The position numbers and the translations under genes were made by a program. The notes below the pieces were generated by a model that was given only the letters and a program-made list of their open reading frames with translations, did no database searches and was not told where the DNA came from. A stretch of DNA of 64,000 nucleotides from an uncultured Halobacteriales archaeon (GTDB lineage Archaea > Halobacteriota > Halobacteria > Halobacteriales > Hikarchaeaceae), in assembly GCA_964597855.1 (NCBI GenBank), contig CAZQZO010000004.1:24219-88218 (forward strand). Direction: 5' to 3'. Positions 1 to 64,000 of this stretch are shown in pieces; within the stretch, counting starts at the first letter, position 1; the number at the start of each line of letters is the position of its first letter.

Positions 1-722
1 TTCAATAGAATATATTCGTCTTTGATTTCTACCATGGGTTTTTCGTGACGTGTCCATACCAATACTGTAGGATCCCCTTCTATTTCTTCCACCGCTGCAT
101 CTGTTTTTTCTATATGGTTTAGAAATTCACCCCTCCTATAATACCCATCAATTGTAACTATGTATTCCGAATTTGCGTCTTGAACCCGATCTGCAAGTGC
201 ACTTGCAGAAAAACCAGCAAAAACTTCTGAATGGGGTGCCCCTATCCGTGCACATGCTAGCATAGTCATTGGAAGTTCTAGCACCATTGGAAGATGAAGT
301 GTAACTATGTCATTCTCTTTTACTCCTATTGATTTCAGAGCCGCAGCAATTTCATTTACCTCTCGATATAAATCTTGATAACTGATATTTTTTTGTTCCC
401 CATTTTCCCCTTCCCATAGCAATGCAGTTTGATTTTTCCTAGTGGTAAGATGGCGATCTATACAATTATAGGACGCATTTATTTTTCCCCCTACAAACCA
501 TTTATAGAATGGAGGATTTGACCCATCGAATGTCTGATCCCACCCCTCATACCAGTCGAGTAAGTTGGCATATTCTTCGAACCCATCCGGAAATTTATCT
601 AATCGTTCATAAATATCTGCACTCTTTACGTTTGCTTGTTCAATAAATTCCTTTGAGGGTTTGTAATATTCTTGCTCCGCCAAGTGCGCTTCAATAGTAC
701 CCATTCTGTTATTCGAGCTCAT
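1..722 (-). CDS. acs: Acetyl-CoA synthetase (AMP-forming), N-terminal part; gene runs off the window start
   Basis: Not in the ORF track because it is open at the window edge. Manual minus-strand translation from the ATG at 722-720 gives MSSNNRMGTIEAHLAEQEYYKPSKEFIEQANV...PPFYKWFVGGKINASYNCIDRHL...ISYQDLYREVNEIAAALKSIGV...LACARIGAPHSEVFAGFSA. This is the typical Acs N-terminal half. Confidence 0.8.
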   Translation of the reverse strand, partial: MSSNNRMGTIEAHLAEQEYYKPSKEFIEQANVKSADIYERLDKFPDGFEEYANLLDWYEGWDQTFDGSNPPFYKWFVGGKINASYNCIDRHLTTRKNQTALLWEGENGEQKNISYQDLYREVNEIAAALKSIGVKENDIVTLHLPMVLELPMTMLACARIGAPHSEVFAGFSASALADRVQDANSEYIVTIDGYYRRGEFLNHIEKTDAAVEEIEGDPTVLVWTRHEKPMVEIKDEYILL

Positions 723-743
723 ATGTATTCTACACTTTTACCG

Positions 744-753
744 TTTAAAATAC
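744..753 (-). promoter_or_regulatory. TATA-box-like element (TTTAAAATA region) about 25-30 nt upstream of the acs ATG
   Basis: AT-rich TTTAAAA motif in the 112-nt divergent spacer, at the spacing expected for a leaderless archaeal transcript. The motif is the only evidence. Confidence 0.3.
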
Positions 754-794
754 TATCTCATAATTTCTGCTCTGGATGCGGCGACTAAGAAATA

Positions 795-805
795 ACTTTT
801 ATAAT
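795..805 (+). promoter_or_regulatory. TATA-box-like element (ACTTTTATAAT) about 30-40 nt upstream of the ATG at 835
   Basis: Archaeal TATA-like consensus (TTTAWA) at the appropriate distance. The motif is the only evidence. Confidence 0.3.
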
Positions 806-834
806 CCTGAAAAAGAGATTTCTGGATATTTCTT

Positions 835-1260
835 ATGTCTGGACCTAGCTATTTACTAAGTTCTATCCTTATGGGTGCATTTTTTCTCACCATCGTTGCC
901 GTTTTCCTACGTTTAAAGGATTGGAATCGCACTTCTCCTACCAATTCTTCTAAATTCAATCTAAATTTCACAGAGCTCCTTCCCCACCTTCGGTTGATTT
1001 TGTTCTCAACTTTAGTTCTAGGTATTTCTGCATTTGCAGTAGTGTTCCTCAGCTCCCCGTCGTTTGATTTTGACGCTCAAACTTCGGTTATGATTTTCCT
1101 TGCACTCTTCTCACTTTTGTTCTTCTCTTATCTTTTATCTGGCCTTTATGCGTCTATAAGATCTCGTGGTGGGTCCCACGCATGGGCCCTTGCTATTATT
1201 ACCATCACCTTTGCAATCCTAATTCTAGTGGTGATCGTAACACAACTAATTCTCTCATGA
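835..1260 (+). CDS. Small integral membrane protein (about 4 TM), unknown function
   Basis: 141-aa ORF with four long hydrophobic segments. Its stop overlaps the next ATG (ATGA at 1257-1260), suggesting an operon with the following membrane protein. Confidence 0.45.
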   Translation: MSGPSYLLSSILMGAFFLTIVAVFLRLKDWNRTSPTNSSKFNLNFTELLPHLRLILFSTLVLGISAFAVVFLSSPSFDFDAQTSVMIFLALFSLLFFSYLLSGLYASIRSRGGSHAWALAIITITFAILILVVIVTQLILS

Positions 1261-2642
1261 GGGGACGTCTTTTATTTAAACAAACGTCACAATTACTTTT
1301 TTTAATTACCCTCTCGGTTTATCTCTTATCCGCGCCCGTCGCAGCACATGCTGGAGGTTTGCCTCTGACCAATGAACCTGCTATCATCCCAACTTGGCTT
1401 TTTGTTCTTACCGGTGGTGTTATCATTGGTGTTTCATTTTTATTTGTCAGCCTCGTGACCCAAAGACAACTCATCGATCAAATAAATGGTTACCAACTAA
1501 GTCTGCCACTTCCCCAATTTCCCCAATTAAATCTCCCAATTATTCAGTTTTTGTCTGTGTTTCTGTTAATTTACACTTTACTTTTAGGATTTATTGGTCC
1601 TCAAAACCCCACTTCTAATTTTGCAATTCTCTTCGTATGGGTTGTCTGGTGGGCCGGTTATACGATGACTGTATATTTATTTGGAAATACCTGGGAAAAA
1701 CTCAATCCCTGGAAATCAATTTCGACTATAATCCCATCCCTCAACCGTCCATATCCCTCCAAATTAGGTTCTTGGCCCGCTTCTCTTGGACTTCTGTTTT
1801 TTGTTCTAATCGAAGTAGGTTCTGATATCACCTATTCTCCTTCTACACTCTCAATTTTTCTTATCTTTTATACTCTCCTAACACTACTAGGATCTTTCAT
1901 CTACGGACCCGAACCATGGTTTACGAATGCAGACCCCATCTCTAAATTTTTTAGATGCTATGGAGAGATGTCATTACTAACTCCTACCTCCAACTCTCTC
2001 AATCTTCATTTACCTGGGCAAAAACTCGTAAAAGGAACTGATAACATTGGCCTTTCCGCACGCCACGAAGTTTTATTCATAATTACCATTCTTTTCATCA
2101 CGACTTATGATGGTTTAATCTCCACACAATTCTGGAATGAATGGGTCTTATTACCTTTACTTTCTTTGGGAATTCCAATTTTAATGATCCACTTCATTTC
2201 TCTTGTAGTTGGGCATGGAATTTTTTATGCAATCTATCATTATGCAATCATGACGATGCACCGAATTTCTGGTACTTATATTTCTATCCACTCTCTTAAT
2301 ATTAAATTTGCAGTTTCTCTCTTGCCCATTGCAGCTGGGTACCATCTCGCGCATTTTACAGGATACATTCTAACATTTTCTACAGCCTTTGTATCCACTA
2401 TTTTTTATCCCCTACAACCCCCCTCATTCTACCCATCCCCTCTTCCATTTTGGCTCCCCATAATGGCTTTAATTTTCATTTTACTTGGGCATATATGCTC
2501 AGTTTGGATTTCACATTGCATTTCATTTAAACTTTTCAGCGGCCGTTTACAACCACTCCGTAGTCAATATCCTATTATTTTCATTATGATATTGTATACT
2601 ATGTTCAGCCTTTGGATAGTCACTTCTCCTCTAGCAACATAA
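1257..2642 (+). CDS. Polytopic membrane protein (about 12 TM) with N-terminal signal-like segment, unknown function
   Basis: Long ORF. The in-frame ATG at 1257 (MRGRLLFKQ...) overlaps the upstream stop. A signal-like LSAPVAAHAGG is followed by many TM helices. I recognise no family motif. Confidence 0.55.
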   Translation: MRGRLLFKQTSQLLFLITLSVYLLSAPVAAHAGGLPLTNEPAIIPTWLFVLTGGVIIGVSFLFVSLVTQRQLIDQINGYQLSLPLPQFPQLNLPIIQFLSVFLLIYTLLLGFIGPQNPTSNFAILFVWVVWWAGYTMTVYLFGNTWEKLNPWKSISTIIPSLNRPYPSKLGSWPASLGLLFFVLIEVGSDITYSPSTLSIFLIFYTLLTLLGSFIYGPEPWFTNADPISKFFRCYGEMSLLTPTSNSLNLHLPGQKLVKGTDNIGLSARHEVLFIITILFITTYDGLISTQFWNEWVLLPLLSLGIPILMIHFISLVVGHGIFYAIYHYAIMTMHRISGTYISIHSLNIKFAVSLLPIAAGYHLAHFTGYILTFSTAFVSTIFYPLQPPSFYPSPLPFWLPIMALIFILLGHICSVWISHCISFKLFSGRLQPLRSQYPIIFIMILYTMFSLWIVTSPLAT

Positions 2643-2681
2643 GAATAATTTTATTTCTTTGCGTTTTCTACCATCTTCATC

Positions 2682-2969
2682 ATGGAACAAACTTCACTAA
2701 TTGGAATAGAGTTTTCAGTTCCTACTTCTAACGACATAGTCGAACAATGCCACCTCTGCGAATTCATATGCTCGGCAAGAGAACATCTGGTCTTCCATCT
2801 GGTCGAATCTCACCCTGACCAGTGTTCTGCCGAAATAAATGAGGAATATGCAAAACTCTCTCTAAAAGAATCTGATAAATTGTTTATTTACCATTTAAAA
2901 ATATGTTCTCTAATAATGCTAACTTTGATGGGACTTGCGTATATTTATGCATTTGTTTTGGCCGGATAA
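2682..2969 (+). CDS. Small protein with C2H2-type zinc-finger motif and C-terminal TM anchor
   Basis: 95-aa ORF. CHLCEFICSAREHLVFHLVESH fits C-x2-C-x12-H-x4-H. The C-terminal ICSLIMLTLMGLAYIYAFVLAG segment is hydrophobic. Confidence 0.45.
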   Translation: MEQTSLIGIEFSVPTSNDIVEQCHLCEFICSAREHLVFHLVESHPDQCSAEINEEYAKLSLKESDKLFIYHLKICSLIMLTLMGLAYIYAFVLAG

Positions 2970-3075
2970 TTTAAATTTGATCTCCCTTTGAACCACTCAA
3001 CGAGAATAAACCAGTATAAGGGTTTTACGGGCATAGGTCGTAATAGATAAGTACCCTAACCGTCCAAAATTATAC

Positions 3076-3783
3076 GTGTTAGATTTTAGTTTCAGTTTTC
3101 TCTTAGCTGGATCAAACATCCTCCAGATTTTCCCAACAGGAAGTAGGAATTTTATTTTCGACCAAATTTTCTTCGTATTTGTACTTCTTGGGACTATCGT
3201 TGGTGTGATTGTTATCGCTTATATGCTCATCCAAGCATACCGATACCGAGAGGGTTCTGCCCCTAAAAAAGACGATGTAGACCGCCCCAAACTAGGAGAA
3301 TTGCCCCCTCCAGTCGACGATGGGAATAAATTACTCAAGTCTCTCCTTTTGAGTGCAGTGGTAGTAATAGCCCTTGTCGTCTGGACCTATGGTTCACTCT
3401 TATACGTCGAAGCCCAACCGTCTCAAGTAGATGGTGCACTAACCGTTGAAGTCGAAGCATACCAGTTCGGATTCATTTTCACTTACCCTGATGGCTATCA
3501 ATCATCAGGCGTACTCCGAGCACCCGTGGATCGAGTCACAGTTCTGAAGATAACTTCAAGAGATGTGTTGCATAATTTTGGTTCTCCGGATCTCCGTATA
3601 AAAGCTGATGCAGCCCCTGGGCAAATATCCGAAACCTGGTTCTTAGCTGAGTCTACAGGAACATACGATTCCGCTTGTTATGAACTATGTGGTGCTGGTC
3701 ATTCTTACATGAAAGCAGACATAATAATACTAGAAAATTCCGAGTTCGAACAATGGAATAAAACTAAAAATAATGGTAATTAA
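3076..3783 (+). CDS. coxB: Heme-copper (cytochrome c/quinol) oxidase subunit II, CuA-type
   Basis: CuA ligand motif CYELCGAGHSYM with an upstream HNF. Two N-terminal TM helices. GTG start. Lies immediately upstream of subunit I. Confidence 0.85.
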   Translation: MLDFSFSFLLAGSNILQIFPTGSRNFIFDQIFFVFVLLGTIVGVIVIAYMLIQAYRYREGSAPKKDDVDRPKLGELPPPVDDGNKLLKSLLLSAVVVIALVVWTYGSLLYVEAQPSQVDGALTVEVEAYQFGFIFTYPDGYQSSGVLRAPVDRVTVLKITSRDVLHNFGSPDLRIKADAAPGQISETWFLAESTGTYDSACYELCGAGHSYMKADIIILENSEFEQWNKTKNNGN

Positions 3784-3785
3784 CT

Positions 3786-5447
3786 ATGAATAAACTTTTG
3801 CAAACTGATGGTGGCCACTCCGATGAACATGGCCTTCCACCAATGAGTTCTATCAAACGCTGGTTAGTAACAACAAATCACAAAGACATTGGACTTCTTT
3901 ATATTGTAACCTCTTTATTTTTCTTAGTAATGGGTGGTGTTCTCGCCCTCTTAATCCGATTACAACTCTGGCTACCTCGTGCTCCCGGAGAAGGATTACT
4001 ATCTGCCTTTGCGTATAACCAATCCGTCACCGCACACGGTCTAATAATGGTATTTTGGTTCCTTTCTCCATTTGCATTTGGATTTGCCAATTACATAGTT
4101 CCTTTACAAATAGGTGCAAGAGATCTGGCCTTCCCCCGCCTAAATGCTTTGAGCTATTGGCTTTATTTAATTTCTGGAATTTTACTTGGGATTTCATTTT
4201 TCCAAGGGGGAACATTCAATGGAGGGTGGACTGTGTATGCGCCTTTGAACCTCCCTGCATTTACCCCCCAAGTCGGTGCAACTTCTGCAATCTTGGCATT
4301 ATTTATCTTCTCAGTTGCTATTACCGCAGGATCTGTTAATTTCCTCACCACCATCCACCGCATGCGTGCCAAAGGCATGACGTTACTTAACATGCCTTTG
4401 TTCACTTGGACTATACTGTTAACAGTATGGATGATGCTATTCGCATTTGCTGCACTGCTTGCTGCACTGATGATTCTATCCTCTGATAGGATCTTGGGAA
4501 CAACCTACTTTTCAACTACTGGAACGCAAGGGTCTCTCTTATGGACTCACTTGTTCTGGTTCTTCGGCCACCCCGAAGTCTATATTGTATTTTTCCCAGC
4601 CCTAGGTGCAATGGCAGAGATTTTCCAGACGTTCACCGGCAAACGAATTGTTGGAAGGAAATGGTTCATAGCAGCCCTCGTTCTCGTCACTGTCCAAAGT
4701 TTCGTCGTTTGGATGCACCATATGTTCCTCACGGGGATCAACCTCGAAATAAAAACAATTATCATGATAACTACCATTGGAATCTCGCTCCCATTCGATT
4801 TGATGGTATTTGCTCTCATTTATACTCTCATAAAAGGAAGAATTCAGTTCACCACCCCCTTCCTCTTTGCATTCGGAGGGTTGATTTTATTCATCATCGG
4901 TGGAATCACCGGGGTCTTTTTGGGCGCCGTAGTACTCGACTACGAATTCCGTGGGACCTACTGGGTAGTTGCACACTTCCATTACGTCATGGTTGGTGGT
5001 GTAACTGGTCTAGTTGCAGCAATTTACTATTGGTTCCCGAAAATAACTGGTAGAATGTATGATGAGTTTTTGGGTAAGGTGAATTTCGTATTATACTTCA
5101 TAGGTTTCAATCTACTTTATTTCCCATTATTCATCGCCTGGGAAACTCCACGTAGAGTTTTCACCTATTCCCCATCCTTGATACCCTGGCATCAAATGGC
5201 CACTATCGGTGGATTAATCTTGGCAGCTTCATTTGCTGTAATGCTATACAATTTCTTTGTAAGTCTCTCCCGCGGAGAAGAAGCTGGACCCTCTCCCTGG
5301 AAATATGCCTCCACACTAGAATGGGCACTTCCTTCTCCACCACCTTTGGAAAATTGGGAAGGCACTCCTACTTATGAAAACGGAAAACTAGAATTCTTAC
5401 CAGATAATATCAAAACCGACGGAGGTGAATCTACCCATGAGCGATGA
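3786..5447 (+). CDS. coxA: Heme-copper oxidase subunit I
   Basis: 553 aa and 12+ TM. Contains the hallmark WFFGHPEVYI, plus HHMF and VAHFHYVM histidine ligand motifs. Confidence 0.95.
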   Translation: MNKLLQTDGGHSDEHGLPPMSSIKRWLVTTNHKDIGLLYIVTSLFFLVMGGVLALLIRLQLWLPRAPGEGLLSAFAYNQSVTAHGLIMVFWFLSPFAFGFANYIVPLQIGARDLAFPRLNALSYWLYLISGILLGISFFQGGTFNGGWTVYAPLNLPAFTPQVGATSAILALFIFSVAITAGSVNFLTTIHRMRAKGMTLLNMPLFTWTILLTVWMMLFAFAALLAALMILSSDRILGTTYFSTTGTQGSLLWTHLFWFFGHPEVYIVFFPALGAMAEIFQTFTGKRIVGRKWFIAALVLVTVQSFVVWMHHMFLTGINLEIKTIIMITTIGISLPFDLMVFALIYTLIKGRIQFTTPFLFAFGGLILFIIGGITGVFLGAVVLDYEFRGTYWVVAHFHYVMVGGVTGLVAAIYYWFPKITGRMYDEFLGKVNFVLYFIGFNLLYFPLFIAWETPRRVFTYSPSLIPWHQMATIGGLILAASFAVMLYNFFVSLSRGEEAGPSPWKYASTLEWALPSPPPLENWEGTPTYENGKLEFLPDNIKTDGGESTHER

Positions 5448-6225
5448 GACTGCCACCCCCCATGTAGAAACGCATGCGAGCATTTGGCCATTTTGCATAT
5501 CTATAGGGGTTCTATTCTTCCTCATTGGACTCTCTGGATTCACTCAGGGAAATTCCCCCTCTCTAATCTATCCAGTCACTCTCATACTCGGACTAATAGT
5601 TTTCTCAGCATCCATGATTGGACTTGGTCTTCAAAGATTTGAAGGCCCGGAAGGTGGATTTGGTGAAGCATGGCCATTCCAGAATATAGAGAATATGAAA
5701 ACTGGTGTATGGATCTTCTTAGCATCAGATGTGGTCTTATTCGGAGCCTTCATTGGAACTGCCATTTTCATTCGAGTCGCTTATGGTTGGACAGATTGGA
5801 CTCCTGTTCCGGACGATGTCATACCTGGTTTAATGAACACTTATTTACTTCTCACTAGCAGTTTCACTGTAATCTTGGCCCTCGTCGCAGCAGAACGAAA
5901 GAATAGGTATGGAGTAGTTGTAAGTCTAATCACAACACTTCTTCTTGGAATTGGTTTCTTAGTAAACAAAGGCATCGAATGGAATCACCTTTTCCAACAT
6001 GGATACTGGCTTTCAACCAATGTGAAAACTTCTACCTTTTTCTTAACAACCGGTCTCCACGGGGCACACGTAATTGGTGGTCTTATAATTTGTATCTGGC
6101 TTATAGGCCGTGCCTGGAATGGTGCCTATCTGGAAGACAATAGGGTCCTCGAGTACTTTGGTTTATACTGGCACTTTGTCGACATTGTGTGGTTATTCCT
6201 ATTTCCCCTATTCTATATATTGTGA
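5437..6225 (+). CDS. coxC: Heme-copper oxidase subunit III
   Basis: Multi-TM protein with the TGLHGAHVIGG and YWHFVDIVWLFLF motifs typical of subunit III. The ATG at 5437 overlaps the coxA end by 11 nt; the track start 5425 is a non-ATG codon. Confidence 0.85.
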   Translation: MSDETATPHVETHASIWPFCISIGVLFFLIGLSGFTQGNSPSLIYPVTLILGLIVFSASMIGLGLQRFEGPEGGFGEAWPFQNIENMKTGVWIFLASDVVLFGAFIGTAIFIRVAYGWTDWTPVPDDVIPGLMNTYLLLTSSFTVILALVAAERKNRYGVVVSLITTLLLGIGFLVNKGIEWNHLFQHGYWLSTNVKTSTFFLTTGLHGAHVIGGLIICIWLIGRAWNGAYLEDNRVLEYFGLYWHFVDIVWLFLFPLFYIL

Positions 6226-6237
6226 GGCAATCAAAAA

Positions 6238-6507
6238 ATGGTATCACTTAAAACTTATACAATAATATACGTGGCATTGTTCATCTCTGCAACAGTACAG
6301 GTTCTTGTCGAATTCGCCGGTTGGCTAAATACAATGTATTGGGTCGCCTTTTGGATCATCATGATTTTATCTCTTATGAAAGCAGTATTGGTTGCAGGAT
6401 GGTTCCAACACTTACGATATGATCCTCCATCCTTGAGTTATTTGATTCTCATTGGTTTGGGGGCTGCCCTTGCACTCACTCTAGCAGCCTCTTATTCCAT
6501 TCAATAA
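6238..6507 (+). CDS. Small 2-3 TM protein, probable prokaryotic oxidase subunit IV-like
   Basis: 89 aa and hydrophobic, directly after coxC. The FQHLRYD segment resembles the FMHL region of COX4_pro-type subunits. Position and size are the main evidence. Confidence 0.5.
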   Translation: MVSLKTYTIIYVALFISATVQVLVEFAGWLNTMYWVAFWIIMILSLMKAVLVAGWFQHLRYDPPSLSYLILIGLGAALALTLAASYSIQ

Positions 6508-6559
6508 TTTTGAATTCGTTCTAATATCTGTTTAAACCAAACTCGTCGTGCATAAATAG

Positions 6560-7855
6560 ATGTACAGTTTAGTTTTAATTGTGAATGAAAAGGCACCCAC
6601 TCTCTCTATTTATTTACTATCTCTTGTATGCATAGGTGTCTATGTATTTTCCATGGCAAAAATCTTAAATCCATCTCTGCACCCTTTGCCAGATCTACCT
6701 TTTATCCTAATCGGAATTGTATCACTTTTCACGATTTTTTTACATAGAATCAACTCTACTAAGGTTAAAATTTTATTGTGGATTGGAACCATTTCGTATT
6801 TCATTTCGAATCTGGTCCATCTCCCCCTTGAGCCCTTTCTTAATTTACTCCTTGACCTTTTAATTTTCACAATTTTCTTCCTAGCTCTTACATTTTCTCT
6901 TGAATTTTCCACCTCATCTTTAAACATGCCTGATGAACCCCCTGTACAGAAATCTCCATCTTTCTTGTCTGCATATTCTGATCATTTTTCATATGTATCC
7001 AAACATGTGCTATTTGACTATATCCACTTAACAAAACCTAGATTGATGTGGCTTCTATGTTTGGTTGCATTTGCCGGAATGGCTGTCAGCGCAAAATCAT
7101 CTCTATCTTTCAATACAATCGTTCTAACCCTGTTGGGGGGAATTTTAGCAATCGGAGCAAGTGGAACTTTCAATCATATTTTTGAAGCCGATCTCGATAA
7201 AAATATGAGTAGAACTGCTAACAGACCCCTGGCAACTCAGAAAATATCCAAATCGAACGCTTGGATTTTTGGCGTTGCCCTTGCAACAGCTTCGACTCTT
7301 ATATTTTTAACATTAAACCTCTTCGCGGCCCTCCTCGCATTATCTGCAATCCTCTACTATAGCGTGATTTACACCCTCTTGCTTAAACCAAACACTGCAC
7401 AAAACACCGTAATCGGGGGGGTTGCCGGATCTTTTCCAGTTATTATTGGTTCTGTTGCAGCAACCGCTACCATCACTACTGATGCCATCTTACTCGCAAT
7501 ACTAATTTTCTTCTGGACTCCTGCTCATTTTTACAATCTAGCTTTGACCTATAAGAAAGATTTTGAACAAAGTGGTCTGCCAATGTTCCCCGTTGTACAT
7601 GGGGATGCAAAAACTAGGAAACATATTTTGTTCTACTTTGGGGCAACTCTCATTTCCGCTCTATTATTCTTTTTTGTGAGTGGACTTTCTTTGTTGTTCT
7701 TCTCTGTAAATTCTATCTTTTTCATAGTGTTCCTTTGGACAATAATCCTTTCTCATTATCAACCCTCTAGACTAACTTCAATGAGGGCTTTTTACGCATC
7801 AAATTTGTATCTTGGTGCACTCTTGATATCTATCATTTTAGAGATCCTATTATGA
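6560..7855 (+). CDS. ctaB: Protoheme IX farnesyltransferase (heme O synthase) with extra about 140-aa 4-TM N-terminal domain
   Basis: The C-terminal 290 aa or so are UbiA-fold: LTKPRLMWL, FNHIFEADLDKNMSRTANRPL, WTPAHFYNLAL. The reading frame stays open for about 120 codons upstream of the canonical CtaB start in an AT-rich genome. Confidence 0.85.
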   Translation: MYSLVLIVNEKAPTLSIYLLSLVCIGVYVFSMAKILNPSLHPLPDLPFILIGIVSLFTIFLHRINSTKVKILLWIGTISYFISNLVHLPLEPFLNLLLDLLIFTIFFLALTFSLEFSTSSLNMPDEPPVQKSPSFLSAYSDHFSYVSKHVLFDYIHLTKPRLMWLLCLVAFAGMAVSAKSSLSFNTIVLTLLGGILAIGASGTFNHIFEADLDKNMSRTANRPLATQKISKSNAWIFGVALATASTLIFLTLNLFAALLALSAILYYSVIYTLLLKPNTAQNTVIGGVAGSFPVIIGSVAATATITTDAILLAILIFFWTPAHFYNLALTYKKDFEQSGLPMFPVVHGDAKTRKHILFYFGATLISALLFFFVSGLSLLFFSVNSIFFIVFLWTIILSHYQPSRLTSMRAFYASNLYLGALLISIILEILL

Positions 7856-8532
7856 TTGATATGACTCTGTCACCCACTAGACGGAACTTTTTATTTTTAT
7901 TCTTATTCATTTTCATTCTGGAGTTTTCTTTAACACTGGTCTACCTTCTTTATTCAGGAGTCATCTTAACCGACCCTTTGATTCTTCTTTACCCCTTCTT
8001 GTGGATCAATTCGAGTATCTTTGTTCTCCTTCTAATTCTCCCCACAAATGTACCTATTCCCCGGCGATTACCTGCACTTTTTCTTGGATTTTTATATTTT
8101 GTAGTACTAGCTTATCTCAGCTCTATTTTGGACCCTGGGCATATCTTTCACAATCATACAAGCTTCGACCACGATTTCGGTCTAAGAGTTGCATTTGCAT
8201 CCATGCCCCCTGGCTGGGCACCCTCTATATTCTATAGCGGAAATCTAATTTCTATATATGCACTTTTCTTCGAGTTGATTGGTTATATCTCCCTTTCTTA
8301 CTTATTTTATCGGTCCGTCCTTAGTTTTGACCGATTTGCATTTTCTGGTGCAATAGGTGTCTTTTCCTGCGTAAGTTGCACTTGGCCTCTTATCGGTACT
8401 TATCTAGCTAGCATTTCGGGATCTTCCCTTCCTCTCTTTCTATCAACACACCAATCTTATGGTTTCTCGACATTGATATTTATCACCGCACTTTCGCTCC
8501 TTTTCTGGAATTTACCAAAACGCGATTTCTAG
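7852..8532 (+). CDS. Integral membrane protein with His-rich loop and membrane CxxC, possible oxidase assembly/metal-handling factor
   Basis: ATGA overlap with the ctaB stop. About 6 TM. Contains the loop GHIFHNHTSFDHDFG and the motif FSCVSCTWP. Not assigned to a family. Confidence 0.5.
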   Translation: MIDMTLSPTRRNFLFLFLFIFILEFSLTLVYLLYSGVILTDPLILLYPFLWINSSIFVLLLILPTNVPIPRRLPALFLGFLYFVVLAYLSSILDPGHIFHNHTSFDHDFGLRVAFASMPPGWAPSIFYSGNLISIYALFFELIGYISLSYLFYRSVLSFDRFAFSGAIGVFSCVSCTWPLIGTYLASISGSSLPLFLSTHQSYGFSTLIFITALSLLFWNLPKRDF

Positions 8533-9044
8533 ATTTCAATAGGCGTTCCAAATTTATTATAACTAACTACCTCGTCTATCGCTTTTCTTTCTTTCCTCCC
8601 TGTAATTTTCTTTATAGGATATCCAAATCCCACTACGGCAGTAAGATGGTATTCTTCTGGGATGTTCAACGATAGTTTGGCCTTTTCTTGGTCTGGTTCC
8701 TTTATCGTATACAAGCGAGAACCCACCCCATTTTCCCATCCTACCAATTGCATTTGTGTTACCGATCTTCCCGCATCTATTTCATTAAAATTATATTTTG
8801 GATCTGTAGTAGTAACTATTGCAAAATCCGCATTTCTCACCCAACCTCCTGTGGGGCTAACACCAGCGAGTTTTTCCAATTCTTCTTCCCCTTCAACAAG
8901 TATATAATGCCAATGCTGTAAATTTCTCCCGCTCGGGGCAAGTCTACCCGCTTCAAGAATTTTCTTTTTAGCTTCTACTTCCACCGATTTTTTTTCAAAT
9001 TCCTGTATTTCAATTCGAGTTTTAATAGTCTCTAATACTCCCAT
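8529..9044 (-). CDS. Nitroreductase family protein
   Basis: 171 aa. The N-terminal RLAPSGRNLQHWHYILV is the typical nitroreductase FMN-binding signature, and the size fits. Confidence 0.8.
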   Translation of the reverse strand: MGVLETIKTRIEIQEFEKKSVEVEAKKKILEAGRLAPSGRNLQHWHYILVEGEEELEKLAGVSPTGGWVRNADFAIVTTTDPKYNFNEIDAGRSVTQMQLVGWENGVGSRLYTIKEPDQEKAKLSLNIPEEYHLTAVVGFGYPIKKITGRKERKAIDEVVSYNKFGTPIEI

Positions 9045-9127
9045 TCACCCCCCTAAGACCTTTATTTTAATATCTCTTTATATTGCAAATCCCAACGCAT
9101 AATTCCTCTCCCCTCTGATCACAACCA

Positions 9128-10021
9128 ATGAATGTAATCAAGGCGATTGATGTTCAGAAATCTTATTCTGGCATTTCGGCAGTAGACGGGGTGTCTCTTT
9201 CTATCAAAAAAGGAGAAATATTCGCCTTAATTGGTCCAAATGGGGCAGGAAAAACAACTCTCATAAATTGCCTTACCGGTGCAGCCCCTTTTGATTCTGG
9301 ATCTATCCAAATTTTAAACAACACGCCCCGTAACGTGGAAAAATCTAAAATATCTTTATTACCTCAGTCCTTCGAACCACCTACCCATCTAACAGTCTCT
9401 GAACTGATTATTTATTTCTCCGGCTTGTATGGAATTAAAAATGACCCTCATCATATCTTGGAAAAAGTCGGCCTGTCTTCTCAATCAAACAAGAAATTTT
9501 ATGAACTATCTGGTGGGCAAAAAAGAAGAATTTGCGTTGGCATTTCAATCATCAATGACCCTGAAATTCTTTTTCTAGATGAACCCACTACCGGAATCGA
9601 TCCCGCAGGAAGATTTGAAATATGGGATCTTATAGAGACTATGGCTTCAAGTGGTTCTACCATCTTCTTGACCACTCATTATATGCACGAAGTAGAACGT
9701 CTCGCAAATAATATAGGGGTAATTTCAAATGGAAAAATAATAGCAACGGGGACACCGTCCGATTTAATTACTAAATTCGGCGGCGATTGCACACTTACTA
9801 TCAAAACAACTTCAAATATTTCTTCTGGTTTTAAAGAATTTTCGCCATCTTTTAAGGATGGAAATTTACATTTCAATAACATCCAACCAAACCAAATTGG
9901 ATCTCTATTAACACAAATTGAAAATTCAAATGTAGAATATAGTAACCTGACTTGGAATCGCCCTAGTTTAGAAACCGTCTACATGGAATTGATGAATAAT
10001 CATCCCGGAGAACCTCTATGA
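9128..10021 (+). CDS. ABC transporter ATP-binding protein (ABC-2 exporter type)
   Basis: Walker A GPNGAGKTT, signature LSGGQKRR, Walker B LFLDEPTTGID. Confidence 0.9.
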   Translation: MNVIKAIDVQKSYSGISAVDGVSLSIKKGEIFALIGPNGAGKTTLINCLTGAAPFDSGSIQILNNTPRNVEKSKISLLPQSFEPPTHLTVSELIIYFSGLYGIKNDPHHILEKVGLSSQSNKKFYELSGGQKRRICVGISIINDPEILFLDEPTTGIDPAGRFEIWDLIETMASSGSTIFLTTHYMHEVERLANNIGVISNGKIIATGTPSDLITKFGGDCTLTIKTTSNISSGFKEFSPSFKDGNLHFNNIQPNQIGSLLTQIENSNVEYSNLTWNRPSLETVYMELMNNHPGEPL

Positions 10022-10758
10022 ACTTAACTAGAATCTTAGCCGAATCTTCGGCATCTTGGAAATCATTCCTGCGTAAAAGAACAGCAGTTTTCTTTACATT
10101 TCTTTTCCCCATAATCCTAGTCTCCATATTTAGTTTTCTTGTTGGGACTCAGAATAGTGGTTTATTTTCAGAAGACTCCGCATATTATGTTGCAAGCTAC
10201 ATCTCGATAGTCATTCTCTTCACTCCCCTCTCTAGAATGGCCATGACCGTCGCCCGTGGACGGGATGGCTCTCTATTCGAAAAACTCTCCACAACCCCTC
10301 TTACACAAACAGAGTGGCTCTTGGCACATGCCATTACTATTTTTAAAATCTGTCTATTTTCAACCCTCTTGGTATTGATTATTGCATCACTACTTACTGA
10401 TTTCATATTTACCATTCCTCTCACTTTAATTTTATTCATATTTTTAGGCTCATTTTTATTTTGCAACATCGGAGTCATATTGGGGAGTATAACCAAATCT
10501 CAAGATGGTGCAATTACAGCTAGCAATTCATTGGCCTTGCCATTACTTTTCCTTTCAGATACGTTCATACCTCTAAATTATTTCCCAACTTGGTTCGTGC
10601 CACTAATTTCGTTTTCTCCTTTGACCCCCTTCTCCCGGGCAACTAGGGACATATTCATTTCATCAACTTTCCCAATTGATGGATTTATTTTACTCATATT
10701 GCTTAATATAATCACATTTGCAATTAGTTCTTATCTACTCCCTTTCCACAGTGATTAA
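10018..10758 (+). CDS. ABC-2 type transporter permease
   Basis: ATGA overlap with the ATPase gene. 246 aa and about 6 TM, the usual partner architecture. Confidence 0.8.
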   Translation: MNLTRILAESSASWKSFLRKRTAVFFTFLFPIILVSIFSFLVGTQNSGLFSEDSAYYVASYISIVILFTPLSRMAMTVARGRDGSLFEKLSTTPLTQTEWLLAHAITIFKICLFSTLLVLIIASLLTDFIFTIPLTLILFIFLGSFLFCNIGVILGSITKSQDGAITASNSLALPLLFLSDTFIPLNYFPTWFVPLISFSPLTPFSRATRDIFISSTFPIDGFILLILLNIITFAISSYLLPFHSD

Positions 10759-10774
10759 TTTTGCACTGTATCAA

Positions 10775-11365
10775 TTAACCCCCGATAAATCTCCACTCAT
10801 AAATGTGATTCAACATTAGGTATGTAATTACTCCCAAGCCCAATGAAACAATCCAGGCAGTTGCTCCAATCCGGCCTATTTTTCTATGATATTTTAATCT
10901 GAGCAACTCGGTCGGACTATGGGTCATCCCCGTGATTATTTGATATATCACCAGTGGGACTGCCGCTATCGATAATCCAATATGAATTGCCAACATAATC
11001 AAATACATATACCGAACCAATACCGGCCCTATGAATTCTTTTGTCCCCCCTCCTCCAACTTTCGTCAAATATAGCACTAAAAAAAGGAGTATTAGCCCAA
11101 ATGAAGCTAACATAAACCGATTATGCCTTTTTATATCTCCTTTTATGATAAAGTACCAACCCATGATTATGCAACATAGGGCAGTCAAATTTACAATTGC
11201 AATCACATCTGCCAATCGATTTATTGCCCATATAGTAAGATCGGGAAAGATAATTTCTGGCCATATCTCCAAAAAAGTCCCTATCACGATTATGTAACCC
11301 GCCAAACTAGCCACTCCTGTCGATACTATCACATTTTGTTTTAGGATCTGTTTTAAACTATTCAT
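10775..11365 (-). CDS. DUF420 (CtaM-like) membrane protein
   Basis: 196 aa and 4-5 TM. Pattern KRHNRFMLASF...FLVLY...GPVLVRYMYLIMLAIHIGLSIAAVPLV...HRKIGRIGATAWIVSLGLGVITYLML matches my memory of DUF420/CtaM, a family linked to aa3 oxidase function in Bacillus. Confidence 0.65.
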   Translation of the reverse strand: MNSLKQILKQNVIVSTGVASLAGYIIVIGTFLEIWPEIIFPDLTIWAINRLADVIAIVNLTALCCIIMGWYFIIKGDIKRHNRFMLASFGLILLFLVLYLTKVGGGGTKEFIGPVLVRYMYLIMLAIHIGLSIAAVPLVIYQIITGMTHSPTELLRLKYHRKIGRIGATAWIVSLGLGVITYLMLNHIYEWRFIGG

Positions 11366-11475
11366 AGAGCAAAATTCCTATGCCTATTCACAAGCTGCGA
11401 ACAAATTTCAGCTTATTGAATTCAAACTTCAGGCATAAACTTTTATCGTGGAGCAAGGGATTTGTTGATTCATAA

Positions 11476-12285
11476 ATGCTACCAATCGACAGTTCACCCA
11501 TATCCCGAAATGGAAAAATTCTAATCTTGGCATACGATCACGGACTCGAACATGGCCCTATAGATTTCACCGATCTACCCCAAACTATCGATCCCGAATC
11601 TATCTTTGACCTGGCATGTCATGAAGCTGTTACTGCCCTAGCAGTTCAAAAAGGCATTGCAGAGGCATATTTCCCATCTTACAAAGATGATGTTACCCTT
11701 TTGGCAAAAATAAATGGGACTTCTAACCTTTGGGCCGGAGAACCAAACTCTTCAGTAAATTGGTCTGTTGATTATGCAGTCGAACTTGGGGCATCCGCGA
11801 TTGGGTTTACCTTGTACGGAGGATCAAACCATGAGGTTGAAATGGCAGAAGAATTCAGATTGGCCCAAGAACAGGCTAGATCCCATGGAATCCCTGTGGT
11901 TATGTGGTCCTATCCCCGTGGACAAGGAATAAACGAAAAATTCAACGGAAACGATACCGATGATGAAGTCATAGCCTATGCATCCAGACTTGCATTAGAG
12001 TTAGGTGCGGATGTTGCTAAAATAAAATACCCTGGAAGTGAAGCTGCAATGAAATGGGCAGTCAAAGCAGCAGGCCCTGTAAAAGTGGTTCTTAGTGGAG
12101 GTTCAAAAGTAGACGATTTGACATTCCTTAGCAGTGTCCAAACAGTAATGGACGCCGGTGGGTCTGGTCTCGCAGTTGGCCGAAACGTATGGCAGCGTGA
12201 GAATGCAAATGAAATGCTAGAAGCACTCGGACGGATAGTCCATGGCGGCGAGCCCGCCGAGGACGCCATATCCTCTCTAACATGA
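11476..12285 (+). CDS. fba: Class I (archaeal type IA, DhnA family) fructose-bisphosphate aldolase
   Basis: KILILAYDHGLEHGP N-terminus, the VAKIKYPG lysine region and a GRNVWQ C-terminal motif. Overlaps the downstream fbp. Confidence 0.8.
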   Translation: MLPIDSSPISRNGKILILAYDHGLEHGPIDFTDLPQTIDPESIFDLACHEAVTALAVQKGIAEAYFPSYKDDVTLLAKINGTSNLWAGEPNSSVNWSVDYAVELGASAIGFTLYGGSNHEVEMAEEFRLAQEQARSHGIPVVMWSYPRGQGINEKFNGNDTDDEVIAYASRLALELGADVAKIKYPGSEAAMKWAVKAAGPVKVVLSGGSKVDDLTFLSSVQTVMDAGGSGLAVGRNVWQRENANEMLEALGRIVHGGEPAEDAISSLT

Positions 12286-13115
12286 TCGAAAATATATTCA
12301 ATATTATAGCAAAATCTGCCCCTTTAATCCGAAATGAATTGCGCACTAGACGTGACTCTTCCACTACCCAGAATCCAACTGGAGATGCTCAGTTAGCAGC
12401 TGATATTTGGGCAGATAACCTCTTCGCAAAAAAAATCCTGGAAATCGATGGTGTTGGATCTTATGCATCTGAAGAACGTGAAGATGTATTAATTTCTGGA
12501 GAAGGACTTTCAGTTGCAATAGATCCTCTAGATGGCTCCTCTAATTTATTATCTAATAATATGATAGGAACAATTGTTGGTGTGTATGATTCTCCTCTGC
12601 CCACTTCCGGAACTAATCTAATAGCGGCAGCGTATGTTCTATATGGCCCAATTACCACAATGGTAACTGCACATTCCGGATCTGTCAACGAATATATAAT
12701 TGATCAAGGGCAGCTCCAACCACTTCGAGAGAATATAACCTTGCCAAAAACCCCTCAGTTATATGGATTTGGAGGGCTCGAAAAAGAATGGAAACCCCAC
12801 TTTAAAAAATATGCAGATAGCATTCGAACTAAACTCAAACTACGTTATGGCGGTTCACTCATAAGTGATATTAATCAAATATTAACCTACGGTGGGGTTT
12901 TTGCCTATCCCGATCTCCTATCCTCTCCTACTGGAAAACTTAGAATTTTGTTTGAAGCACACCCTGTGGCCTATATAATTGAATCCGCGGGGGGATTATC
13001 TTCCAATGGAGATGTCTCAATTCTAGATTTATCACCCGATGCTCTACACGATAGGACCCCTCTCTACGTTGGAAATAAAAATCTAATTGAAGAACTTTCC
13101 ACTTTCTATCAATGA
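12282..13115 (+). CDS. fbp: Fructose-1,6-bisphosphatase, class I (short form)
   Basis: AIDPLDGSSN metal-binding motif, GGVFAYP, and KLRILFEAHPVAYIIESAGG. Confidence 0.85.
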   Translation: MIENIFNIIAKSAPLIRNELRTRRDSSTTQNPTGDAQLAADIWADNLFAKKILEIDGVGSYASEEREDVLISGEGLSVAIDPLDGSSNLLSNNMIGTIVGVYDSPLPTSGTNLIAAAYVLYGPITTMVTAHSGSVNEYIIDQGQLQPLRENITLPKTPQLYGFGGLEKEWKPHFKKYADSIRTKLKLRYGGSLISDINQILTYGGVFAYPDLLSSPTGKLRILFEAHPVAYIIESAGGLSSNGDVSILDLSPDALHDRTPLYVGNKNLIEELSTFYQ

Positions 13116-13555
13116 CTAAGTACGAACGCGATACCAATTTGGCATCTGTTGTTATTTATGATTCTAAATGCCCATACTGCTCGGCCGTAACAAACTGGCT
13201 GAAACAAACTCGAGATCTTGGGGCAGTGTCGTGGCACGAAAATATAGCCCAAGACTTCTTGAAAGCCCAATTCAATTATTCACCATTCGCCGTTTTCTTA
13301 GTCGTTCTTTCTGAAAACAAAATCTATGCTGGGCCCGATGCAGCACGGGAACTATGTGAACGAGCAAAACTACCTGGGCTCTTCGGACGACTGGTAGAAC
13401 AAGAATACCATAAAATATCTACAACCGCGAGTTTACTCTCTAACCGAAAACAATCACTAGATAAAATCAAAGGTGAATTTCCACTAAATTCTAATTCCTC
13501 ATTATTGTTGGATGATTTATTCCACGAAGCGTGGACGCTTCCCTTCGAGGAATAA
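13112..13555 (+). CDS. Thioredoxin-fold protein, DCC/DUF393-like (CxxC)
   Basis: The N-terminal VVIYDSKCPYCS resembles the YDGxCxxC start of the DUF393 family. ATGA overlap with fbp. Confidence 0.4.
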   Translation: MTKYERDTNLASVVIYDSKCPYCSAVTNWLKQTRDLGAVSWHENIAQDFLKAQFNYSPFAVFLVVLSENKIYAGPDAARELCERAKLPGLFGRLVEQEYHKISTTASLLSNRKQSLDKIKGEFPLNSNSSLLLDDLFHEAWTLPFEE

Positions 13556-13560
13556 TATAT

Positions 13561-14733
13561 CTATAATATTATCATCTCATCCGACGCGTGACTTAATCTT
13601 TTCACTTTTTTTTCCGTTACCGCTATTTCATCTTCAACTTGAATTCCCCCAACCCCAATTTCATAGTAAGGCGGTTCTACACACATCACCATTCCCGACT
13701 CAATTTTATTCTTTTCCCATGTTATGAGTGGGTCATCATATGTTGAAATTCCAATTCCATGTCCTAGGTGATGTCGTTTGAATTCTGACAAATTTTTTAT
13801 ACCTTTTTTTGCACCTTCTTCTCGTATATATTCCATAGTCGTTTTGAATATTTCAGAAGTACATGCCCCTTTCTTAATTAGAGAAATTTCTTTATCCATT
13901 CCTCTTTTCAATATGTCATACTTAATTTCTATTTCTGCATTTGAACTTTCAAATAAGAACGTTCTTGCAATGTCTGAAGCATACCCTTCATACAAACATC
14001 CCACGTCATATAGAACTATGTCCCCTCCTTTCAATGTCACGTCACTAGGAATGCAAGACTCGGCACTGTGAGGTCCAAACCCAATCAAACAAAATCCGGG
14101 TTCTGCCCCCAGTTCAATCAACCTCTTCTTATATATTTTCTCCAGATCTTTTTCTGTCATTCCTGATTTAATCCGCCCCACTGAATACTTAATCGAAGCT
14201 TCTGTTATTGCCACTGACTTCTCTAGTTTCTCTATTTCTTCCTTACTTTTAATTTTGCGTAATTCTGAAAAAATTCCCTCTGCGGCTGTCACCTGGCATT
14301 TCGATTTCTTTTCAATTAATACCGTCTCTTCTTCTGTTAAATTTCTGCTTTCTAGAGCGATGGTTTTCCCCTGGCCTACTAACTCCTCTATCGCATCTAG
14401 TAGAGCTTCATTCGCACCCGGTGAATTATTTTTGAAATTTAGTTCCAATATCTCTTTTTCGCGATTTGATAGGTCGGGCCCTTCGTAATAATAGTAGTCC
14501 CCATATGAGTATATCTCTCCAAATTCCAATTGATTCGTTATAAGTAAATCTGTATCTCCATTTGGAAGTATCAGATCTGGACACTCTCTGCCTTCTACCC
14601 ACATGGAATACCGCTTTGGTTCAAGTGGGCCTCTAAAACCAGACATATAGAACACATTTTCTGGAGACGTAGCAATCACTACGTCCACTCCCCGTTCAGC
14701 CAGTATATTCTGAATTCTTCCAACCTGGATCAT
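13561..14733 (-). CDS. M24 family metallopeptidase (Xaa-Pro dipeptidase/aminopeptidase-like)
   Basis: Creatinase/prolidase-type N-domain followed by a pita-bread domain. All metal ligands appear present: LYDVGCLYEGYASDIARTF, HHLGHGIG, VEPPYY, IQVEDEI. Confidence 0.8.
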   Translation of the reverse strand: MIQVGRIQNILAERGVDVVIATSPENVFYMSGFRGPLEPKRYSMWVEGRECPDLILPNGDTDLLITNQLEFGEIYSYGDYYYYEGPDLSNREKEILELNFKNNSPGANEALLDAIEELVGQGKTIALESRNLTEEETVLIEKKSKCQVTAAEGIFSELRKIKSKEEIEKLEKSVAITEASIKYSVGRIKSGMTEKDLEKIYKKRLIELGAEPGFCLIGFGPHSAESCIPSDVTLKGGDIVLYDVGCLYEGYASDIARTFLFESSNAEIEIKYDILKRGMDKEISLIKKGACTSEIFKTTMEYIREEGAKKGIKNLSEFKRHHLGHGIGISTYDDPLITWEKNKIESGMVMCVEPPYYEIGVGGIQVEDEIAVTEKKVKRLSHASDEMIIL

Positions 14734-14739
14734 TTCTGT

Positions 14740-15456
14740 TCACAGCGTATCAAACAGCTGGCCATACCCTTCGACTTTAGGGGAAATACCTCCTAGTTGA
14801 TACGCCTTCCAAACCTGCGCCTGAGCATCTCCTATTACTGGAACTCCTGTATCTTGCTCTAGCACCTCTATGAAACTAGCACTTTCCCATTGAGGGCATG
14901 ATATATATATTGCGTCATAACCCTCACTTTCTTTTGCCAATTCCACCGCAGCACGGTATGCGGTCGATGAAGAAACCCCATCTATATCTCCTGGCCCGCT
15001 GCGATTTATCCCTGATAGTGCAACAACTTCGAGCCCACGATCTTTTAGATATTTAACACGCTCCTCGTTTCTTTCTTTGGGATACGGAGTGACTGCTATA
15101 ATGGATTTCGCCCCCACAGCTTTCATGGCATCCACATGAGATTTCAAGTTAGTTGTTATTGGGGCCCTTATTTCTGCATTTATACGATCTAGCAGCTCAT
15201 CCTCTCCTTTTGCACCTTTCAATGCAAAGATAGGACTTCCCCCTGCAATAATGCAGTCTACACCTCTTTCATCCAATCTTTTAGCTGCTGGATATACCTG
15301 TTCAAATGCTTCTGAGAGGTTTTCAGGTGTAAACCTCTCTACTCCCATATTTACGACATACATTTCTACCCCTTCAACTATCATTTTTCGAAATTCATTT
15401 CCATGATTCCACACTGAAGGTTCAATTTTTCCAAATTTAAGACGCCAATGATCCAT
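14740..15456 (-). CDS. Asp/Glu racemase superfamily enzyme (maleate isomerase / arylmalonate decarboxylase-like)
   Basis: The DAIYISCPQWESASFIEVLEQDTGVPVIGDAQAQVWKA C-terminal half is typical of this superfamily. The ATG at 15456 is preferred over the GTG at 15522, because it leaves a 108-nt divergent spacer with TATA-like boxes for both genes. Confidence 0.65.
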   Translation of the reverse strand: MDHWRLKFGKIEPSVWNHGNEFRKMIVEGVEMYVVNMGVERFTPENLSEAFEQVYPAAKRLDERGVDCIIAGGSPIFALKGAKGEDELLDRINAEIRAPITTNLKSHVDAMKAVGAKSIIAVTPYPKERNEERVKYLKDRGLEVVALSGINRSGPGDIDGVSSSTAYRAAVELAKESEGYDAIYISCPQWESASFIEVLEQDTGVPVIGDAQAQVWKAYQLGGISPKVEGYGQLFDTL

Positions 15457-15480
15457 AGTACTTGTCCCTATAGACTTCGC

Positions 15481-15494
15481 AATTATATTAAAAG
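15481..15494 (-). promoter_or_regulatory. TATA-like box about 25-38 nt upstream of the ATG at 15456
   Basis: AATTATATTAAAAG in the divergent spacer. Motif and spacing are the only evidence. Confidence 0.3.
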
Positions 15495-15531
15495 TTCCTT
15501 GTAATTTCCCCTTCTTCAACACGATTGCATC

Positions 15532-15541
15532 TATTTTATTA
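15532..15541 (+). promoter_or_regulatory. TATA-like box about 24-33 nt upstream of the ATG at 15565
   Basis: TATTTTATTA in the divergent spacer. Motif and spacing are the only evidence. Confidence 0.3.
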
Positions 15542-15564
15542 CATTAGCAAGCCAATTGCGACCA

Positions 15565-16557
15565 ATGGTAATAGATTTGACATTGGCCTGCGGGGAATAT
15601 GACTTGACATATGCTCTTCACACAGGCCTCGTACAACCAAGTGGCATTGATCTAAATGTTCTCACTTATGAATCCCCCGAACGCCATTGGCGAATGATGC
15701 GTCATGGAGAATTCGATATATGTGAAATGTCTTTAGGATCTTACCTTGCCTCAAGAAAACACCCTGATCTTTACCCATTTACAGCAATCACTGTCTTCCC
15801 TCACCGAAGATTCCGCCATTCATATATGTTCAAGCATAGCGGAATCTCTTCTACAAATCCTGGAGACCTCGAAGGAAAAAAAATTGGTTTGAGGACTTGG
15901 CAAACCACGGCTGGTATTTGGATGCGAGGAATCGCACAAGAGCAATACGGACTGGACTTAACTTCTGTTGAATGGTACACTGATGATACTGAAGACGTTC
16001 AACTAACCATCCCTGATAAATTCAATGTTCAAAGAATTTCCGAGGACCGGAATATTGAAGAAATGCTAGTATCTGGAGATCTAGACGGGGCTTTCTACCC
16101 CGCCCGTTTGAGCTCCGTAAAACATAAAAAAGGAGCAGAACATATATTCGAAGATCCTTTCTTAGAAGAACAGCGCTATTACGAAGAAACCAACCATTTT
16201 CCACTAATGCACACTGTGGTCATCCGAGACACATTGCTAGAGAAATACCCCTGGATAGCAACAAACATTTATAAAGCATTCTCTGAAGCACGTGACATAT
16301 GCTTACAAAAACTAGAAGACCCCCGATGGACCGCATTAGCTTGGGCGCAAGAACATCTCGATCACCAGCAGAAGGTATTAGGAACGAATCCCTGGCCGTA
16401 TGGACTGGTTCCTTCCAACCAGCGCACTCTTGACAAACTACTTGATTACGCATACGACCAAGGTCTTACTCCTAAAAAATATTCTCCAGAAGATCTGTTT
16501 GCTAAAAGCACGTTAGATCCTGAAATAGAAGGAAAAGAATACGTATCTGGAAAGTAG
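15565..16557 (+). CDS. 4,5-dihydroxyphthalate decarboxylase (PhtD)-like / NMT1-fold protein
   Basis: The N-terminus MVIDLTLACGEYDLTYALHTGLVQPSGIDLNVL...GEFDICEMSLGSYL matches my memory of the PhtD-like family. ATG 15565 is preferred over TTG 15556. Confidence 0.6.
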   Translation: MVIDLTLACGEYDLTYALHTGLVQPSGIDLNVLTYESPERHWRMMRHGEFDICEMSLGSYLASRKHPDLYPFTAITVFPHRRFRHSYMFKHSGISSTNPGDLEGKKIGLRTWQTTAGIWMRGIAQEQYGLDLTSVEWYTDDTEDVQLTIPDKFNVQRISEDRNIEEMLVSGDLDGAFYPARLSSVKHKKGAEHIFEDPFLEEQRYYEETNHFPLMHTVVIRDTLLEKYPWIATNIYKAFSEARDICLQKLEDPRWTALAWAQEHLDHQQKVLGTNPWPYGLVPSNQRTLDKLLDYAYDQGLTPKKYSPEDLFAKSTLDPEIEGKEYVSGK

Positions 16558-16579
16558 CCGTCTTACTATTCTTATTGTT

Positions 16580-18973
16580 TTAGTCCCTCTGATTCTCTAG
16601 TGCTTCAATCACCCTTTCTGGTGTTATTGGTATTGTATCGAATTCAATAGAAAGAGCATTTGAAATTGCATTTCCAATTGCGGGAGCGGATGCCATCATT
16701 CCCATTTCCCCAACACCCCTGGCCCCATATGGTCCCATTTCATCCTCTGTTTCAATTATTATAGTTTCTGATTCATAAGGCAATTCCATTGTCCCTGGGA
16801 TACGATAATCTTTAAAATTGGGATTAACAACTAGTCCCTTCTCATAGATAATCTCTTCATACAAGGCACTAGATATGCCCTGCCCCGTTGCACCTTCTAT
16901 TTGTTGCTCAACATTTTTTGGATTCAAAGCAAATCCCACATCCGTCGCAGTAACCATCCGAAGAACTTCGACCCTGCCCGTCATCTGATTCACGGCAACC
17001 AATGCAGCTTGGCCCACCGGAGTCCAGAAAGCATGATGCTTTCCACCTTTTCTAGAATCATATGTCGCAGTTCCAATCAATTCACCCCCCTCTTTTAACA
17101 TGGTATTTGACACCCCTACCATTTGGCCATAATTTGAGAATAGGCGATTAACCGATATCGCACTATCCCCTTTTCCTTTTATAATGATTTTTCCATCTGA
17201 TGTCTTCAAATCCGACGAATCTATTTTTTCATCAAATTCTCCCACTGCCAGATCAAACATTTTTTGTTTTACATCTGCTATCGCCTTTCGAACTGCATTT
17301 CCTGTATGGTATGTAAATCTGCTCCCTGTTGGTCCTCTATCATATGGGCTATTTGCAGTATCTCCTGCAATAATTTTAACTTTTTCCAACTCAATATCAA
17401 AACCTTCAGCAATAATTTGAGTCAATACAGTTTCTGCACCCTGTCCAATTTCAGGCGCCCCTATATATGCAATCACATTCATATCGCGTTGAACTTTAAT
17501 GGTAGCTGCAGCAGACGATCTAGATACTGGTTTGTTCCCATATGCAATTCCCATACCAATCTTCCATTCCTCCGTATCGTATTCTGGATATTTGCCCTCT
17601 ATGTCGGTAGATCTCAATCCCTCTGCAGATTTTATCAAACAAGCTTCGGTATCAACTTTACCAAGCGTCTCACCCTTCGCATTTGTGTCTCCTGCTCTTA
17701 GGAGGTTTTTCAACCTATATTCCACTGGATCTAGTCCCACTTCCCGGGCGATTTTATCCATGTGACGTTCCATTGCCCAGTTAACCTCTGGCTTTCCAAA
17801 ACCTCGAAACGCTGCGTATTTTGGAAGGTTAGTATATACTGCACAGCTTGTATACTTGACATTTGGAATTTTATACGACCCGACTGTAACACTAGGGCCA
17901 CTGACTGTGCATCTAAAAACTTGCTCATTATATGCTCCCACATTGAATAAAATTTCTGAATCCCTAGCTATGATTTTACCTTCTTTTGTAACTCCATCTT
18001 TTACCTTGACTATGACCTGAGGCCTGCTCACTCCTACCATATACTCTTCCGCCCGTGTCAATTGAAGCCTTACTGGACGATCTGTTTTCTGCAGAATTCC
18101 AACCAAAATGGATTCTACAAATGGAGTAATTTTTCCACCAAAACCACCTCCTACATATGGTGATTTTATCTCTATATTTCCTGGATTCAATTCCGGATAT
18201 GCCATACACAGTTCAGTTTCAATATTATGCGGTACTTGTTGGGAGGTCCAAATTTTTATCGTACCTCCTACTCTCCTACCTACTGAAACATGAGGTTCCA
18301 TCGAACAGTGTTGAAGAGATTTAACCTCATATCTTCCCTCGATAATATGATCTGCATCTTCAAAAGCCGATTCCACTTCTCCCACTTCTAACGAATCCGT
18401 GTACATCAAGTTCGGACGATCTGTATACTCCTCGTCCACATGATCTCTCTTTTCAAATCTAGGATCTCCTTGTTTAGCAAATTGATAACTCCGAACATCT
18501 TCATGAACTGTAGCACAAGGATTTTCAGAAAAAGCTTCTTCCAAGTCAAATACTGCTGGAAGTTCCTCATATTGAAGTTTGATAAGGTTCGCGGCCTCTT
18601 CTGCTATTTCTGGTGTTTCCGCAGCAACTGCCGCTATCGGCTCTCCTATATATCTAAGCTTCTCCGTTGCTAGTATCGGCTGATCTAAAATAAATTGGCC
18701 CCTGCGAGTATCAGGCACGTCCTTATAAGTTATTATCACTTCCACACCCTCGACCTTTTCTGCCTCCTCCACATCCACTTCAATCAACCGAGCGTGGGCG
18801 ACGGGACTAGTCAATAATTTCGCATGCAACAATCGATTTGGATTGATATCCATCGCATATACCGCCTTACCTGTAACTTTATCGGGTGCATCTATCCTTG
18901 CAATGGATTTTCCGACATGACGATTTTCATTATGACCCTCTAGTCTAATTTTAACTTGACCACTTTGACTCAT
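16580..18973 (-). CDS. Molybdopterin-binding large subunit of xanthine dehydrogenase/aldehyde oxidase family hydroxylase
   Basis: 797 aa. Has the a/b-hammerhead N-domain and the AAFRGFGKPE active-site loop of the XDH family (not the CODH form I/II motifs). GVGEMG lies near the C-terminus. Confidence 0.9.
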   Translation of the reverse strand: MSQSGQVKIRLEGHNENRHVGKSIARIDAPDKVTGKAVYAMDINPNRLLHAKLLTSPVAHARLIEVDVEEAEKVEGVEVIITYKDVPDTRRGQFILDQPILATEKLRYIGEPIAAVAAETPEIAEEAANLIKLQYEELPAVFDLEEAFSENPCATVHEDVRSYQFAKQGDPRFEKRDHVDEEYTDRPNLMYTDSLEVGEVESAFEDADHIIEGRYEVKSLQHCSMEPHVSVGRRVGGTIKIWTSQQVPHNIETELCMAYPELNPGNIEIKSPYVGGGFGGKITPFVESILVGILQKTDRPVRLQLTRAEEYMVGVSRPQVIVKVKDGVTKEGKIIARDSEILFNVGAYNEQVFRCTVSGPSVTVGSYKIPNVKYTSCAVYTNLPKYAAFRGFGKPEVNWAMERHMDKIAREVGLDPVEYRLKNLLRAGDTNAKGETLGKVDTEACLIKSAEGLRSTDIEGKYPEYDTEEWKIGMGIAYGNKPVSRSSAAATIKVQRDMNVIAYIGAPEIGQGAETVLTQIIAEGFDIELEKVKIIAGDTANSPYDRGPTGSRFTYHTGNAVRKAIADVKQKMFDLAVGEFDEKIDSSDLKTSDGKIIIKGKGDSAISVNRLFSNYGQMVGVSNTMLKEGGELIGTATYDSRKGGKHHAFWTPVGQAALVAVNQMTGRVEVLRMVTATDVGFALNPKNVEQQIEGATGQGISSALYEEIIYEKGLVVNPNFKDYRIPGTMELPYESETIIIETEDEMGPYGARGVGEMGMMASAPAIGNAISNALSIEFDTIPITPERVIEALENQRD

Positions 18974-18977
18974 ACTT

Positions 18978-19442
18978 TCACGCTTCCTTCATCGCCGCAT
19001 CTTTAACTGCATCGATTATTTTGACATACCCTGTACACCTGCACAAATTCCCACTCAGCCCCTCTCTTATTTCTTGAATTGTTGGATCTGAGTTTTCTAT
19101 CAGTAAGGATGTTGCCGCCATTATGAATCCTGGGATGCAGTAGCCACATTGAGACGCAAAACAATCTATAAAAGATTGCTGTAGCACAGAAAATTCACCC
19201 TCCTCTGACAAGCCCTCTATAGTTGTAATGTTTTCTCCGACCACCTTTCCCACCGGGATGAGGCAAGATTTAACAGCTTTATCTCCTAGTAACACTGTAC
19301 AAACACCACATACACCCGAGTCACAACTCTCTTTTGTACCTGTCAACCCCACATCATACCTGAGGACGTCCCTGAGGGGTTTATATGGGGAAACATCAAC
19401 TACGTGTCTTTTTCCATTTATTTCTAGTTTTATTCCTTCCAT
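18978..19442 (-). CDS. [2Fe-2S]-binding small subunit of molybdenum hydroxylase
   Basis: 154 aa with two cluster motifs, CDSGVCGVCTV and CGYCIPG...CRCTGY. Confidence 0.9.
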   Translation of the reverse strand: MEGIKLEINGKRHVVDVSPYKPLRDVLRYDVGLTGTKESCDSGVCGVCTVLLGDKAVKSCLIPVGKVVGENITTIEGLSEEGEFSVLQQSFIDCFASQCGYCIPGFIMAATSLLIENSDPTIQEIREGLSGNLCRCTGYVKIIDAVKDAAMKEA

Positions 19443-20305
19443 TATGCTTCTCCTATTATTTCTGATTTTACATCTTTTATTGTTTGTCTTGCGATCCTTT
19501 TAAAAACTATCTCTTTATATGATTTAGGCGTTTGAACATCCCCTATTAAATCTAGATTTTCCCCCAACAGTTCTACAGCATTCTCCACAGTTTCATCCTC
19601 GATTTTAGTACCTTCTAATGCCCTTTCTGCCTCTTTCGCACGCATAGGTGTGTCTCCGCCATTTGTTAATCCTATCCTTGCAACTGCACAAACCCCCTTT
19701 TGATCTAGTGTCAATCTCACACAAACACCCGCTATTGCATAATCCCCCTGCCTCGGAGTCATCGCTCTATATTTTCCTCCAGAATATTTAGGCAATTTTG
19801 GAATCAAAATTTTGGTCAAAATTTCTCCATCTTCTATTGCAGTCTCATAATAATCCACAAAAAAACTGTCCAAGGGAACTCTTCTACTCCCCTCTGAGCT
19901 CTGTATCTCTATTTCCGAGTCTAAAGTCAGTAGGACTGGAGGTGTATCTAACGCCGGGTCTCCATAGACTAGCCCTCCTCCAATTGTACCCTGGTTTCTC
20001 ACTTGAGGCCCCGAGATTTCTGAAGTCGCTATTGTATAAAATCCAAATTCCTTTTCGATTAATGGACTTTTCTTTATTTCAGCATATGTCGTAGCAGCCC
20101 CCACCTCAATGTATTCTCCCACCTCTTCTATTCCTCTCATTTCTGCTATCTTGCTAATATCAACCAGTAAATCTGGATCAATTAGACCCTGACGCATCAA
20201 TAACATCATTGTTTGTCCCCCCGCCACGATTTCCGCTCGACCCTCACAACGCGATAATTTTTCTAGGGCATCCTCAACTGAAGAAGCAACGTGGTATTCC
20301 CCCAT
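19442..20305 (-). CDS. FAD-binding medium subunit of molybdenum hydroxylase (CoxM/XdhB-like)
   Basis: 287 aa. AGGQTMM and GTIGGGL FAD-binding motifs. Its stop overlaps the small-subunit start (TAATG). Confidence 0.85.
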   Translation of the reverse strand: MGEYHVASSVEDALEKLSRCEGRAEIVAGGQTMMLLMRQGLIDPDLLVDISKIAEMRGIEEVGEYIEVGAATTYAEIKKSPLIEKEFGFYTIATSEISGPQVRNQGTIGGGLVYGDPALDTPPVLLTLDSEIEIQSSEGSRRVPLDSFFVDYYETAIEDGEILTKILIPKLPKYSGGKYRAMTPRQGDYAIAGVCVRLTLDQKGVCAVARIGLTNGGDTPMRAKEAERALEGTKIEDETVENAVELLGENLDLIGDVQTPKSYKEIVFKRIARQTIKDVKSEIIGEA

Positions 20306-20391
20306 GATATGATCTATGAAAGAGTTGGAGTCTGATCAGTAAATATATTTGGACATGTCACCTTGATGTTTTTTTATAAGTATGGTCTCTC

Positions 20392-21588
20392 TTATTGTAG
20401 TTTTTTAACGCCTATCATGAGCCCAACACCTGCCAACAAACCCGTCAACCCCACAATCGTGAACGCCATTGAAATATTAGATACAATTAGCATAAGTGCA
20501 ATCATTCCTGGACCTACTACTTTACCCAAATTTTGGAATGTCGTCGCAACCGAAACAGCTCCCCCTCTCATACCTTCTGGAGCCAATTGATTCACTAAAC
20601 TTTTTTGCCCCGGACTCACTATCCCGTCCCCAAATCCATATAACACCGCCCCTATTGCAATTACTATAGGTGCGGGAACGACTCCCATAATTATGATGCC
20701 CAAACTCCCTACGAAAAATCCCCCTATTATCATGTTTATTGTAGAAAATTTATTTGATAATCTCCCAACTTGGGTAGAACTTACGAACGATACAATCCCC
20801 TTTATCGCCACCAGCAATCCTGCAGCTTTAACATCGAGTCCCGCTTCCCCTATTGCTAAAACCGAAATATAGGTGAGAAATCCAAATAATAATAAAAATC
20901 TAATCACAAATGTCGTAACTAAACACGCCATTCTCGGCTTGCTAACAAATAAAACCAACTCATTTATATAATCTCTAATAGACGAACTCGCCGATTGTGT
21001 GGATTGTGGAATGACATACCACGCCCAAATAGCCACTGGAACTGCAATTAAATAGAGTAGAAATGGGTATCTCCATGAATACACAAACAATATCCCGCTC
21101 AATATGGGGACTCCTATAATCCCTACATTTATACCCGCAGTTCGAATTCCCTGTGCAGTCGTCTCTTGAACTCCACTATATAGGTCTCCTATCATCGCAA
21201 TTACAATAGGACCTGCAGCGGCATGTCCCACGGATTGCAACACTCTCAATAGTAATATTGCTTCAAACGTGCTTACTACTGCAATTCCTGCACCAGCTAG
21301 GCCAAATAACGCCAATCCTGGGACCAAAAAATATTTTTTTCCATATCGATCCGCAAGAATTCCCATTATCGGTACCAAAATGACCAACGGTATTGTATAT
21401 GCAAGCATCAATAATCCTGCCCTAGCATCACTCACCGAGAAAACAACAGCAAGATCTGCAATGATTGGGCTTAGAACTGCAGACTCCATTATCAACACGC
21501 CGCTAGCTAGAACTAGCGATTGGATTCTTGGATCTTTGATCACATTTCCCCCCTTCCCAAATAATATTGTGCCAATTTCCCTTGCCAT
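20392..21588 (-). CDS. MFS transporter
   Basis: 398 aa and about 12 TM. The GILADRYGKK loop 2-3 motif is typical of the MFS. Confidence 0.8.
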   Translation of the reverse strand: MAREIGTILFGKGGNVIKDPRIQSLVLASGVLIMESAVLSPIIADLAVVFSVSDARAGLLMLAYTIPLVILVPIMGILADRYGKKYFLVPGLALFGLAGAGIAVVSTFEAILLLRVLQSVGHAAAGPIVIAMIGDLYSGVQETTAQGIRTAGINVGIIGVPILSGILFVYSWRYPFLLYLIAVPVAIWAWYVIPQSTQSASSSIRDYINELVLFVSKPRMACLVTTFVIRFLLLFGFLTYISVLAIGEAGLDVKAAGLLVAIKGIVSFVSSTQVGRLSNKFSTINMIIGGFFVGSLGIIIMGVVPAPIVIAIGAVLYGFGDGIVSPGQKSLVNQLAPEGMRGGAVSVATTFQNLGKVVGPGMIALMLIVSNISMAFTIVGLTGLLAGVGLMIGVKKLQ

Positions 21589-21702
21589 TTTGGTTTGTCT
21601 ATATTTTATTCAATTTAGCTACTTCTTAAGCTCTAGCATGTTGTTTTACCCCATTTTACATTCATAATCGTTATTCCAATTCAGAAACATATACTGCAGT
21701 AC

Positions 21703-21777
21703 GGGTCGGTGGTCTAGTCTGGTTATGACATCGCATTTACACTGCGGGGATCGCAGGTTCAAATCCTGCTCGACCCA
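21703..21777 (+). tRNA. tRNA-Val (anticodon UAC)
   Basis: Hand-folded cloverleaf. Acceptor GGGTCGG/TCGACCC with one G-U pair. Anticodon stem TCGCA/TGCGG with loop TTTACAC. T-arm GCAGG-TTCAAAT-CCTGC. Discriminator A. No encoded CCA. Confidence 0.85.
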
Positions 21778-21783
21778 TTTTAA

Positions 21784-22299
21784 ATGCCTAAATTATCCCT
21801 GATCCGGTTAATTATAGGGAAAACACGTAGGAAACTCCCTCGGCCATCTCTCATTCTACCTGCCATCCTTGTTATCTTCCTTGCCGTTGCAATTTTGTTT
21901 ACATTCTATGGGCCTACTCAGTCCCCCACCGCAACTGTGATTTTTTTTGACACTTCCGAAACTGCACTTGCCCAAGCAGAACTTCAAATTTCAGACACTA
22001 TGATCACCCGTTATATAGGTCTGAGTCAAACCACCTCTCTCGGTAAAAACCAGGGAATGCTTTTCGTCCATCCCTCTGAAACAAACCACGTTTATGTAAT
22101 GCGCAATATGAGCTTCCCCATCGATATTGTTTTCATAGATTCCCAGGGCACTATCGTTTCTATTCATCATGCACACCCCGAACTACCTCCTTACACCCCT
22201 TATGAAGGATTTAGCAAATGGGTTATTGAATTGCCCTATAATTGGACACTCGACCACAACATATCTGCTGGAGACACCGTCTCTATTCACTTGGGCTAA
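21784..22299 (+). CDS. DUF192 domain protein with N-terminal membrane anchor
   Basis: GMLFVHPSETNHVYVMRNMSFPIDIVFIDSQGTIVSI resembles the DUF192 core. There is an N-terminal TM helix. The ATG lies 6 nt after the tRNA 3' end. Confidence 0.65.
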   Translation: MPKLSLIRLIIGKTRRKLPRPSLILPAILVIFLAVAILFTFYGPTQSPTATVIFFDTSETALAQAELQISDTMITRYIGLSQTTSLGKNQGMLFVHPSETNHVYVMRNMSFPIDIVFIDSQGTIVSIHHAHPELPPYTPYEGFSKWVIELPYNWTLDHNISAGDTVSIHLG

Positions 22300-22346
22300 A
22301 CCGAGAAAATTTTACTTCCCTCTGTCCTCCCTACTATGTATACCCC

Positions 22347-24176
22347 ATGGATGACATCGATTCTACCATTCCTCCTTTAAATTTTTCCAACCCGATGCTC
22401 CGTCTCTTATCTTTCTATGGGGCCTCCAATATTCGAAATTTTCTTGTAGGATTCCTAGCAAATTTATTCGCCCGCCTATCCGATCTCGTCCCTCCCTTTC
22501 TTCTCGGCGTCGCAATAGATTCAATTATTTTGCGAGATAAACCATTTCTAATTCCATTTTTCTCTGAATCCTCTCTTCCTATACACCCAATATCTCAATT
22601 TTGGTTTGTGGTTTTTCTCATTGTATTCTCATTTATTCTCAGTGCAATTCTTCATTGGTTTAGAAATTGGGGCTGGAATTCATTTTCTCAAAATATCCAA
22701 CACCAAATTCGTATCGATACCTACGCACGCTTGCAAAATTTAAATATGAGTTTCTTTGATAGGAAACACAAAGGAGAATTAATGTCCATTCTATCTAATG
22801 ATGTCAACCGGCTAGAAATTTTCCTAAATGATGGTTTCAACTCCGTCTTCCGTCTCGCAATAATGGTGGTTGGAATTGCAACTTTATTATTTTATATGAA
22901 CCCTTCTTTGGCCGCAGTTTCCCTTTTTACCATTCCTATAATTGCGTTTTTTACATACAATTTCACAAAATCTATACAACCAAAATATGCTGAAGTGCGA
23001 GATAGTGTGGGGAAGCTTCATTCTCGACTTAAACAGAATTTAAATGCAATTCAGTTAATTAAACTCTATAATACTGAATCCTATGAATCTAGTCGTGTAG
23101 AGGAAACTTCTCTAAATTATTACAATACTAATTGGGATTCTATCACGACTCGGATAAAATTTTTCCCCTCGCTTCAAATTATATCTGGAATCGGATTCAC
23201 TATGACCTTTCTAGTTGGAGGGTTCTGGGTCATCTCTGGAGATATACTCTGGATTTCCGCCCGTCCCCTCTACGCTGGGGAATTTGTAACATTCATGTTG
23301 CTCCACCAGCAGTTGGTTTGGCCAATGACCCAATTTGGACAGGTGATAAATATGTACCAACGTGCCCGGGCATCCACTGTCAGAATATTTGATTTAATCG
23401 ATGAATCTAATACCCTCCCCGAAAAACCCAATCCTTCTGAACTAATCGTTGATTCTGGAACAATTATCTACAAAGATGTTTCCTTTGGATATTCTCAAGA
23501 CAAAATATTATCTAATATCTCTTTTAACGCTGGGAAGGGTGAATCTTTGGCTATAGTTGGCCATAGCGGATCTGGAAAATCAACCTTATTAAGATTATTA
23601 TTAAGATTGTACGATATAGATCATGGATCCATCACAATAGATGGGCATGATATTCGAGATGTATCCCTGAATAGTTTACGTGACCAAATTGGATATGTTG
23701 GCCAGGATATCTTTCTTTTTCACGGCACGGTTAGGGAGAATATCCAATATGGATCATTCACAGCCACTGAGGAGGCACTCATCCAATCTTCCAAAGCAGC
23801 GAAGGCTCATGATTTCATAATGGATTTACCACATGGGTATGAAACCATCGTCGGAGAACGTGGAATCAAACTATCGGGTGGACAACGACAACGAATTGCC
23901 ATTGCACGAGCACTTTTAAAAGACCCTCCAATTTTCATTTTTGATGAAGCCACTAGCGATGTAGACACCCCCACTGAATCTCTGATACTGGATTTTATAA
24001 AGACCCACCATTCTGAAAAGACTATCTTGGCTATTGCCCATAGGCTCTCCACTATACAAGACTCAACTAATATCTTAGTTTTACAAGATGGGGCGATTAT
24101 AGAATATGGAACTCATAATGAACTATTGGATAAAAAAGGATCTTATTTCGAACTCTGGAGTGCTAGAGATATCTAA
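22347..24176 (+). CDS. ABC exporter, fused permease/ATPase (MsbA/MdlB-like)
   Basis: A 6-TM domain followed by an NBD with GHSGSGKST, LSGGQRQRIAIARAL and IFIFDEATSDVD. The ATG at 22347 avoids overlap with the upstream gene; the track ORF starts at 22242. Confidence 0.9.
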   Translation: MDDIDSTIPPLNFSNPMLRLLSFYGASNIRNFLVGFLANLFARLSDLVPPFLLGVAIDSIILRDKPFLIPFFSESSLPIHPISQFWFVVFLIVFSFILSAILHWFRNWGWNSFSQNIQHQIRIDTYARLQNLNMSFFDRKHKGELMSILSNDVNRLEIFLNDGFNSVFRLAIMVVGIATLLFYMNPSLAAVSLFTIPIIAFFTYNFTKSIQPKYAEVRDSVGKLHSRLKQNLNAIQLIKLYNTESYESSRVEETSLNYYNTNWDSITTRIKFFPSLQIISGIGFTMTFLVGGFWVISGDILWISARPLYAGEFVTFMLLHQQLVWPMTQFGQVINMYQRARASTVRIFDLIDESNTLPEKPNPSELIVDSGTIIYKDVSFGYSQDKILSNISFNAGKGESLAIVGHSGSGKSTLLRLLLRLYDIDHGSITIDGHDIRDVSLNSLRDQIGYVGQDIFLFHGTVRENIQYGSFTATEEALIQSSKAAKAHDFIMDLPHGYETIVGERGIKLSGGQRQRIAIARALLKDPPIFIFDEATSDVDTPTESLILDFIKTHHSEKTILAIAHRLSTIQDSTNILVLQDGAIIEYGTHNELLDKKGSYFELWSARDI

Positions 24177-24244
24177 TTCGTCTGACCATTTTCCCTTCAA
24201 ATCACCACCGTTGATTACAAGACCAATGGCAACCTTGGTATCTT

Positions 24245-24967
24245 ATGGATCTATCTCAGGTCACTTCTGAAGATGCAAAAAATACGGCATCAAAAATAGT
24301 AGTTTTTCCTGTGGGAAGCACAGAGCAACATGGGCCTCATGCACCCCTTTTCACTGATCTATTACTAGCCAAATCTGTCGCAGAAGAAGGCATCAAACAA
24401 TTTCCAGGCGAAGTCATTCTAGCACCTCCTCTCCCCTTCGGTGTATCCGAGGAACATAGGAATTTCTCTGGAACGATTTGGCTTTCTACACAAACTTTTC
24501 GTGATTGCATATCTGATGTGCTTAATTCTTTTATTCACCATGGGTGGAATAAAATCATCATAGTAAACGGACACGGAGGTAACATTGACGCGTTAAATGA
24601 AGTCTGCGCTGATATAACTCGAAACACCGCCCAACCTGCATTTGCAACTACCTATACCTGGTTCCGTTATTCAGACGACCTTCCCATGGGCCACGCCGGT
24701 GAAGTTGAAACCTCTATGCTATTGCATCTTTTCCCCACCCTCGTCAATTCCCATATGATATCGCAAGCAAGTTCCGATTCTGGAGATAGTTGGGGGTCTT
24801 TTGAACAAGGCGCGCAAATGAACTACGACGTTGAAAAATTTACAAAAAATGGTGTTGTAGGAGATCCATCTCTTGCATCTAGCAATCTCGGGGAAAAATT
24901 ATTAAAAGAATCTGGAACTTCCCTTGCTAAACTTATAGAAGTGGTATCCAAGCTCAAACTTTCTTGA
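24245..24967 (+). CDS. Creatininase family amidohydrolase (possibly ArfB-type deformylase)
   Basis: VFPVGSTEQHGPHAPLFTDLLLA and IVNGHGGN are typical creatininase-fold motifs. Confidence 0.8.
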   Translation: MDLSQVTSEDAKNTASKIVVFPVGSTEQHGPHAPLFTDLLLAKSVAEEGIKQFPGEVILAPPLPFGVSEEHRNFSGTIWLSTQTFRDCISDVLNSFIHHGWNKIIIVNGHGGNIDALNEVCADITRNTAQPAFATTYTWFRYSDDLPMGHAGEVETSMLLHLFPTLVNSHMISQASSDSGDSWGSFEQGAQMNYDVEKFTKNGVVGDPSLASSNLGEKLLKESGTSLAKLIEVVSKLKLS

Positions 24968-24989
24968 TGATATCTTCATTTTCCTTAAT

Positions 24990-25340
24990 TCATTCCTTTG
25001 TCTCTACAGACTCGACAAACATCAGTGGATATCCATTTTCAACTTTCATTTTGGATACTACCTCTGTATCCTTATATTGAATCTCGATTCTAACTGCCAT
25101 CATGTCTCCTTTTAATTCTGCATATCCAAACTCATCATTCATTGATTTTTTTACTTCCTTTTCAGATATCTCCACTGACACATTTGCACAATGCGGCTGA
25201 TTTTGAATTGATTTTTCAATTGCAGAAGATAAACTCTCGATATTACTCAGACTGATCGGGGCACTTGAAAATTGATGGTATAGCGATCCAAGCTTGACGC
25301 CCGACTCGAAACAAGCAATTTCTGTTTCCGTTGGTTTCAT
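24990..25340 (-). CDS. Probable archaeal dihydroneopterin aldolase (MptD/PF04038-like)
   Basis: 116 aa. CFESGVKLGSLYHQFSSAPISL...IEKSIQNQP closely resembles the FEAGIKLGALYHQF...QP signature I recall for MptD. Confidence 0.5.
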   Translation of the reverse strand: MKPTETEIACFESGVKLGSLYHQFSSAPISLSNIESLSSAIEKSIQNQPHCANVSVEISEKEVKKSMNDEFGYAELKGDMMAVRIEIQYKDTEVVSKMKVENGYPLMFVESVETKE

Positions 25341-25405
25341 ACAACTTGAACTTTCTGCTCTCTAAAGAAAAAGTTACTTCTCCTTTCCCCCCTCATTAAC
25401 TTTCA

Positions 25406-26149
25406 ATGAAGGAGGTAGTATTGCTTACAGGTGCACTAGGAAATGTGGGGCGCACGATCCTTTCACATCTCTACGACCAATACACATGGCGTCTACTTGA
25501 TAACCAATCGCCTGATAGTGATTTTCCCTATGAAATAATTTCTGCTGATATTTTAAACACCACTGCTGTAAAAGAAGCTGTAGAAGGGGCCAACGCAATA
25601 ATTCACCTTGCCGGGGATCCTCAAACCTCTGCATCTTGGAAATCAGTTCTTCGAAATAATATCGAAGGTACTCAAATTTTACTTGAAGCTGCAGTGGATT
25701 CTGGTGTTGAAAAATTTATCTTTGCATCTTCGAACCACGCAGTTGGTCACTATGAAACCAATCCCATTTCTGACCCTTCCAATCCCGATAGCCCATTTCC
25801 ACTAGATGGGACTGAACTACCCCGTCCTGGAAATCTATATGGTGCCAGCAAGGCCATCGGAGAAATTCTAGGGCGGTATTACCACGATGAGCACGGCATC
25901 TCTGTTCTTTGTGTTAGGATTGGGAATTTAAATGGAGATGCCCCCCCTGTTGACTACGCACGTGGGCAATCTATGTGGCTCTCCAATCGAGACTGCGGCC
26001 ATCTTTTCGATAGATGTCTGCAAGCCAATTATGGGTATGAAATAGTTTATGGTGTTTCCGACAACGATGGTAGTTACTACTCCTTAGACCATACTAGAGA
26101 TCTCTTGGGATATTCCCCTCAAGATAACTCTGCAGAACATATCTCTTAA
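25406..26149 (+). CDS. NAD(P)-dependent epimerase/dehydratase family (SDR) protein
   Basis: LLTGALGNVG Rossmann motif, SSNHAVG, and the YGASK catalytic YxxxK. Confidence 0.8.
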   Translation: MKEVVLLTGALGNVGRTILSHLYDQYTWRLLDNQSPDSDFPYEIISADILNTTAVKEAVEGANAIIHLAGDPQTSASWKSVLRNNIEGTQILLEAAVDSGVEKFIFASSNHAVGHYETNPISDPSNPDSPFPLDGTELPRPGNLYGASKAIGEILGRYYHDEHGISVLCVRIGNLNGDAPPVDYARGQSMWLSNRDCGHLFDRCLQANYGYEIVYGVSDNDGSYYSLDHTRDLLGYSPQDNSAEHIS

Positions 26150-26159
26150 TTCTAAGAAA

Positions 26160-26795
26160 TTATCCAAATAGCTTTTTAATATCACTTCCACTTTCTCTTA
26201 TTCTTTCTACTCTGTTTCTCATCTGCTCATATGCCATCCCCCGTAAATCTGGGTTTTTTACAAAAGTTATTATCAATTGCTCAATTTTTTTATACTTTCT
26301 CTCTTCAAACCCCCCTCTCGCATAACCAATCGCTTCTTTAATAATCTCATATTCGTATACTTCAATCTCCTCTGATATCACTTCCGCAGCCAAAAATGTA
26401 GATTCAATTTCTAAATCTTCCAATTCCATCTTGCCACCTTCATAAACTATAGTGGGAATTTTTTCCTGAGAGAACGATTCCACATCCTGGCCTATCTCGA
26501 TAAGATATTCTCTAATAAGTCCAATATCTACACCCCTGTACACTTCTGGTATTTTTTCTAAATATGCAAACGAACTTTCTGCAAGCCCTTTCATTCCCTT
26601 CCAATTCCCATTGGTCCCATGATATATTATGGCTGTAAATTGAATTAAACCTTGTAAAAATAACTTGTCCTCACTCCCCTTTTCAAGTTTTAGCCAATAT
26701 CTCTCCCATGCCCCATGAGCGGCATGGTACTCCCCGCTATTATAAATGGCAATCCCAGCTTCCAAGTATATCTTTAATTTTCCATCCTCACTCAT
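26160..26795 (-). CDS. DUF309 domain protein with C-terminal extension
   Basis: The N-terminal YNSGEYHAAHGAWERYW matches the DUF309 signature. Confidence 0.55.
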   Translation of the reverse strand: MSEDGKLKIYLEAGIAIYNSGEYHAAHGAWERYWLKLEKGSEDKLFLQGLIQFTAIIYHGTNGNWKGMKGLAESSFAYLEKIPEVYRGVDIGLIREYLIEIGQDVESFSQEKIPTIVYEGGKMELEDLEIESTFLAAEVISEEIEVYEYEIIKEAIGYARGGFEERKYKKIEQLIITFVKNPDLRGMAYEQMRNRVERIRESGSDIKKLFG

Positions 26796-26880
26796 TTGTA
26801 GATTTTGTCCTTTTATTTTCTTGATTACAAGTAATATTCAAGTCTATTGACATCTTACAACCCTCCGCGTCATAAATAAC

Positions 26881-27885
26881 ATGAAATTTAGTGTTGGTCA
26901 TTTACCCGTAGGATCGCTCCACGATTTTGTCTCTCTTGTACATTGTGCTGAAAATTTAGATTTTGATACTTTTTTCATAGCAGATCACGCAACTAAACAA
27001 AATCCATACGCTATGCTGGGCGTCGCAGCACTCAAAACAAAACGAATAAATCTTGCAACTGGAGTCACAAACCCATATTCTAGAAATCCCCTCCTCACTG
27101 CATCTGCCATTTCCACTATCGATTCAATATCCAATGGGAGGGCGATTCTTGGTATTGGCGCAGGGGGTCATGGAATTTCTCCATTCAATCAAGAACGATC
27201 CCCTCCAATTTCCACACTCAAAACATCAATCGAAACAATTAGAACTTTACTAAATTCTGGCACAGTTTCTGACCCCGAAGGGCCTTTTAATTTAATAAAC
27301 GCCAAATTAGAATTCAAACCAAAACATGAGATCCCCATTTATATTGCCGGACGGGGGAAAAAATTATTAGAACTAGCCGGATCAGTTGCAGACGGAGCCG
27401 TAGCAGGAGCAGGACTCACATCTGTTGAAGCCATGAAATATGCTTTAAAACATATCCGTTTGGGCACGGAGTCAACTGGAAGAAAACTTTCGGATATAGA
27501 TATCATTTGCTGGTCATTCCTATCCATTGGACGCGATAAAAAATCAGCACTAGATGCAGTCATACCGTTTACGGCCCAATTGGTCCAGCACGCGGTTCCT
27601 AGAAGCACCCTCGAGACTTTTGGAATTTCCTCAAAATCGATAGACTCTGTATTGGACATTCAGGATGTATCCTCTCATTCTATTTCTTCACTCCGAAAAA
27701 AAGTATCTAGAGAAATCGTAGAATTATTTGCAATAGCCGGCACCCCAGAACAATGTCTGAATCACATTTCTGCACTCGACGAAATTGGAATTTCTCATTG
27801 TGCGTTATTGCCCTTTGACAATCAGGAAAATAATCAGGTAGAGAATCTAGAACTCTTCTATGATGCGGTGATTAAAGAACTCTAA
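26881..27885 (+). CDS. Luciferase-like (LLM class) oxidoreductase, probably F420-dependent
   Basis: FDTFFIADH, TGVTNPYSRNP and GRAILGIGAG are typical of Mer-like LLM proteins. Confidence 0.8.
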   Translation: MKFSVGHLPVGSLHDFVSLVHCAENLDFDTFFIADHATKQNPYAMLGVAALKTKRINLATGVTNPYSRNPLLTASAISTIDSISNGRAILGIGAGGHGISPFNQERSPPISTLKTSIETIRTLLNSGTVSDPEGPFNLINAKLEFKPKHEIPIYIAGRGKKLLELAGSVADGAVAGAGLTSVEAMKYALKHIRLGTESTGRKLSDIDIICWSFLSIGRDKKSALDAVIPFTAQLVQHAVPRSTLETFGISSKSIDSVLDIQDVSSHSISSLRKKVSREIVELFAIAGTPEQCLNHISALDEIGISHCALLPFDNQENNQVENLELFYDAVIKEL

Positions 27886-28889
27886 TGACTTTACAAATGG
27901 GACTTGGGTATCCCACTGCCCGTGAAGGTTTAAACTATCCAATTCCTTTTTGCAGCCCCTCTCATCTAGTTGAAATTGCAATCAAAGCAGAAACACTCGG
28001 GTTCCATTCATTAGGAGGGAACGATCACATCGTCCCTGCAACATATGTGTCGGAACATTGGGACGTTCCCCCCCGATATTATGAACTATTCACAACATTT
28101 GCACATATAGCTGGATTGACGCACACTATTCGTTTGAATACCTCCGTCGCAGTCTTGCCTCTACGAAATGTAGTTTGGCTAGCCAAACAGGCCGCGACTT
28201 TAGATTGTTTATCTACTGGGAGGCTGACCCTTGGAGTCGGCGTCGGTGCATACCCTGAAGAATTTTCCACTCTATTTCCCAATGTTCCTCTCACCCGTGG
28301 AATTATCACCGACCATTCAATAGAAGCACTCGTAGATTTACTCTCTAAACCCTCTAGTTATAATTCCGAATATGTTAAATTTGGACCATTGGATCTTTAT
28401 CCTCGTCCTAAACAAAACCCCCTCCCAATTTACATCGGGGGAAACCACCACTCTGCCTTAGAACGATCTGCAAAATGGGGTCAAGGATGGCTCCCTGCAG
28501 GCCTGTCTCCTTCAAACCTCGAGGAAAAAATCAATCACCTTTCAATCTTGGCATCTGACCATGGAAGATCTCTTTCTGATATTGATATCGCGCCCCAATT
28601 GACCCTCTGCATTGCAAAAACCACCCGGGCCGCACACAAAAAATTCCGAGAATCCCATCAATATACTCATCTTAAATCTCTTTTAAATTCCACTTTCAAA
28701 AATATACCCGAAGAAGAACTTTTAAATGGAAACCTAATAGGGACTTCTGAAGAAATAGTCAAAAGGTTGCAGGAATATATGGACATAGGCGTCACTCATT
28801 TCCCTGCAACGGTTCTCGCGGTAAACGACATCTCTACTTTTTTCTCAGATATGGAACTTATCTCTCGGGATATACTCGACCTATTTTAA
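27885..28889 (+). CDS. Luciferase-like (LLM class) flavin/F420-dependent oxidoreductase
   Basis: GFHSLGGNDH, VAVLPLRN and GRLTLGVGVG motifs. One-nt overlap with the upstream LLM gene. Confidence 0.75.
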   Translation: MTLQMGLGYPTAREGLNYPIPFCSPSHLVEIAIKAETLGFHSLGGNDHIVPATYVSEHWDVPPRYYELFTTFAHIAGLTHTIRLNTSVAVLPLRNVVWLAKQAATLDCLSTGRLTLGVGVGAYPEEFSTLFPNVPLTRGIITDHSIEALVDLLSKPSSYNSEYVKFGPLDLYPRPKQNPLPIYIGGNHHSALERSAKWGQGWLPAGLSPSNLEEKINHLSILASDHGRSLSDIDIAPQLTLCIAKTTRAAHKKFRESHQYTHLKSLLNSTFKNIPEEELLNGNLIGTSEEIVKRLQEYMDIGVTHFPATVLAVNDISTFFSDMELISRDILDLF

Positions 28890-28952
28890 TTTATTTCATA
28901 CGACCCATTTGAAATCTTCACATTTTTAAACTCCAATGCCCTTCTTTAACAT

Positions 28953-30011
28953 ATGCCTAAAAATGGCCATGTGGTTGTCGACGTCGATGCACATTTCTTT
29001 GAACCATTACATGACTTTTCAAATTATCTAGACGAACCCTGGAAATCACGGTTTAGCGGAGCAACGAGGGGTAGATTTATCCCCGGTAGCACCGGTGACA
29101 GGTGGGTAGGGGGTAGAATTATGAGGAACGTAACTTCATATCCTCAAAAAGATATGACGCCCGAGGAAATACCTAGCGTGATGAAACATGTCGGTCTTGA
29201 TAAGATCGTTTTACTACCCAACAAAATGCTTTCATTTGGAAAATTATCTAGCGATGAAATAGCAGTACCCCTTGCAAATGGATTCGTTGACTATATGCTT
29301 GATAAAGTTGTTGATCCCTCTGAAGGCATCTATACGATGCTGGTTGCACCCTTCCACGACCCGGAAGAGTCTGTCGCGTTAATCGATCGAGTAGCCGATG
29401 AAAAGGGTGTCGTAGCACTCTGCCTAGTTACCGCTGGACCCGAACCCCCCCTTGGAGACCGAAGATACGATCCAATTTACGAAGCTTGCAACGATCGTAA
29501 TTTCCCTGTAGTTTTTCATGCAGGAGGATCGAGTGTGGATAGTTTCTTCATAAGAGGGTATCGAAAATTCCTTGAAACACACACTTTGGGTTTCTTATGG
29601 AATAACATGGCACAAATTGTGAGTTTAGTCGTCCAGGGGGTTCCTGAAAAATATCCAAATCTCGATATCGTATTTCAAGAATCTGGAATTTTCTGGGTTC
29701 CTTTGATGATGCACCGGCTCGATGCTGAATATATGAAACGCCAATCAGAAGCGCCCCTTCTAACGAAAAAACCATCCAAATACATGCAAGAATTTTATTA
29801 TGGAACCCAACCACTCGAAGAACCAGACAATCCTGAATACCTCGAGCAAATTATCAACATGATTGGAGGCCCTGAACGCCTCATGTACGCTTCGGATTAC
29901 CCACATTGGGATTATGACCGCCCAAGTGTCATCACAAATATGGACTTTCTAAGTGATTCTGAACAAGGCATGATTCTTGGAAAAACAGCAGAGAGGATAT
30001 TTGGAATATGA
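28953..30011 (+). CDS. Amidohydrolase_2 family metal-dependent hydrolase/decarboxylase (ACMSD-like)
   Basis: VVDVDAHFFEP near the N-terminus, FHAGG, and the C-terminal ASDYPHWD motif. Confidence 0.75.
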   Translation: MPKNGHVVVDVDAHFFEPLHDFSNYLDEPWKSRFSGATRGRFIPGSTGDRWVGGRIMRNVTSYPQKDMTPEEIPSVMKHVGLDKIVLLPNKMLSFGKLSSDEIAVPLANGFVDYMLDKVVDPSEGIYTMLVAPFHDPEESVALIDRVADEKGVVALCLVTAGPEPPLGDRRYDPIYEACNDRNFPVVFHAGGSSVDSFFIRGYRKFLETHTLGFLWNNMAQIVSLVVQGVPEKYPNLDIVFQESGIFWVPLMMHRLDAEYMKRQSEAPLLTKKPSKYMQEFYYGTQPLEEPDNPEYLEQIINMIGGPERLMYASDYPHWDYDRPSVITNMDFLSDSEQGMILGKTAERIFGI

Positions 30012-30376
30012 CTTTGATACCTATCTGTTCCACAAATGATCTCCCCGAAGGGACTCGAAAAACGGTAAATGTAGAAAATACTCCTGTCATAGTCTTACAC
30101 GTAGATGGGTCTTATTATGCGATCGAAGCAACTTGCCCGCACCAATCAGGTCCCCTCGGACAAGGCATAGTTCTTCCAAAACTTGAGGCAACATTCGTTA
30201 GCGCAGGAAAACGACTCGATGAATCTTTCTCCGAAACTATCCTTACTATCTCTTGTCCTTGGCATGGTTGGGAATTTGACCTTTCAACTGGGGCCCATTG
30301 TGGGGATTCAGAAGTAACTCTAAGTACATTTGAAATAGTCGAAAAAGAAGGGGAATTATTTCTAAAATCCCCTTGA
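30008..30376 (+). CDS. Rieske [2Fe-2S] domain protein
   Basis: CPHQSGPL (CxH) and CPWHGWEF (CxxH) motifs. ATGA overlap with the amidohydrolase gene. Confidence 0.8.
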   Translation: MTLIPICSTNDLPEGTRKTVNVENTPVIVLHVDGSYYAIEATCPHQSGPLGQGIVLPKLEATFVSAGKRLDESFSETILTISCPWHGWEFDLSTGAHCGDSEVTLSTFEIVEKEGELFLKSP

Positions 30377-30427
30377 TTTGGTTTTCTTAACTTTTTATCT
30401 ATCTAAAAATTTTCCATTTCCAACTGA

Positions 30428-31564
30428 TTACGAGGCGCCTTGCACTATCAGTGCATCTTGCTTAGCAATCGTTACTTTCACATTCGAACCAACTTTAAGT
30501 TTACTCTGTGACGATCTGACTTGAACCGTCGTATTGTCTCCAATAACGACATCGTAGTACACAGAAGCACCTCTAAATATCTTGTGTGTAATTTTACCGG
30601 AATATTCGTTGGTTTGACTTGTCTTGTTGTACTTGGATCCTTTACCAGCTTTGCTGGCAACTTCTATGAATATATTCTCTGGTCTAATCACAATTACGGG
30701 ATTCTTTAATGAAGTTGCACCTTCGTGTCGGCAAACCATATCTAGTTTTTGATCTCCCTTTGTAATCGTTGCATTCGCAGATGTCTTAGTCTTAGAATCA
30801 ACTTCTGCATTGAATACATTAGCTTCACCTATGAAATTTGCCACAAACGGCGAGTTAGGTGAATCATATAGTGCCTCTGGCCCTCCTTGTTGCATCTTGA
30901 CTCCATCTTTCATTACACAGATATCATCCGAAATTTCAAACGCTTCTTCTTGATCGTGTGTAACATATACTGTGGTAACCTTAATTTCGTCCAAAATATC
31001 CAGTATACTCTGTCTCATTCTCTTTCGAAGTTGGAAATCCAAGTTTGACAAAGGCTCATCCATTAAAAGCAACTTTGGCTCATAAGATATGGCCCGGGCA
31101 AACGCAACACGCTGCTGCTGACCACCAGATAATTCTGATGGGTACCTGTCCTCTACATTACCCCCTGCCAATCCTACAAGAGACAAAGCCTCTTGAACTC
31201 GATCCTCTCTCCTGTCTTTTGGATAATCTTGATTTTTCAAGGCATATAGGATATTTTCTCTCGCTGTCATATGTGGCCAAACAGCGTAAGACTGGAATAC
31301 AAACCCAATCCCTCTCCTCTCTGGAGGCACGTTCAAATCTGATGTGGAAACCGTTTCCCCAAACAGTTTTATCTGTCCTTCTGTTATATCCTCGAATCCC
31401 GCTAGGGCTCGAAGAGTTGTTGTTTTTCCGCATCCAGATGGGCCAAGTAATGTGAATAATTCACCTTCGTTTACACTGAAACTAAGATTTTTAACCGCAT
31501 CTACGACGCTTCCACCTCCGCTAATGAATCGTTTTGTTAATTTTTTGACTTCTACTGCAGGCAT
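30428..31564 (-). CDS. ABC importer-type ATP-binding protein (PotA/FbpC/MalK-like), no adjacent permease
   Basis: GPSGCGKTT, LSGGQQQRVAFARA, LLMDEPLSNLD, and a C-terminal TOBE-like regulatory domain. Confidence 0.9.
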   Translation of the reverse strand: MPAVEVKKLTKRFISGGGSVVDAVKNLSFSVNEGELFTLLGPSGCGKTTTLRALAGFEDITEGQIKLFGETVSTSDLNVPPERRGIGFVFQSYAVWPHMTARENILYALKNQDYPKDRREDRVQEALSLVGLAGGNVEDRYPSELSGGQQQRVAFARAISYEPKLLLMDEPLSNLDFQLRKRMRQSILDILDEIKVTTVYVTHDQEEAFEISDDICVMKDGVKMQQGGPEALYDSPNSPFVANFIGEANVFNAEVDSKTKTSANATITKGDQKLDMVCRHEGATSLKNPVIVIRPENIFIEVASKAGKGSKYNKTSQTNEYSGKITHKIFRGASVYYDVVIGDNTTVQVRSSQSKLKVGSNVKVTIAKQDALIVQGAS

Positions 31565-31591
31565 AACTGTGATTCATCACACACTCTTAAT

Positions 31592-31603
31592 AGATTTAAA
31601 CTT
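31592..31603 (-). promoter_or_regulatory. TATA-like TTTAAA element about 30-38 nt upstream of the ABC ATPase ATG, inside a 166-nt very AT-rich spacer
   Basis: Motif and spacing only. The spacer 31565-31730 also marks the left edge of the glycan island. Confidence 0.25.
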
Positions 31604-31730
31604 TCCTATTATTCACAAATATTTTTTATTAATTTAGTATAATTTTTTATTTAATTTAATAAATTTAAAACTGAAATTAAGTATCTATCAGGTGCTCTCC
31701 TTACCTTAATTCCCAAAGAAAATCATCTGA

Positions 31731-32795
31731 TTATTTCCTTTTCCCCGTCGCCTTTTCGTATTTCTGTAATGGCCCCTCTAGTTCTATCTCTGGAACTTTC
31801 CCCGGGGCTGGGTTATACGAAAATATGTCCAATCGTATCCCCACCTTGCGTTTAAGATTATTTATTGCCTCTTTACTTTCTCCCCTAAGGTGCTTATTAA
31901 TCACTTGAATGTTTCTCTCCTCTGACATATGCGTCAATAGAGGGACCAATCGCGACTTCTGTGATTCTGCAATTTTCCAGACCATTGACATCGTGTTATT
32001 CTTAATTGATTTCTTACCCCCGCTCTTTGATCCATAAAATTGTATCTTTGTTCCTTCTGGAGCATAATATTCTATAACTTCCTTCCAGGACCACTGAGGG
32101 GAATTCACCACCGTATACTTTCCGGGTTTTATCTCTTCATTTTGACACATCAATATCGCCCCAATAACTGTCATTATATGGGCCACATTTGATTCTAAAT
32201 TCCCATCTGCATCAATGTAAATTCTTCCCCCTTTCTCTAGTAATCTTTCTAAATCATTTGTTTGTTTTTGCATCATTCCCATCACATGACCAATTCTTAG
32301 TATGTATGCCCGTTTTTGATTTTTATATTTTCGATTCCAAATAGCACACTTCTTCTTCACACGTTTTTCTATAAACCGTTTCTCTCTAACAAGCAAATCC
32401 TGTTGATATTTGTCCGCCAATTTCCCTCCATATGCACTTATTGAGCTAATGTAAATAATACTTGAACTCCTCTTTGAATATTTGACCAAATTATCAACTA
32501 CTTTCTGATTAACCTCACGTGCCACCTTCGGCTGCCCATGTGGCGCATTTGGTGTCGCCTCTTTTAAAAACACGACTACGTCTATATCTGACAACGCATC
32601 TGCTGCATCCTCTTCTGTAGTCATATCCGCAATCCTATATGGGAAGTCTTTGCTTACTATTGCCGCAGAACCAATTTCACTTTGTACGATTGGGACTACC
32701 TCTAACCCTTCGTCTTGGAGTAGCAAGCATAGTTCCATTTCCAACATGGCATCTGCAGAATTCAACCCGATCGCATTAACCAAACCAATTTTCAT
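31731..32795 (-). CDS. Divergent extended-SDR/epimerase-like protein with degenerate cofactor and catalytic motifs
   Basis: IYISSISAYGGK and YILRIGHVMG resemble extended-SDR segments. However, the N-terminus MKIGLVNAIGL lacks GxxGxxG, and YGGK is not YxxxK. Confidence 0.4.
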   Translation of the reverse strand: MKIGLVNAIGLNSADAMLEMELCLLLQDEGLEVVPIVQSEIGSAAIVSKDFPYRIADMTTEEDAADALSDIDVVVFLKEATPNAPHGQPKVAREVNQKVVDNLVKYSKRSSSIIYISSISAYGGKLADKYQQDLLVREKRFIEKRVKKKCAIWNRKYKNQKRAYILRIGHVMGMMQKQTNDLERLLEKGGRIYIDADGNLESNVAHIMTVIGAILMCQNEEIKPGKYTVVNSPQWSWKEVIEYYAPEGTKIQFYGSKSGGKKSIKNNTMSMVWKIAESQKSRLVPLLTHMSEERNIQVINKHLRGESKEAINNLKRKVGIRLDIFSYNPAPGKVPEIELEGPLQKYEKATGKRK

Positions 32796-33838
32796 ACTTT
32801 GATTCCCCCTTTTGCTTTTTTATAAATTCCTGTAATGATTTCAGTTACTTTTATCCCTGTCATTTGATTCGTATTCACTTCCCCCTCCGAACCGATTTGT
32901 TGGATGAATTCTGCCCACTTTAAAAATACTCCCTCACCAAACGATGTAGCATATCCTCCAGATTCTATTATGAGTGGCTCTTCTATTCCCTCTACATGTA
33001 CTCTTAGTCTTTCATTCGATCCCGTGTGATCGAACCTAACTTTCGCATTTTGAAATTCAAATTCCGCTTCTGTCTCAAATGATTCAACACGACTAGCTCG
33101 GTATTCAATTTTTACATCTGAATCTTTGCTAGCTACCATTGCAACATCCACCGCTATATCCAATTCATCTTTCCACATTATATCTGATTTTTTGACAGTT
33201 ATGTCATACCCTTCCAATATATCTACAATCTGACTAATAGTGTGGCACCCACTCTCCATTAATACTCCCCCTCCCGCCAATCGAACATCATTCCTATAAT
33301 GTTTCTTTCCTATTCCCGAACTATTGACTAGTCCTTCCTGCATTCTCACATTTTTGAGGGGTCCAAATGCCCCCGATCGGACGATCTCTTTCATCTGTTT
33401 AGTCGATGAGAACCACGTTCTCATGTAATTACAAACCATTTTGTCGTTTAGCCCAACAAATTCTTGATGGTCTTCAATATTTTTTGCAAATGGCTTCTCT
33501 ACAAAAATTGGGGTCTCTCTCTGAGAAAATAATTCGATATAGGGTCTTCTAACGCCAACAGGTATTGCAAGAAGAACAATATCACATTCTGGTAGCCTTT
33601 CTATCTCATTTCCTACTCCAATCGCATCGCATCCACATATTTTGGCCAATTTATTTGCTCTATCTATGTCTATGTCTGCAACATATTTCACCATCGTTTT
33701 TGGATATTCCAATAGGATGGGAATGTGTATTCTTTCTGTTATTTTGCCCGCTCCTATCACTCCCACTTCCATTTGATCTATTTTTGTGTCTTCAAAAACT
33801 GTAAATGGGAGCTTCATACTGGCAAGTCTCATTATCAA
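32792..33838 (-). CDS. Gfo/Idh/MocA family oxidoreductase (sugar-nucleotide dehydrogenase-like)
   Basis: VGVIGAGKITERIHIPIL Rossmann motif and the EKPFA motif. ATGA overlap with the downstream gene. Confidence 0.8.
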   Translation of the reverse strand: MIMRLASMKLPFTVFEDTKIDQMEVGVIGAGKITERIHIPILLEYPKTMVKYVADIDIDRANKLAKICGCDAIGVGNEIERLPECDIVLLAIPVGVRRPYIELFSQRETPIFVEKPFAKNIEDHQEFVGLNDKMVCNYMRTWFSSTKQMKEIVRSGAFGPLKNVRMQEGLVNSSGIGKKHYRNDVRLAGGGVLMESGCHTISQIVDILEGYDITVKKSDIMWKDELDIAVDVAMVASKDSDVKIEYRASRVESFETEAEFEFQNAKVRFDHTGSNERLRVHVEGIEEPLIIESGGYATSFGEGVFLKWAEFIQQIGSEGEVNTNQMTGIKVTEIITGIYKKAKGGIKV

Positions 33839-33927
33839 GCGTATAAGCCTTTTCGAATCCCATTCCTTCCCATCCTCCTTTTACACTGACCAAAACGCTA
33901 ATCCTCTTGGCAGATTCATTTGTACCA

Positions 33928-35454
33928 ATGGCCCAAGCCTCCGATTCTGTTTCTATAGTGTCTGGAAGCAGCCTAATTTTCATAGGGACTATTTTTGAAC
34001 TTGGAATTGCTTTCATAGCAAAAATATTCATAGCCCGTTATTTGGGGGTATATGATTACGGAATCGTATCCGTTGGCATAATTATCCTTTCCATATCCAC
34101 GACATTTGTTGTTTTAGGCCTTCATCATGGTGTCGCACGATATCTCCCACGATTTAAACAAGCCCCCGATAAACGTGGCATTTTATTATCTGCTTTCTCT
34201 ATCACCACCGTAACATCTCTACTTCTTGCGTTTTGTCTATTCATTTTTGCAGATTATGTAGCAATTAATATATTCTCAAATCCCGCCTTTTCACCCATTT
34301 TAAAGGTATTTGCAGGTGCGGTCCCATTTGCAGCATTTATCCGGATGGTTATCGGAAGCATGCAAGGCGAAAAAAAGGCATCCCCCACCGTTTTTATCCA
34401 AAATATAGTTCTCCCATCCGCCCGATTCATTCTAATAATTATTGTTCTTCTAATTGGAGTATCTGCAGTCAAAGTAGCATGGGCTTATTTATTGGCATAT
34501 GCCATTGCAGCACTCGTTGGAGTTTACGCCTTATATCGATACACACAAATGTTCAAAAAAGTCACCCCAGTATACCATTTTAGAGACTTAACTTATTTCT
34601 CTATTCCTTTAGCAATCTCCACTATCATGGCTTTATTATTTGTTGATGCAGATACCCTCATTCTAGCTTATTTCCAACCCGCCACAGAGGTAGGACTCTA
34701 TGCTGTCATATATCCTCTATCTGCACTTCTTATGATTTTTCTTAACTCCTTCACTTTTCTCTCTATGCCTGCTCTCTCTGAGCTACACGCCCAAAATCAC
34801 TCTTTACGAATGCGCAAAATGTATCTAGTAATCACTAAATGGATTTTTATCCCCACATTCCCCCTCTTCCTAGCCCTTTTCTTTTTCCCCGATACGCTTA
34901 TCGAATTCTTTTTCGGAAATGACTATACCCCCGCAAGCATCGGGCTTTCCATCCTCTCGCTTGGTTTCCTTTTCCACATTCTTACTGGAGTAAATGAATC
35001 AACTTTGCTAGCTATTGGAAAAACAAAACACCTCTTGGCAAATACCACCGCGGCTGGAATTCTGAATATAATTCTAAATCTAATCCTCATTCCTCAATAT
35101 TCTTTTATCGGAGCCGCAATAGCTACAACCCTTTCGTACATATGCCTCAACTTACTACATTCCCTCGAACTATATTGGATGACCGGAATTCACCCCATTT
35201 CTAAGCCCGTCATCAAAATTTCACTTGTCGCCACCTCAATGGCTTCCTTGGTTTACCTCTTATCTATTAGAATCGATTTAAACAATCTTCAATTATTACT
35301 TTTCACACTTATCTTTGGATTAATTTACTGTATAACAATCTTTAGATCTGACGCGATGGGGGCTGAGGAAGAATTGTTACTTTCCCAAACAGAAGCTTTC
35401 TTCGGAATAAACCTAGACCCTCTTCGAAAAACAATCAATTTCTTTTCCCGATAG
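33928..35454 (+). CDS. Oligo/polysaccharide flippase (Wzx/MOP superfamily)
   Basis: About 14 TM and about 500 aa, with a polysaccharide-biosynthesis-protein-like profile, inside the glycan cluster. ATG 33928 is preferred over TTG 33907. Confidence 0.75.
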   Translation: MAQASDSVSIVSGSSLIFIGTIFELGIAFIAKIFIARYLGVYDYGIVSVGIIILSISTTFVVLGLHHGVARYLPRFKQAPDKRGILLSAFSITTVTSLLLAFCLFIFADYVAINIFSNPAFSPILKVFAGAVPFAAFIRMVIGSMQGEKKASPTVFIQNIVLPSARFILIIIVLLIGVSAVKVAWAYLLAYAIAALVGVYALYRYTQMFKKVTPVYHFRDLTYFSIPLAISTIMALLFVDADTLILAYFQPATEVGLYAVIYPLSALLMIFLNSFTFLSMPALSELHAQNHSLRMRKMYLVITKWIFIPTFPLFLALFFFPDTLIEFFFGNDYTPASIGLSILSLGFLFHILTGVNESTLLAIGKTKHLLANTTAAGILNIILNLILIPQYSFIGAAIATTLSYICLNLLHSLELYWMTGIHPISKPVIKISLVATSMASLVYLLSIRIDLNNLQLLLFTLIFGLIYCITIFRSDAMGAEEELLLSQTEAFFGINLDPLRKTINFFSR

Positions 35455-35511
35455 GTAATATTCTTCGAACCGAGCTTTTATTGTTCTTAGACGGTGCATC
35501 TTATATCATCC

Positions 35512-36597
35512 ATGGCTGCCAGAGCCGCAAGAATTGAACATTCCCGCCAACAACGACAGCGTTCTTTAGAAAATGGCCATGCAATGAAAGTTGTACATTG
35601 GAATATTTCCAAACAGAGTCATCCTATGTTCGCAACCCGTCGATATGAGGACGAGCTTTTCAAGCGATTAAATGCTACCATCGATGGCTCTGTCAGTCGA
35701 ATTTTTAGACGTGAAAGCAAGTTATTTGGAAATACGATTTCTTCTTGGTTAACTAGGTATGGGTCGGATAATTTTGATATTGCACACGCCACTTTCCAAA
35801 CAATAGCACCCGCGGCATATTTTTCTCGCCCTAAAAATTTAATCGTCACTGTACATGACATCTTGCCAATCTTTCCTAATACCCCCCATGACATTTCCAC
35901 CAGAATTCAATGGAAATTCACCCCATCTGCACTCAAAATGGCCGATGCAATAATTGCAATATCTGATTTCACTCGCAAGGAACTTATAAAGCATCTGGAA
36001 GTCGATCCTCAACTCATACACGTGGTCCCCCAAGGAGTGGATCACTCACTTTTCAAACCACTCGATAAAATTGATTCTCGAAAACAACTTGGATTGGATC
36101 CCGAATCCCTTTATGTTCTAGTTGCTTCCTCAAATCAAACCCATAAAAGAATGGATCTAGCAAAAGACATTCTACTCGAACTCAGGTCTCGCAACCCTCA
36201 TGTAAAACTACTCAAGATTGGCTATGGTGATTCTCTTCAGATGGATGGAGTTATCAATTTAGGGTGGATCCCTGAAACTAAAATGCCGCTATTGTATAAT
36301 TCTGCAGACGTCTACCTGCACACTTCTGATTATGAAGGTTTTGGGCTGCCAATTTTAGAAGCTATGGCTTGTGGAACTCCTACCATTGCCAATAATCGCG
36401 CAAGTATACCCGAAGTAATTGGCCCTGCCAATACAATCAATATGAATTCTATCCCTCCTTCGAAAATATGTGATCACATTTTTGAAAAAATGGAGTTAGA
36501 TATAGATCAACCCGCCCTCGACCGAAGTAAGACATTCACGTGGGATCAAACAGCTTCAGGTACTTTAGATATCTATAAAGAGGTGCTTGAAAATTGA
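35512..36597 (+). CDS. Glycosyltransferase family 4 (GT-B)
   Basis: The C-terminal EGFGLPILEAMACGTPTIA is the E-x7-E type motif. Start uncertain: GTG 35494, ATG 35512 or ATG 35584. A TATA-like GCTTTTATTG about 30 nt upstream of 35512 favours that start. Confidence 0.85.
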   Translation: MAARAARIEHSRQQRQRSLENGHAMKVVHWNISKQSHPMFATRRYEDELFKRLNATIDGSVSRIFRRESKLFGNTISSWLTRYGSDNFDIAHATFQTIAPAAYFSRPKNLIVTVHDILPIFPNTPHDISTRIQWKFTPSALKMADAIIAISDFTRKELIKHLEVDPQLIHVVPQGVDHSLFKPLDKIDSRKQLGLDPESLYVLVASSNQTHKRMDLAKDILLELRSRNPHVKLLKIGYGDSLQMDGVINLGWIPETKMPLLYNSADVYLHTSDYEGFGLPILEAMACGTPTIANNRASIPEVIGPANTINMNSIPPSKICDHIFEKMELDIDQPALDRSKTFTWDQTASGTLDIYKEVLEN

Positions 36598-37718
36598 GAA
36601 TTTTAAATTTATCACTCCTACGTCTAAATGATTCCCATAGTTACTATGGGGGCGCTATTGGAAGTATTGGTTATGAATTGCTCTCATCCCTTGCGTCCCT
36701 TGATGATGTGGATGTAATCTCTTTTACACAAGGAACTGATCTATCCTTTCCCGTTCCTTCTTCACTTAATTTAGTTCATGCAACTTCTTTCAGTGAAGTA
36801 AAAAAAATCATGCCAAAATATCTGGAAGACGAAAAAGAAACAATCCTTACTCACTTTTACTTCCATGAACCCGAGCACACTCCAATCTCACACTTAGCAA
36901 ATAAATTAGATTTTCCATTTGTAATCGGTATGTGTGAGTTGCCTCACTATCGCCTTAGAGACGAAGTTTCTGGTCCTTTGAAATCTCATCTACTACGGAA
37001 ACTGGGAAAATCAATTGCATACATGCCTCGATTTAAAAAAACACTTTCTCATTGCGATAGGCTCATCACCGTCAATGGCGCCGCAAAACAATATTATTCG
37101 AAATATTTCCCCCTCGACCAAATAGGAATTGTTCCCTACGGTGTAAACCAGGAATTATTCCCTTGTACTCCTCTCCCCAAAGAACCACGAATATTGGTTG
37201 TCAGTAGATTAATACAGCGCCGTGGAATCGATGCCCTCCTTGATGCATTCCCCGACATTCTCTCTGAAGTCCCCGACGTCCATCTAGATATCGTTGGAGA
37301 TGGACCTCAACATATTTCTCTAAAACAACAAGCCTCTAAAAACGGTATTTTATCTAGAGTCCATTTCCACGGGAATGTTTCCGCAAAAACTCTCGTACAA
37401 CATTACCAAAATTGCTCTGTCTTCTGCCATCTATCCGATTCCGATGGCTGGAATCAACCAGCTCTAGAGGCGATGTCAACTGGGCGGCCCGTTATTGGAA
37501 TTGACGCGCATCATAATAGCATGATATTGGATGGTATCACAGGATTTCTAATCCCTCCTGAAAAAATTAATTCCCTTTCAAATTATTTGATTCAAATTTT
37601 AGATGATGGAAACTTATGTTCTCAAATGGGGACTTCTGCACATGAATTAATCTCGACCAATTATAATTTAGCCACTGTGGCAAAACAATATGTAACCGAG
37701 TTTAAGAGGTTGCTATAA
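36594..37718 (+). CDS. Glycosyltransferase family 4 (GT-B)
   Basis: SDSDGWNQPALEAMSTGRPVIG motif. TTG start overlapping the upstream stop (TTGA). Confidence 0.8.
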   Translation: MRILNLSLLRLNDSHSYYGGAIGSIGYELLSSLASLDDVDVISFTQGTDLSFPVPSSLNLVHATSFSEVKKIMPKYLEDEKETILTHFYFHEPEHTPISHLANKLDFPFVIGMCELPHYRLRDEVSGPLKSHLLRKLGKSIAYMPRFKKTLSHCDRLITVNGAAKQYYSKYFPLDQIGIVPYGVNQELFPCTPLPKEPRILVVSRLIQRRGIDALLDAFPDILSEVPDVHLDIVGDGPQHISLKQQASKNGILSRVHFHGNVSAKTLVQHYQNCSVFCHLSDSDGWNQPALEAMSTGRPVIGIDAHHNSMILDGITGFLIPPEKINSLSNYLIQILDDGNLCSQMGTSAHELISTNYNLATVAKQYVTEFKRLL

Positions 37719-37719
37719 T

Positions 37720-38721
37720 ATGCCCACAAAAGTCACTGATATAATCACTCAGTTATGTCGCCATCTTCAAAACTTTGAAGAAGAATTTGCGATGAATTAT
37801 ATCTCAAAAAATACACTGTTACTCTTACTTTCTGAATATGGATTTGAAACTACGTCCTCTGAAAAAGAGCGAAATTCACTTCTTACAATCGTCGATGAAC
37901 TCAAAGCGGTTTCTCTAGCATTGCAAGAAAATAAAATCCCCTTCGTCATCATCAAATTCTCCGAACTACCAAAATCTGTTAGTGACATAGACATTCTAGT
38001 TCACAACACCAATAACCTCCGCCCAGTTCTACATGGGCTCGGATATTCTCTTGAAGACGATGTAGAACCTCACCGGAGCACTTATGTTAAATCGATAAAA
38101 GGAACGCGAGTTTCACTCGATTTACATCATCATCTATCTTGGCGCCGAGTGCATTATCTGGATTCTCAATCAATCATTGACCAAAGCCAACTAAAGTCCA
38201 TTGACGACATCAAGGTTCCCTTCCCTTCCCTTCCTCATGATTTCTTAATAACTGCAGCTCATTGCATTTTCAAACATAATGGAATATCTTTATTTGATAT
38301 TTTGCATATACTCTCTTTAAAAGAATCCAACCCCTCTCAGCTAAACAATTTGCCCGCCATGTATGCCATTGCAGAAGAATACCAGTGGAAACGAGAATTC
38401 GATTATTTCCTTCATTTTATATCTTCAATAGAAAGTGATCTACGCACTTCTTTTGATTCAGAATCATCACTCTTCAAAAATCTTCCCCATCAGTTCTCTC
38501 TACCCACTGTTATCTATATTAGATTCTCAAAAATTTTACGTTCACTTTCTCACAAAAACTATGCATCCACTCTTATTCAAACATATGCATATTCACTTGA
38601 TATTTTCCAATTTTTAGTAGAACAAAAACTTGGTATATCTCTAATTCATTTCTTCCGCTTCCTCGCCCGAATTAAAAAAATGATAGACACTGTTAACTCC
38701 ATTTTTAGCACTCCCAAATAA
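37720..38721 (+). CDS. Uncharacterised nucleotidyltransferase family protein (PF14907/NTP_transf_5-like), paralogue 1
   Basis: KSVSDIDILV, followed by LDLHHHLSWRR and ITAAHCIFKH, fits my memory of the PF14907 pattern (GDxDxLV ... H..l.w). Clear paralogue of the next gene. Confidence 0.5.
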   Translation: MPTKVTDIITQLCRHLQNFEEEFAMNYISKNTLLLLLSEYGFETTSSEKERNSLLTIVDELKAVSLALQENKIPFVIIKFSELPKSVSDIDILVHNTNNLRPVLHGLGYSLEDDVEPHRSTYVKSIKGTRVSLDLHHHLSWRRVHYLDSQSIIDQSQLKSIDDIKVPFPSLPHDFLITAAHCIFKHNGISLFDILHILSLKESNPSQLNNLPAMYAIAEEYQWKREFDYFLHFISSIESDLRTSFDSESSLFKNLPHQFSLPTVIYIRFSKILRSLSHKNYASTLIQTYAYSLDIFQFLVEQKLGISLIHFFRFLARIKKMIDTVNSIFSTPK

Positions 38722-38785
38722 TATCTTATATCCTCTTCCCCTTTCAACAGGATCTTATACGGTGCTAAACCAAACAACAAACAGA

Positions 38786-39805
38786 ATGCCTCTTCGTCCT
38801 AGTGAGAAATTAGTCACTTCTATAGTCAAAGAGAATGGGAAGTCAGCTTCTACTCTGCCCGAACCTCTTCCTGAACAATTTATTAAAATAAACCACCTTT
38901 CTGCAATTCTGCGAAACAAAGGGTTCGAACTCCCATTCGCGTCTACCCAATCCAATGATGCTTTCGTTCTCAGTGAAGTTTCCCGAATAATTCATGAATT
39001 GAAACATTCTGGAATCCACTGCGTTGTGATAAAGTCCCTTCCTGCTGTTGCAAAACCCATTGGGGATGTAGATATTCTGGTCGACGATCTGGAGAAAGCA
39101 GGGGAATTACTTGAACAGAATTCTTACGATGTTAGTATTGATCCCGATCCTCACAAACTCCTGTGCCTCTCCACCATTGATGGAATTCTTGTGAATATAC
39201 ATCTCCATGGAGAAATTGCCTGGAGGCGGGTAATTTACTTAGACCCAATTGATGTTATCAAATCGGCCACAGAACGAGTTTTTTATGGGATCTCTTTTCC
39301 TGTAGCTTCAGCTGAATTTGAAATCTTAATCACGTCTGCACACATGCTGTATGAACGTGGAAACATGAGGGTAAGTCTCCATAATGTTCTAGAGCTTTCC
39401 GCTCTATTTTCGTCAAAAAATATCTCTATTCCTTCTCTATTTGATATTGCATCCAAGAATGGCTGGGGCGATTCACTTATTTTATTTTTACAAACAGCAA
39501 ATGCAATTCATTATCAGATTTTTCATGAAAATTTTTCTATTTCCGAACCTGATTTTTTCAATTCCAAAATCACACTTCCTTATAATCCCTTTTTCTTCAA
39601 TTGGACTTTTTCAATTAGAACCATGATTTGGATCCGGCTAAGAAAACTATTCACCGATTTCACTTCTAAAAACTTTCGTTCTGTTTCAGACGATTTAAGT
39701 GCATACCCTCGCGATATCCTAAAGGTTTTCACCGAGAGATATGGAGTAATACATACTAAAAGGAGATTAAATAAATGGAAAAATACTATTCGATCCATAA
39801 TCTAG
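38786..39805 (+). CDS. Uncharacterised nucleotidyltransferase family protein (PF14907-like), paralogue 2
   Basis: KPIGDVDILV, IHLHGEIAWRR and ITSAHMLYERG are colinear with the upstream paralogue. ATG 38786 is preferred over GTG 38762. Confidence 0.5.
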   Translation: MPLRPSEKLVTSIVKENGKSASTLPEPLPEQFIKINHLSAILRNKGFELPFASTQSNDAFVLSEVSRIIHELKHSGIHCVVIKSLPAVAKPIGDVDILVDDLEKAGELLEQNSYDVSIDPDPHKLLCLSTIDGILVNIHLHGEIAWRRVIYLDPIDVIKSATERVFYGISFPVASAEFEILITSAHMLYERGNMRVSLHNVLELSALFSSKNISIPSLFDIASKNGWGDSLILFLQTANAIHYQIFHENFSISEPDFFNSKITLPYNPFFFNWTFSIRTMIWIRLRKLFTDFTSKNFRSVSDDLSAYPRDILKVFTERYGVIHTKRRLNKWKNTIRSII

Positions 39806-40782
39806 TTACTATTAAATCAAATGTTGGGCTCCCAATTCCCAATTATTTCTCATGCCCACCCGTGCCCAAACCTGATCTAACTGTACGCCAATGCAATTTC
39901 GATCACGACGTTCCTAGATCTTCTAAGAAAAAACGAAAAGATTACTCAGTTTGGCAGGAAGAAGGTACTCTTTTCATAGATTATGAATCTCTTGATCTCA
40001 AAATTTCCCTTAGCAATCTTGAAGGTAACACTGAGATTCAAGTCAGCGATGGTTTTGTAACTCGTTCAAAAAAACATTTGAACACTTTGGTCGGTCTTAT
40101 TGTCCAATTAAAACTTCTTGAGAAAAATTGTACTTTCTTACATTCTGGGTGCTTGACCTATGATGACGGTGCAATTTTAATCCCTGCCATGGGGAGTACT
40201 GGAAAAACTTTCACTACACTCTCTCTGATCGATGGCAAAAAACGTCTTTTTATGTCCGACGATCTCTCCATTATTAGTAATGGCGGTGATGTGTATTCTT
40301 ACCCTGGAAAAATTGGTACTGGTCCTTATGTACTCGAAAATAATGCAGTACCTGAATTATCCGTTAAGCCCCTCTTCAGTAGTAAACTTGCACGAATCCC
40401 TCTGATATCTTTGATATTTGGGAAATTCCCGTGGTTGTACAAATCCAAAAACCTTGAAATGCCGGTACATCTCACCACAGACAAATCTACATGTTCTTAT
40501 TTATTCCTTATAGTTGGAGGCTCTGAAAACAAAGCATTTCCAATATCCACTTCTCATGCTATAGTCCAGTCAATGAATCAACATCTGGATACTCACAACT
40601 TACTTGGCAGTTTCATATTAAACTATTATGCATATTTCTTTGGATATGACCTCGTTCAAAAAATAGAACAAATGCGAGAAATTCTAATTTCTGGACTCTC
40701 CTCTACTCAATGTTTCGAAATTAAATCTAATGAATTATCTAGTTACCCCACTATTGTTCTTCAAACTATAGCTGAAAATTAA
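39775..40782 (+). CDS. HPr kinase C-terminal-domain-like P-loop protein (HprK-related kinase-like), paralogue 1
   Basis: LHSGCLTYDDGAILIPAMGSTGKTFTTLSLIDGKKRLFMSDDLSII aligns by eye with the HprK core lHG..v...g.GvLi.G.SG.GKS..aL.Li.rGh.LvaDD. Overlaps the upstream gene by 31 nt. Confidence 0.55.
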   Translation: MEKYYSIHNLVTIKSNVGLPIPNYFSCPPVPKPDLTVRQCNFDHDVPRSSKKKRKDYSVWQEEGTLFIDYESLDLKISLSNLEGNTEIQVSDGFVTRSKKHLNTLVGLIVQLKLLEKNCTFLHSGCLTYDDGAILIPAMGSTGKTFTTLSLIDGKKRLFMSDDLSIISNGGDVYSYPGKIGTGPYVLENNAVPELSVKPLFSSKLARIPLISLIFGKFPWLYKSKNLEMPVHLTTDKSTCSYLFLIVGGSENKAFPISTSHAIVQSMNQHLDTHNLLGSFILNYYAYFFGYDLVQKIEQMREILISGLSSTQCFEIKSNELSSYPTIVLQTIAEN

Positions 40783-40785
40783 TTT

Positions 40786-41760
40786 TCATTCATCTCCTCT
40801 TGATAATCTATCATCTCCAATAATATATTTTATCATGCCTTTGATAAAAAAATAATTCCCAATCGAATTAAGCAAAAAATGTGGAAACACATATGCAGAT
40901 TGATACTTTACGCTTCTATAAATTATCTTTATCATTTTAATACAAAATGGAACCCCTACTATCAGGAAAATCGATTTTCCGGTGATAGAAAATGCACCCA
41001 GACTTACAATAATGCTAGCTATGTACCCGATGGGCATTAAAACAAAGAGATCTTTTAATCCACTTTTCCAACCCGCATATTCTACATATGGGAAAAATGT
41101 TCTTCCATACCATTCCTGCTGCTTGTAAAATTCTTTAATCGAATCAAATTTTCCATATCTAGTGCATTTCTCCTCTAAAATAATTTTACCTCCTTTTTCT
41201 TCTACTATTTTTCTGACTTTATTATAAAATGTCCAATCCTCTCTAAATCCAAGCGCTTCGAAACCACCTGCCAATTCAAAAATGTCCTTTCGATAGAAGT
41301 GAGCAGGAGGGGGCGGTGCATTAGTATTTTTCTTGATCAACTTTGTTATATCTTCCACTGGTGAGTATGCTTTCATTAATACACTATCTCTAATGGAATT
41401 TGCCACCGTTCTAACCGCCACCATCTCGGAGTCTTCATTAAAATGGATCATTGCATTAGAAACAAAATTGTGACTCAAAACCAGATCCCCATCAATAAAA
41501 CACAACACGTCCACATTTCCACTTTTTATCGCATATTCTGCCCCCTGGTTCCTAGCCATTGGCAATGATTTATTCTCACCTTTTTCTAGAATGACAATAG
41601 CACCATTTTTTTCAGATATTTCCACGGTTTTATCCTTCGAACCACCATCTACTACAATAATTTCTTTGTTTGGGTACTCATCGTCATTCAAACTTTGAAT
41701 TAATTCTCCTATCTTGCTCTCTTCATTCAATGTCGGGATTACGACTACACAATTTAACAT
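40786..41760 (-). CDS. Glycosyltransferase family 2 with C-terminal TM segments (dolichyl-phosphate sugar synthase-like)
   Basis: VVIPTLNEE, VVDGGSKDKT and FIDGDL (DxD) motifs, with a hydrophobic C-terminal third. Confidence 0.85.
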   Translation of the reverse strand: MLNCVVVIPTLNEESKIGELIQSLNDDEYPNKEIIVVDGGSKDKTVEISEKNGAIVILEKGENKSLPMARNQGAEYAIKSGNVDVLCFIDGDLVLSHNFVSNAMIHFNEDSEMVAVRTVANSIRDSVLMKAYSPVEDITKLIKKNTNAPPPPAHFYRKDIFELAGGFEALGFREDWTFYNKVRKIVEEKGGKIILEEKCTRYGKFDSIKEFYKQQEWYGRTFFPYVEYAGWKSGLKDLFVLMPIGYIASIIVSLGAFSITGKSIFLIVGVPFCIKMIKIIYRSVKYQSAYVFPHFLLNSIGNYFFIKGMIKYIIGDDRLSRGDE

Positions 41761-41899
41761 AACATATTGTCTCCACTACCTTCTCTTAACTCTGCATCAC
41801 TTTACTTCCGCGTTTTGATATATTTTCTGTTCCGTTCCCCTTAAAAAAGAAACCGTATAACCTAACTATATCCTAATCCCACCTATTGTAACAACAACC

Positions 41900-42928
41900 A
41901 TGTCTTCTCCACCCTCGAGCAGTCCTCACTATTACTCTATACACGACATCATCCATATCCGATCGAACGTCGATCTTCCCATTCCTGACTATTTCCGTAT
42001 CTCTTCCCCACCTACTTCTTTTAACTTTGATATTGATGTATCTGAGGAATCTATCTCTATGCCTTTTACAGAAACAGAAATGCATCGGTGTAGCATCTTC
42101 TTTGTTGGACACAATGAATCCCAACTTGCAATCGATTACAGGCTTCCCTTTCTAAATGTAAAACTTCTATTAACCGATCTTGAAAATACTACTAAAATTT
42201 CATTTACAAAAGATTTCAAAAGATTTGGAGATTTGACAAATTTGTTCAATACAATTCTGTTATTTAAATTTATCCAAAAAGGGCACACTCTAGTCCATTC
42301 TGGTTGTATCTCCACTTCTGATAGTTGTTATTTAATTTCTGGAATGCGAGATACTGGAAAAACATCAACTGTCCTGTCTCTAGTTGACGGAATCGACATC
42401 AAATTTATGTCCGACGATCTAACCGTAATATCCAAAAATGGCCAAGCATTTTCATATCCCACTCGTGTAGGCATTTCTCCTTACACTTTGACAGGCACTT
42501 CGATCTCGTACACGCCCCCTGCCTGGAAACAATGGGTTGCAAAACATCAGCTGCTGTTATTTGGACTTGAAAGCGTATTTAAATTTGAACTCAGCAAACG
42601 AATAGACGTTCCTTCTTCCCTCATAGATACCTCTGGAACGATCAGCAACGTATTCCTTTTGCGATCTGCAAATAAAAATGAAATTTCATCAATTCCATCT
42701 TCAGTCGCAGTTCAAAAATTACTCATGACCACTACTGAACTAATTGATCCTTTCCGAATCTATTCTCTCAATTTTTATGCTTATTACACGGATTTTGATT
42801 CTGCAATGCTATTTGAAAAAGAAAAAGAAATCATTGAACATGCACTTTCAAACGTTACTTGCTACGACGTTTGTGCGAACAATGTAAAAGAATTCCACAA
42901 ACTTATACAGAATCAAGTCGACCTATGA
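41900..42928 (+). CDS. HPr kinase C-terminal-domain-like P-loop protein, paralogue 2
   Basis: VHSGCISTSDSCYLISGMRDTGKTSTVLSLVDGIDIKFMSDDLTVIS. Shares the N-terminal YYSIH(D/N)(I/L).(H/T)I(R/K)SNV.LPIP.YF motif with paralogue 1. Confidence 0.55.
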   Translation: MSSPPSSSPHYYSIHDIIHIRSNVDLPIPDYFRISSPPTSFNFDIDVSEESISMPFTETEMHRCSIFFVGHNESQLAIDYRLPFLNVKLLLTDLENTTKISFTKDFKRFGDLTNLFNTILLFKFIQKGHTLVHSGCISTSDSCYLISGMRDTGKTSTVLSLVDGIDIKFMSDDLTVISKNGQAFSYPTRVGISPYTLTGTSISYTPPAWKQWVAKHQLLLFGLESVFKFELSKRIDVPSSLIDTSGTISNVFLLRSANKNEISSIPSSVAVQKLLMTTTELIDPFRIYSLNFYAYYTDFDSAMLFEKEKEIIEHALSNVTCYDVCANNVKEFHKLIQNQVDL

Positions 42929-43659
42929 AAAATATCATTGCAACAATTCGTGGTGTATTAGAATACCAAATTATAGCGCATTTAGTAGGCATTTGGATAA
43001 TTATAACTGGGGGGAAAGTCAAATCTAGAGGGATTTTACTAAATGTAAAAAATAATAGAATTACCAACTCTCTGAAGTACGATTTAGTCTCTGATAAATT
43101 CGAAGAAAACGAATTCTATCTACTGGAAAAGCATCTCTTGCCAAATTTTGATGTTGTGGAACTTGGAGGTGGACTCGGATTTCTATCTTGCTATGTTGGA
43201 CAGAAAATAAAACCTAAAAATAAACACATTGTGATCGAACCAAATCCCTTCATATTGCCCACCCTGAACTCTAATCGCATGTTGAATGGTTGTGACTTTG
43301 AAATACTCAATCATGCCTATTCTCCTACACCCGGATTTGTAACATTCGATGCAAGTGGTCCCTTCGAATCAAGTCGTATTAATGTAAATTCTCCCGATAC
43401 GATCCAAGTAGAATCTATCACCCTTGGTCATATTATCGATCAATACAAACTAGATCAGTTCCTCTTACTCCTTGATATAGAAGGGGACGAATTCGATTTA
43501 ATCCAACACGAATTTGACATCATCGTACGCCACTGCCCTTTGATAATAATCGAATTTCATGACGAATTTGGATTAATTCAACCCGCGGTGTCCAAATTAG
43601 AAAGTTCAGGATATTCCGTTTTTGAGAATGGGAATGTATATGCCTTTGTCCGAGATTAG
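42925..43659 (+). CDS. FkbM family SAM-dependent methyltransferase
   Basis: VVELGGGLGFLS SAM motif, HIVIEPNP, and LLLLDIEGDEFDLI...IIIEFH typical of FkbM. ATGA overlap with the upstream gene; the track start 42859 is rejected. Confidence 0.7.
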   Translation: MKNIIATIRGVLEYQIIAHLVGIWIIITGGKVKSRGILLNVKNNRITNSLKYDLVSDKFEENEFYLLEKHLLPNFDVVELGGGLGFLSCYVGQKIKPKNKHIVIEPNPFILPTLNSNRMLNGCDFEILNHAYSPTPGFVTFDASGPFESSRINVNSPDTIQVESITLGHIIDQYKLDQFLLLLDIEGDEFDLIQHEFDIIVRHCPLIIIEFHDEFGLIQPAVSKLESSGYSVFENGNVYAFVRD

Positions 43660-43674
43660 TTCCATTTCACTATT

Positions 43675-44667
43675 CTATACTAACCGCCCAATTGCATTTC
43701 TAAACTCTTTTGCTTGATTTTTTTCAGTTAGGCCCCACACACATTGTCTATGATCTTTTCCCCTTTCAATCCTTTCTACCTCTCCCATCTCATGACAATT
43801 GACCATGCAATTGTATATTCCATCTTCTGTACTCGAACTCACCTGATCTTTTGGAACCAATTCTTTAGTACCCACTTGCTCTGTAACAATAGTTGGAGTG
43901 GCAGAGAGCATCGCCTCTAAACTAGCCACTGGGAATGCATCTGCCACGGACGGTTGAATATACACACTTGCCCTCTCTAATACCTGCACCAACTCTTTCA
44001 CAGATACTTTCCCCGGTGTTTCTATGCCTTCTCCTATTGCATAACTCTCATTTTCATGACCCGAACCTATTAAAATTAATTTCGATTTTGGATCTGTATC
44101 CTCTCTAAACCTCCCGAATGATTTACATAATCGGTGATAGTTCTTCGAAGGCCTAGCATTTCCCACAGAAACCACCACAAATTCATCTTGGTTCGATAGA
44201 GGTTCTAACCTCGATAGTGGCCCATATTTTTCATTTTCAATGGGTGGGTGGACAATTTCATATGGTAAAGAGCCTATATATGGCTCACACCATTGATATG
44301 CAAGATCACTCACCGAAATGCACCCGTTTATCGTTCTATTTGTTACCGGTTTGGCCATTTTCCATAAATATCTAGTTTTCCTATAATTCAAGGTATGGAA
44401 TGTTTCATCTGCTATCAAAAATATTGCCTGGGATCTCCTATCTTTTATATTATTATAAACAAGCACTGTTTGCAACACCGAAGACCCCTCTGCAACTACT
44501 ATTTCGTACCCTCTACGTAACTTGAGACCCGTTTCTACACGTCTAACAATGCTATTGCCCACTCTTCCCCCTTCAAAGTGCTCATATTCACAATTTATGG
44601 AGTCCCCAAACACCTTATGGGCGTAGTGGGGCCCTTCTCCTTGATAAACCATACACACTCGCCACAT
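43675..44667 (-). CDS. Glycosyltransferase family 4 (GT-B)
   Basis: SVADAFPVASLEAMLSATPTIVTE C-terminal motif and a GT-B sized protein. Confidence 0.75.
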   Translation of the reverse strand: MWRVCMVYQGEGPHYAHKVFGDSINCEYEHFEGGRVGNSIVRRVETGLKLRRGYEIVVAEGSSVLQTVLVYNNIKDRRSQAIFLIADETFHTLNYRKTRYLWKMAKPVTNRTINGCISVSDLAYQWCEPYIGSLPYEIVHPPIENEKYGPLSRLEPLSNQDEFVVVSVGNARPSKNYHRLCKSFGRFREDTDPKSKLILIGSGHENESYAIGEGIETPGKVSVKELVQVLERASVYIQPSVADAFPVASLEAMLSATPTIVTEQVGTKELVPKDQVSSSTEDGIYNCMVNCHEMGEVERIERGKDHRQCVWGLTEKNQAKEFRNAIGRLV

Positions 44668-44728
44668 ATCGTAACAACTTTTTACCTATCCGCAAAAGCT
44701 CTTCCGACATAACCAAATTTCCACACAA

Positions 44729-47605
44729 ATGAAAAACAGCCTTACATCTAGTCTCTCCCAAACTTCACTTGCACACTTCATTGAAAAATGGTGTGCCGAA
44801 ATATCTCTCATTTTTATCTTTCTATTTATGCTTTGGATTCGAATGAGGGCGTATTCTTTATATTTTTTCAACCACCCTTATACGGGTGATCAGATATATC
44901 TAGCTGGAAACGATCCTTGGTATCATCTCAGAATGGTCACTTATACCACTCATAACTGGCCATTTAATATGCCCTTTGACCCTTGGACAAATTTCCCTTA
45001 TGGGACTCAAGTAGGTCAATTTGGAACGTTATATGACCAAATTGTAGCCACATTTGCACTAATTATCGGAGTAGGAAGCCCATCCACTGAGTTAATCATA
45101 ACAGTACTCATCATCGCTCCTGCACTCATTGGCTCTTTAACTGTATTCCCTACTTATCTTATAGCCAAACATTTTGGAGGAAAAAGTGGAGGTATCTTCG
45201 CCGCATTGTTACTGGCTTTATTACCGGGGGTATTTTTACAGCGAAGCATAGCAGGTTATTCAGATCATCATGTCGCAGAGGTATTTTTCCAAGCCATTGC
45301 AATACTGACCTTGTTAATTGCAATCACCGTTTTTCTAGATGACAAACCCGTGTGGGAATTTGTTGAACTAAAGGACTTTCCCAAATTAAAGAGGTCTTTA
45401 ATATGGGGGGGACTGGTAGGGCTGACGACTTTACTTTACCTTTTGGTGTGGCCCCCTGGGTTACTTCTAATAGGGATCTTCGCTATATTCTTTTTCGTTA
45501 GATCGAATATGGATCATATCTCCGGAAATACTCCCGATTATATTGCATTTCTCGGCGTGGTCAGTATGGCTTTTGTAGGATTGGCACTTCTCTTTTTTGT
45601 AAATATACCTTACCCTGAAGAACTTACGTCTGTATTAAATTTCAGAGTTACTAACATTTCTCTTTTACACTCCTCAATGGCTCTCTCCATAGCGATAGGA
45701 TGTGCATTTCTTGCATGGCTCTCTAGATTTTTCTCTAACAATAATCTCCCAAAATGGGGATATCCACTTACCCTTCTTGCTCTACTATCATTTGCAGCTC
45801 TAATTCTCTATTTAATTTTACCCTATGTATTTGAAATTTTATATAACAATATAACCCGAACTTTTGGTTTTAATATTTCCGCAGGAACTAGGACCATTGA
45901 AGAAGCCAATTCTTTTTTATCACTCGCAGATCCTGCTTTCGGTATTAGTCGGGTCGATGTAATCCGCCGAGAATACGGTTATGCTTTTTTCCTGGCACTT
46001 GCTGCTCCATTTTTTATCTTGAAGGATTATTTAAACGAAAAAAAATACGAATCTGGTATTTTACTTCTGCTCATTTGGTCCCTTCTAATTGGGGTTTCAA
46101 CTTTCACTCAAGCTAGGTTCAATTACTATCTAGCAATCCCTGTTGTGGTTCTAAACGCATATGTGTTAAAATGCATTTTCCAACAATTTAATATAGATAA
46201 ACTTCGGTCTATAAAGCCATACCAATTTGGAGTCATTCTCGTAATTTTTCTTGTTGTACTTGCCCCCTTGGCAATCCCTATGCAAATAGGATCTGATGAT
46301 AATGGTCCTATCCATACTTCAACAGCTTTCGAAATCTCCATGGATGTCCCTCTTAGCGAAGTATATAACTGGGACCCTGCGCTCCAATGGATGAAACTAG
46401 AAACCCCACTAGTAGGAAACTATGGTGGTTCAAACAATCCTCTTGATTATTATGGAACTGTAGAATCTAACTATCTTGGAATAAATGCCACAGGTGATTT
46501 CGCATATCCCGATGGGGCCTATGGTGTAATGTCATGGTGGGACTATGGACATTGGATAACCTTGAGGGCCGAACGAATTCCGGTTTCTAATCCCTTCCAG
46601 GAAGGTGCAGTAGTTTCAGCAAATTATCTACTTTCCCAAAGTGAATCTGAATCTGAAAGTATTCTTTCTACTATTGACGATGGATCTGGAGTCCGATATA
46701 TTGTTTTAGATTGGCAAATAGTATCTTCCGGAGCAAAACTCCATGGCCCTGCAACATTCAAAGAAGGAGTTTCTGTTACGAACTATCAAAACTATTTGAT
46801 TGAACAAGTTCCTGGGGGGTATGGACTACGTCACATTCTTCACCCCTCTTCTTATTACAACTCCCAAATGGTTCGGCTTTACCACTACCATGGAAGTTCT
46901 ATAGCCCCAACACCTCTTGTCATTGATTGGGATACCGTACCCGGACTTAACCCCGAATACTACAAACTGTCTCAAACCCAGCCTGGGGATCCTGATATGT
47001 TTCCAGTTTTCGAAACAATCGAAGAGGCTCAGAGTTTCACTCAAGAAAATCCCACTTCTCAGATAGGTGGAATTGGAACATTTCCAACAGAACCAATCCC
47101 TGCACTTAAGCACTATAGGTTAGTTTATGCTACGCCAAATGCAATTCAAATTTCCCCTTATTATGTGCATACCACCTCTTCTTGGGTTAAAATTTTTGAG
47201 CGTGTTCCTGGTGCAACCATTACTGGCACGGCCCCGCCAAATACTCCTATATCTGGGGCAGTAGCAATGCATGTTCCCACAACCAATTCTACATTTCGAT
47301 ATATCCAACATACTACCTCTGATGCTTCTGGAAAATTCACGATGGTAGTTCCTTACTCCACAATAGGCTATGATGAACTTGGACCTCAAGACGGTTATAC
47401 AAATGTCGATGTACGCGCCGTGGGTCCTTATTATATTACCACCGAATTCGGAACATATTCGGGGACCGTTCATGTACCTGATTCTTCTGTAAATGGTATC
47501 GGACCCGAACTCACTATTGACTTGGAAAAAGATTTCTTTGAACTGTGCAATTGCGTTTGGGACCGTGAGATTGGCACAATTAAGCCTAAGGAAAATACAT
47601 CATGA
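44729..47605 (+). CDS. aglB: Archaeal oligosaccharyltransferase AglB (STT3 family)
   Basis: 958 aa and about 13 TM. First-loop GNDPWYH, the catalytic WWDYGHW (WWDYG) motif, and a large C-terminal soluble domain. Confidence 0.9.
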   Translation: MKNSLTSSLSQTSLAHFIEKWCAEISLIFIFLFMLWIRMRAYSLYFFNHPYTGDQIYLAGNDPWYHLRMVTYTTHNWPFNMPFDPWTNFPYGTQVGQFGTLYDQIVATFALIIGVGSPSTELIITVLIIAPALIGSLTVFPTYLIAKHFGGKSGGIFAALLLALLPGVFLQRSIAGYSDHHVAEVFFQAIAILTLLIAITVFLDDKPVWEFVELKDFPKLKRSLIWGGLVGLTTLLYLLVWPPGLLLIGIFAIFFFVRSNMDHISGNTPDYIAFLGVVSMAFVGLALLFFVNIPYPEELTSVLNFRVTNISLLHSSMALSIAIGCAFLAWLSRFFSNNNLPKWGYPLTLLALLSFAALILYLILPYVFEILYNNITRTFGFNISAGTRTIEEANSFLSLADPAFGISRVDVIRREYGYAFFLALAAPFFILKDYLNEKKYESGILLLLIWSLLIGVSTFTQARFNYYLAIPVVVLNAYVLKCIFQQFNIDKLRSIKPYQFGVILVIFLVVLAPLAIPMQIGSDDNGPIHTSTAFEISMDVPLSEVYNWDPALQWMKLETPLVGNYGGSNNPLDYYGTVESNYLGINATGDFAYPDGAYGVMSWWDYGHWITLRAERIPVSNPFQEGAVVSANYLLSQSESESESILSTIDDGSGVRYIVLDWQIVSSGAKLHGPATFKEGVSVTNYQNYLIEQVPGGYGLRHILHPSSYYNSQMVRLYHYHGSSIAPTPLVIDWDTVPGLNPEYYKLSQTQPGDPDMFPVFETIEEAQSFTQENPTSQIGGIGTFPTEPIPALKHYRLVYATPNAIQISPYYVHTTSSWVKIFERVPGATITGTAPPNTPISGAVAMHVPTTNSTFRYIQHTTSDASGKFTMVVPYSTIGYDELGPQDGYTNVDVRAVGPYYITTEFGTYSGTVHVPDSSVNGIGPELTIDLEKDFFELCNCVWDREIGTIKPKENTS

Positions 47606-48537
47606 AAGAATCACTGAAAGAAGCCCTTCATATCTATGTGAAAGGAGTTTTTATGGGAACTGCAAATATAGTCCCTGGACTATCTGGAGGAACAATTGCA
47701 CTTATAATCGGTATATATGATCGTCTTTTATCTAGCATCTCCGCATTTAACCTATCACTTTTATCTAACTTGATCCATTCACGAAATCCTTCTTCAAAAT
47801 TAAATTTTCAGAACTCTATCCGCGAATTGGATCTGCCATTTTTAGCACCTTTATCAATTGGGATATTAACCGCAATAGTGATCCTTTCTAATTTTATTTC
47901 ATTTGCATTTGTACATTTTCGTGCTTCTGCAAATTCATTTTTCCTAGGCATTTTGGTAATGTCACTAATCCTACTTTATAATGAAGTTAGATTGGATTCC
48001 ATTTTTAGGATTGCATCAACAATACTTGCATTCTCGATTTCTTTTTTCTTATCTGGAAACATTTCTGTCATCCAAACTTCCCCTGGATTTTTTTATATTT
48101 TTATCTCTGGTGTGTTAGCTAGTCTCGCCATGCTACTCCCCGGAATTTCCGGGGCTGCTCTACTTTATATTATCGGATTTTACGAGTTCTTGCTTACAAC
48201 TCTAAATGAGTTCTTATTTTCTTTACCTGCATTATTCACTGGAGATTATCAAACTATCTTAAAATCAACACTGATTCTTTTTGTGTTTGGTTTTGGATTC
48301 TCTATCGGACTGATCAATTCTGCAAAATTTGTAAAACTTGCCTTAACTCGAGATCGTGCAACGACAATGTCTGTTCTAATTGCACTAATGGTGGGCTCCT
48401 TTAGATTTCCAATTTCTGAAATAGTTAACAACACCCCCTCTTCAAACTTCGGTTCAATCCTTCTGATTTTATTTTCTTTTTTAGCAGGGGTATTTGTACC
48501 TTATATATTATCTCTGGTATATAATTCTTCTACTTGA
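47602..48537 (+). CDS. DUF368 family membrane protein (PopT-like polyprenyl-phosphate translocase homologue)
   Basis: GTANIVPGLSGGTIALIIGIYDRL, with an internal repeat LLPGISGAALLYIIGFYEFL, are DUF368 signatures. ATGA overlap with the aglB stop. Confidence 0.8.
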   Translation: MKESLKEALHIYVKGVFMGTANIVPGLSGGTIALIIGIYDRLLSSISAFNLSLLSNLIHSRNPSSKLNFQNSIRELDLPFLAPLSIGILTAIVILSNFISFAFVHFRASANSFFLGILVMSLILLYNEVRLDSIFRIASTILAFSISFFLSGNISVIQTSPGFFYIFISGVLASLAMLLPGISGAALLYIIGFYEFLLTTLNEFLFSLPALFTGDYQTILKSTLILFVFGFGFSIGLINSAKFVKLALTRDRATTMSVLIALMVGSFRFPISEIVNNTPSSNFGSILLILFSFLAGVFVPYILSLVYNSST

Positions 48538-48600
48538 TTTGATTTTCCTCAAGACTTTCCAATCGATAGGCTCATTTTTTTGTATTGTCAGTCTCAACCA

Positions 48601-49272
48601 ATGAATCCTCCTCTTGCCATCGATATAGATGGTACAATGTCTCGGGAAGACCGTTCTATTGAAGGTCGTATATTCGATGCTCTGAGAAATTGGGATGGCA
48701 CTATTGTAGTCGCAACAGGAAAAGCAGTACCCTACCCAATCGCACTCTGCGATTACATAGGCATAGATATATTGGTTGTTGCAGAGAATGGAGGGGTCAT
48801 AGTTCATAATGACGATCTCATTCCTACCTATGATCTCTCCGCCCTCCATGATTTTGACAAAGCGTTTCGTGGGGACGGACACGACTATGGCTGGCCGGGA
48901 TCCGATCTGGTAAATCGATGGAGACAAACAGAAATAGCAGCATCCCACAGTGTCCCTTTAGATCTCCTCAAAAAATATGCTAGCCAATTCAATCTGAACG
49001 TAGTAGATAGCAATTACGCATATCATATTGGCCCATCTGGTGTGGATAAAGGGGTCGGGCTGCGTGCAATTTCCAAACGAATCGGACTCAACCCAATGGA
49101 TTTTGTTTCCATCGGAGATTCTGAGAATGATATCCCTTTATTTCTTGCAACCGGGAATTCGTATGCAGTTTCAAATGCCTCCCCCTCTGTCCGAAAGATG
49201 GCAAATAATGTGACTACTTTACCTTCTGCATCGGGGTTACTAGAGGTTCTCTCTTCTTTAAAAACAGATTAA
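48601..49272 (+). CDS. HAD-IIB phosphatase (archaeal phosphoglycolate phosphatase / Cof-like)
   Basis: AIDIDGT (DxDGT), DKGVGL and IGDSENDIPLF...AVSNA motifs. Start at ATG 48601. Confidence 0.75.
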   Translation: MNPPLAIDIDGTMSREDRSIEGRIFDALRNWDGTIVVATGKAVPYPIALCDYIGIDILVVAENGGVIVHNDDLIPTYDLSALHDFDKAFRGDGHDYGWPGSDLVNRWRQTEIAASHSVPLDLLKKYASQFNLNVVDSNYAYHIGPSGVDKGVGLRAISKRIGLNPMDFVSIGDSENDIPLFLATGNSYAVSNASPSVRKMANNVTTLPSASGLLEVLSSLKTD

Positions 49273-49589
49273 ATTTCTTTTTTTCTCCCGTTTACAAACC
49301 CATCTCTCCATTTTTTAAACATTTCATCGGTCCAATCTTCATCAAACCTCTCGATACATGGAATTTCATAAGGGATCAAACTCTTTATTCTCGAAACCAT
49401 TTCTTCAAACATTTCATTTGAAGTTTTAATTATAAGTATGGATTCTTCCACATTTTGAATTTCGCCACCCCACTCATACATTGAATTACACTCTATTATA
49501 TTCACACAAGCAGCGAGGCGCTCTTCAACAATCTTACATGCTATTTCTTCAGATAATTCTCTTGGAACTGTTGCATACCCCGTCGACAT
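49269..49589 (-). CDS. cutA: Divalent-cation tolerance protein CutA
   Basis: ERLAACVNI...SMYEWGGEIQNVEESILIIKT is the CutA1 signature. The ATG at 49589 overlaps the upstream stop (TAATG). Confidence 0.8.
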   Translation of the reverse strand: MSTGYATVPRELSEEIACKIVEERLAACVNIIECNSMYEWGGEIQNVEESILIIKTSNEMFEEMVSRIKSLIPYEIPCIERFDEDWTDEMFKKWRDGFVNGRKKEI

Positions 49590-49783
49590 TATACTACTTC
49601 TATGATTGATTTGTGAGTCCCTGTTATGTCCCATTCATGCATACAGAACCTCTCACCTACCATCTCTTTACCATCTACCTCTCCAATTTCCCAATTACTA
49701 GTCTTTTCACTCCATTCATCCACCCTCCCGCATAAAGTACATTCGCGTTCTGTTGGTGGACATAAACGAACCTCATCGGACAT
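49589..49783 (-). CDS. Small zinc-ribbon protein with HEWD motif
   Basis: 64 aa. CPPTERECTLCG ... FCMHEWD. I recall HEWD family protein as an annotation used for small archaeal proteins. A palindromic ATTTAAAT lies about 30 nt upstream. Confidence 0.45.
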   Translation of the reverse strand: MSDEVRLCPPTERECTLCGRVDEWSEKTSNWEIGEVDGKEMVGERFCMHEWDITGTHKSIIEVV

Positions 49784-49865
49784 ACTCTTTCACGTTGATC
49801 TCTGTAGTATTTAAATGGATCTACAAATTCGATACATGTAAGCCATCGAACGTACAATCAACCCT

Positions 49866-51146
49866 ATGACTTCTGGAACCCACGTAGGTTCCATCAAACT
49901 CATTGGAACCTCTCATGTTTCAAAAGATAGTGTGGATCTAGTTACTCGCACGATTGAAAATGATCTCCCCGATGTGGTCGCGGTTGAGTTAGATACTATT
50001 AGATACAAGCAACTTTGCGACGATTTACCTGATGAATTAGCCCCAAATAAATTCCTAAATAACAAAGCAATTTTCCAATTTTTAGCATATTGGTTACTCT
50101 CCACAATCCAGAAAAAAATAGGAAAGCATTTTGGCGTTACCCCCGGGGCGGATATGAAAGCTGCAATAGATGTGGCACGAGAGAATCAAATTAATTTGGC
50201 CCTTGTGGACCGGGATATCCAAATAACGATAAATCGATTTTGGAATAGCATTTCTCTATTACAAAAAATAAAATTAGTCTGGGAGCTCATATCTAGTATC
50301 ACGAGTTTGAATTCCTTCTTTACTTCAAATGAATATGATCCCTCTGCTATGGAAGATACCGATATAGTAACTGCCATGATAACCGAATTTCGTAAATTTT
50401 CCCCCCGTGGGGCGCAGGCACTCATCGACGAACGAGATGCGTATATTGCCCACCAACTACTAAAAATAGCCACCGTAGAAACGAACATAGTTGCAGTAGT
50501 GGGGGCTGGCCATGTTTCTGGAATTGAGAAATACCTTTCCCATCCCGAGAAACTTCCACCTCTTGACTCTTTAACTCAACTTTCACATAAAACCCATTTC
50601 CCAATTTTCAAACTTATTGGATATCTCATCGCTTTGGCATTTATTTCCTTTTTCATTTTGTTAGTCATGGCAGGGGTACAAAATACGTTCTTACTTCGAC
50701 TATTCTTTTCTTGGGTTTTATTTAATGCCATTTTTGCTTTCACCTTCGCCAAACTTGCGGGTGCACATTGGACTAGTGCAACCGTTGGTGGGTTAGTCGC
50801 TTGGGCAACTAGTCTCAATCCCCTATTAGCTCCTGGGTGGTTCGCAGGATATGTTGAACTAAAACACCTTTCGATTTCAACATCTGACCTTGAAAAACTA
50901 AATGAAATATTTGACAATAAAGATACGCCAACCTCATCTCTCTTGTCTAGTTTATATGATGTACCTTTATTCAAATTGATTATGATAGTTGCAATGACCA
51001 ATATTGGGAGTATTATCGCTAGTTTTCTATTTCCCTTTGTAATCATCCCCCTCATCGCCCCTGATATCGGCGGCATATCTGCTCTGTTCGACGCACTTTT
51101 GCAAGGAGTGGAGAATATCCTTGATATTCTTATATTAATCCTTTAA
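49866..51146 (+). CDS. TraB/PrgY family protein with C-terminal TM domain
   Basis: IKLIGTSHVSKDSVDLV and VGAGHVSGI motifs typical of the TraB family, with a hydrophobic C-terminal half. Confidence 0.75.
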   Translation: MTSGTHVGSIKLIGTSHVSKDSVDLVTRTIENDLPDVVAVELDTIRYKQLCDDLPDELAPNKFLNNKAIFQFLAYWLLSTIQKKIGKHFGVTPGADMKAAIDVARENQINLALVDRDIQITINRFWNSISLLQKIKLVWELISSITSLNSFFTSNEYDPSAMEDTDIVTAMITEFRKFSPRGAQALIDERDAYIAHQLLKIATVETNIVAVVGAGHVSGIEKYLSHPEKLPPLDSLTQLSHKTHFPIFKLIGYLIALAFISFFILLVMAGVQNTFLLRLFFSWVLFNAIFAFTFAKLAGAHWTSATVGGLVAWATSLNPLLAPGWFAGYVELKHLSISTSDLEKLNEIFDNKDTPTSSLLSSLYDVPLFKLIMIVAMTNIGSIIASFLFPFVIIPLIAPDIGGISALFDALLQGVENILDILILIL

Positions 51147-51861
51147 AATCTTTGAAACCTTGGATGTCCACGCCATCTTCTGTAATCACCGCTAAATAAA
51201 TTCCATCTCCACTAGCAGTATCTCTCTGACTAGCACTTTTAATTGCATGTGCTGCAACAGAAGAAGCCTCTTTGTTGGTCATTCCCTCTTCATACTTGTC
51301 TTCCAGTACCCCATATGCCAACTGCATCCCACTGCCTGTAGCAACATAGTTATCTAGCATAACTGCCCCTCCTATGTCCAAGCTGTATACTTGATTTCCT
51401 CCTTTGTCTACTCCTCCTAATATTGGGGATATTAGAAATACAGTCCAGTTGCTTCTAAGGAAATTTCCAGCCAATGTAGCAAGTGCCTTGATACTCATTT
51501 CCTTGCCTCTCCTCATTCCGTATAGATTGGTTTCTGCCTTCAGCGAACGGATAAAAGCCTGAGCTCCCCCTACCGACCCACACATGGTTACCGCGGCATT
51601 TGGATGTACTTGTTCTACTTTCTGAACATCTTTACTTGCGATAAATCTGCCTCCTAAACTAGCTCTCATGTCTGTTGCCAATACCACACCTTCTGCGGTA
51701 GACAATCCAATTGTTGTCGTCCCTGTCTTTACAACTTCTTCCATTTCCTCTCGACCCATTTTTTGCTGAGGCACGTTCCCCAATTCGGGTCCATATGGAT
51801 TTGAAAATAATTTTCTTCTTGTACTTATTCGAGAATCCGTATCTGAGGTAGTAGTCATCAT
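51130..51861 (-). CDS. psmB: Proteasome subunit beta (with propeptide)
   Basis: GTTTIGL active-site Thr after a propeptide of about 45 aa, plus GSG and other Ntn-hydrolase motifs. The 3' end overlaps the TraB 3' end by 17 nt (convergent). Confidence 0.9.
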   Translation of the reverse strand: MMTTTSDTDSRISTRRKLFSNPYGPELGNVPQQKMGREEMEEVVKTGTTTIGLSTAEGVVLATDMRASLGGRFIASKDVQKVEQVHPNAAVTMCGSVGGAQAFIRSLKAETNLYGMRRGKEMSIKALATLAGNFLRSNWTVFLISPILGGVDKGGNQVYSLDIGGAVMLDNYVATGSGMQLAYGVLEDKYEEGMTNKEASSVAAHAIKSASQRDTASGDGIYLAVITEDGVDIQGFKDFKGLI

Positions 51862-51977
51862 CCCATGTTACTTGCCTCTATACATAAAGCCTCAACGCTT
51901 CGAAGATGGAGTACCACTATGCCCTCTCCCCAATCTCCTCAAGAAACACTTATGTATAACTCCTGGTTATTATTTTT

Positions 51978-52541
51978 ATGGAGTTACCTACCCCCCAATC
52001 TCTGAAAAACCGAAGAATCGAGCTTGGATTAACTCAAAATGAACTTGGAATGCGAGCAGGAGTATCTCAACCCTTGATAGCCAGAATAGAGGGAGGAGAC
52101 GTCGACCCCCGGTTATCAACACTTCGCAGAATCGTGAACGCCATGGATGAAAAATCTGGATCTCTGGTCCGTGCAGAGATTCTAATGCACCAGGATGTTA
52201 TCAGTGTATCCCCTGCAGAAACAGTACAGGACGCCGTTAAGCGTATGCAGGACACTGGATATTCCCAATTACCTGTAATCCAGGATGGATCTTCTGTCGG
52301 TTCTATTAGCGATTCTGACATCATTCAGTCTCATGCAAAATATGCAGAAATAGGCGATTTATCTGTGAGTGAAATCATGGGAGAGAGTTTCCCAACAGTC
52401 AGTAAAAATTCCACCCTGGATGAAATTTCTAGTTTACTGTACCATTACAAAGCCATTGTTGTTATGGACTCTGGGACCACCGTTGGAATCATAACCCAAG
52501 CAGATGTAGCCGCATATCTCGGCACTGATACTTCTGCTTAA
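51978..52541 (+). CDS. HTH (XRE-type) plus tandem CBS domain regulator
   Basis: The N-terminal RRIELGLTQNELGMRAGVSQPLIARIE HTH is followed by two CBS-like repeats. Confidence 0.8.
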   Translation: MELPTPQSLKNRRIELGLTQNELGMRAGVSQPLIARIEGGDVDPRLSTLRRIVNAMDEKSGSLVRAEILMHQDVISVSPAETVQDAVKRMQDTGYSQLPVIQDGSSVGSISDSDIIQSHAKYAEIGDLSVSEIMGESFPTVSKNSTLDEISSLLYHYKAIVVMDSGTTVGIITQADVAAYLGTDTSA

Positions 52542-52594
52542 TCAAACCCCCTCTATCAGTTTTCTCAATATCTCAAATCTAACACAGTTCCTAT

Positions 52595-54283
52595 CTATGA
52601 ATTAAATAATTGTTCAATTTTCTTTAAGGTATCTGCGTCACTTGGTTTTTTATCGTTACGAACAGAGACTACCCGTGGAAATCTAAGCGCATATCCTGAA
52701 GAATAATTAGAAGAGCGCTGGATTTCTTCGTATCCCACTTCCAGGACAATTTCTGGTGTTAACGTTACCATTTTTCCAGCTTGGCTTTCTATATATGGAC
52801 GTAACAATTCGGTCATCGACTCTAGTTCTGCATCTGTAATTCCCGTCCCCACTCTACCAATATTTTTATACACCATACTCGAATCTTCCGCCGACGAAAT
52901 AACCGAGAGTTCAAACGCTCCCAAAAAATTTGCCCGACGTCCTTTCCCCCACTCCGCCCCTGTGATCACACAATCAAGGGTATCCACACTCGGTTTACAT
53001 TTTAACCAATTCTTCCCCCTCTTCCCCGGTGCATACAATGAATCTGGATTTTTCAACATGATCCCTTCAAACCCACTTTCTAAAAATTCTAACTCCATTT
53101 TCTTTATTTTCTCCGAATCATCGGTGAGAACAAGGGGGGAACTCCCCTTTTTTAAAATGGAATCAAGGTGTTCCCTTCGTAAGGATAATGGGGAATCTAA
53201 TAGGTCAAACCCGTCTGCATGAATGCAATCAAAAAAATAAGGCCTAAGCTGAACTTCTCTTCGGGCCTTTTCAATATTATGTTTGCGTCTAAATCTACGA
53301 AGAACTTCTTGGAACGGCAGTGAATTTCCATCAGAATCTGTGGCAACGACTTCTCCATCAAGAATAGCAGGCTTAGAAAGATTCTCTTGAAGAAATTCAA
53401 CCACTTCCGGAAGTGGATTAGTGACATCTTCCATATTTCTAGAATAAAGACGAATCGAATCTCCATTATAGTGCGCTTGAATTCGAGCACCATCATATTT
53501 TGGTTCCACTGATATCTGTTTCCAGGTAGAAAGTGCGTCTTCGATAGTACTAGATTGAGCCAACATGGAACTAACGGGCCTTCCAATTTTTAATTTAATT
53601 TCGTGTACACCTTCAATTCCTTCATCCCGGGCCACTTCTGCTACAAAACCAAAATCGTTTGAAACTTGAAGTGCCCTTTCAACATCTGGAATTGGTATGC
53701 CAAAAGCTGCTGATATGGCATCTCTAATTGCCCCTTCTCCCACGCCAATACGCATTTCTGATAAAACCAATCTCGCAAGATATCTAGCTTCTAGAGGTCC
53801 GCATAAATTGAATAAATTTGAGAGAACACGGCGCTTTTTTTCCAAACTTCCCGCCCCCTGAATAGAAGCTATGGTATAAAGATCTGAATATAATTCAGAT
53901 AAGGTCATTGCGGCCGTTTCTTCCGATCCAAATGAAAACAATCCTCGCTGAGAACCCGAATTATATTTTTCAGCAACAATCCCTATTTCGCCAAGGCTTG
54001 CTAAGTCATTTTCAATATCCCCCACTGTAACATCCGAACTCGCCGCAGAAGCTATCGCATTATAACACAGACTAGGTCCGATATCCAGCTTTTGATCATC
54101 CCACGCGGGAAAAACACGTCCCAAGAGAAATCTGACAACAATTTTGATGTCAGGACTCTCCTCATTGACTAGGTCTACTATCAGGTCGCGAATCGAGAGA
54201 TCTGACGACTCGTCTTCGATTTCTCTTAGCCGATTTGCAAACTGTATAAGTTCCATTGGATCGTGTACCCAGTCGATATGCAT
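52595..54283 (-). CDS. lig: ATP-dependent DNA ligase
   Basis: Adenylation motif I, EPKYDGARIQ, plus EGIMLK, and an OB-fold C-terminal domain. 562 aa. Confidence 0.9.
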   Translation of the reverse strand: MHIDWVHDPMELIQFANRLREIEDESSDLSIRDLIVDLVNEESPDIKIVVRFLLGRVFPAWDDQKLDIGPSLCYNAIASAASSDVTVGDIENDLASLGEIGIVAEKYNSGSQRGLFSFGSEETAAMTLSELYSDLYTIASIQGAGSLEKKRRVLSNLFNLCGPLEARYLARLVLSEMRIGVGEGAIRDAISAAFGIPIPDVERALQVSNDFGFVAEVARDEGIEGVHEIKLKIGRPVSSMLAQSSTIEDALSTWKQISVEPKYDGARIQAHYNGDSIRLYSRNMEDVTNPLPEVVEFLQENLSKPAILDGEVVATDSDGNSLPFQEVLRRFRRKHNIEKARREVQLRPYFFDCIHADGFDLLDSPLSLRREHLDSILKKGSSPLVLTDDSEKIKKMELEFLESGFEGIMLKNPDSLYAPGKRGKNWLKCKPSVDTLDCVITGAEWGKGRRANFLGAFELSVISSAEDSSMVYKNIGRVGTGITDAELESMTELLRPYIESQAGKMVTLTPEIVLEVGYEEIQRSSNYSSGYALRFPRVVSVRNDKKPSDADTLKKIEQLFNS

Positions 54284-54385
54284 AAACGCACCGAGAGAAA
54301 ACGATCCCCCTATTCAAAAGATTGAGCCGGCTTATCATCACCTCTCTGTATTCCCCTTTTCACTTTCACCACGCTCTAGGCTGAG

Positions 54386-54396
54386 ATATATATAAT
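54386..54396 (+). promoter_or_regulatory. TATA-like ATATATATAAT about 30-40 nt upstream of the small zinc-ribbon ORF
   Basis: Motif and spacing only. Confidence 0.3.
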
Positions 54397-54425
54397 CTTG
54401 AGTAAAAGAATATTCATAAAAGATC

Positions 54426-54542
54426 ATGATATCAAGAAAATCAACTTGCCCCAATTGTAAACAAGGGTATATAATAGGGACTTTTGGATGTACCTATTGC
54501 GGTACCTCTGGAGTGAACACCTCCTTATTTGCCTATAATTAG
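54426..54542 (+). CDS. 38-aa double-CxxC zinc-ribbon micro-protein (not in ORF track)
   Basis: Manual translation gives MISRKSTCPNCKQGYIIGTFGCTYCGTSGVNTSLFAYN, ending at TAG 54540-54542. It sits in an otherwise empty 263-nt spacer and is preceded by a TATA-like box. Confidence 0.35.
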   Translation: MISRKSTCPNCKQGYIIGTFGCTYCGTSGVNTSLFAYN

Positions 54543-54546
54543 TTAT

Positions 54547-55626
54547 TTATATAATTCCCATTTCTGAAAGCCTCTTAGGTAAGTACTCTTCAGTAACGAA
54601 GTCCAAACCTCTAGAAGCTAGTGCTTGCTGCTCTGCCTTTTTACCCAATTCGAGCTGTAGTTCTATCTGTTTGGTCCAATATTCACTCTGAAATCTTGGA
54701 TCTTGAAGTTCACTTTTTAAAGCGTTTATATCTGCATCAGCCAACTGATCCGAGGGGAGGTCATACTCTATAATGTCTACTGGCTGAATCCCTACAAATT
54801 GTGCAGCAGGAGTAGCAAGTTCTGGACTTAAATGTGCACTTTTAACAGATCCATACGCCACAGATCCAAAAATTCTATAACTCCATGGATCTCCATCTGT
54901 GAAAACTAACACTGGAAGATTAAGCTCTCCATTTAACCTCTTTATCAACCTCCTGGTCGCCCGGGCAGGTTGTCCCTTCAAATGCACAATAATGGAATTA
55001 TAATCTTCATCAAATCCGTTTTCAACTAGTCGATCTCGCATACCCCCTGTCTCAACCGCCATAACAAAATCTGCAGAGTGATCAATAAATTTAATCCTAT
55101 CTGTGTTTGCTGGAATTTGATAACCTCCCTCCCCAACATCCTCTTGACAGTGAATTTCACGCTCCCCCCTTCGTGTTTTTTCTTCAATTTTAAGAGGGCC
55201 AATTACTGTCGCACCCGATTCTTCAGGACGCATATGAAAATCTTCCCGTCTTACGCCTGATACTATTTCTAGATCTTCAATTAGCTGATTAGATTCTTCT
55301 TGAGCGTTAAATTTTGCTTCCTTTTCTCTCCAACTTTCTGATATATAATATAACTCCCTCAGCGTTGAAGATCTATTTTCATTAAGCTGTTTAGTTAAAA
55401 ATTCAATTGTAAACGCAGCCTTTAATAATTTCGTTGCACCTCCTATATTATTTGCAATTCTAGTTGTATTTTTTTCCCCATAGACCCATACTTTTAAGTC
55501 TTCGTCATATACTATATTTGATTTATTTCTAGTTGGTAATTGCATTGAAGGGACATTTCCTTCCATCAATTGGTCATAAAATTTCTCTGCAATTTCAATA
55601 AGTTTTTTGTGCCCTTTGGAGTTCAT
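54547..55626 (-). CDS. top6A: DNA topoisomerase VI subunit A
   Basis: Spo11/Top6A winged-helix region with catalytic Tyr (RELYYIS), and a Toprim with [12 protein letters not shown]. Confidence 0.9.
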
Positions 55627-58004
55627 ATATCTAGCACCATTTTCTCTTTTTCAATCCCTTTAATATCTATATCGAATTTTGCACCTTCTTCTACACTGTA
55701 CGACAACTTCTTGGATTCACTTTTCTTGATTTTAGGAGACCATTTTATAAACCATTCTTCTCCTATATCTACCACCGATCCTTCTGAAATCTCAGTTGGT
55801 ATTCTAGATGTAATTTCTGTTATCTCCAATTCCAAATTCCCACCAGTATAGTTGTTAATCGTTAATTCCATTTTGTCATCTTTCCGAACCCGGGAAATAG
55901 TCACATTCCCTATTATTTTGGCAAGAACTAGGTCGACTGGTGGCATTTCTCTTTGTGTTATTCTCGCCACCCTTTCTGCAATCTTAGGAAGAATTTGTGA
56001 AAGCGCATCTTGTTTCAGTTTTTGTTTCTGGAATGCATCTCTTTTCTGTAAATATCTCTTGAGCTTTCTAGATACATCTCTTATTGCCTTTTCAATTTCA
56101 ACTTCCATCACTGGAATTCTTGCTATTGCATCTTTTGATTCACTTGTAAATGGAACATTTGTCGAAGCGATATGAACCACTAGGCTCATAGGCCCTCTTG
56201 GCATCCCCTTGCCCTTCGATTGATCCAACCCATAATTTCTCCAATCAATATTTCTTACTACCTCTGTAATTGCACATCCACCCTGCTGGTACACTAATGG
56301 CACCCTATTTGCAAATCGAACTAGCTCAATTGAACTTTCTTTTTCCAAATTCCCCCCATAAGCCAAACCCGCTTCAATCACGATTGGATCTCCTCCATAT
56401 GCTATCGCTTCTCGACTATTTGATGAAAAGAATTCTGCATCCACTTCTTTACGCATTCCCGATTCTATGTTCTCTATTCCAATAGGGGAAAGACAATTAG
56501 TTGGAGGTGCTCTCACATCTGTCACTTGCATTGCAGTAACCAAGTTCGACATAGCATTTTTGTTCTTCTTAAGTACAGAAATTTTTGGAATTGGATCCTC
56601 AATTATTTTCAATTCGCCCCAGATCCCGTTAACTATTTTCTCTCTCGAAACCTCTCCAATAGATCCACTAACTCGTCCATCATTCCCATTATTTATTTCT
56701 AAAACACACTGATCTAGTTCATTTTTCGTTATCCTACCTCTGGATTTTTTTCTCTGTAAAATACGTATGATTTTACTTGAAACTCTTCGCACTAGTTCTT
56801 CTTCTTTCCGAGAATCTGTCACTTTATTTACCAATCCCATGAGATACAAAATTTGAGTCTCTTTAAATCTACTCCAAATAATATTTCTAACTACCTTTTG
56901 AGATTCACCATCCAATCTATCTTTTGGAGAATCCTCAACTGAATTCAGACTTTCTGTTATTACTTCTTCAAATTCTATATATGTAATTTGATCCTTTTCT
57001 TCCAATCTATCCTTTATTCGATTGATGGATTTTGTTGGTATTTCCCCATTGGACAATCCTTTCGAAGATAATCCCAATTCAAGTTCACCTTTTATTCCTT
57101 TCAATTCTGGAATTTCCCATTTCATTTCTCTACCGTAGTGCATATCTCTAAATTTGCCTATTATCTCCTTGGCAGTTTTCTGCCCAACGCTAGAAAATTT
57201 TTCCTGTAAAAACTTCAACATGGCTTCTGTCTCTGAATCCCCGCACATTTTGATTAAATACCCCACTTCAATACCATGGGGATGCGGACGAATTGGTTCA
57301 GTCACCGCTGGTTTTTCTTCTGTACTCCTTTCAAATTTAAAATGCTCTCTTGGCTCAACTAACTCCACGCGAGCATGGGGATTTGCTATTGCAGTATATC
57401 TAATGTATTCATGCAATTGAACTCTAGATCTCATATCCGCCTCTAGTGTAAACGCGATTCTCGTTCCATGGGGGCGATCCCATTCTTTCGTCTTATGAGT
57501 ACGTATCTCTGGTTCATTTTTCTCAGTATTTATGAACAATTCAAAATACTGGGCCTCGCTCTTACTAGATGTTTTACTAGTCACTTTGACTGGCTCTCCC
57601 GAAGTTAATTGGGAATAAAGTACCACCGATGAAATGCCTATGCCTTGCTGACCTCTAGACTGTTCTCTTCTATGGAATCTAGACCCATAGAGTAACTTGG
57701 CAAACACCTTTGGAATTTGTTTTTCTGTAATCCCCGGTCCGTTATCTTCAACGATGATCGTATAGTACTTTCCAGATTCTTGAATCTCAACATATATGTC
57801 TGGTAAATATCCTGCTTCTTCCGTAGCATCTAGTGCATTGTCAACTGCTTCTTTAATCGCAGTTACCAATGCCCGGGATTTTGAATCAAATCCCAGCATA
57901 TGTTTATTCTTCTCAAAAAATTCAGCTATTGAAATCTGCCGCTGGCTCGCTGCCAATTTCTCTGCTATATCATTTTCCCCTAGTTTCAACTGGGACGAAT
58001 CCAT
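55623..58004 (-). CDS. top6B: DNA topoisomerase VI subunit B (long form, 793 aa)
   Basis: Bergerat ATPase motifs: [28 protein letters not shown] overlap with top6A. Confidence 0.9.
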
Positions 58005-58016
58005 TTCTCAATCCGC

Positions 58017-58029
58017 AATATATTTGGGA
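58017..58029 (-). promoter_or_regulatory. Copy 1 of shared ATCCC(A/T)AATATAT motif, upstream of top6B
   Basis: Reads ATCCCAAATATAT on the minus strand and ends 13 nt before the top6B ATG. Matches 12 of 13 positions with the copy upstream of gyrB, in the same orientation relative to each gene. Confidence 0.25.
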
Positions 58030-58141
58030 TGGGTTAAAACAGTTCGATTGACGTTTCTCACACTTATGTGTTAAAATTAGGCCACTTAGTCTCTCATTTG
58101 TAAGCAATTTAATACCATATCTCACTTTACAATCCCTAATA

Positions 58142-58154
58142 TATCCAAATCGAA
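58142..58154 (+). promoter_or_regulatory. Copy 2 of shared ATCCC(A/T)AATATAT motif, upstream of gyrB
   Basis: Reads ATCCCTAATATAT on the plus strand and ends 52 nt before the gyrB ATG. Confidence 0.25.
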
Positions 58155-58172
58155 CGCCATCCACGCCTTTAA

Positions 58173-60113
<1,941 letters not shown>

Positions 60114-60151
60114 TACCAACTTGACAATACTACTTTATCTCTAATTACACC

Positions 60152-62797
60152 ATGAGTTCTGAAAACCAACCTTCCGATCCCGCAAATGAAGATAGGATTC
60201 TCCGTGTCCGGATTGAAGAAGAAATGGAACAATCTTATATTGATTATGCCATGAGTGTTATCGCAGGAAGGGCACTTCCCGATGTTCGGGATGGACTCAA
60301 ACCTGTCCATAGGCGAATTCTATATGCTATGCATCAAATAGGGGTAACAAGCGGTTCTAGTCCTCGAAAAGCATCTTCCATCGTTGGCCAAACCATGGGG
60401 GATTTCCATCCCCATGGCGATTCTGCAATTTACGACGCTCTCGTCCGCATGGCACAGCCATTTTCCATGCGTTATCCACTTATAGAAGGGCAAGGAAACT
60501 TCGGATCTGTTGATGGTGACCGCGCTGCAGCGATGCGGTATACTGAAGCCAGAATGGCAAAAATAGCCGAAGAATATCTTTCAGATATTGACCGCGATAC
60601 TGTTGATTTTCAACCAAACTACGACGATCGCCTATCCGAGCCCACTGTGCTACCCACCCAAATTCCCGGATTATTATTAAATGGATCTTCTGGAATTGCT
60701 GTGGGGATGAGTACTAACATCCCTCCGCATAACCTCGGAGAATTAATTGATGCAACCATTCACATAATTAACCAACCCGATTGCGATGTCACCGATCTTA
60801 TAGATTTACCCGATAATCCTGGACCTGTTGTTGGACCCGATTTTCCAACTGGAGGTGCAATAGTTGGTAGAGAAGGGATCCATGATGCCTATACTACTGG
60901 CCGTGGACGCATTAGAATCCGAGCTAGTTATGAAGTCGAGCCATCTGACAGTGGCGATAAAATAGTTATAACCGAGATTCCCTATCAAGTAAACAAATCT
61001 AGAATGGTAACTCACATAGCCAATCTAGCCAACGATGGTGTCATTGAAGGTATTACTGATCTGCGTGATGAATCCAATAGAGATGGCATACGAGTCGTAG
61101 TTGAATTATCTAGGTCGGCAAATACCGATGTCGTCCAAAACCAACTTCTTGGCAGGGTTTTTGAAACATCATTTGGAGTGATCAATCTAGCTTTGGTCGA
61201 TGGCCAACCCCAAATCTTGAATCTGAAAGAATCTCTATGCCATTTCATTGACCACAGAAAGGAAGTCGTCACTAGACGATCCGAATTTGATCTCTATGAA
61301 TCCGAGGAGCGGGCACATATCCTCGAAGGCAGATTAATCGCACTCGAAAGGATCGATGACGTCGTTAATGCAATCCGCGGAGCCTCGAACCGAACCGACG
61401 CAAAACAAGCATTACGTGACCTTTTTGGATTATCCGAAGTTCAATCAGAACATATAGTCCGAATGCAACTTGGTAGCCTCACTCAGATGGAATCTGTTGA
61501 AATCCAGTCAGAACATGCCAATTTACTCGACCAAATTAAACGGCTAGAAACTATTCTTTCAGATGAATCTGAACTCTTAAATGTAATCAAAGAAGAACTC
61601 CTTAAAATCCGTGAAAAATATTCTAGCGGGAGGCGAACTGAAATAGTACCAGACACTGGAAAGGTCAGTAGGGATGACCTCATACCCCAAGAAAATGTGG
61701 TTATAGTGGTCACCGAATCCGACTACATTAAAAGAATGCCCATCTCCACTTTCAAAGCCCAACACCGTGGCGGGAAAGGCATCATTGGAACTGCACTTAG
61801 GGATAAAGACCAAGTCGCAACTGTATTCTTTGCCAATACCCACGATTATCTCCTTTGTTTCACCAATTTAGGGCGTGTATATCGATTAAAAGTATACGAT
61901 GTACCTATTAAAAGTAGAACGGCTCGGGGTGTATCCGCGGTAAATGTTTTGAAGCTAGGCGACGGCGAAGAAATAGCTGCAGTTGTAGCCACCACTGACT
62001 TTGAGCCGGGCGAATATTTTACAATGATAACCCGGGATGGATACATAAAAAGAACCTCTGTTGAATCTTTCCAAAACATCCGTACTGTTGGTATCGTGGC
62101 AACCAAATTAGAGGACGGAGACGAATTAGTAGATGTGGTTCTTACAAATGGTACTCAGGAACTAGTCATCTCCACTAATAATGGAAAAAGCATTAGATTT
62201 GCCGACACGCAGGTTAGGTCCATGGGACGTTCTGCCCGCGGAGTGCGTGCAATCCGACTAAATAGCGGAGATTCTGTCGCAGGTGTGGCAGCTGTTGGAG
62301 CATCTTCAAGTTGGATTTTAACCCTAACTGAACATGGGTACGGGAAGCGATCCCTACTTGATGCATATCGCATCCAAGCGAGAAATGGAAAAGGTGTAAT
62401 CGATATCAAAACTGTCAAAAGAAATGGAGGTGTCTGTGCAATAAAAACTGTTAGAGAGGGGGATCATCTGATTGCTATCACCGAAAAAGGACAAATAATG
62501 AGGACCATTGTCGATGGAATTTCTCTAATTGGAAGAAATACTATGGGGGTTACAATTATGGATGTGGATAAAGGCGACCGACTAGCTAGTGTGGATATAA
62601 TACCTAGTTCCAGTGTAGGCGACTTCGAAATGGAACCTTCTCCTGACGAAGATGTAGAATCTCCTGTGGATGAATCTGAATCAGAACCTTCTCCTGACGA
62701 AGATGTAGAATCTCCTGTGGATGAATCTGAATCAGAACCTTCTCCTGACGAAGATGTAGAATCTCCTGTGGATGGACCCACCGAATCTATTGACTAA
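60152..62797 (+). CDS. gyrA: DNA gyrase subunit A with repeated acidic C-terminal tail
   Basis: DGLKPVHRR, the [10 protein letters not shown] catalytic Tyr, and beta-pinwheel CTD repeats. The C-terminus carries 2.8 copies of [17 protein letters not shown]. Confidence 0.95.
62633..62774 (+). repeat. Perfect 51-nt tandem repeat, 2.8 copies, inside the gyrA 3' end
   Basis: The unit gaaccttctcctgacgaagatgtagaatctcctgtggatgaatctgaatca starts at 62633, 62684 and 62735. The copies are identical until position 62774. Confidence 0.95.
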
Positions 62798-62806
62798 TAC
62801 CCCCTC

Positions 62807-63724
62807 CTATTTATATTCAGAACAAACCTTTCTAATACCTTCTTCCAATCCTATCTTGGGAATCCATCCTGTAGCTTCAGATATTTTTGTCGAATCTGCA
62901 CAAGTATCATGCACGTAAATTGATTCTGGTATTGGATTTTTTATATACTTTGCTTCTATACTTGTTCCCAATTCCTCGTTGATCATATCGACAATTTCAT
63001 TAAAACTAACTGGCCGTCCGGTTCCTACATTATACGCACCCGATATTTTTCTTTCTGCGACCATCTGCGTGGCCATGGCAATGTCATCAATATGTGTGAA
63101 ATCCCGCGTTTGAGTTCCATTTCCATAAATCTCCGGTTGAATTCCATTAGCTATTTTCTCTGCAAATTGAGCAATGATATTTGCATATTTTCCTTTATGC
63201 GATTCGTTACCACCATATCCTTGGTAAACAGAAAAAAAACGCAATCCTGCTATGTGAATCCCATACTCATTATGGAAATATTCTGCATACCTCTCTCGGG
63301 CCAATTTAGAAGCTTCATAACCTGTATGTGCTTCTACCACCATCGACTCCGATGTAGGTTTTTTTCTACTTCCATATATAGAAGAAGTAGATGCATAAAC
63401 TACCCTCTCACATCCACTTTCCACTCCTTGTTTTACCGTATTGATGAACCCCTCTACATTCACTCTTGCCCCTTTAATTGGATCTTCTTTGTGCATCTGG
63501 TACGATGATAATGCCGCGAGATGGAAAATAACATCAACATCAGTTGGTAAATTTTCATCTAAAACATCAACTCGTCTAAAATCCACCGATTTATTCAAAT
63601 TATCGGGAGTTCCCAGATATTCATTATCAATCGCAATCACTTCATTTTGAACCGATAACCTATTTGCCAAATTTGATCCAATAAACCCCGCCCCACCCGT
63701 GACAAGAATGGTCAAGTCTTTCAT
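62807..63724 (-). CDS. NAD-dependent epimerase/dehydratase (UDP-sugar 4-epimerase / UDP-glucuronate decarboxylase-like)
   Basis: From ATG 63724 it begins MKDLTILVTGGAGFIGSNL. Also has SSIYG and YEASK (YxxxK). The track's upstream extension to 63814 would collide with the divergent gene. Confidence 0.85.
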   Translation of the reverse strand: MKDLTILVTGGAGFIGSNLANRLSVQNEVIAIDNEYLGTPDNLNKSVDFRRVDVLDENLPTDVDVIFHLAALSSYQMHKEDPIKGARVNVEGFINTVKQGVESGCERVVYASTSSIYGSRKKPTSESMVVEAHTGYEASKLARERYAEYFHNEYGIHIAGLRFFSVYQGYGGNESHKGKYANIIAQFAEKIANGIQPEIYGNGTQTRDFTHIDDIAMATQMVAERKISGAYNVGTGRPVSFNEIVDMINEELGTSIEAKYIKNPIPESIYVHDTCADSTKISEATGWIPKIGLEEGIRKVCSEYK

Positions 63725-63803
63725 ACCTACTCCATTATCAATCTCCTTAAACATTAACCTAGCTAATCTCAGTTGGCATTCAGCAAGACCCCTCTGCGTG
63801 ATT

Positions 63804-64000
63804 ATGAAAAACAAATATCCTCAAGTTAGCGTGAATTATCCTGCTAGTACCACATTCGACGAATTCCGCACGACAGTGAATGAAATTGAGAACTTACATT
63901 ATGACGGTTTAACCGTAGCCGATCAATCTTTACGTAGAAATACATATGCATGGTCTGCATTCGCTGCACATAATACCAATCGTATATGGGTTGGTCCTGC
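63804..64000 (+). CDS. Probable luciferase-like (LLM) oxidoreductase, N-terminal fragment; runs off the window end
   Basis: Manual translation gives MKNKYPQVSVNYPASTTFDEFRTTVNEIENLHYDGLTVADQSLRRNTYAWSAFAAHNTNRIWVGP. This resembles an LLM N-terminus (GfD.lwv.D....R....l.a.A..T.ri.lG). Confidence 0.45.
   Translation, partial: MKNKYPQVSVNYPASTTFDEFRTTVNEIENLHYDGLTVADQSLRRNTYAWSAFAAHNTNRIWVGP

What the first reader, a model, noticed from the sequence alone, without database searches (positions are those of the whole stretch)
37720..42928. Duplicated PF14907-like nucleotidyltransferase plus HPr-kinase-like P-loop pairs wired into an archaeal N-glycosylation operon
**Seen in sequence:**
- Two paralogous proteins of about 335 aa carry (S/G)D(I/V)DILV and H-x-H...W-R-R motifs, which look like the uncharacterised nucleotidyltransferase family.
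- Two paralogous proteins of about 340 aa have a core, (L/V)HSGC...G..LI.(A/G)M...GKT...LSL(I/V)DG....FMSDDL..IS, that looks like the HPr kinase/phosphorylase C-terminal P-loop domain.
- They are tightly packed with GT4, GT2 and FkbM genes: a 1-nt gap at 37718/37720, a 31-nt overlap at 39775-39805, and an ATGA overlap at 42925.
- AglB lies only 1.8 kb downstream.

**From memory:** HprK-like kinases paired with this nucleotidyltransferase fold act in bacterial lasso-peptide tailoring, where a C-terminal Ser is phosphorylated and the phosphate is then glycosylated. HprK-related kinases also occur in exopolysaccharide loci.

**Inference:** I know of no described role for such a pair in archaeal Agl pathways. 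The pair may install a phosphate-linked or nucleotidyl-linked decoration on the dolichol-linked glycan or on a surface protein. The duplication suggests two sequential or alternative modifications.
Basis: partly seen in the sequence, partly recalled or inferred. Interest (0 to 1): 0.78.

Follow-up and report, generated by a model that had tools for sequence, protein, structure and literature searches.

The report
Kinase–nucleotidyltransferase–methyltransferase glycan-tailoring cassette beside archaeal AglB
A deep-sea archaeon's protein-glycosylation gene cluster carries an uncharacterised, widely shared set of genes (two kinase-like, two nucleotidyltransferase-like, one methyltransferase, plus glycosyltransferases) that probably adds a phosphate-based decoration to surface sugars, a chemistry not yet described for archaeal N-glycans.

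Summary
All four genes, their motifs, the tight packing and AglB 1.8 kb downstream are as described.

- **A1/A2:** both are PF14907 members above Pfam's cut-off.
- **B1/B2:** they match no Pfam family. A confident model (pLDDT 93.6) and transitive profile hits place them in the PEPCK/HPr-kinase P-loop superfamily. The His…GKT…DD catalytic set is intact.
- **Organism:** a Marine Group IV (Hikarchaeia) archaeon.

The interpretation needs correcting. This is not a window-specific duplication wired to AglB. It is a local variant of a recurrent, horizontally spread cassette, GT4 > B' > A > B > FkbM, found in archaea and bacteria. Among 48 non-redundant loci, A occurs in 30, FkbM in 26 and AglB in only 7. 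The A2-type paralogue carries His where every other A sequence compared has Asp, the likely third metal-binding residue. No PqqD or lasso-maturation genes were found; short precursor ORFs were not searched.

Best reading: cytoplasmic kinases phosphorylate a sugar on a lipid-linked glycan. The nucleotidyltransferase then extends that phosphate, as PsmK/PsmN do in lasso peptides, and FkbM methylates. The chemistry is inferred, not shown. This is an undescribed variant of a known enzyme pairing and is moderately interesting.

The parts
31731..32795 (-). NAD-dependent epimerase/dehydratase-like gene at the upstream edge of the glycosylation cluster
   Evidence: PF01370, E 2e-5
32792..33838 (-). 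GFO/IDH/MocA sugar oxidoreductase
   Evidence: PF01408 and PF22725. The same gene flanks the cluster in L080.
33907..35454 (+). Wzx/MurJ-type oligosaccharide flippase
   Evidence: PF01943, E 6e-27. Conserved next to GT4a in L080.
35494..36597 (+). GT4a glycosyltransferase
   Evidence: PF00534 and PF13439. Co-occurs with the cassette in 21 of 48 loci.
36594..37718 (+). GT4b glycosyltransferase, the GT most tightly linked to the B/A genes
   Evidence: PF00534, E 1e-31. Orthologues at E 1e-96 to 1e-121 sit beside B in Methanoperedenaceae, Planctomycetia and metagenome loci. Present in 8 of 10 loci that have at least 5 kb of flank on both sides.
37720..38721 (+). A1: PF14907 (NTP_transf_5) Pol-beta-type nucleotidyltransferase with all three acidic residues (SDIDILV … SLDLH)
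   Evidence: PF14907, 45.2 bits against a cut-off of 31.2. The Asp in the xDxH strand is kept, as in every single-A locus.
38762..39805 (+). A2: PF14907 paralogue with DxD intact but His at the position of the third acidic residue (NIHLH). It may be a catalytically altered partner of A1. Its true start may be the ATG at 38786.
   Evidence: PF14907, 49.4 bits. 27% identical to A1. His at this position is shared by the A2-type sequences of L004, L006 and L003. The model core resembles TM1012 and the LnuA nucleotidyltransferase. Homologues start at MPLRP.
39775..40782 (+). B1: PEPCK/HprK-superfamily P-loop kinase-like protein, a second copy of the core type
   Evidence: 32% identical to B2. H…GKT…DD is intact. 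Falls in the core B clade of the tree. Only 11 close relatives were found.
40786..41760 (-). GT2 with a hydrophobic C-terminal stretch, resembling dolichyl-phosphate hexose synthases (AglJ-like), inserted between B1 and B2
   Evidence: PF00535, E 9e-22. AglJ model hit at 2e-13, far below its cut-off. Hydrophobic C-terminus read from the translation. The position between the two B genes is conserved in L003-L007 and L023-L027.
41900..42928 (+). B2: the core PEPCK/HprK-superfamily P-loop kinase-like protein of the cassette
   Evidence: AF2 pLDDT 93.6. Foldseek: PEPCK 5e-8, HprK/P 6e-4. G153, K154, T155, D172 and D173 are invariant and H133 nearly so. 57 close relatives. 5102 cluster representatives match the profile.
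42925..43659 (+). FkbM-family methyltransferase, start overlapping the B2 stop (ATGA)
   Evidence: TIGR01444, 63.6 bits against a cut-off of 37.7. ATGA overlap. B > FkbM adjacency is the commonest neighbour relation in the census.
43675..44667 (-). GT4c glycosyltransferase
   Evidence: PF00534, E 1.5e-18. Conserved next to AglB in L004-L007 and L080.
44729..47605 (+). AglB oligosaccharyltransferase (archaeosortase-A-associated STT3 type)
   Evidence: TIGR04154, 790.5 bits against a cut-off of 450. PF02516, PF22627 and PF18079.
47602..48537 (+). DUF368/VCA0040-like polyprenyl-phosphate translocase-like gene, overlapping the AglB stop by 4 nt
   Evidence: PF04018, E 3e-51. The same AglB-adjacent position occurs in L080.
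48580..49272 (+). HAD-type (Hydrolase_3) phosphatase at the downstream edge of the cluster
   Evidence: PF08282, E 4e-29. Conserved in L080.

Best explanation
The four genes belong to a conserved, horizontally mobile glycan-tailoring cassette: GT4, two B kinases, an A nucleotidyltransferase and an FkbM methyltransferase. In this Marine Group IV archaeon the cassette sits in the AglB N-glycosylation cluster.

Proposed mechanism (inferred):
1. On the cytoplasmic face, GT4b adds a sugar to the dolichyl-phosphate-linked glycan.
2. The soluble B proteins are ATP-dependent kinases of the PEPCK/HPr-kinase superfamily. Acting as a paralogue pair or hetero-oligomer, they phosphorylate a hydroxyl of that sugar or of a Dol-P-hexose made by the interposed GT2.
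3. A1, probably partnered with the altered A2, uses its Pol-beta-type two-metal site to attach a further group (hexose or nucleotidyl) to that phosphate. This is the role PsmN plays after PsmK in pseudomycoidin.
4. FkbM, translationally coupled to B2, O-methylates the product.
5. The finished glycan is flipped by Wzx and transferred to protein by AglB.

Shown: the family and fold assignments, the intact catalytic residues, the conserved synteny and the glycan-cluster context. Inferred: the substrate, the order of steps and the chemical nature of the added group.
For: **Fold and family**
- B2 model: pLDDT 93.6. Its top PDB matches are ATP-PEPCK (E 5e-8, TM about 0.5 over both domains) and HprK/P.
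- G153, K154, T155, D172 and D173 are invariant and H133 nearly so in 61 relatives. The H…GKT…DD set is kept in nearly all B paralogues compared.
- Family representatives hit HprK_rel_A (98 of 136), HprK_rel_B (79), HPr(Ser) kinase (47), ScmC (41), PEPCK (9) and the FomB small-molecule kinase (8).
- A1 and A2 score above the PF14907 cut-off. The A2 model core matches nucleotidyltransferases, including LnuA, which adenylylates lincosamide antibiotics.

**Context**
- The order GT4b > B' > A > B > FkbM recurs in many independent contigs.
- Among 48 non-redundant loci, A occurs in 30, FkbM in 26 and GT4b in 20. Of 10 loci with at least 5 kb of flank on both sides, FkbM is in 8, GT4b in 8, A in 6 and AglB in 4.
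- Gene content is kept despite inversions (L080; L003).
- Every annotated context is glycan biosynthesis: GTs, Wzx, sugar aminotransferases and dehydratases, PMT_2 GT-C enzymes, an exosortase, AglB.
- No PqqD or lasso-maturation genes were found in the window.

**Precedent**
- An HprK-family kinase followed by an 'uncharacterised nucleotidyltransferase' builds Ser-O-phosphate-hexose. Mutating that enzyme's DxD motif abolishes the modification (PMC6993621; PMC8498205).
Against: - There is no biochemical data for any member, and the substrate is unknown.
- A is absent from some loci with long flanks (GoM-Arc1 L001/L008, Hadarchaeota L011). The kinase step does not always need it.
- A2 lacks the likely third carboxylate, and its model is only moderate (pLDDT 64.7).
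- B1 and B2 themselves score far below every curated HprK-type model.
- B's N-terminal domain resembles the small-molecule-binding domain of PEPCK. That fits a free metabolite substrate as well as a glycan.
- To my knowledge no phosphodiester-decorated archaeal N-glycan has been reported. No supporting paper was found either.
- PsmN's own chemistry is unresolved. The authors allow that it may instead make a substrate for a separate glycosyltransferase.
Confidence: 0.4

Rival explanations
1. Activated-donor synthesis. The B kinases phosphorylate a free small molecule (a sugar, polyol or acid). A converts the phosphate ester into a nucleotide-activated donor, and the second B may phosphorylate again. 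The co-conserved GT4b then transfers the group onto the glycan, and FkbM methylates it. This is the logic of LicA/LicC/LicD phosphocholine addition and of the Campylobacter O-methyl-phosphoramidate pathway (kinase, nucleotidyltransferase, kinase, methyltransferases); both comparisons come from my own knowledge.
For: - Over both domains B resembles PEPCK, a small-molecule kinase.
- Some relatives hit the FomB phosphonate-monophosphate kinase model.
- PF14907 has been noted next to a kinase in a phosphonate cluster (PMC8942020).
- GT4b is the gene most tightly linked to B and A.
- The pseudomycoidin authors allow that PsmN 'produces a substrate used by' a glycosyltransferase.
Against: - To my knowledge, known NDP-sugar and CDP-alcohol pyrophosphorylases use other folds, not the Pol-beta fold.
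- Some loci lack A yet keep B, FkbM and GT4b.
- GT4 enzymes normally use ordinary NDP-sugars.
- The cassette contains no gene that would make a special precursor.
Confidence: 0.25
2. Action on the lipid carrier or on a polyprenyl-phosphate monosaccharide. B phosphorylates dolichol, Dol-P or Dol-P-hexose, so that a periplasmic-side GT-C enzyme or AglB handles a modified carrier or a phospho-sugar.
For: - A distant B clade lies between a GT2-GtrA fusion (polyprenyl-phosphate sugar synthase type) and a PMT_2 GT-C enzyme.
- PMT_2 also sits next to or near B in L081 and L001.
- In the window an AglJ-like GT2 lies between B1 and B2.
- HprK-type lasso kinases can add phosphate onto phosphate, giving polyphosphorylated products.
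Against: - B has no obvious hydrophobic segment in its sequence. To my knowledge, known polyprenol kinases are integral membrane proteins.
- This reading does not explain the tight link to A and FkbM.
Confidence: 0.15
3. Peptide or protein substrate. As in lasso-peptide tailoring or HPr phosphorylation, B phosphorylates a Ser or Thr of a secreted or surface protein or a ribosomal peptide, and A extends that phosphate. The link to glycosylation genes is indirect.
For: - The only characterised kinase/PF14907 pair acts on a peptide Ser.
- Relatives hit the ScmC and HprK_rel_A/B models. To my knowledge those families sit in peptide-modification-type cassettes.
Against: - No PqqD, lasso cyclase or protease, or radical-SAM genes occur in the window or in any annotated related locus. 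Short precursor ORFs were not searched systematically.
- Every context is glycan biosynthesis.
- B1 and B2 score far below the HprK_rel_A/B cut-offs.
Confidence: 0.08
4. Non-catalytic or regulatory role. The B and A proteins are nucleotide-binding scaffolds or regulators of the glycosyltransferases, not tailoring enzymes.
For: - A2 has lost the likely third carboxylate.
- Multiple paralogues per locus, up to three B genes, could reflect structural hetero-oligomers.
Against: - The full catalytic set H…GKT…DD is kept in nearly all B paralogues compared across distant lineages.
- A1-type proteins keep all three acidic residues.
Confidence: 0.05

Closest known systems
PsmK/PsmN (and PadeK) tailoring enzymes of the lasso peptides pseudomycoidin and paeninodin
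   Same: An HPr-kinase-family kinase is paired with an 'uncharacterised nucleotidyltransferase' whose DxD motif is essential. The kinase makes an O-phosphate, and the nucleotidyltransferase is needed to put hexose(s) on that phosphate (PMC6993621; PMC8498205).
   Different: Here there are no PqqD/B1, B2 protease or lasso cyclase genes. The context is GT4, GT2, FkbM, Wzx and AglB. There are two B paralogues and a strictly associated methyltransferase. B1 and B2 score only 13-16 bits on the HprK-related models.
HprK-related kinase A/B (TIGR04352, TIGR04355) and ScmC (TIGR04249, PF27840)
   Same: Similar size (about 280-350 aa) and the same H…GK[ST]…DD core. Many members of the B profile family hit these models weakly to moderately (98, 79 and 41 of 136). 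One close relative carries a weak PF27840 hit.
   Different: B1 and B2 are far below the curated cut-offs (13.5 and 15.8 bits against 200). To my knowledge those families sit in PqqD or radical-SAM peptide-type cassettes. This family sits in glycan clusters.
ATP-dependent phosphoenolpyruvate carboxykinase (PEPCK) and HPr kinase/phosphorylase
   Same: Best structural matches. PEPCK aligns over both domains (E 5e-8, TM about 0.5) and HprK/P aligns over its C-terminal domain (E 6e-4). The arrangement His, then P-loop GKT, then DD has the same spacing as my recollection of the HprK and PEPCK active sites.
   Different: About 10-13% identity and no sequence-level hit to any PDB chain. B is much shorter than PEPCK (342 aa against more than 500). 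The genomic context has nothing to do with gluconeogenesis or the PTS.
WbdD of E. coli O9a (kinase plus methyltransferase that caps a GT4-built polymannan with methyl phosphate); own knowledge
   Same: A kinase is functionally coupled to a methyltransferase in a glycan pathway built by GT4 enzymes. B > FkbM adjacency is the most conserved link in the cassette, and the two genes overlap by ATGA in the window.
   Different: WbdD's kinase has the eukaryotic-protein-kinase fold and its methyltransferase is not FkbM-type. WbdD has no nucleotidyltransferase partner.
LicA/LicC/LicD phosphocholine decoration, fukutin/FKRP, and the Campylobacter MeOPN pathway; own knowledge
   Same: Kinase plus nucleotidyltransferase logic for placing phosphodiester-linked groups on surface glycans. 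LicD and fukutin use a nucleotidyltransferase-type fold to transfer a phospho-group to a sugar hydroxyl.
   Different: Unrelated protein families were detected here. A matches PF14907, and no LicD-type family was among its Pfam hits at E ≤ 1. The resemblance is one of pathway logic only.

Membership tests
PF14907 NTP_transf_5 (uncharacterised nucleotidyltransferase) | Score above Pfam's gathering threshold (31.2 bits) | tested here: met
   A1 45.2 bits and A2 49.4 bits. Close homologues carry PF14907 in the precomputed annotation.
Pol-beta-superfamily nucleotidyltransferase (catalytic competence) | Two carboxylates in a DxD strand plus a third acidic residue on a neighbouring strand | tested here: inconclusive
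   DxD is present in both proteins (SDIDILV, GDVDILV). A1-type sequences keep Asp in xDxH. A2-type sequences have His there (NIHLH), in all four A2-type sequences. That this column holds the third catalytic residue is inferred from strand position and conservation, not from a solved structure. Fold match to TM1012 and LnuA at E 6e-5 to 4e-4, from a model with pLDDT 64.7.
HPr kinase/phosphorylase (PF07475, TIGR00679) | Significant match to the curated HprK models | tested here: not met
   B1 and B2 have no Pfam hit at E ≤ 1. Only 8 of 61 close relatives hit PF07475, the best at E 0.009. TIGR00679 is hit only by more distant family representatives (47 of 136, best 1.4e-10).
HprK-related kinase A/B (TIGR04352, TIGR04355) | Score above the curated cut-off (200 bits) | tested here: not met
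   B1 13.5 bits and B2 15.8 bits.
PEPCK/HprK-like P-loop kinase superfamily | The fold, plus the conserved His, Walker-A GK[ST] and a following DD pair | tested here: met
   Foldseek: PEPCK 5e-8 and HprK/P 6.4e-4, from a model with pLDDT 93.6. G153, K154, T155, D172 and D173 are invariant and H133 nearly so. The set is kept in nearly all paralogues compared.
Lasso-peptide (RiPP) tailoring system | Precursor peptide, PqqD-like B1, B2 protease and Asn-synthetase-like cyclase in the neighbourhood | tested here: not met
   The 38 window ORFs scanned show no PqqD, B2 protease or cyclase. None appear in the annotated related loci. Short precursor ORFs were not searched systematically.
Archaeal N-glycosylation (agl) cluster | AglB oligosaccharyltransferase with flanking GTs and a flippase | tested here: met
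   AglB TIGR04154 790.5 bits against a cut-off of 450. Wzx, three GT4s, a GT2 and a DUF368 gene lie within 13 kb. The same set occurs in L004, L006, L023, L027 and L080.
Kinase activity of B and transfer activity of A on a glycan substrate | Demonstrated ATP-dependent phosphorylation, then transfer onto the phosphate | not testable with these tools
   Needs enzymology or glycan mass spectrometry.

The most novel reading that the evidence does not exclude
The GT4 / B' / A / B / FkbM cassette is a previously unrecognised, horizontally mobile module. It installs a methylated phosphodiester-type cap (for example phospho-hexose or methyl phosphate) on lipid-linked glycans. This would be the first phosphate-linked decoration described for archaeal N-glycans. 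It would also define a new, large family of glycan kinases within the PEPCK/HPr-kinase superfamily: more than 5000 50%-identity clusters match the profile, and the members tested, including B1 and B2, have no significant Pfam hit.
Probability: 0.3. Interest if true: 0.75.

Novelty: new variant of a known kind. Interest (0 to 1): 0.58.

Why it matters
- **Archaeal N-glycans.** They are chemically very diverse, but no phosphodiester-type tailoring pathway has been assigned to them. This cassette offers a concrete candidate of five genes.
- **An unannotated family.** The B family is large (5102 cluster representatives at E ≤ 1e-3). The members tested, including B1 and B2, have no significant Pfam hit. 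It appears consistently in glycan and lipid-linked-sugar contexts in both archaea and bacteria. Defining its substrate would annotate thousands of genes.
- **Wider chemistry.** A confirmed function would extend the kinase/PF14907 nucleotidyltransferase chemistry, known only from lasso peptides, to polysaccharides and glycoproteins.
- **Lateral exchange.** Near-identical gene order in Planctomycetia, Methanoperedenaceae and other archaeal and uncultured lineages documents exchange of surface-glycan tailoring modules between domains.

Tried and rejected
- **Sequence searches against the PDB.** B1, B2 and the 61-sequence profile gave only chance hits (flavodoxin, ORC1, rhodopsin).
- **Direct Pfam scan of B1 and B2.** No family matched. 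The superfamily link needed the fold search and transitive scans.
- **Literature searches.** Searches for 'ScmC' returned only unrelated acronyms. That PF27840/ScmC stands for the SynChlorMet cassette protein comes from the NCBIfam name. Searches for HPr kinase with aglB, or with exopolysaccharide and exosortase, found nothing.
- **Promoter and terminator scan.** The bacterial-type scan gave counts at or below the shuffled expectation, and it does not apply to an archaeon.
- **A2 structure.** The model is only moderate (pLDDT 64.7), because just 11 mostly close homologues were available. Only its nucleotidyltransferase core is used as evidence.
- **Genuine HPr kinase: rejected.** There are no curated-model hits, and no PTS or HPr genes appear among the 38 window ORFs scanned.
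- **RiPP cassette: rejected.** No PqqD, cyclase or radical-SAM neighbours were found anywhere.
- **Recent tandem duplication of an A-B pair: rejected.** The two B genes and the two A genes each diverged long ago (27-32% identity). The tree places B1 and B2 in separate subclades shared with other lineages.

Full report
**1. What is in the sequence**

The region holds a tightly packed set of genes.

| Gene | Coordinates | Strand |
|---|---|---|
| GT4a | 35494-36597 | + |
| GT4b | 36594-37718 | + |
| A1 | 37720-38721 | + |
| A2 | 38762-39805 | + |
| B1 | 39775-40782 | + |
| GT2 | 40786-41760 | − |
| B2 | 41900-42928 | + |
| FkbM | 42925-43659 | + |
| GT4c | 43675-44667 | − |
| AglB | 44729-47605 | + |

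There is a 1-nt gap between GT4b and A1. A2 and B1 overlap by 31 nt. An ATGA stop/start overlap joins B2 and FkbM.

- A1 and A2 are paralogues: 27% identity, E 1e-29.
- B1 and B2 are paralogues: 32% identity, E 4e-51.

The flanks complete a typical archaeal N-glycosylation cluster. Upstream lie a Wzx-type flippase (33907-35454), a GFO/IDH/MocA oxidoreductase and an epimerase. Downstream lie a DUF368/VCA0040-like polyprenyl-phosphate translocase-like gene, which overlaps the AglB stop, and a HAD phosphatase.

The other 18 window ORFs scanned are housekeeping genes: cytochrome oxidase, UbiA, ABC transporters, aldolase, FBPase, DNA ligase, topoisomerase VI and gyrase. None has any link to RiPPs or to the PTS.

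**2. Organism**

B2 is 98% identical to a gene of 'Halobacteriales archaeon ALOHA_A2.5_47' and 82% identical to one of 'Marine Group IV archaeon HikBin5'. The window therefore comes from a Marine Group IV (Hikarchaeia) archaeon. This is the marine sister lineage of haloarchaea described in PMC7599335.

**3. The A proteins**

Both score above the gathering threshold of PF14907, NTP_transf_5 (45.2 and 49.4 bits against 31.2).

The A2 model is only moderate (pLDDT 64.7). Its core still matches Pol-beta-type nucleotidyltransferases: TM1012 at E 6e-5 and LnuA, a lincosamide adenylyltransferase, at E 4e-4.

Both paralogues keep the DxD strand. An alignment of all A-family genes recovered from related loci shows a split:
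- A1-type proteins, and the single A of one-A loci, keep an Asp in the later xDxH strand (SLDLH, AVDVH, IDVH, VDLH).
- A2-type proteins in four loci have His there (NIHLH, AFHLH).

I take that column to hold the third metal-binding carboxylate. This rests on strand position and conservation, so it is inference. On that reading A2 is a catalytically altered partner rather than a second equivalent enzyme.

**4. The B proteins**

B1 and B2 match no Pfam family. Their hits to HprK_rel_A and HprK_rel_B are weak (13.5 and 15.8 bits against a cut-off of 200). PDB sequence searches were empty.

Homologue searches found 11 close relatives of B1 and 57 of B2. In a 61-sequence alignment, Y12, H15, G153, K154, T155, D172, D173 and P187 are invariant, and H133 is nearly so.

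With this alignment AlphaFold gave a confident model (pLDDT 93.6, pTM 0.91). Its best PDB matches are ATP-dependent PEPCKs over both domains (E 5e-8, TM about 0.5). HPr kinase/phosphorylase also matches significantly (E 6.4e-4).

A profile search of 1.84 billion cluster representatives found 5102 relatives at E ≤ 1e-3 and 1427 at E ≤ 1e-10. Of 136 sampled members, the NCBIfam hits were:

| Model | Members hitting |
|---|---|
| HprK_rel_A | 98 |
| HprK_rel_B | 79 |
| HPr(Ser) kinase | 47 |
| ScmC | 41 |
| PEPCK | 9 |
| FomB phosphonate kinase | 8 |

Among the 61 close relatives, 8 weakly hit Hpr_kinase_C and 7 hit PEPCK_ATP.

B is not a member of any curated HprK family. The H…GKT…DD set is retained in nearly all B paralogues examined, so these look like active phosphotransferases. 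Neither B sequence shows an obvious hydrophobic segment (read), which suggests soluble cytoplasmic proteins.

**5. Gene-neighbourhood census**

I collected 81 related loci from genomes, metagenomes and exact-protein look-ups. I annotated 79 of them and the window with profiles built from the window's own proteins.

A recurrent syntenic unit emerges: GT4b > B' > A > B > FkbM, often followed by GT4a-like genes. It appears in L017, L031, L032, L035, L037, L043, L046, L049, L053, L055 and L081. A Planctomycetia variant has the order GT4b > B' > FkbM > A > B (L009, L044, L048; Pfam-checked).

| Neighbour | 48 non-redundant loci with a close B relative | 10 loci with ≥ 5 kb on both sides |
|---|---|---|
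| A | 30 | 6 |
| FkbM | 26 | 8 |
| GT4b | 20 | 8 |
| AglB | 7 | 4 |
| ≥ 2 B genes | 21 | 8 |

Many of the 48 contigs are only 1-5 kb long, so those counts are lower bounds.

A neighbour-joining tree separates three groups:
- a B' clade, always placed after GT4b;
- a core clade, placed between A and FkbM;
- a distant clade.

B1 and B2 of the window both fall in the core clade. The Marine Group IV arrangement is thus a local variant with two core-type B genes, two A genes and a GT2 inserted between the B genes.

Gene content survives inversions. L080 has the order AglB < GT4c > FkbM < GT2 < B2 > B1 < A2 < A1 < GT4b < GT4a < Wzx. L003 is also rearranged. This argues for a functional unit.

A is not obligatory. 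GoM-Arc1 Methanoperedenaceae have GT4b … B, B, B, FkbM and no A.

The distant clade (Dormiibacterota, Limnocylindria, soil metagenomes) has a single B. In the two loci with gene annotation it follows a GT2-GtrA fusion, and in one of them a PMT_2 GT-C enzyme follows B. PMT_2 is also adjacent to B in L081.

One relative sits near an exosortase. No annotated locus contains PqqD, lasso or radical-SAM genes.

**6. Mechanism**

What is shown:
- kinase-type and nucleotidyltransferase-type folds with catalytic residues;
- strict embedding in pathways for lipid-linked glycan synthesis;
- conserved adjacency GT4b-B', A-B and B-FkbM.

The one experimentally studied pairing of these two enzyme types is in lasso peptides. 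There an HprK-family kinase phosphorylates a C-terminal Ser. The 'uncharacterised nucleotidyltransferase' PsmN, whose DxD motif is essential, is required to add one or two hexoses to that phosphate (PMC6993621; PMC8498205).

By analogy I propose this sequence of steps:
1. The B proteins phosphorylate a sugar hydroxyl on the dolichyl-phosphate-linked intermediate built by GT4b, or on a Dol-P-hexose made by the interposed GT2.
2. A1, with A2 as partner, extends the phosphate.
3. FkbM methylates the product.
4. The glycan is flipped by Wzx and transferred by AglB.

The tight B-FkbM coupling also recalls WbdD, the kinase-methyltransferase that caps a GT4-built polymannan with methyl phosphate (my own knowledge).

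Rivals:
- **Donor synthesis (0.25).** A kinase, nucleotidyltransferase, kinase route to an activated donor used by GT4b, following LicA/LicC or MeOPN logic. It is favoured by B's PEPCK-like two-domain fold and by the FomB hits.
- **Carrier or Dol-P-hexose (0.15).** Suggested by the GT2-GtrA/PMT_2 contexts.
- **Peptide or protein substrate (0.08).** Disfavoured by the absence of any RiPP genes.
- **Non-catalytic role (0.05).** Disfavoured by the conserved catalytic residues.

**7. Comparison and novelty**

The enzyme pairing is known from lasso peptides, and the folds are known. Three things are new:
- the B family itself (B1, B2 and the relatives scanned have no significant Pfam hit, yet thousands of relatives exist);
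- its consistent glycan context;
- the conserved five-gene cassette shared by archaea and bacteria, and its presence in AglB clusters.

I found no paper that connects these families with archaeal N-glycosylation. I classify the finding as a new variant of a known kind.

Its interpretation is partly supported. The phosphate-linked decoration idea remains the best hypothesis. The 'duplicated pairs wired into an AglB operon' framing should be replaced by 'local variant of a mobile GT4/B/A/B/FkbM cassette, with one degenerate A paralogue'.

Noticed in passing
window 47602-48537 (+), overlapping the AglB stop at 47605; also L080 3091-4059: A DUF368/VCA0040-like gene (PF04018, 'undecaprenyl phosphate translocase-like') directly follows AglB and overlaps it by 4 nt. 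The adjacency is conserved in a 70%-identity relative. This suggests that dolichyl-phosphate recycling is coupled to the oligosaccharyltransferase in these archaea.
   Followed up: partly
L020 6766-10709; L021; L022; L012-L015; L065-L076: A distant clade of the B family (about 373-414 aa; Dormiibacterota, Limnocylindria, soil metagenomes) occurs as a single gene. In L020 it lies between a GT2-GtrA_DPMS_TM fusion and a PMT/PMT_2 GT-C enzyme, and in L021 it again follows that GT2-GtrA fusion. It has no A, FkbM or GT4b. This looks like a separate three-gene lipid-linked-sugar system.
   Followed up: partly
L001 7940-11005 and L008 (Candidatus Methanoperedenaceae GoM-Arc1 genomes): Three tandem B paralogues, all with intact H…GKT…DD, lie between GT4b and an apparently split FkbM (86-aa and 116-aa calls). 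There is no A gene. A 38-aa ORF lies just upstream (L001 7527-7643).
   Followed up: partly
L003 770-2128, 8854-10218, 11397-12728; L017 14905-16251: In some relatives the cassette is interleaved with arylsulfotransferase-like, sulfatase-family and Phosphodiest (alkaline-phosphatase superfamily) genes. This hints at further anionic (sulfate or phosphate) glycan modifications in those loci.
   Followed up: no
L009, L044, L048 (Planctomycetia-type) compared with the archaeal loci: GT4a, GT4b, B', A, B and FkbM occur in nearly the same order in a Planctomycetia MAG and in archaea. GT4b matches at E 7e-119 to the window protein. This indicates inter-domain transfer of the whole cassette.
   Followed up: partly
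window 1-64000: GC skew is negative in every 2-kb bin of the window (about -0.02 to -0.32; cumulative -5.7) whatever the gene orientation. G+C dips to 36-38% across the A/B/GT2 genes (38-44 kb) against about 40-44% elsewhere.
   Followed up: no
window 26881-30011: Two tandem luciferase-like monooxygenase genes and an Amidohydro_2 gene lie just upstream of the glycosylation cluster. No relation to it is apparent.
   Followed up: no
window 1182-2642 (+) and 15556-16557 (+): Two sizeable ORFs (486 aa and 333 aa) have no Pfam match at E ≤ 1e-4.
   Followed up: no
window 54547-62797: Topoisomerase VI (A and B subunits) and DNA gyrase (GyrB, GyrA) are encoded side by side on opposite strands.
   Followed up: no
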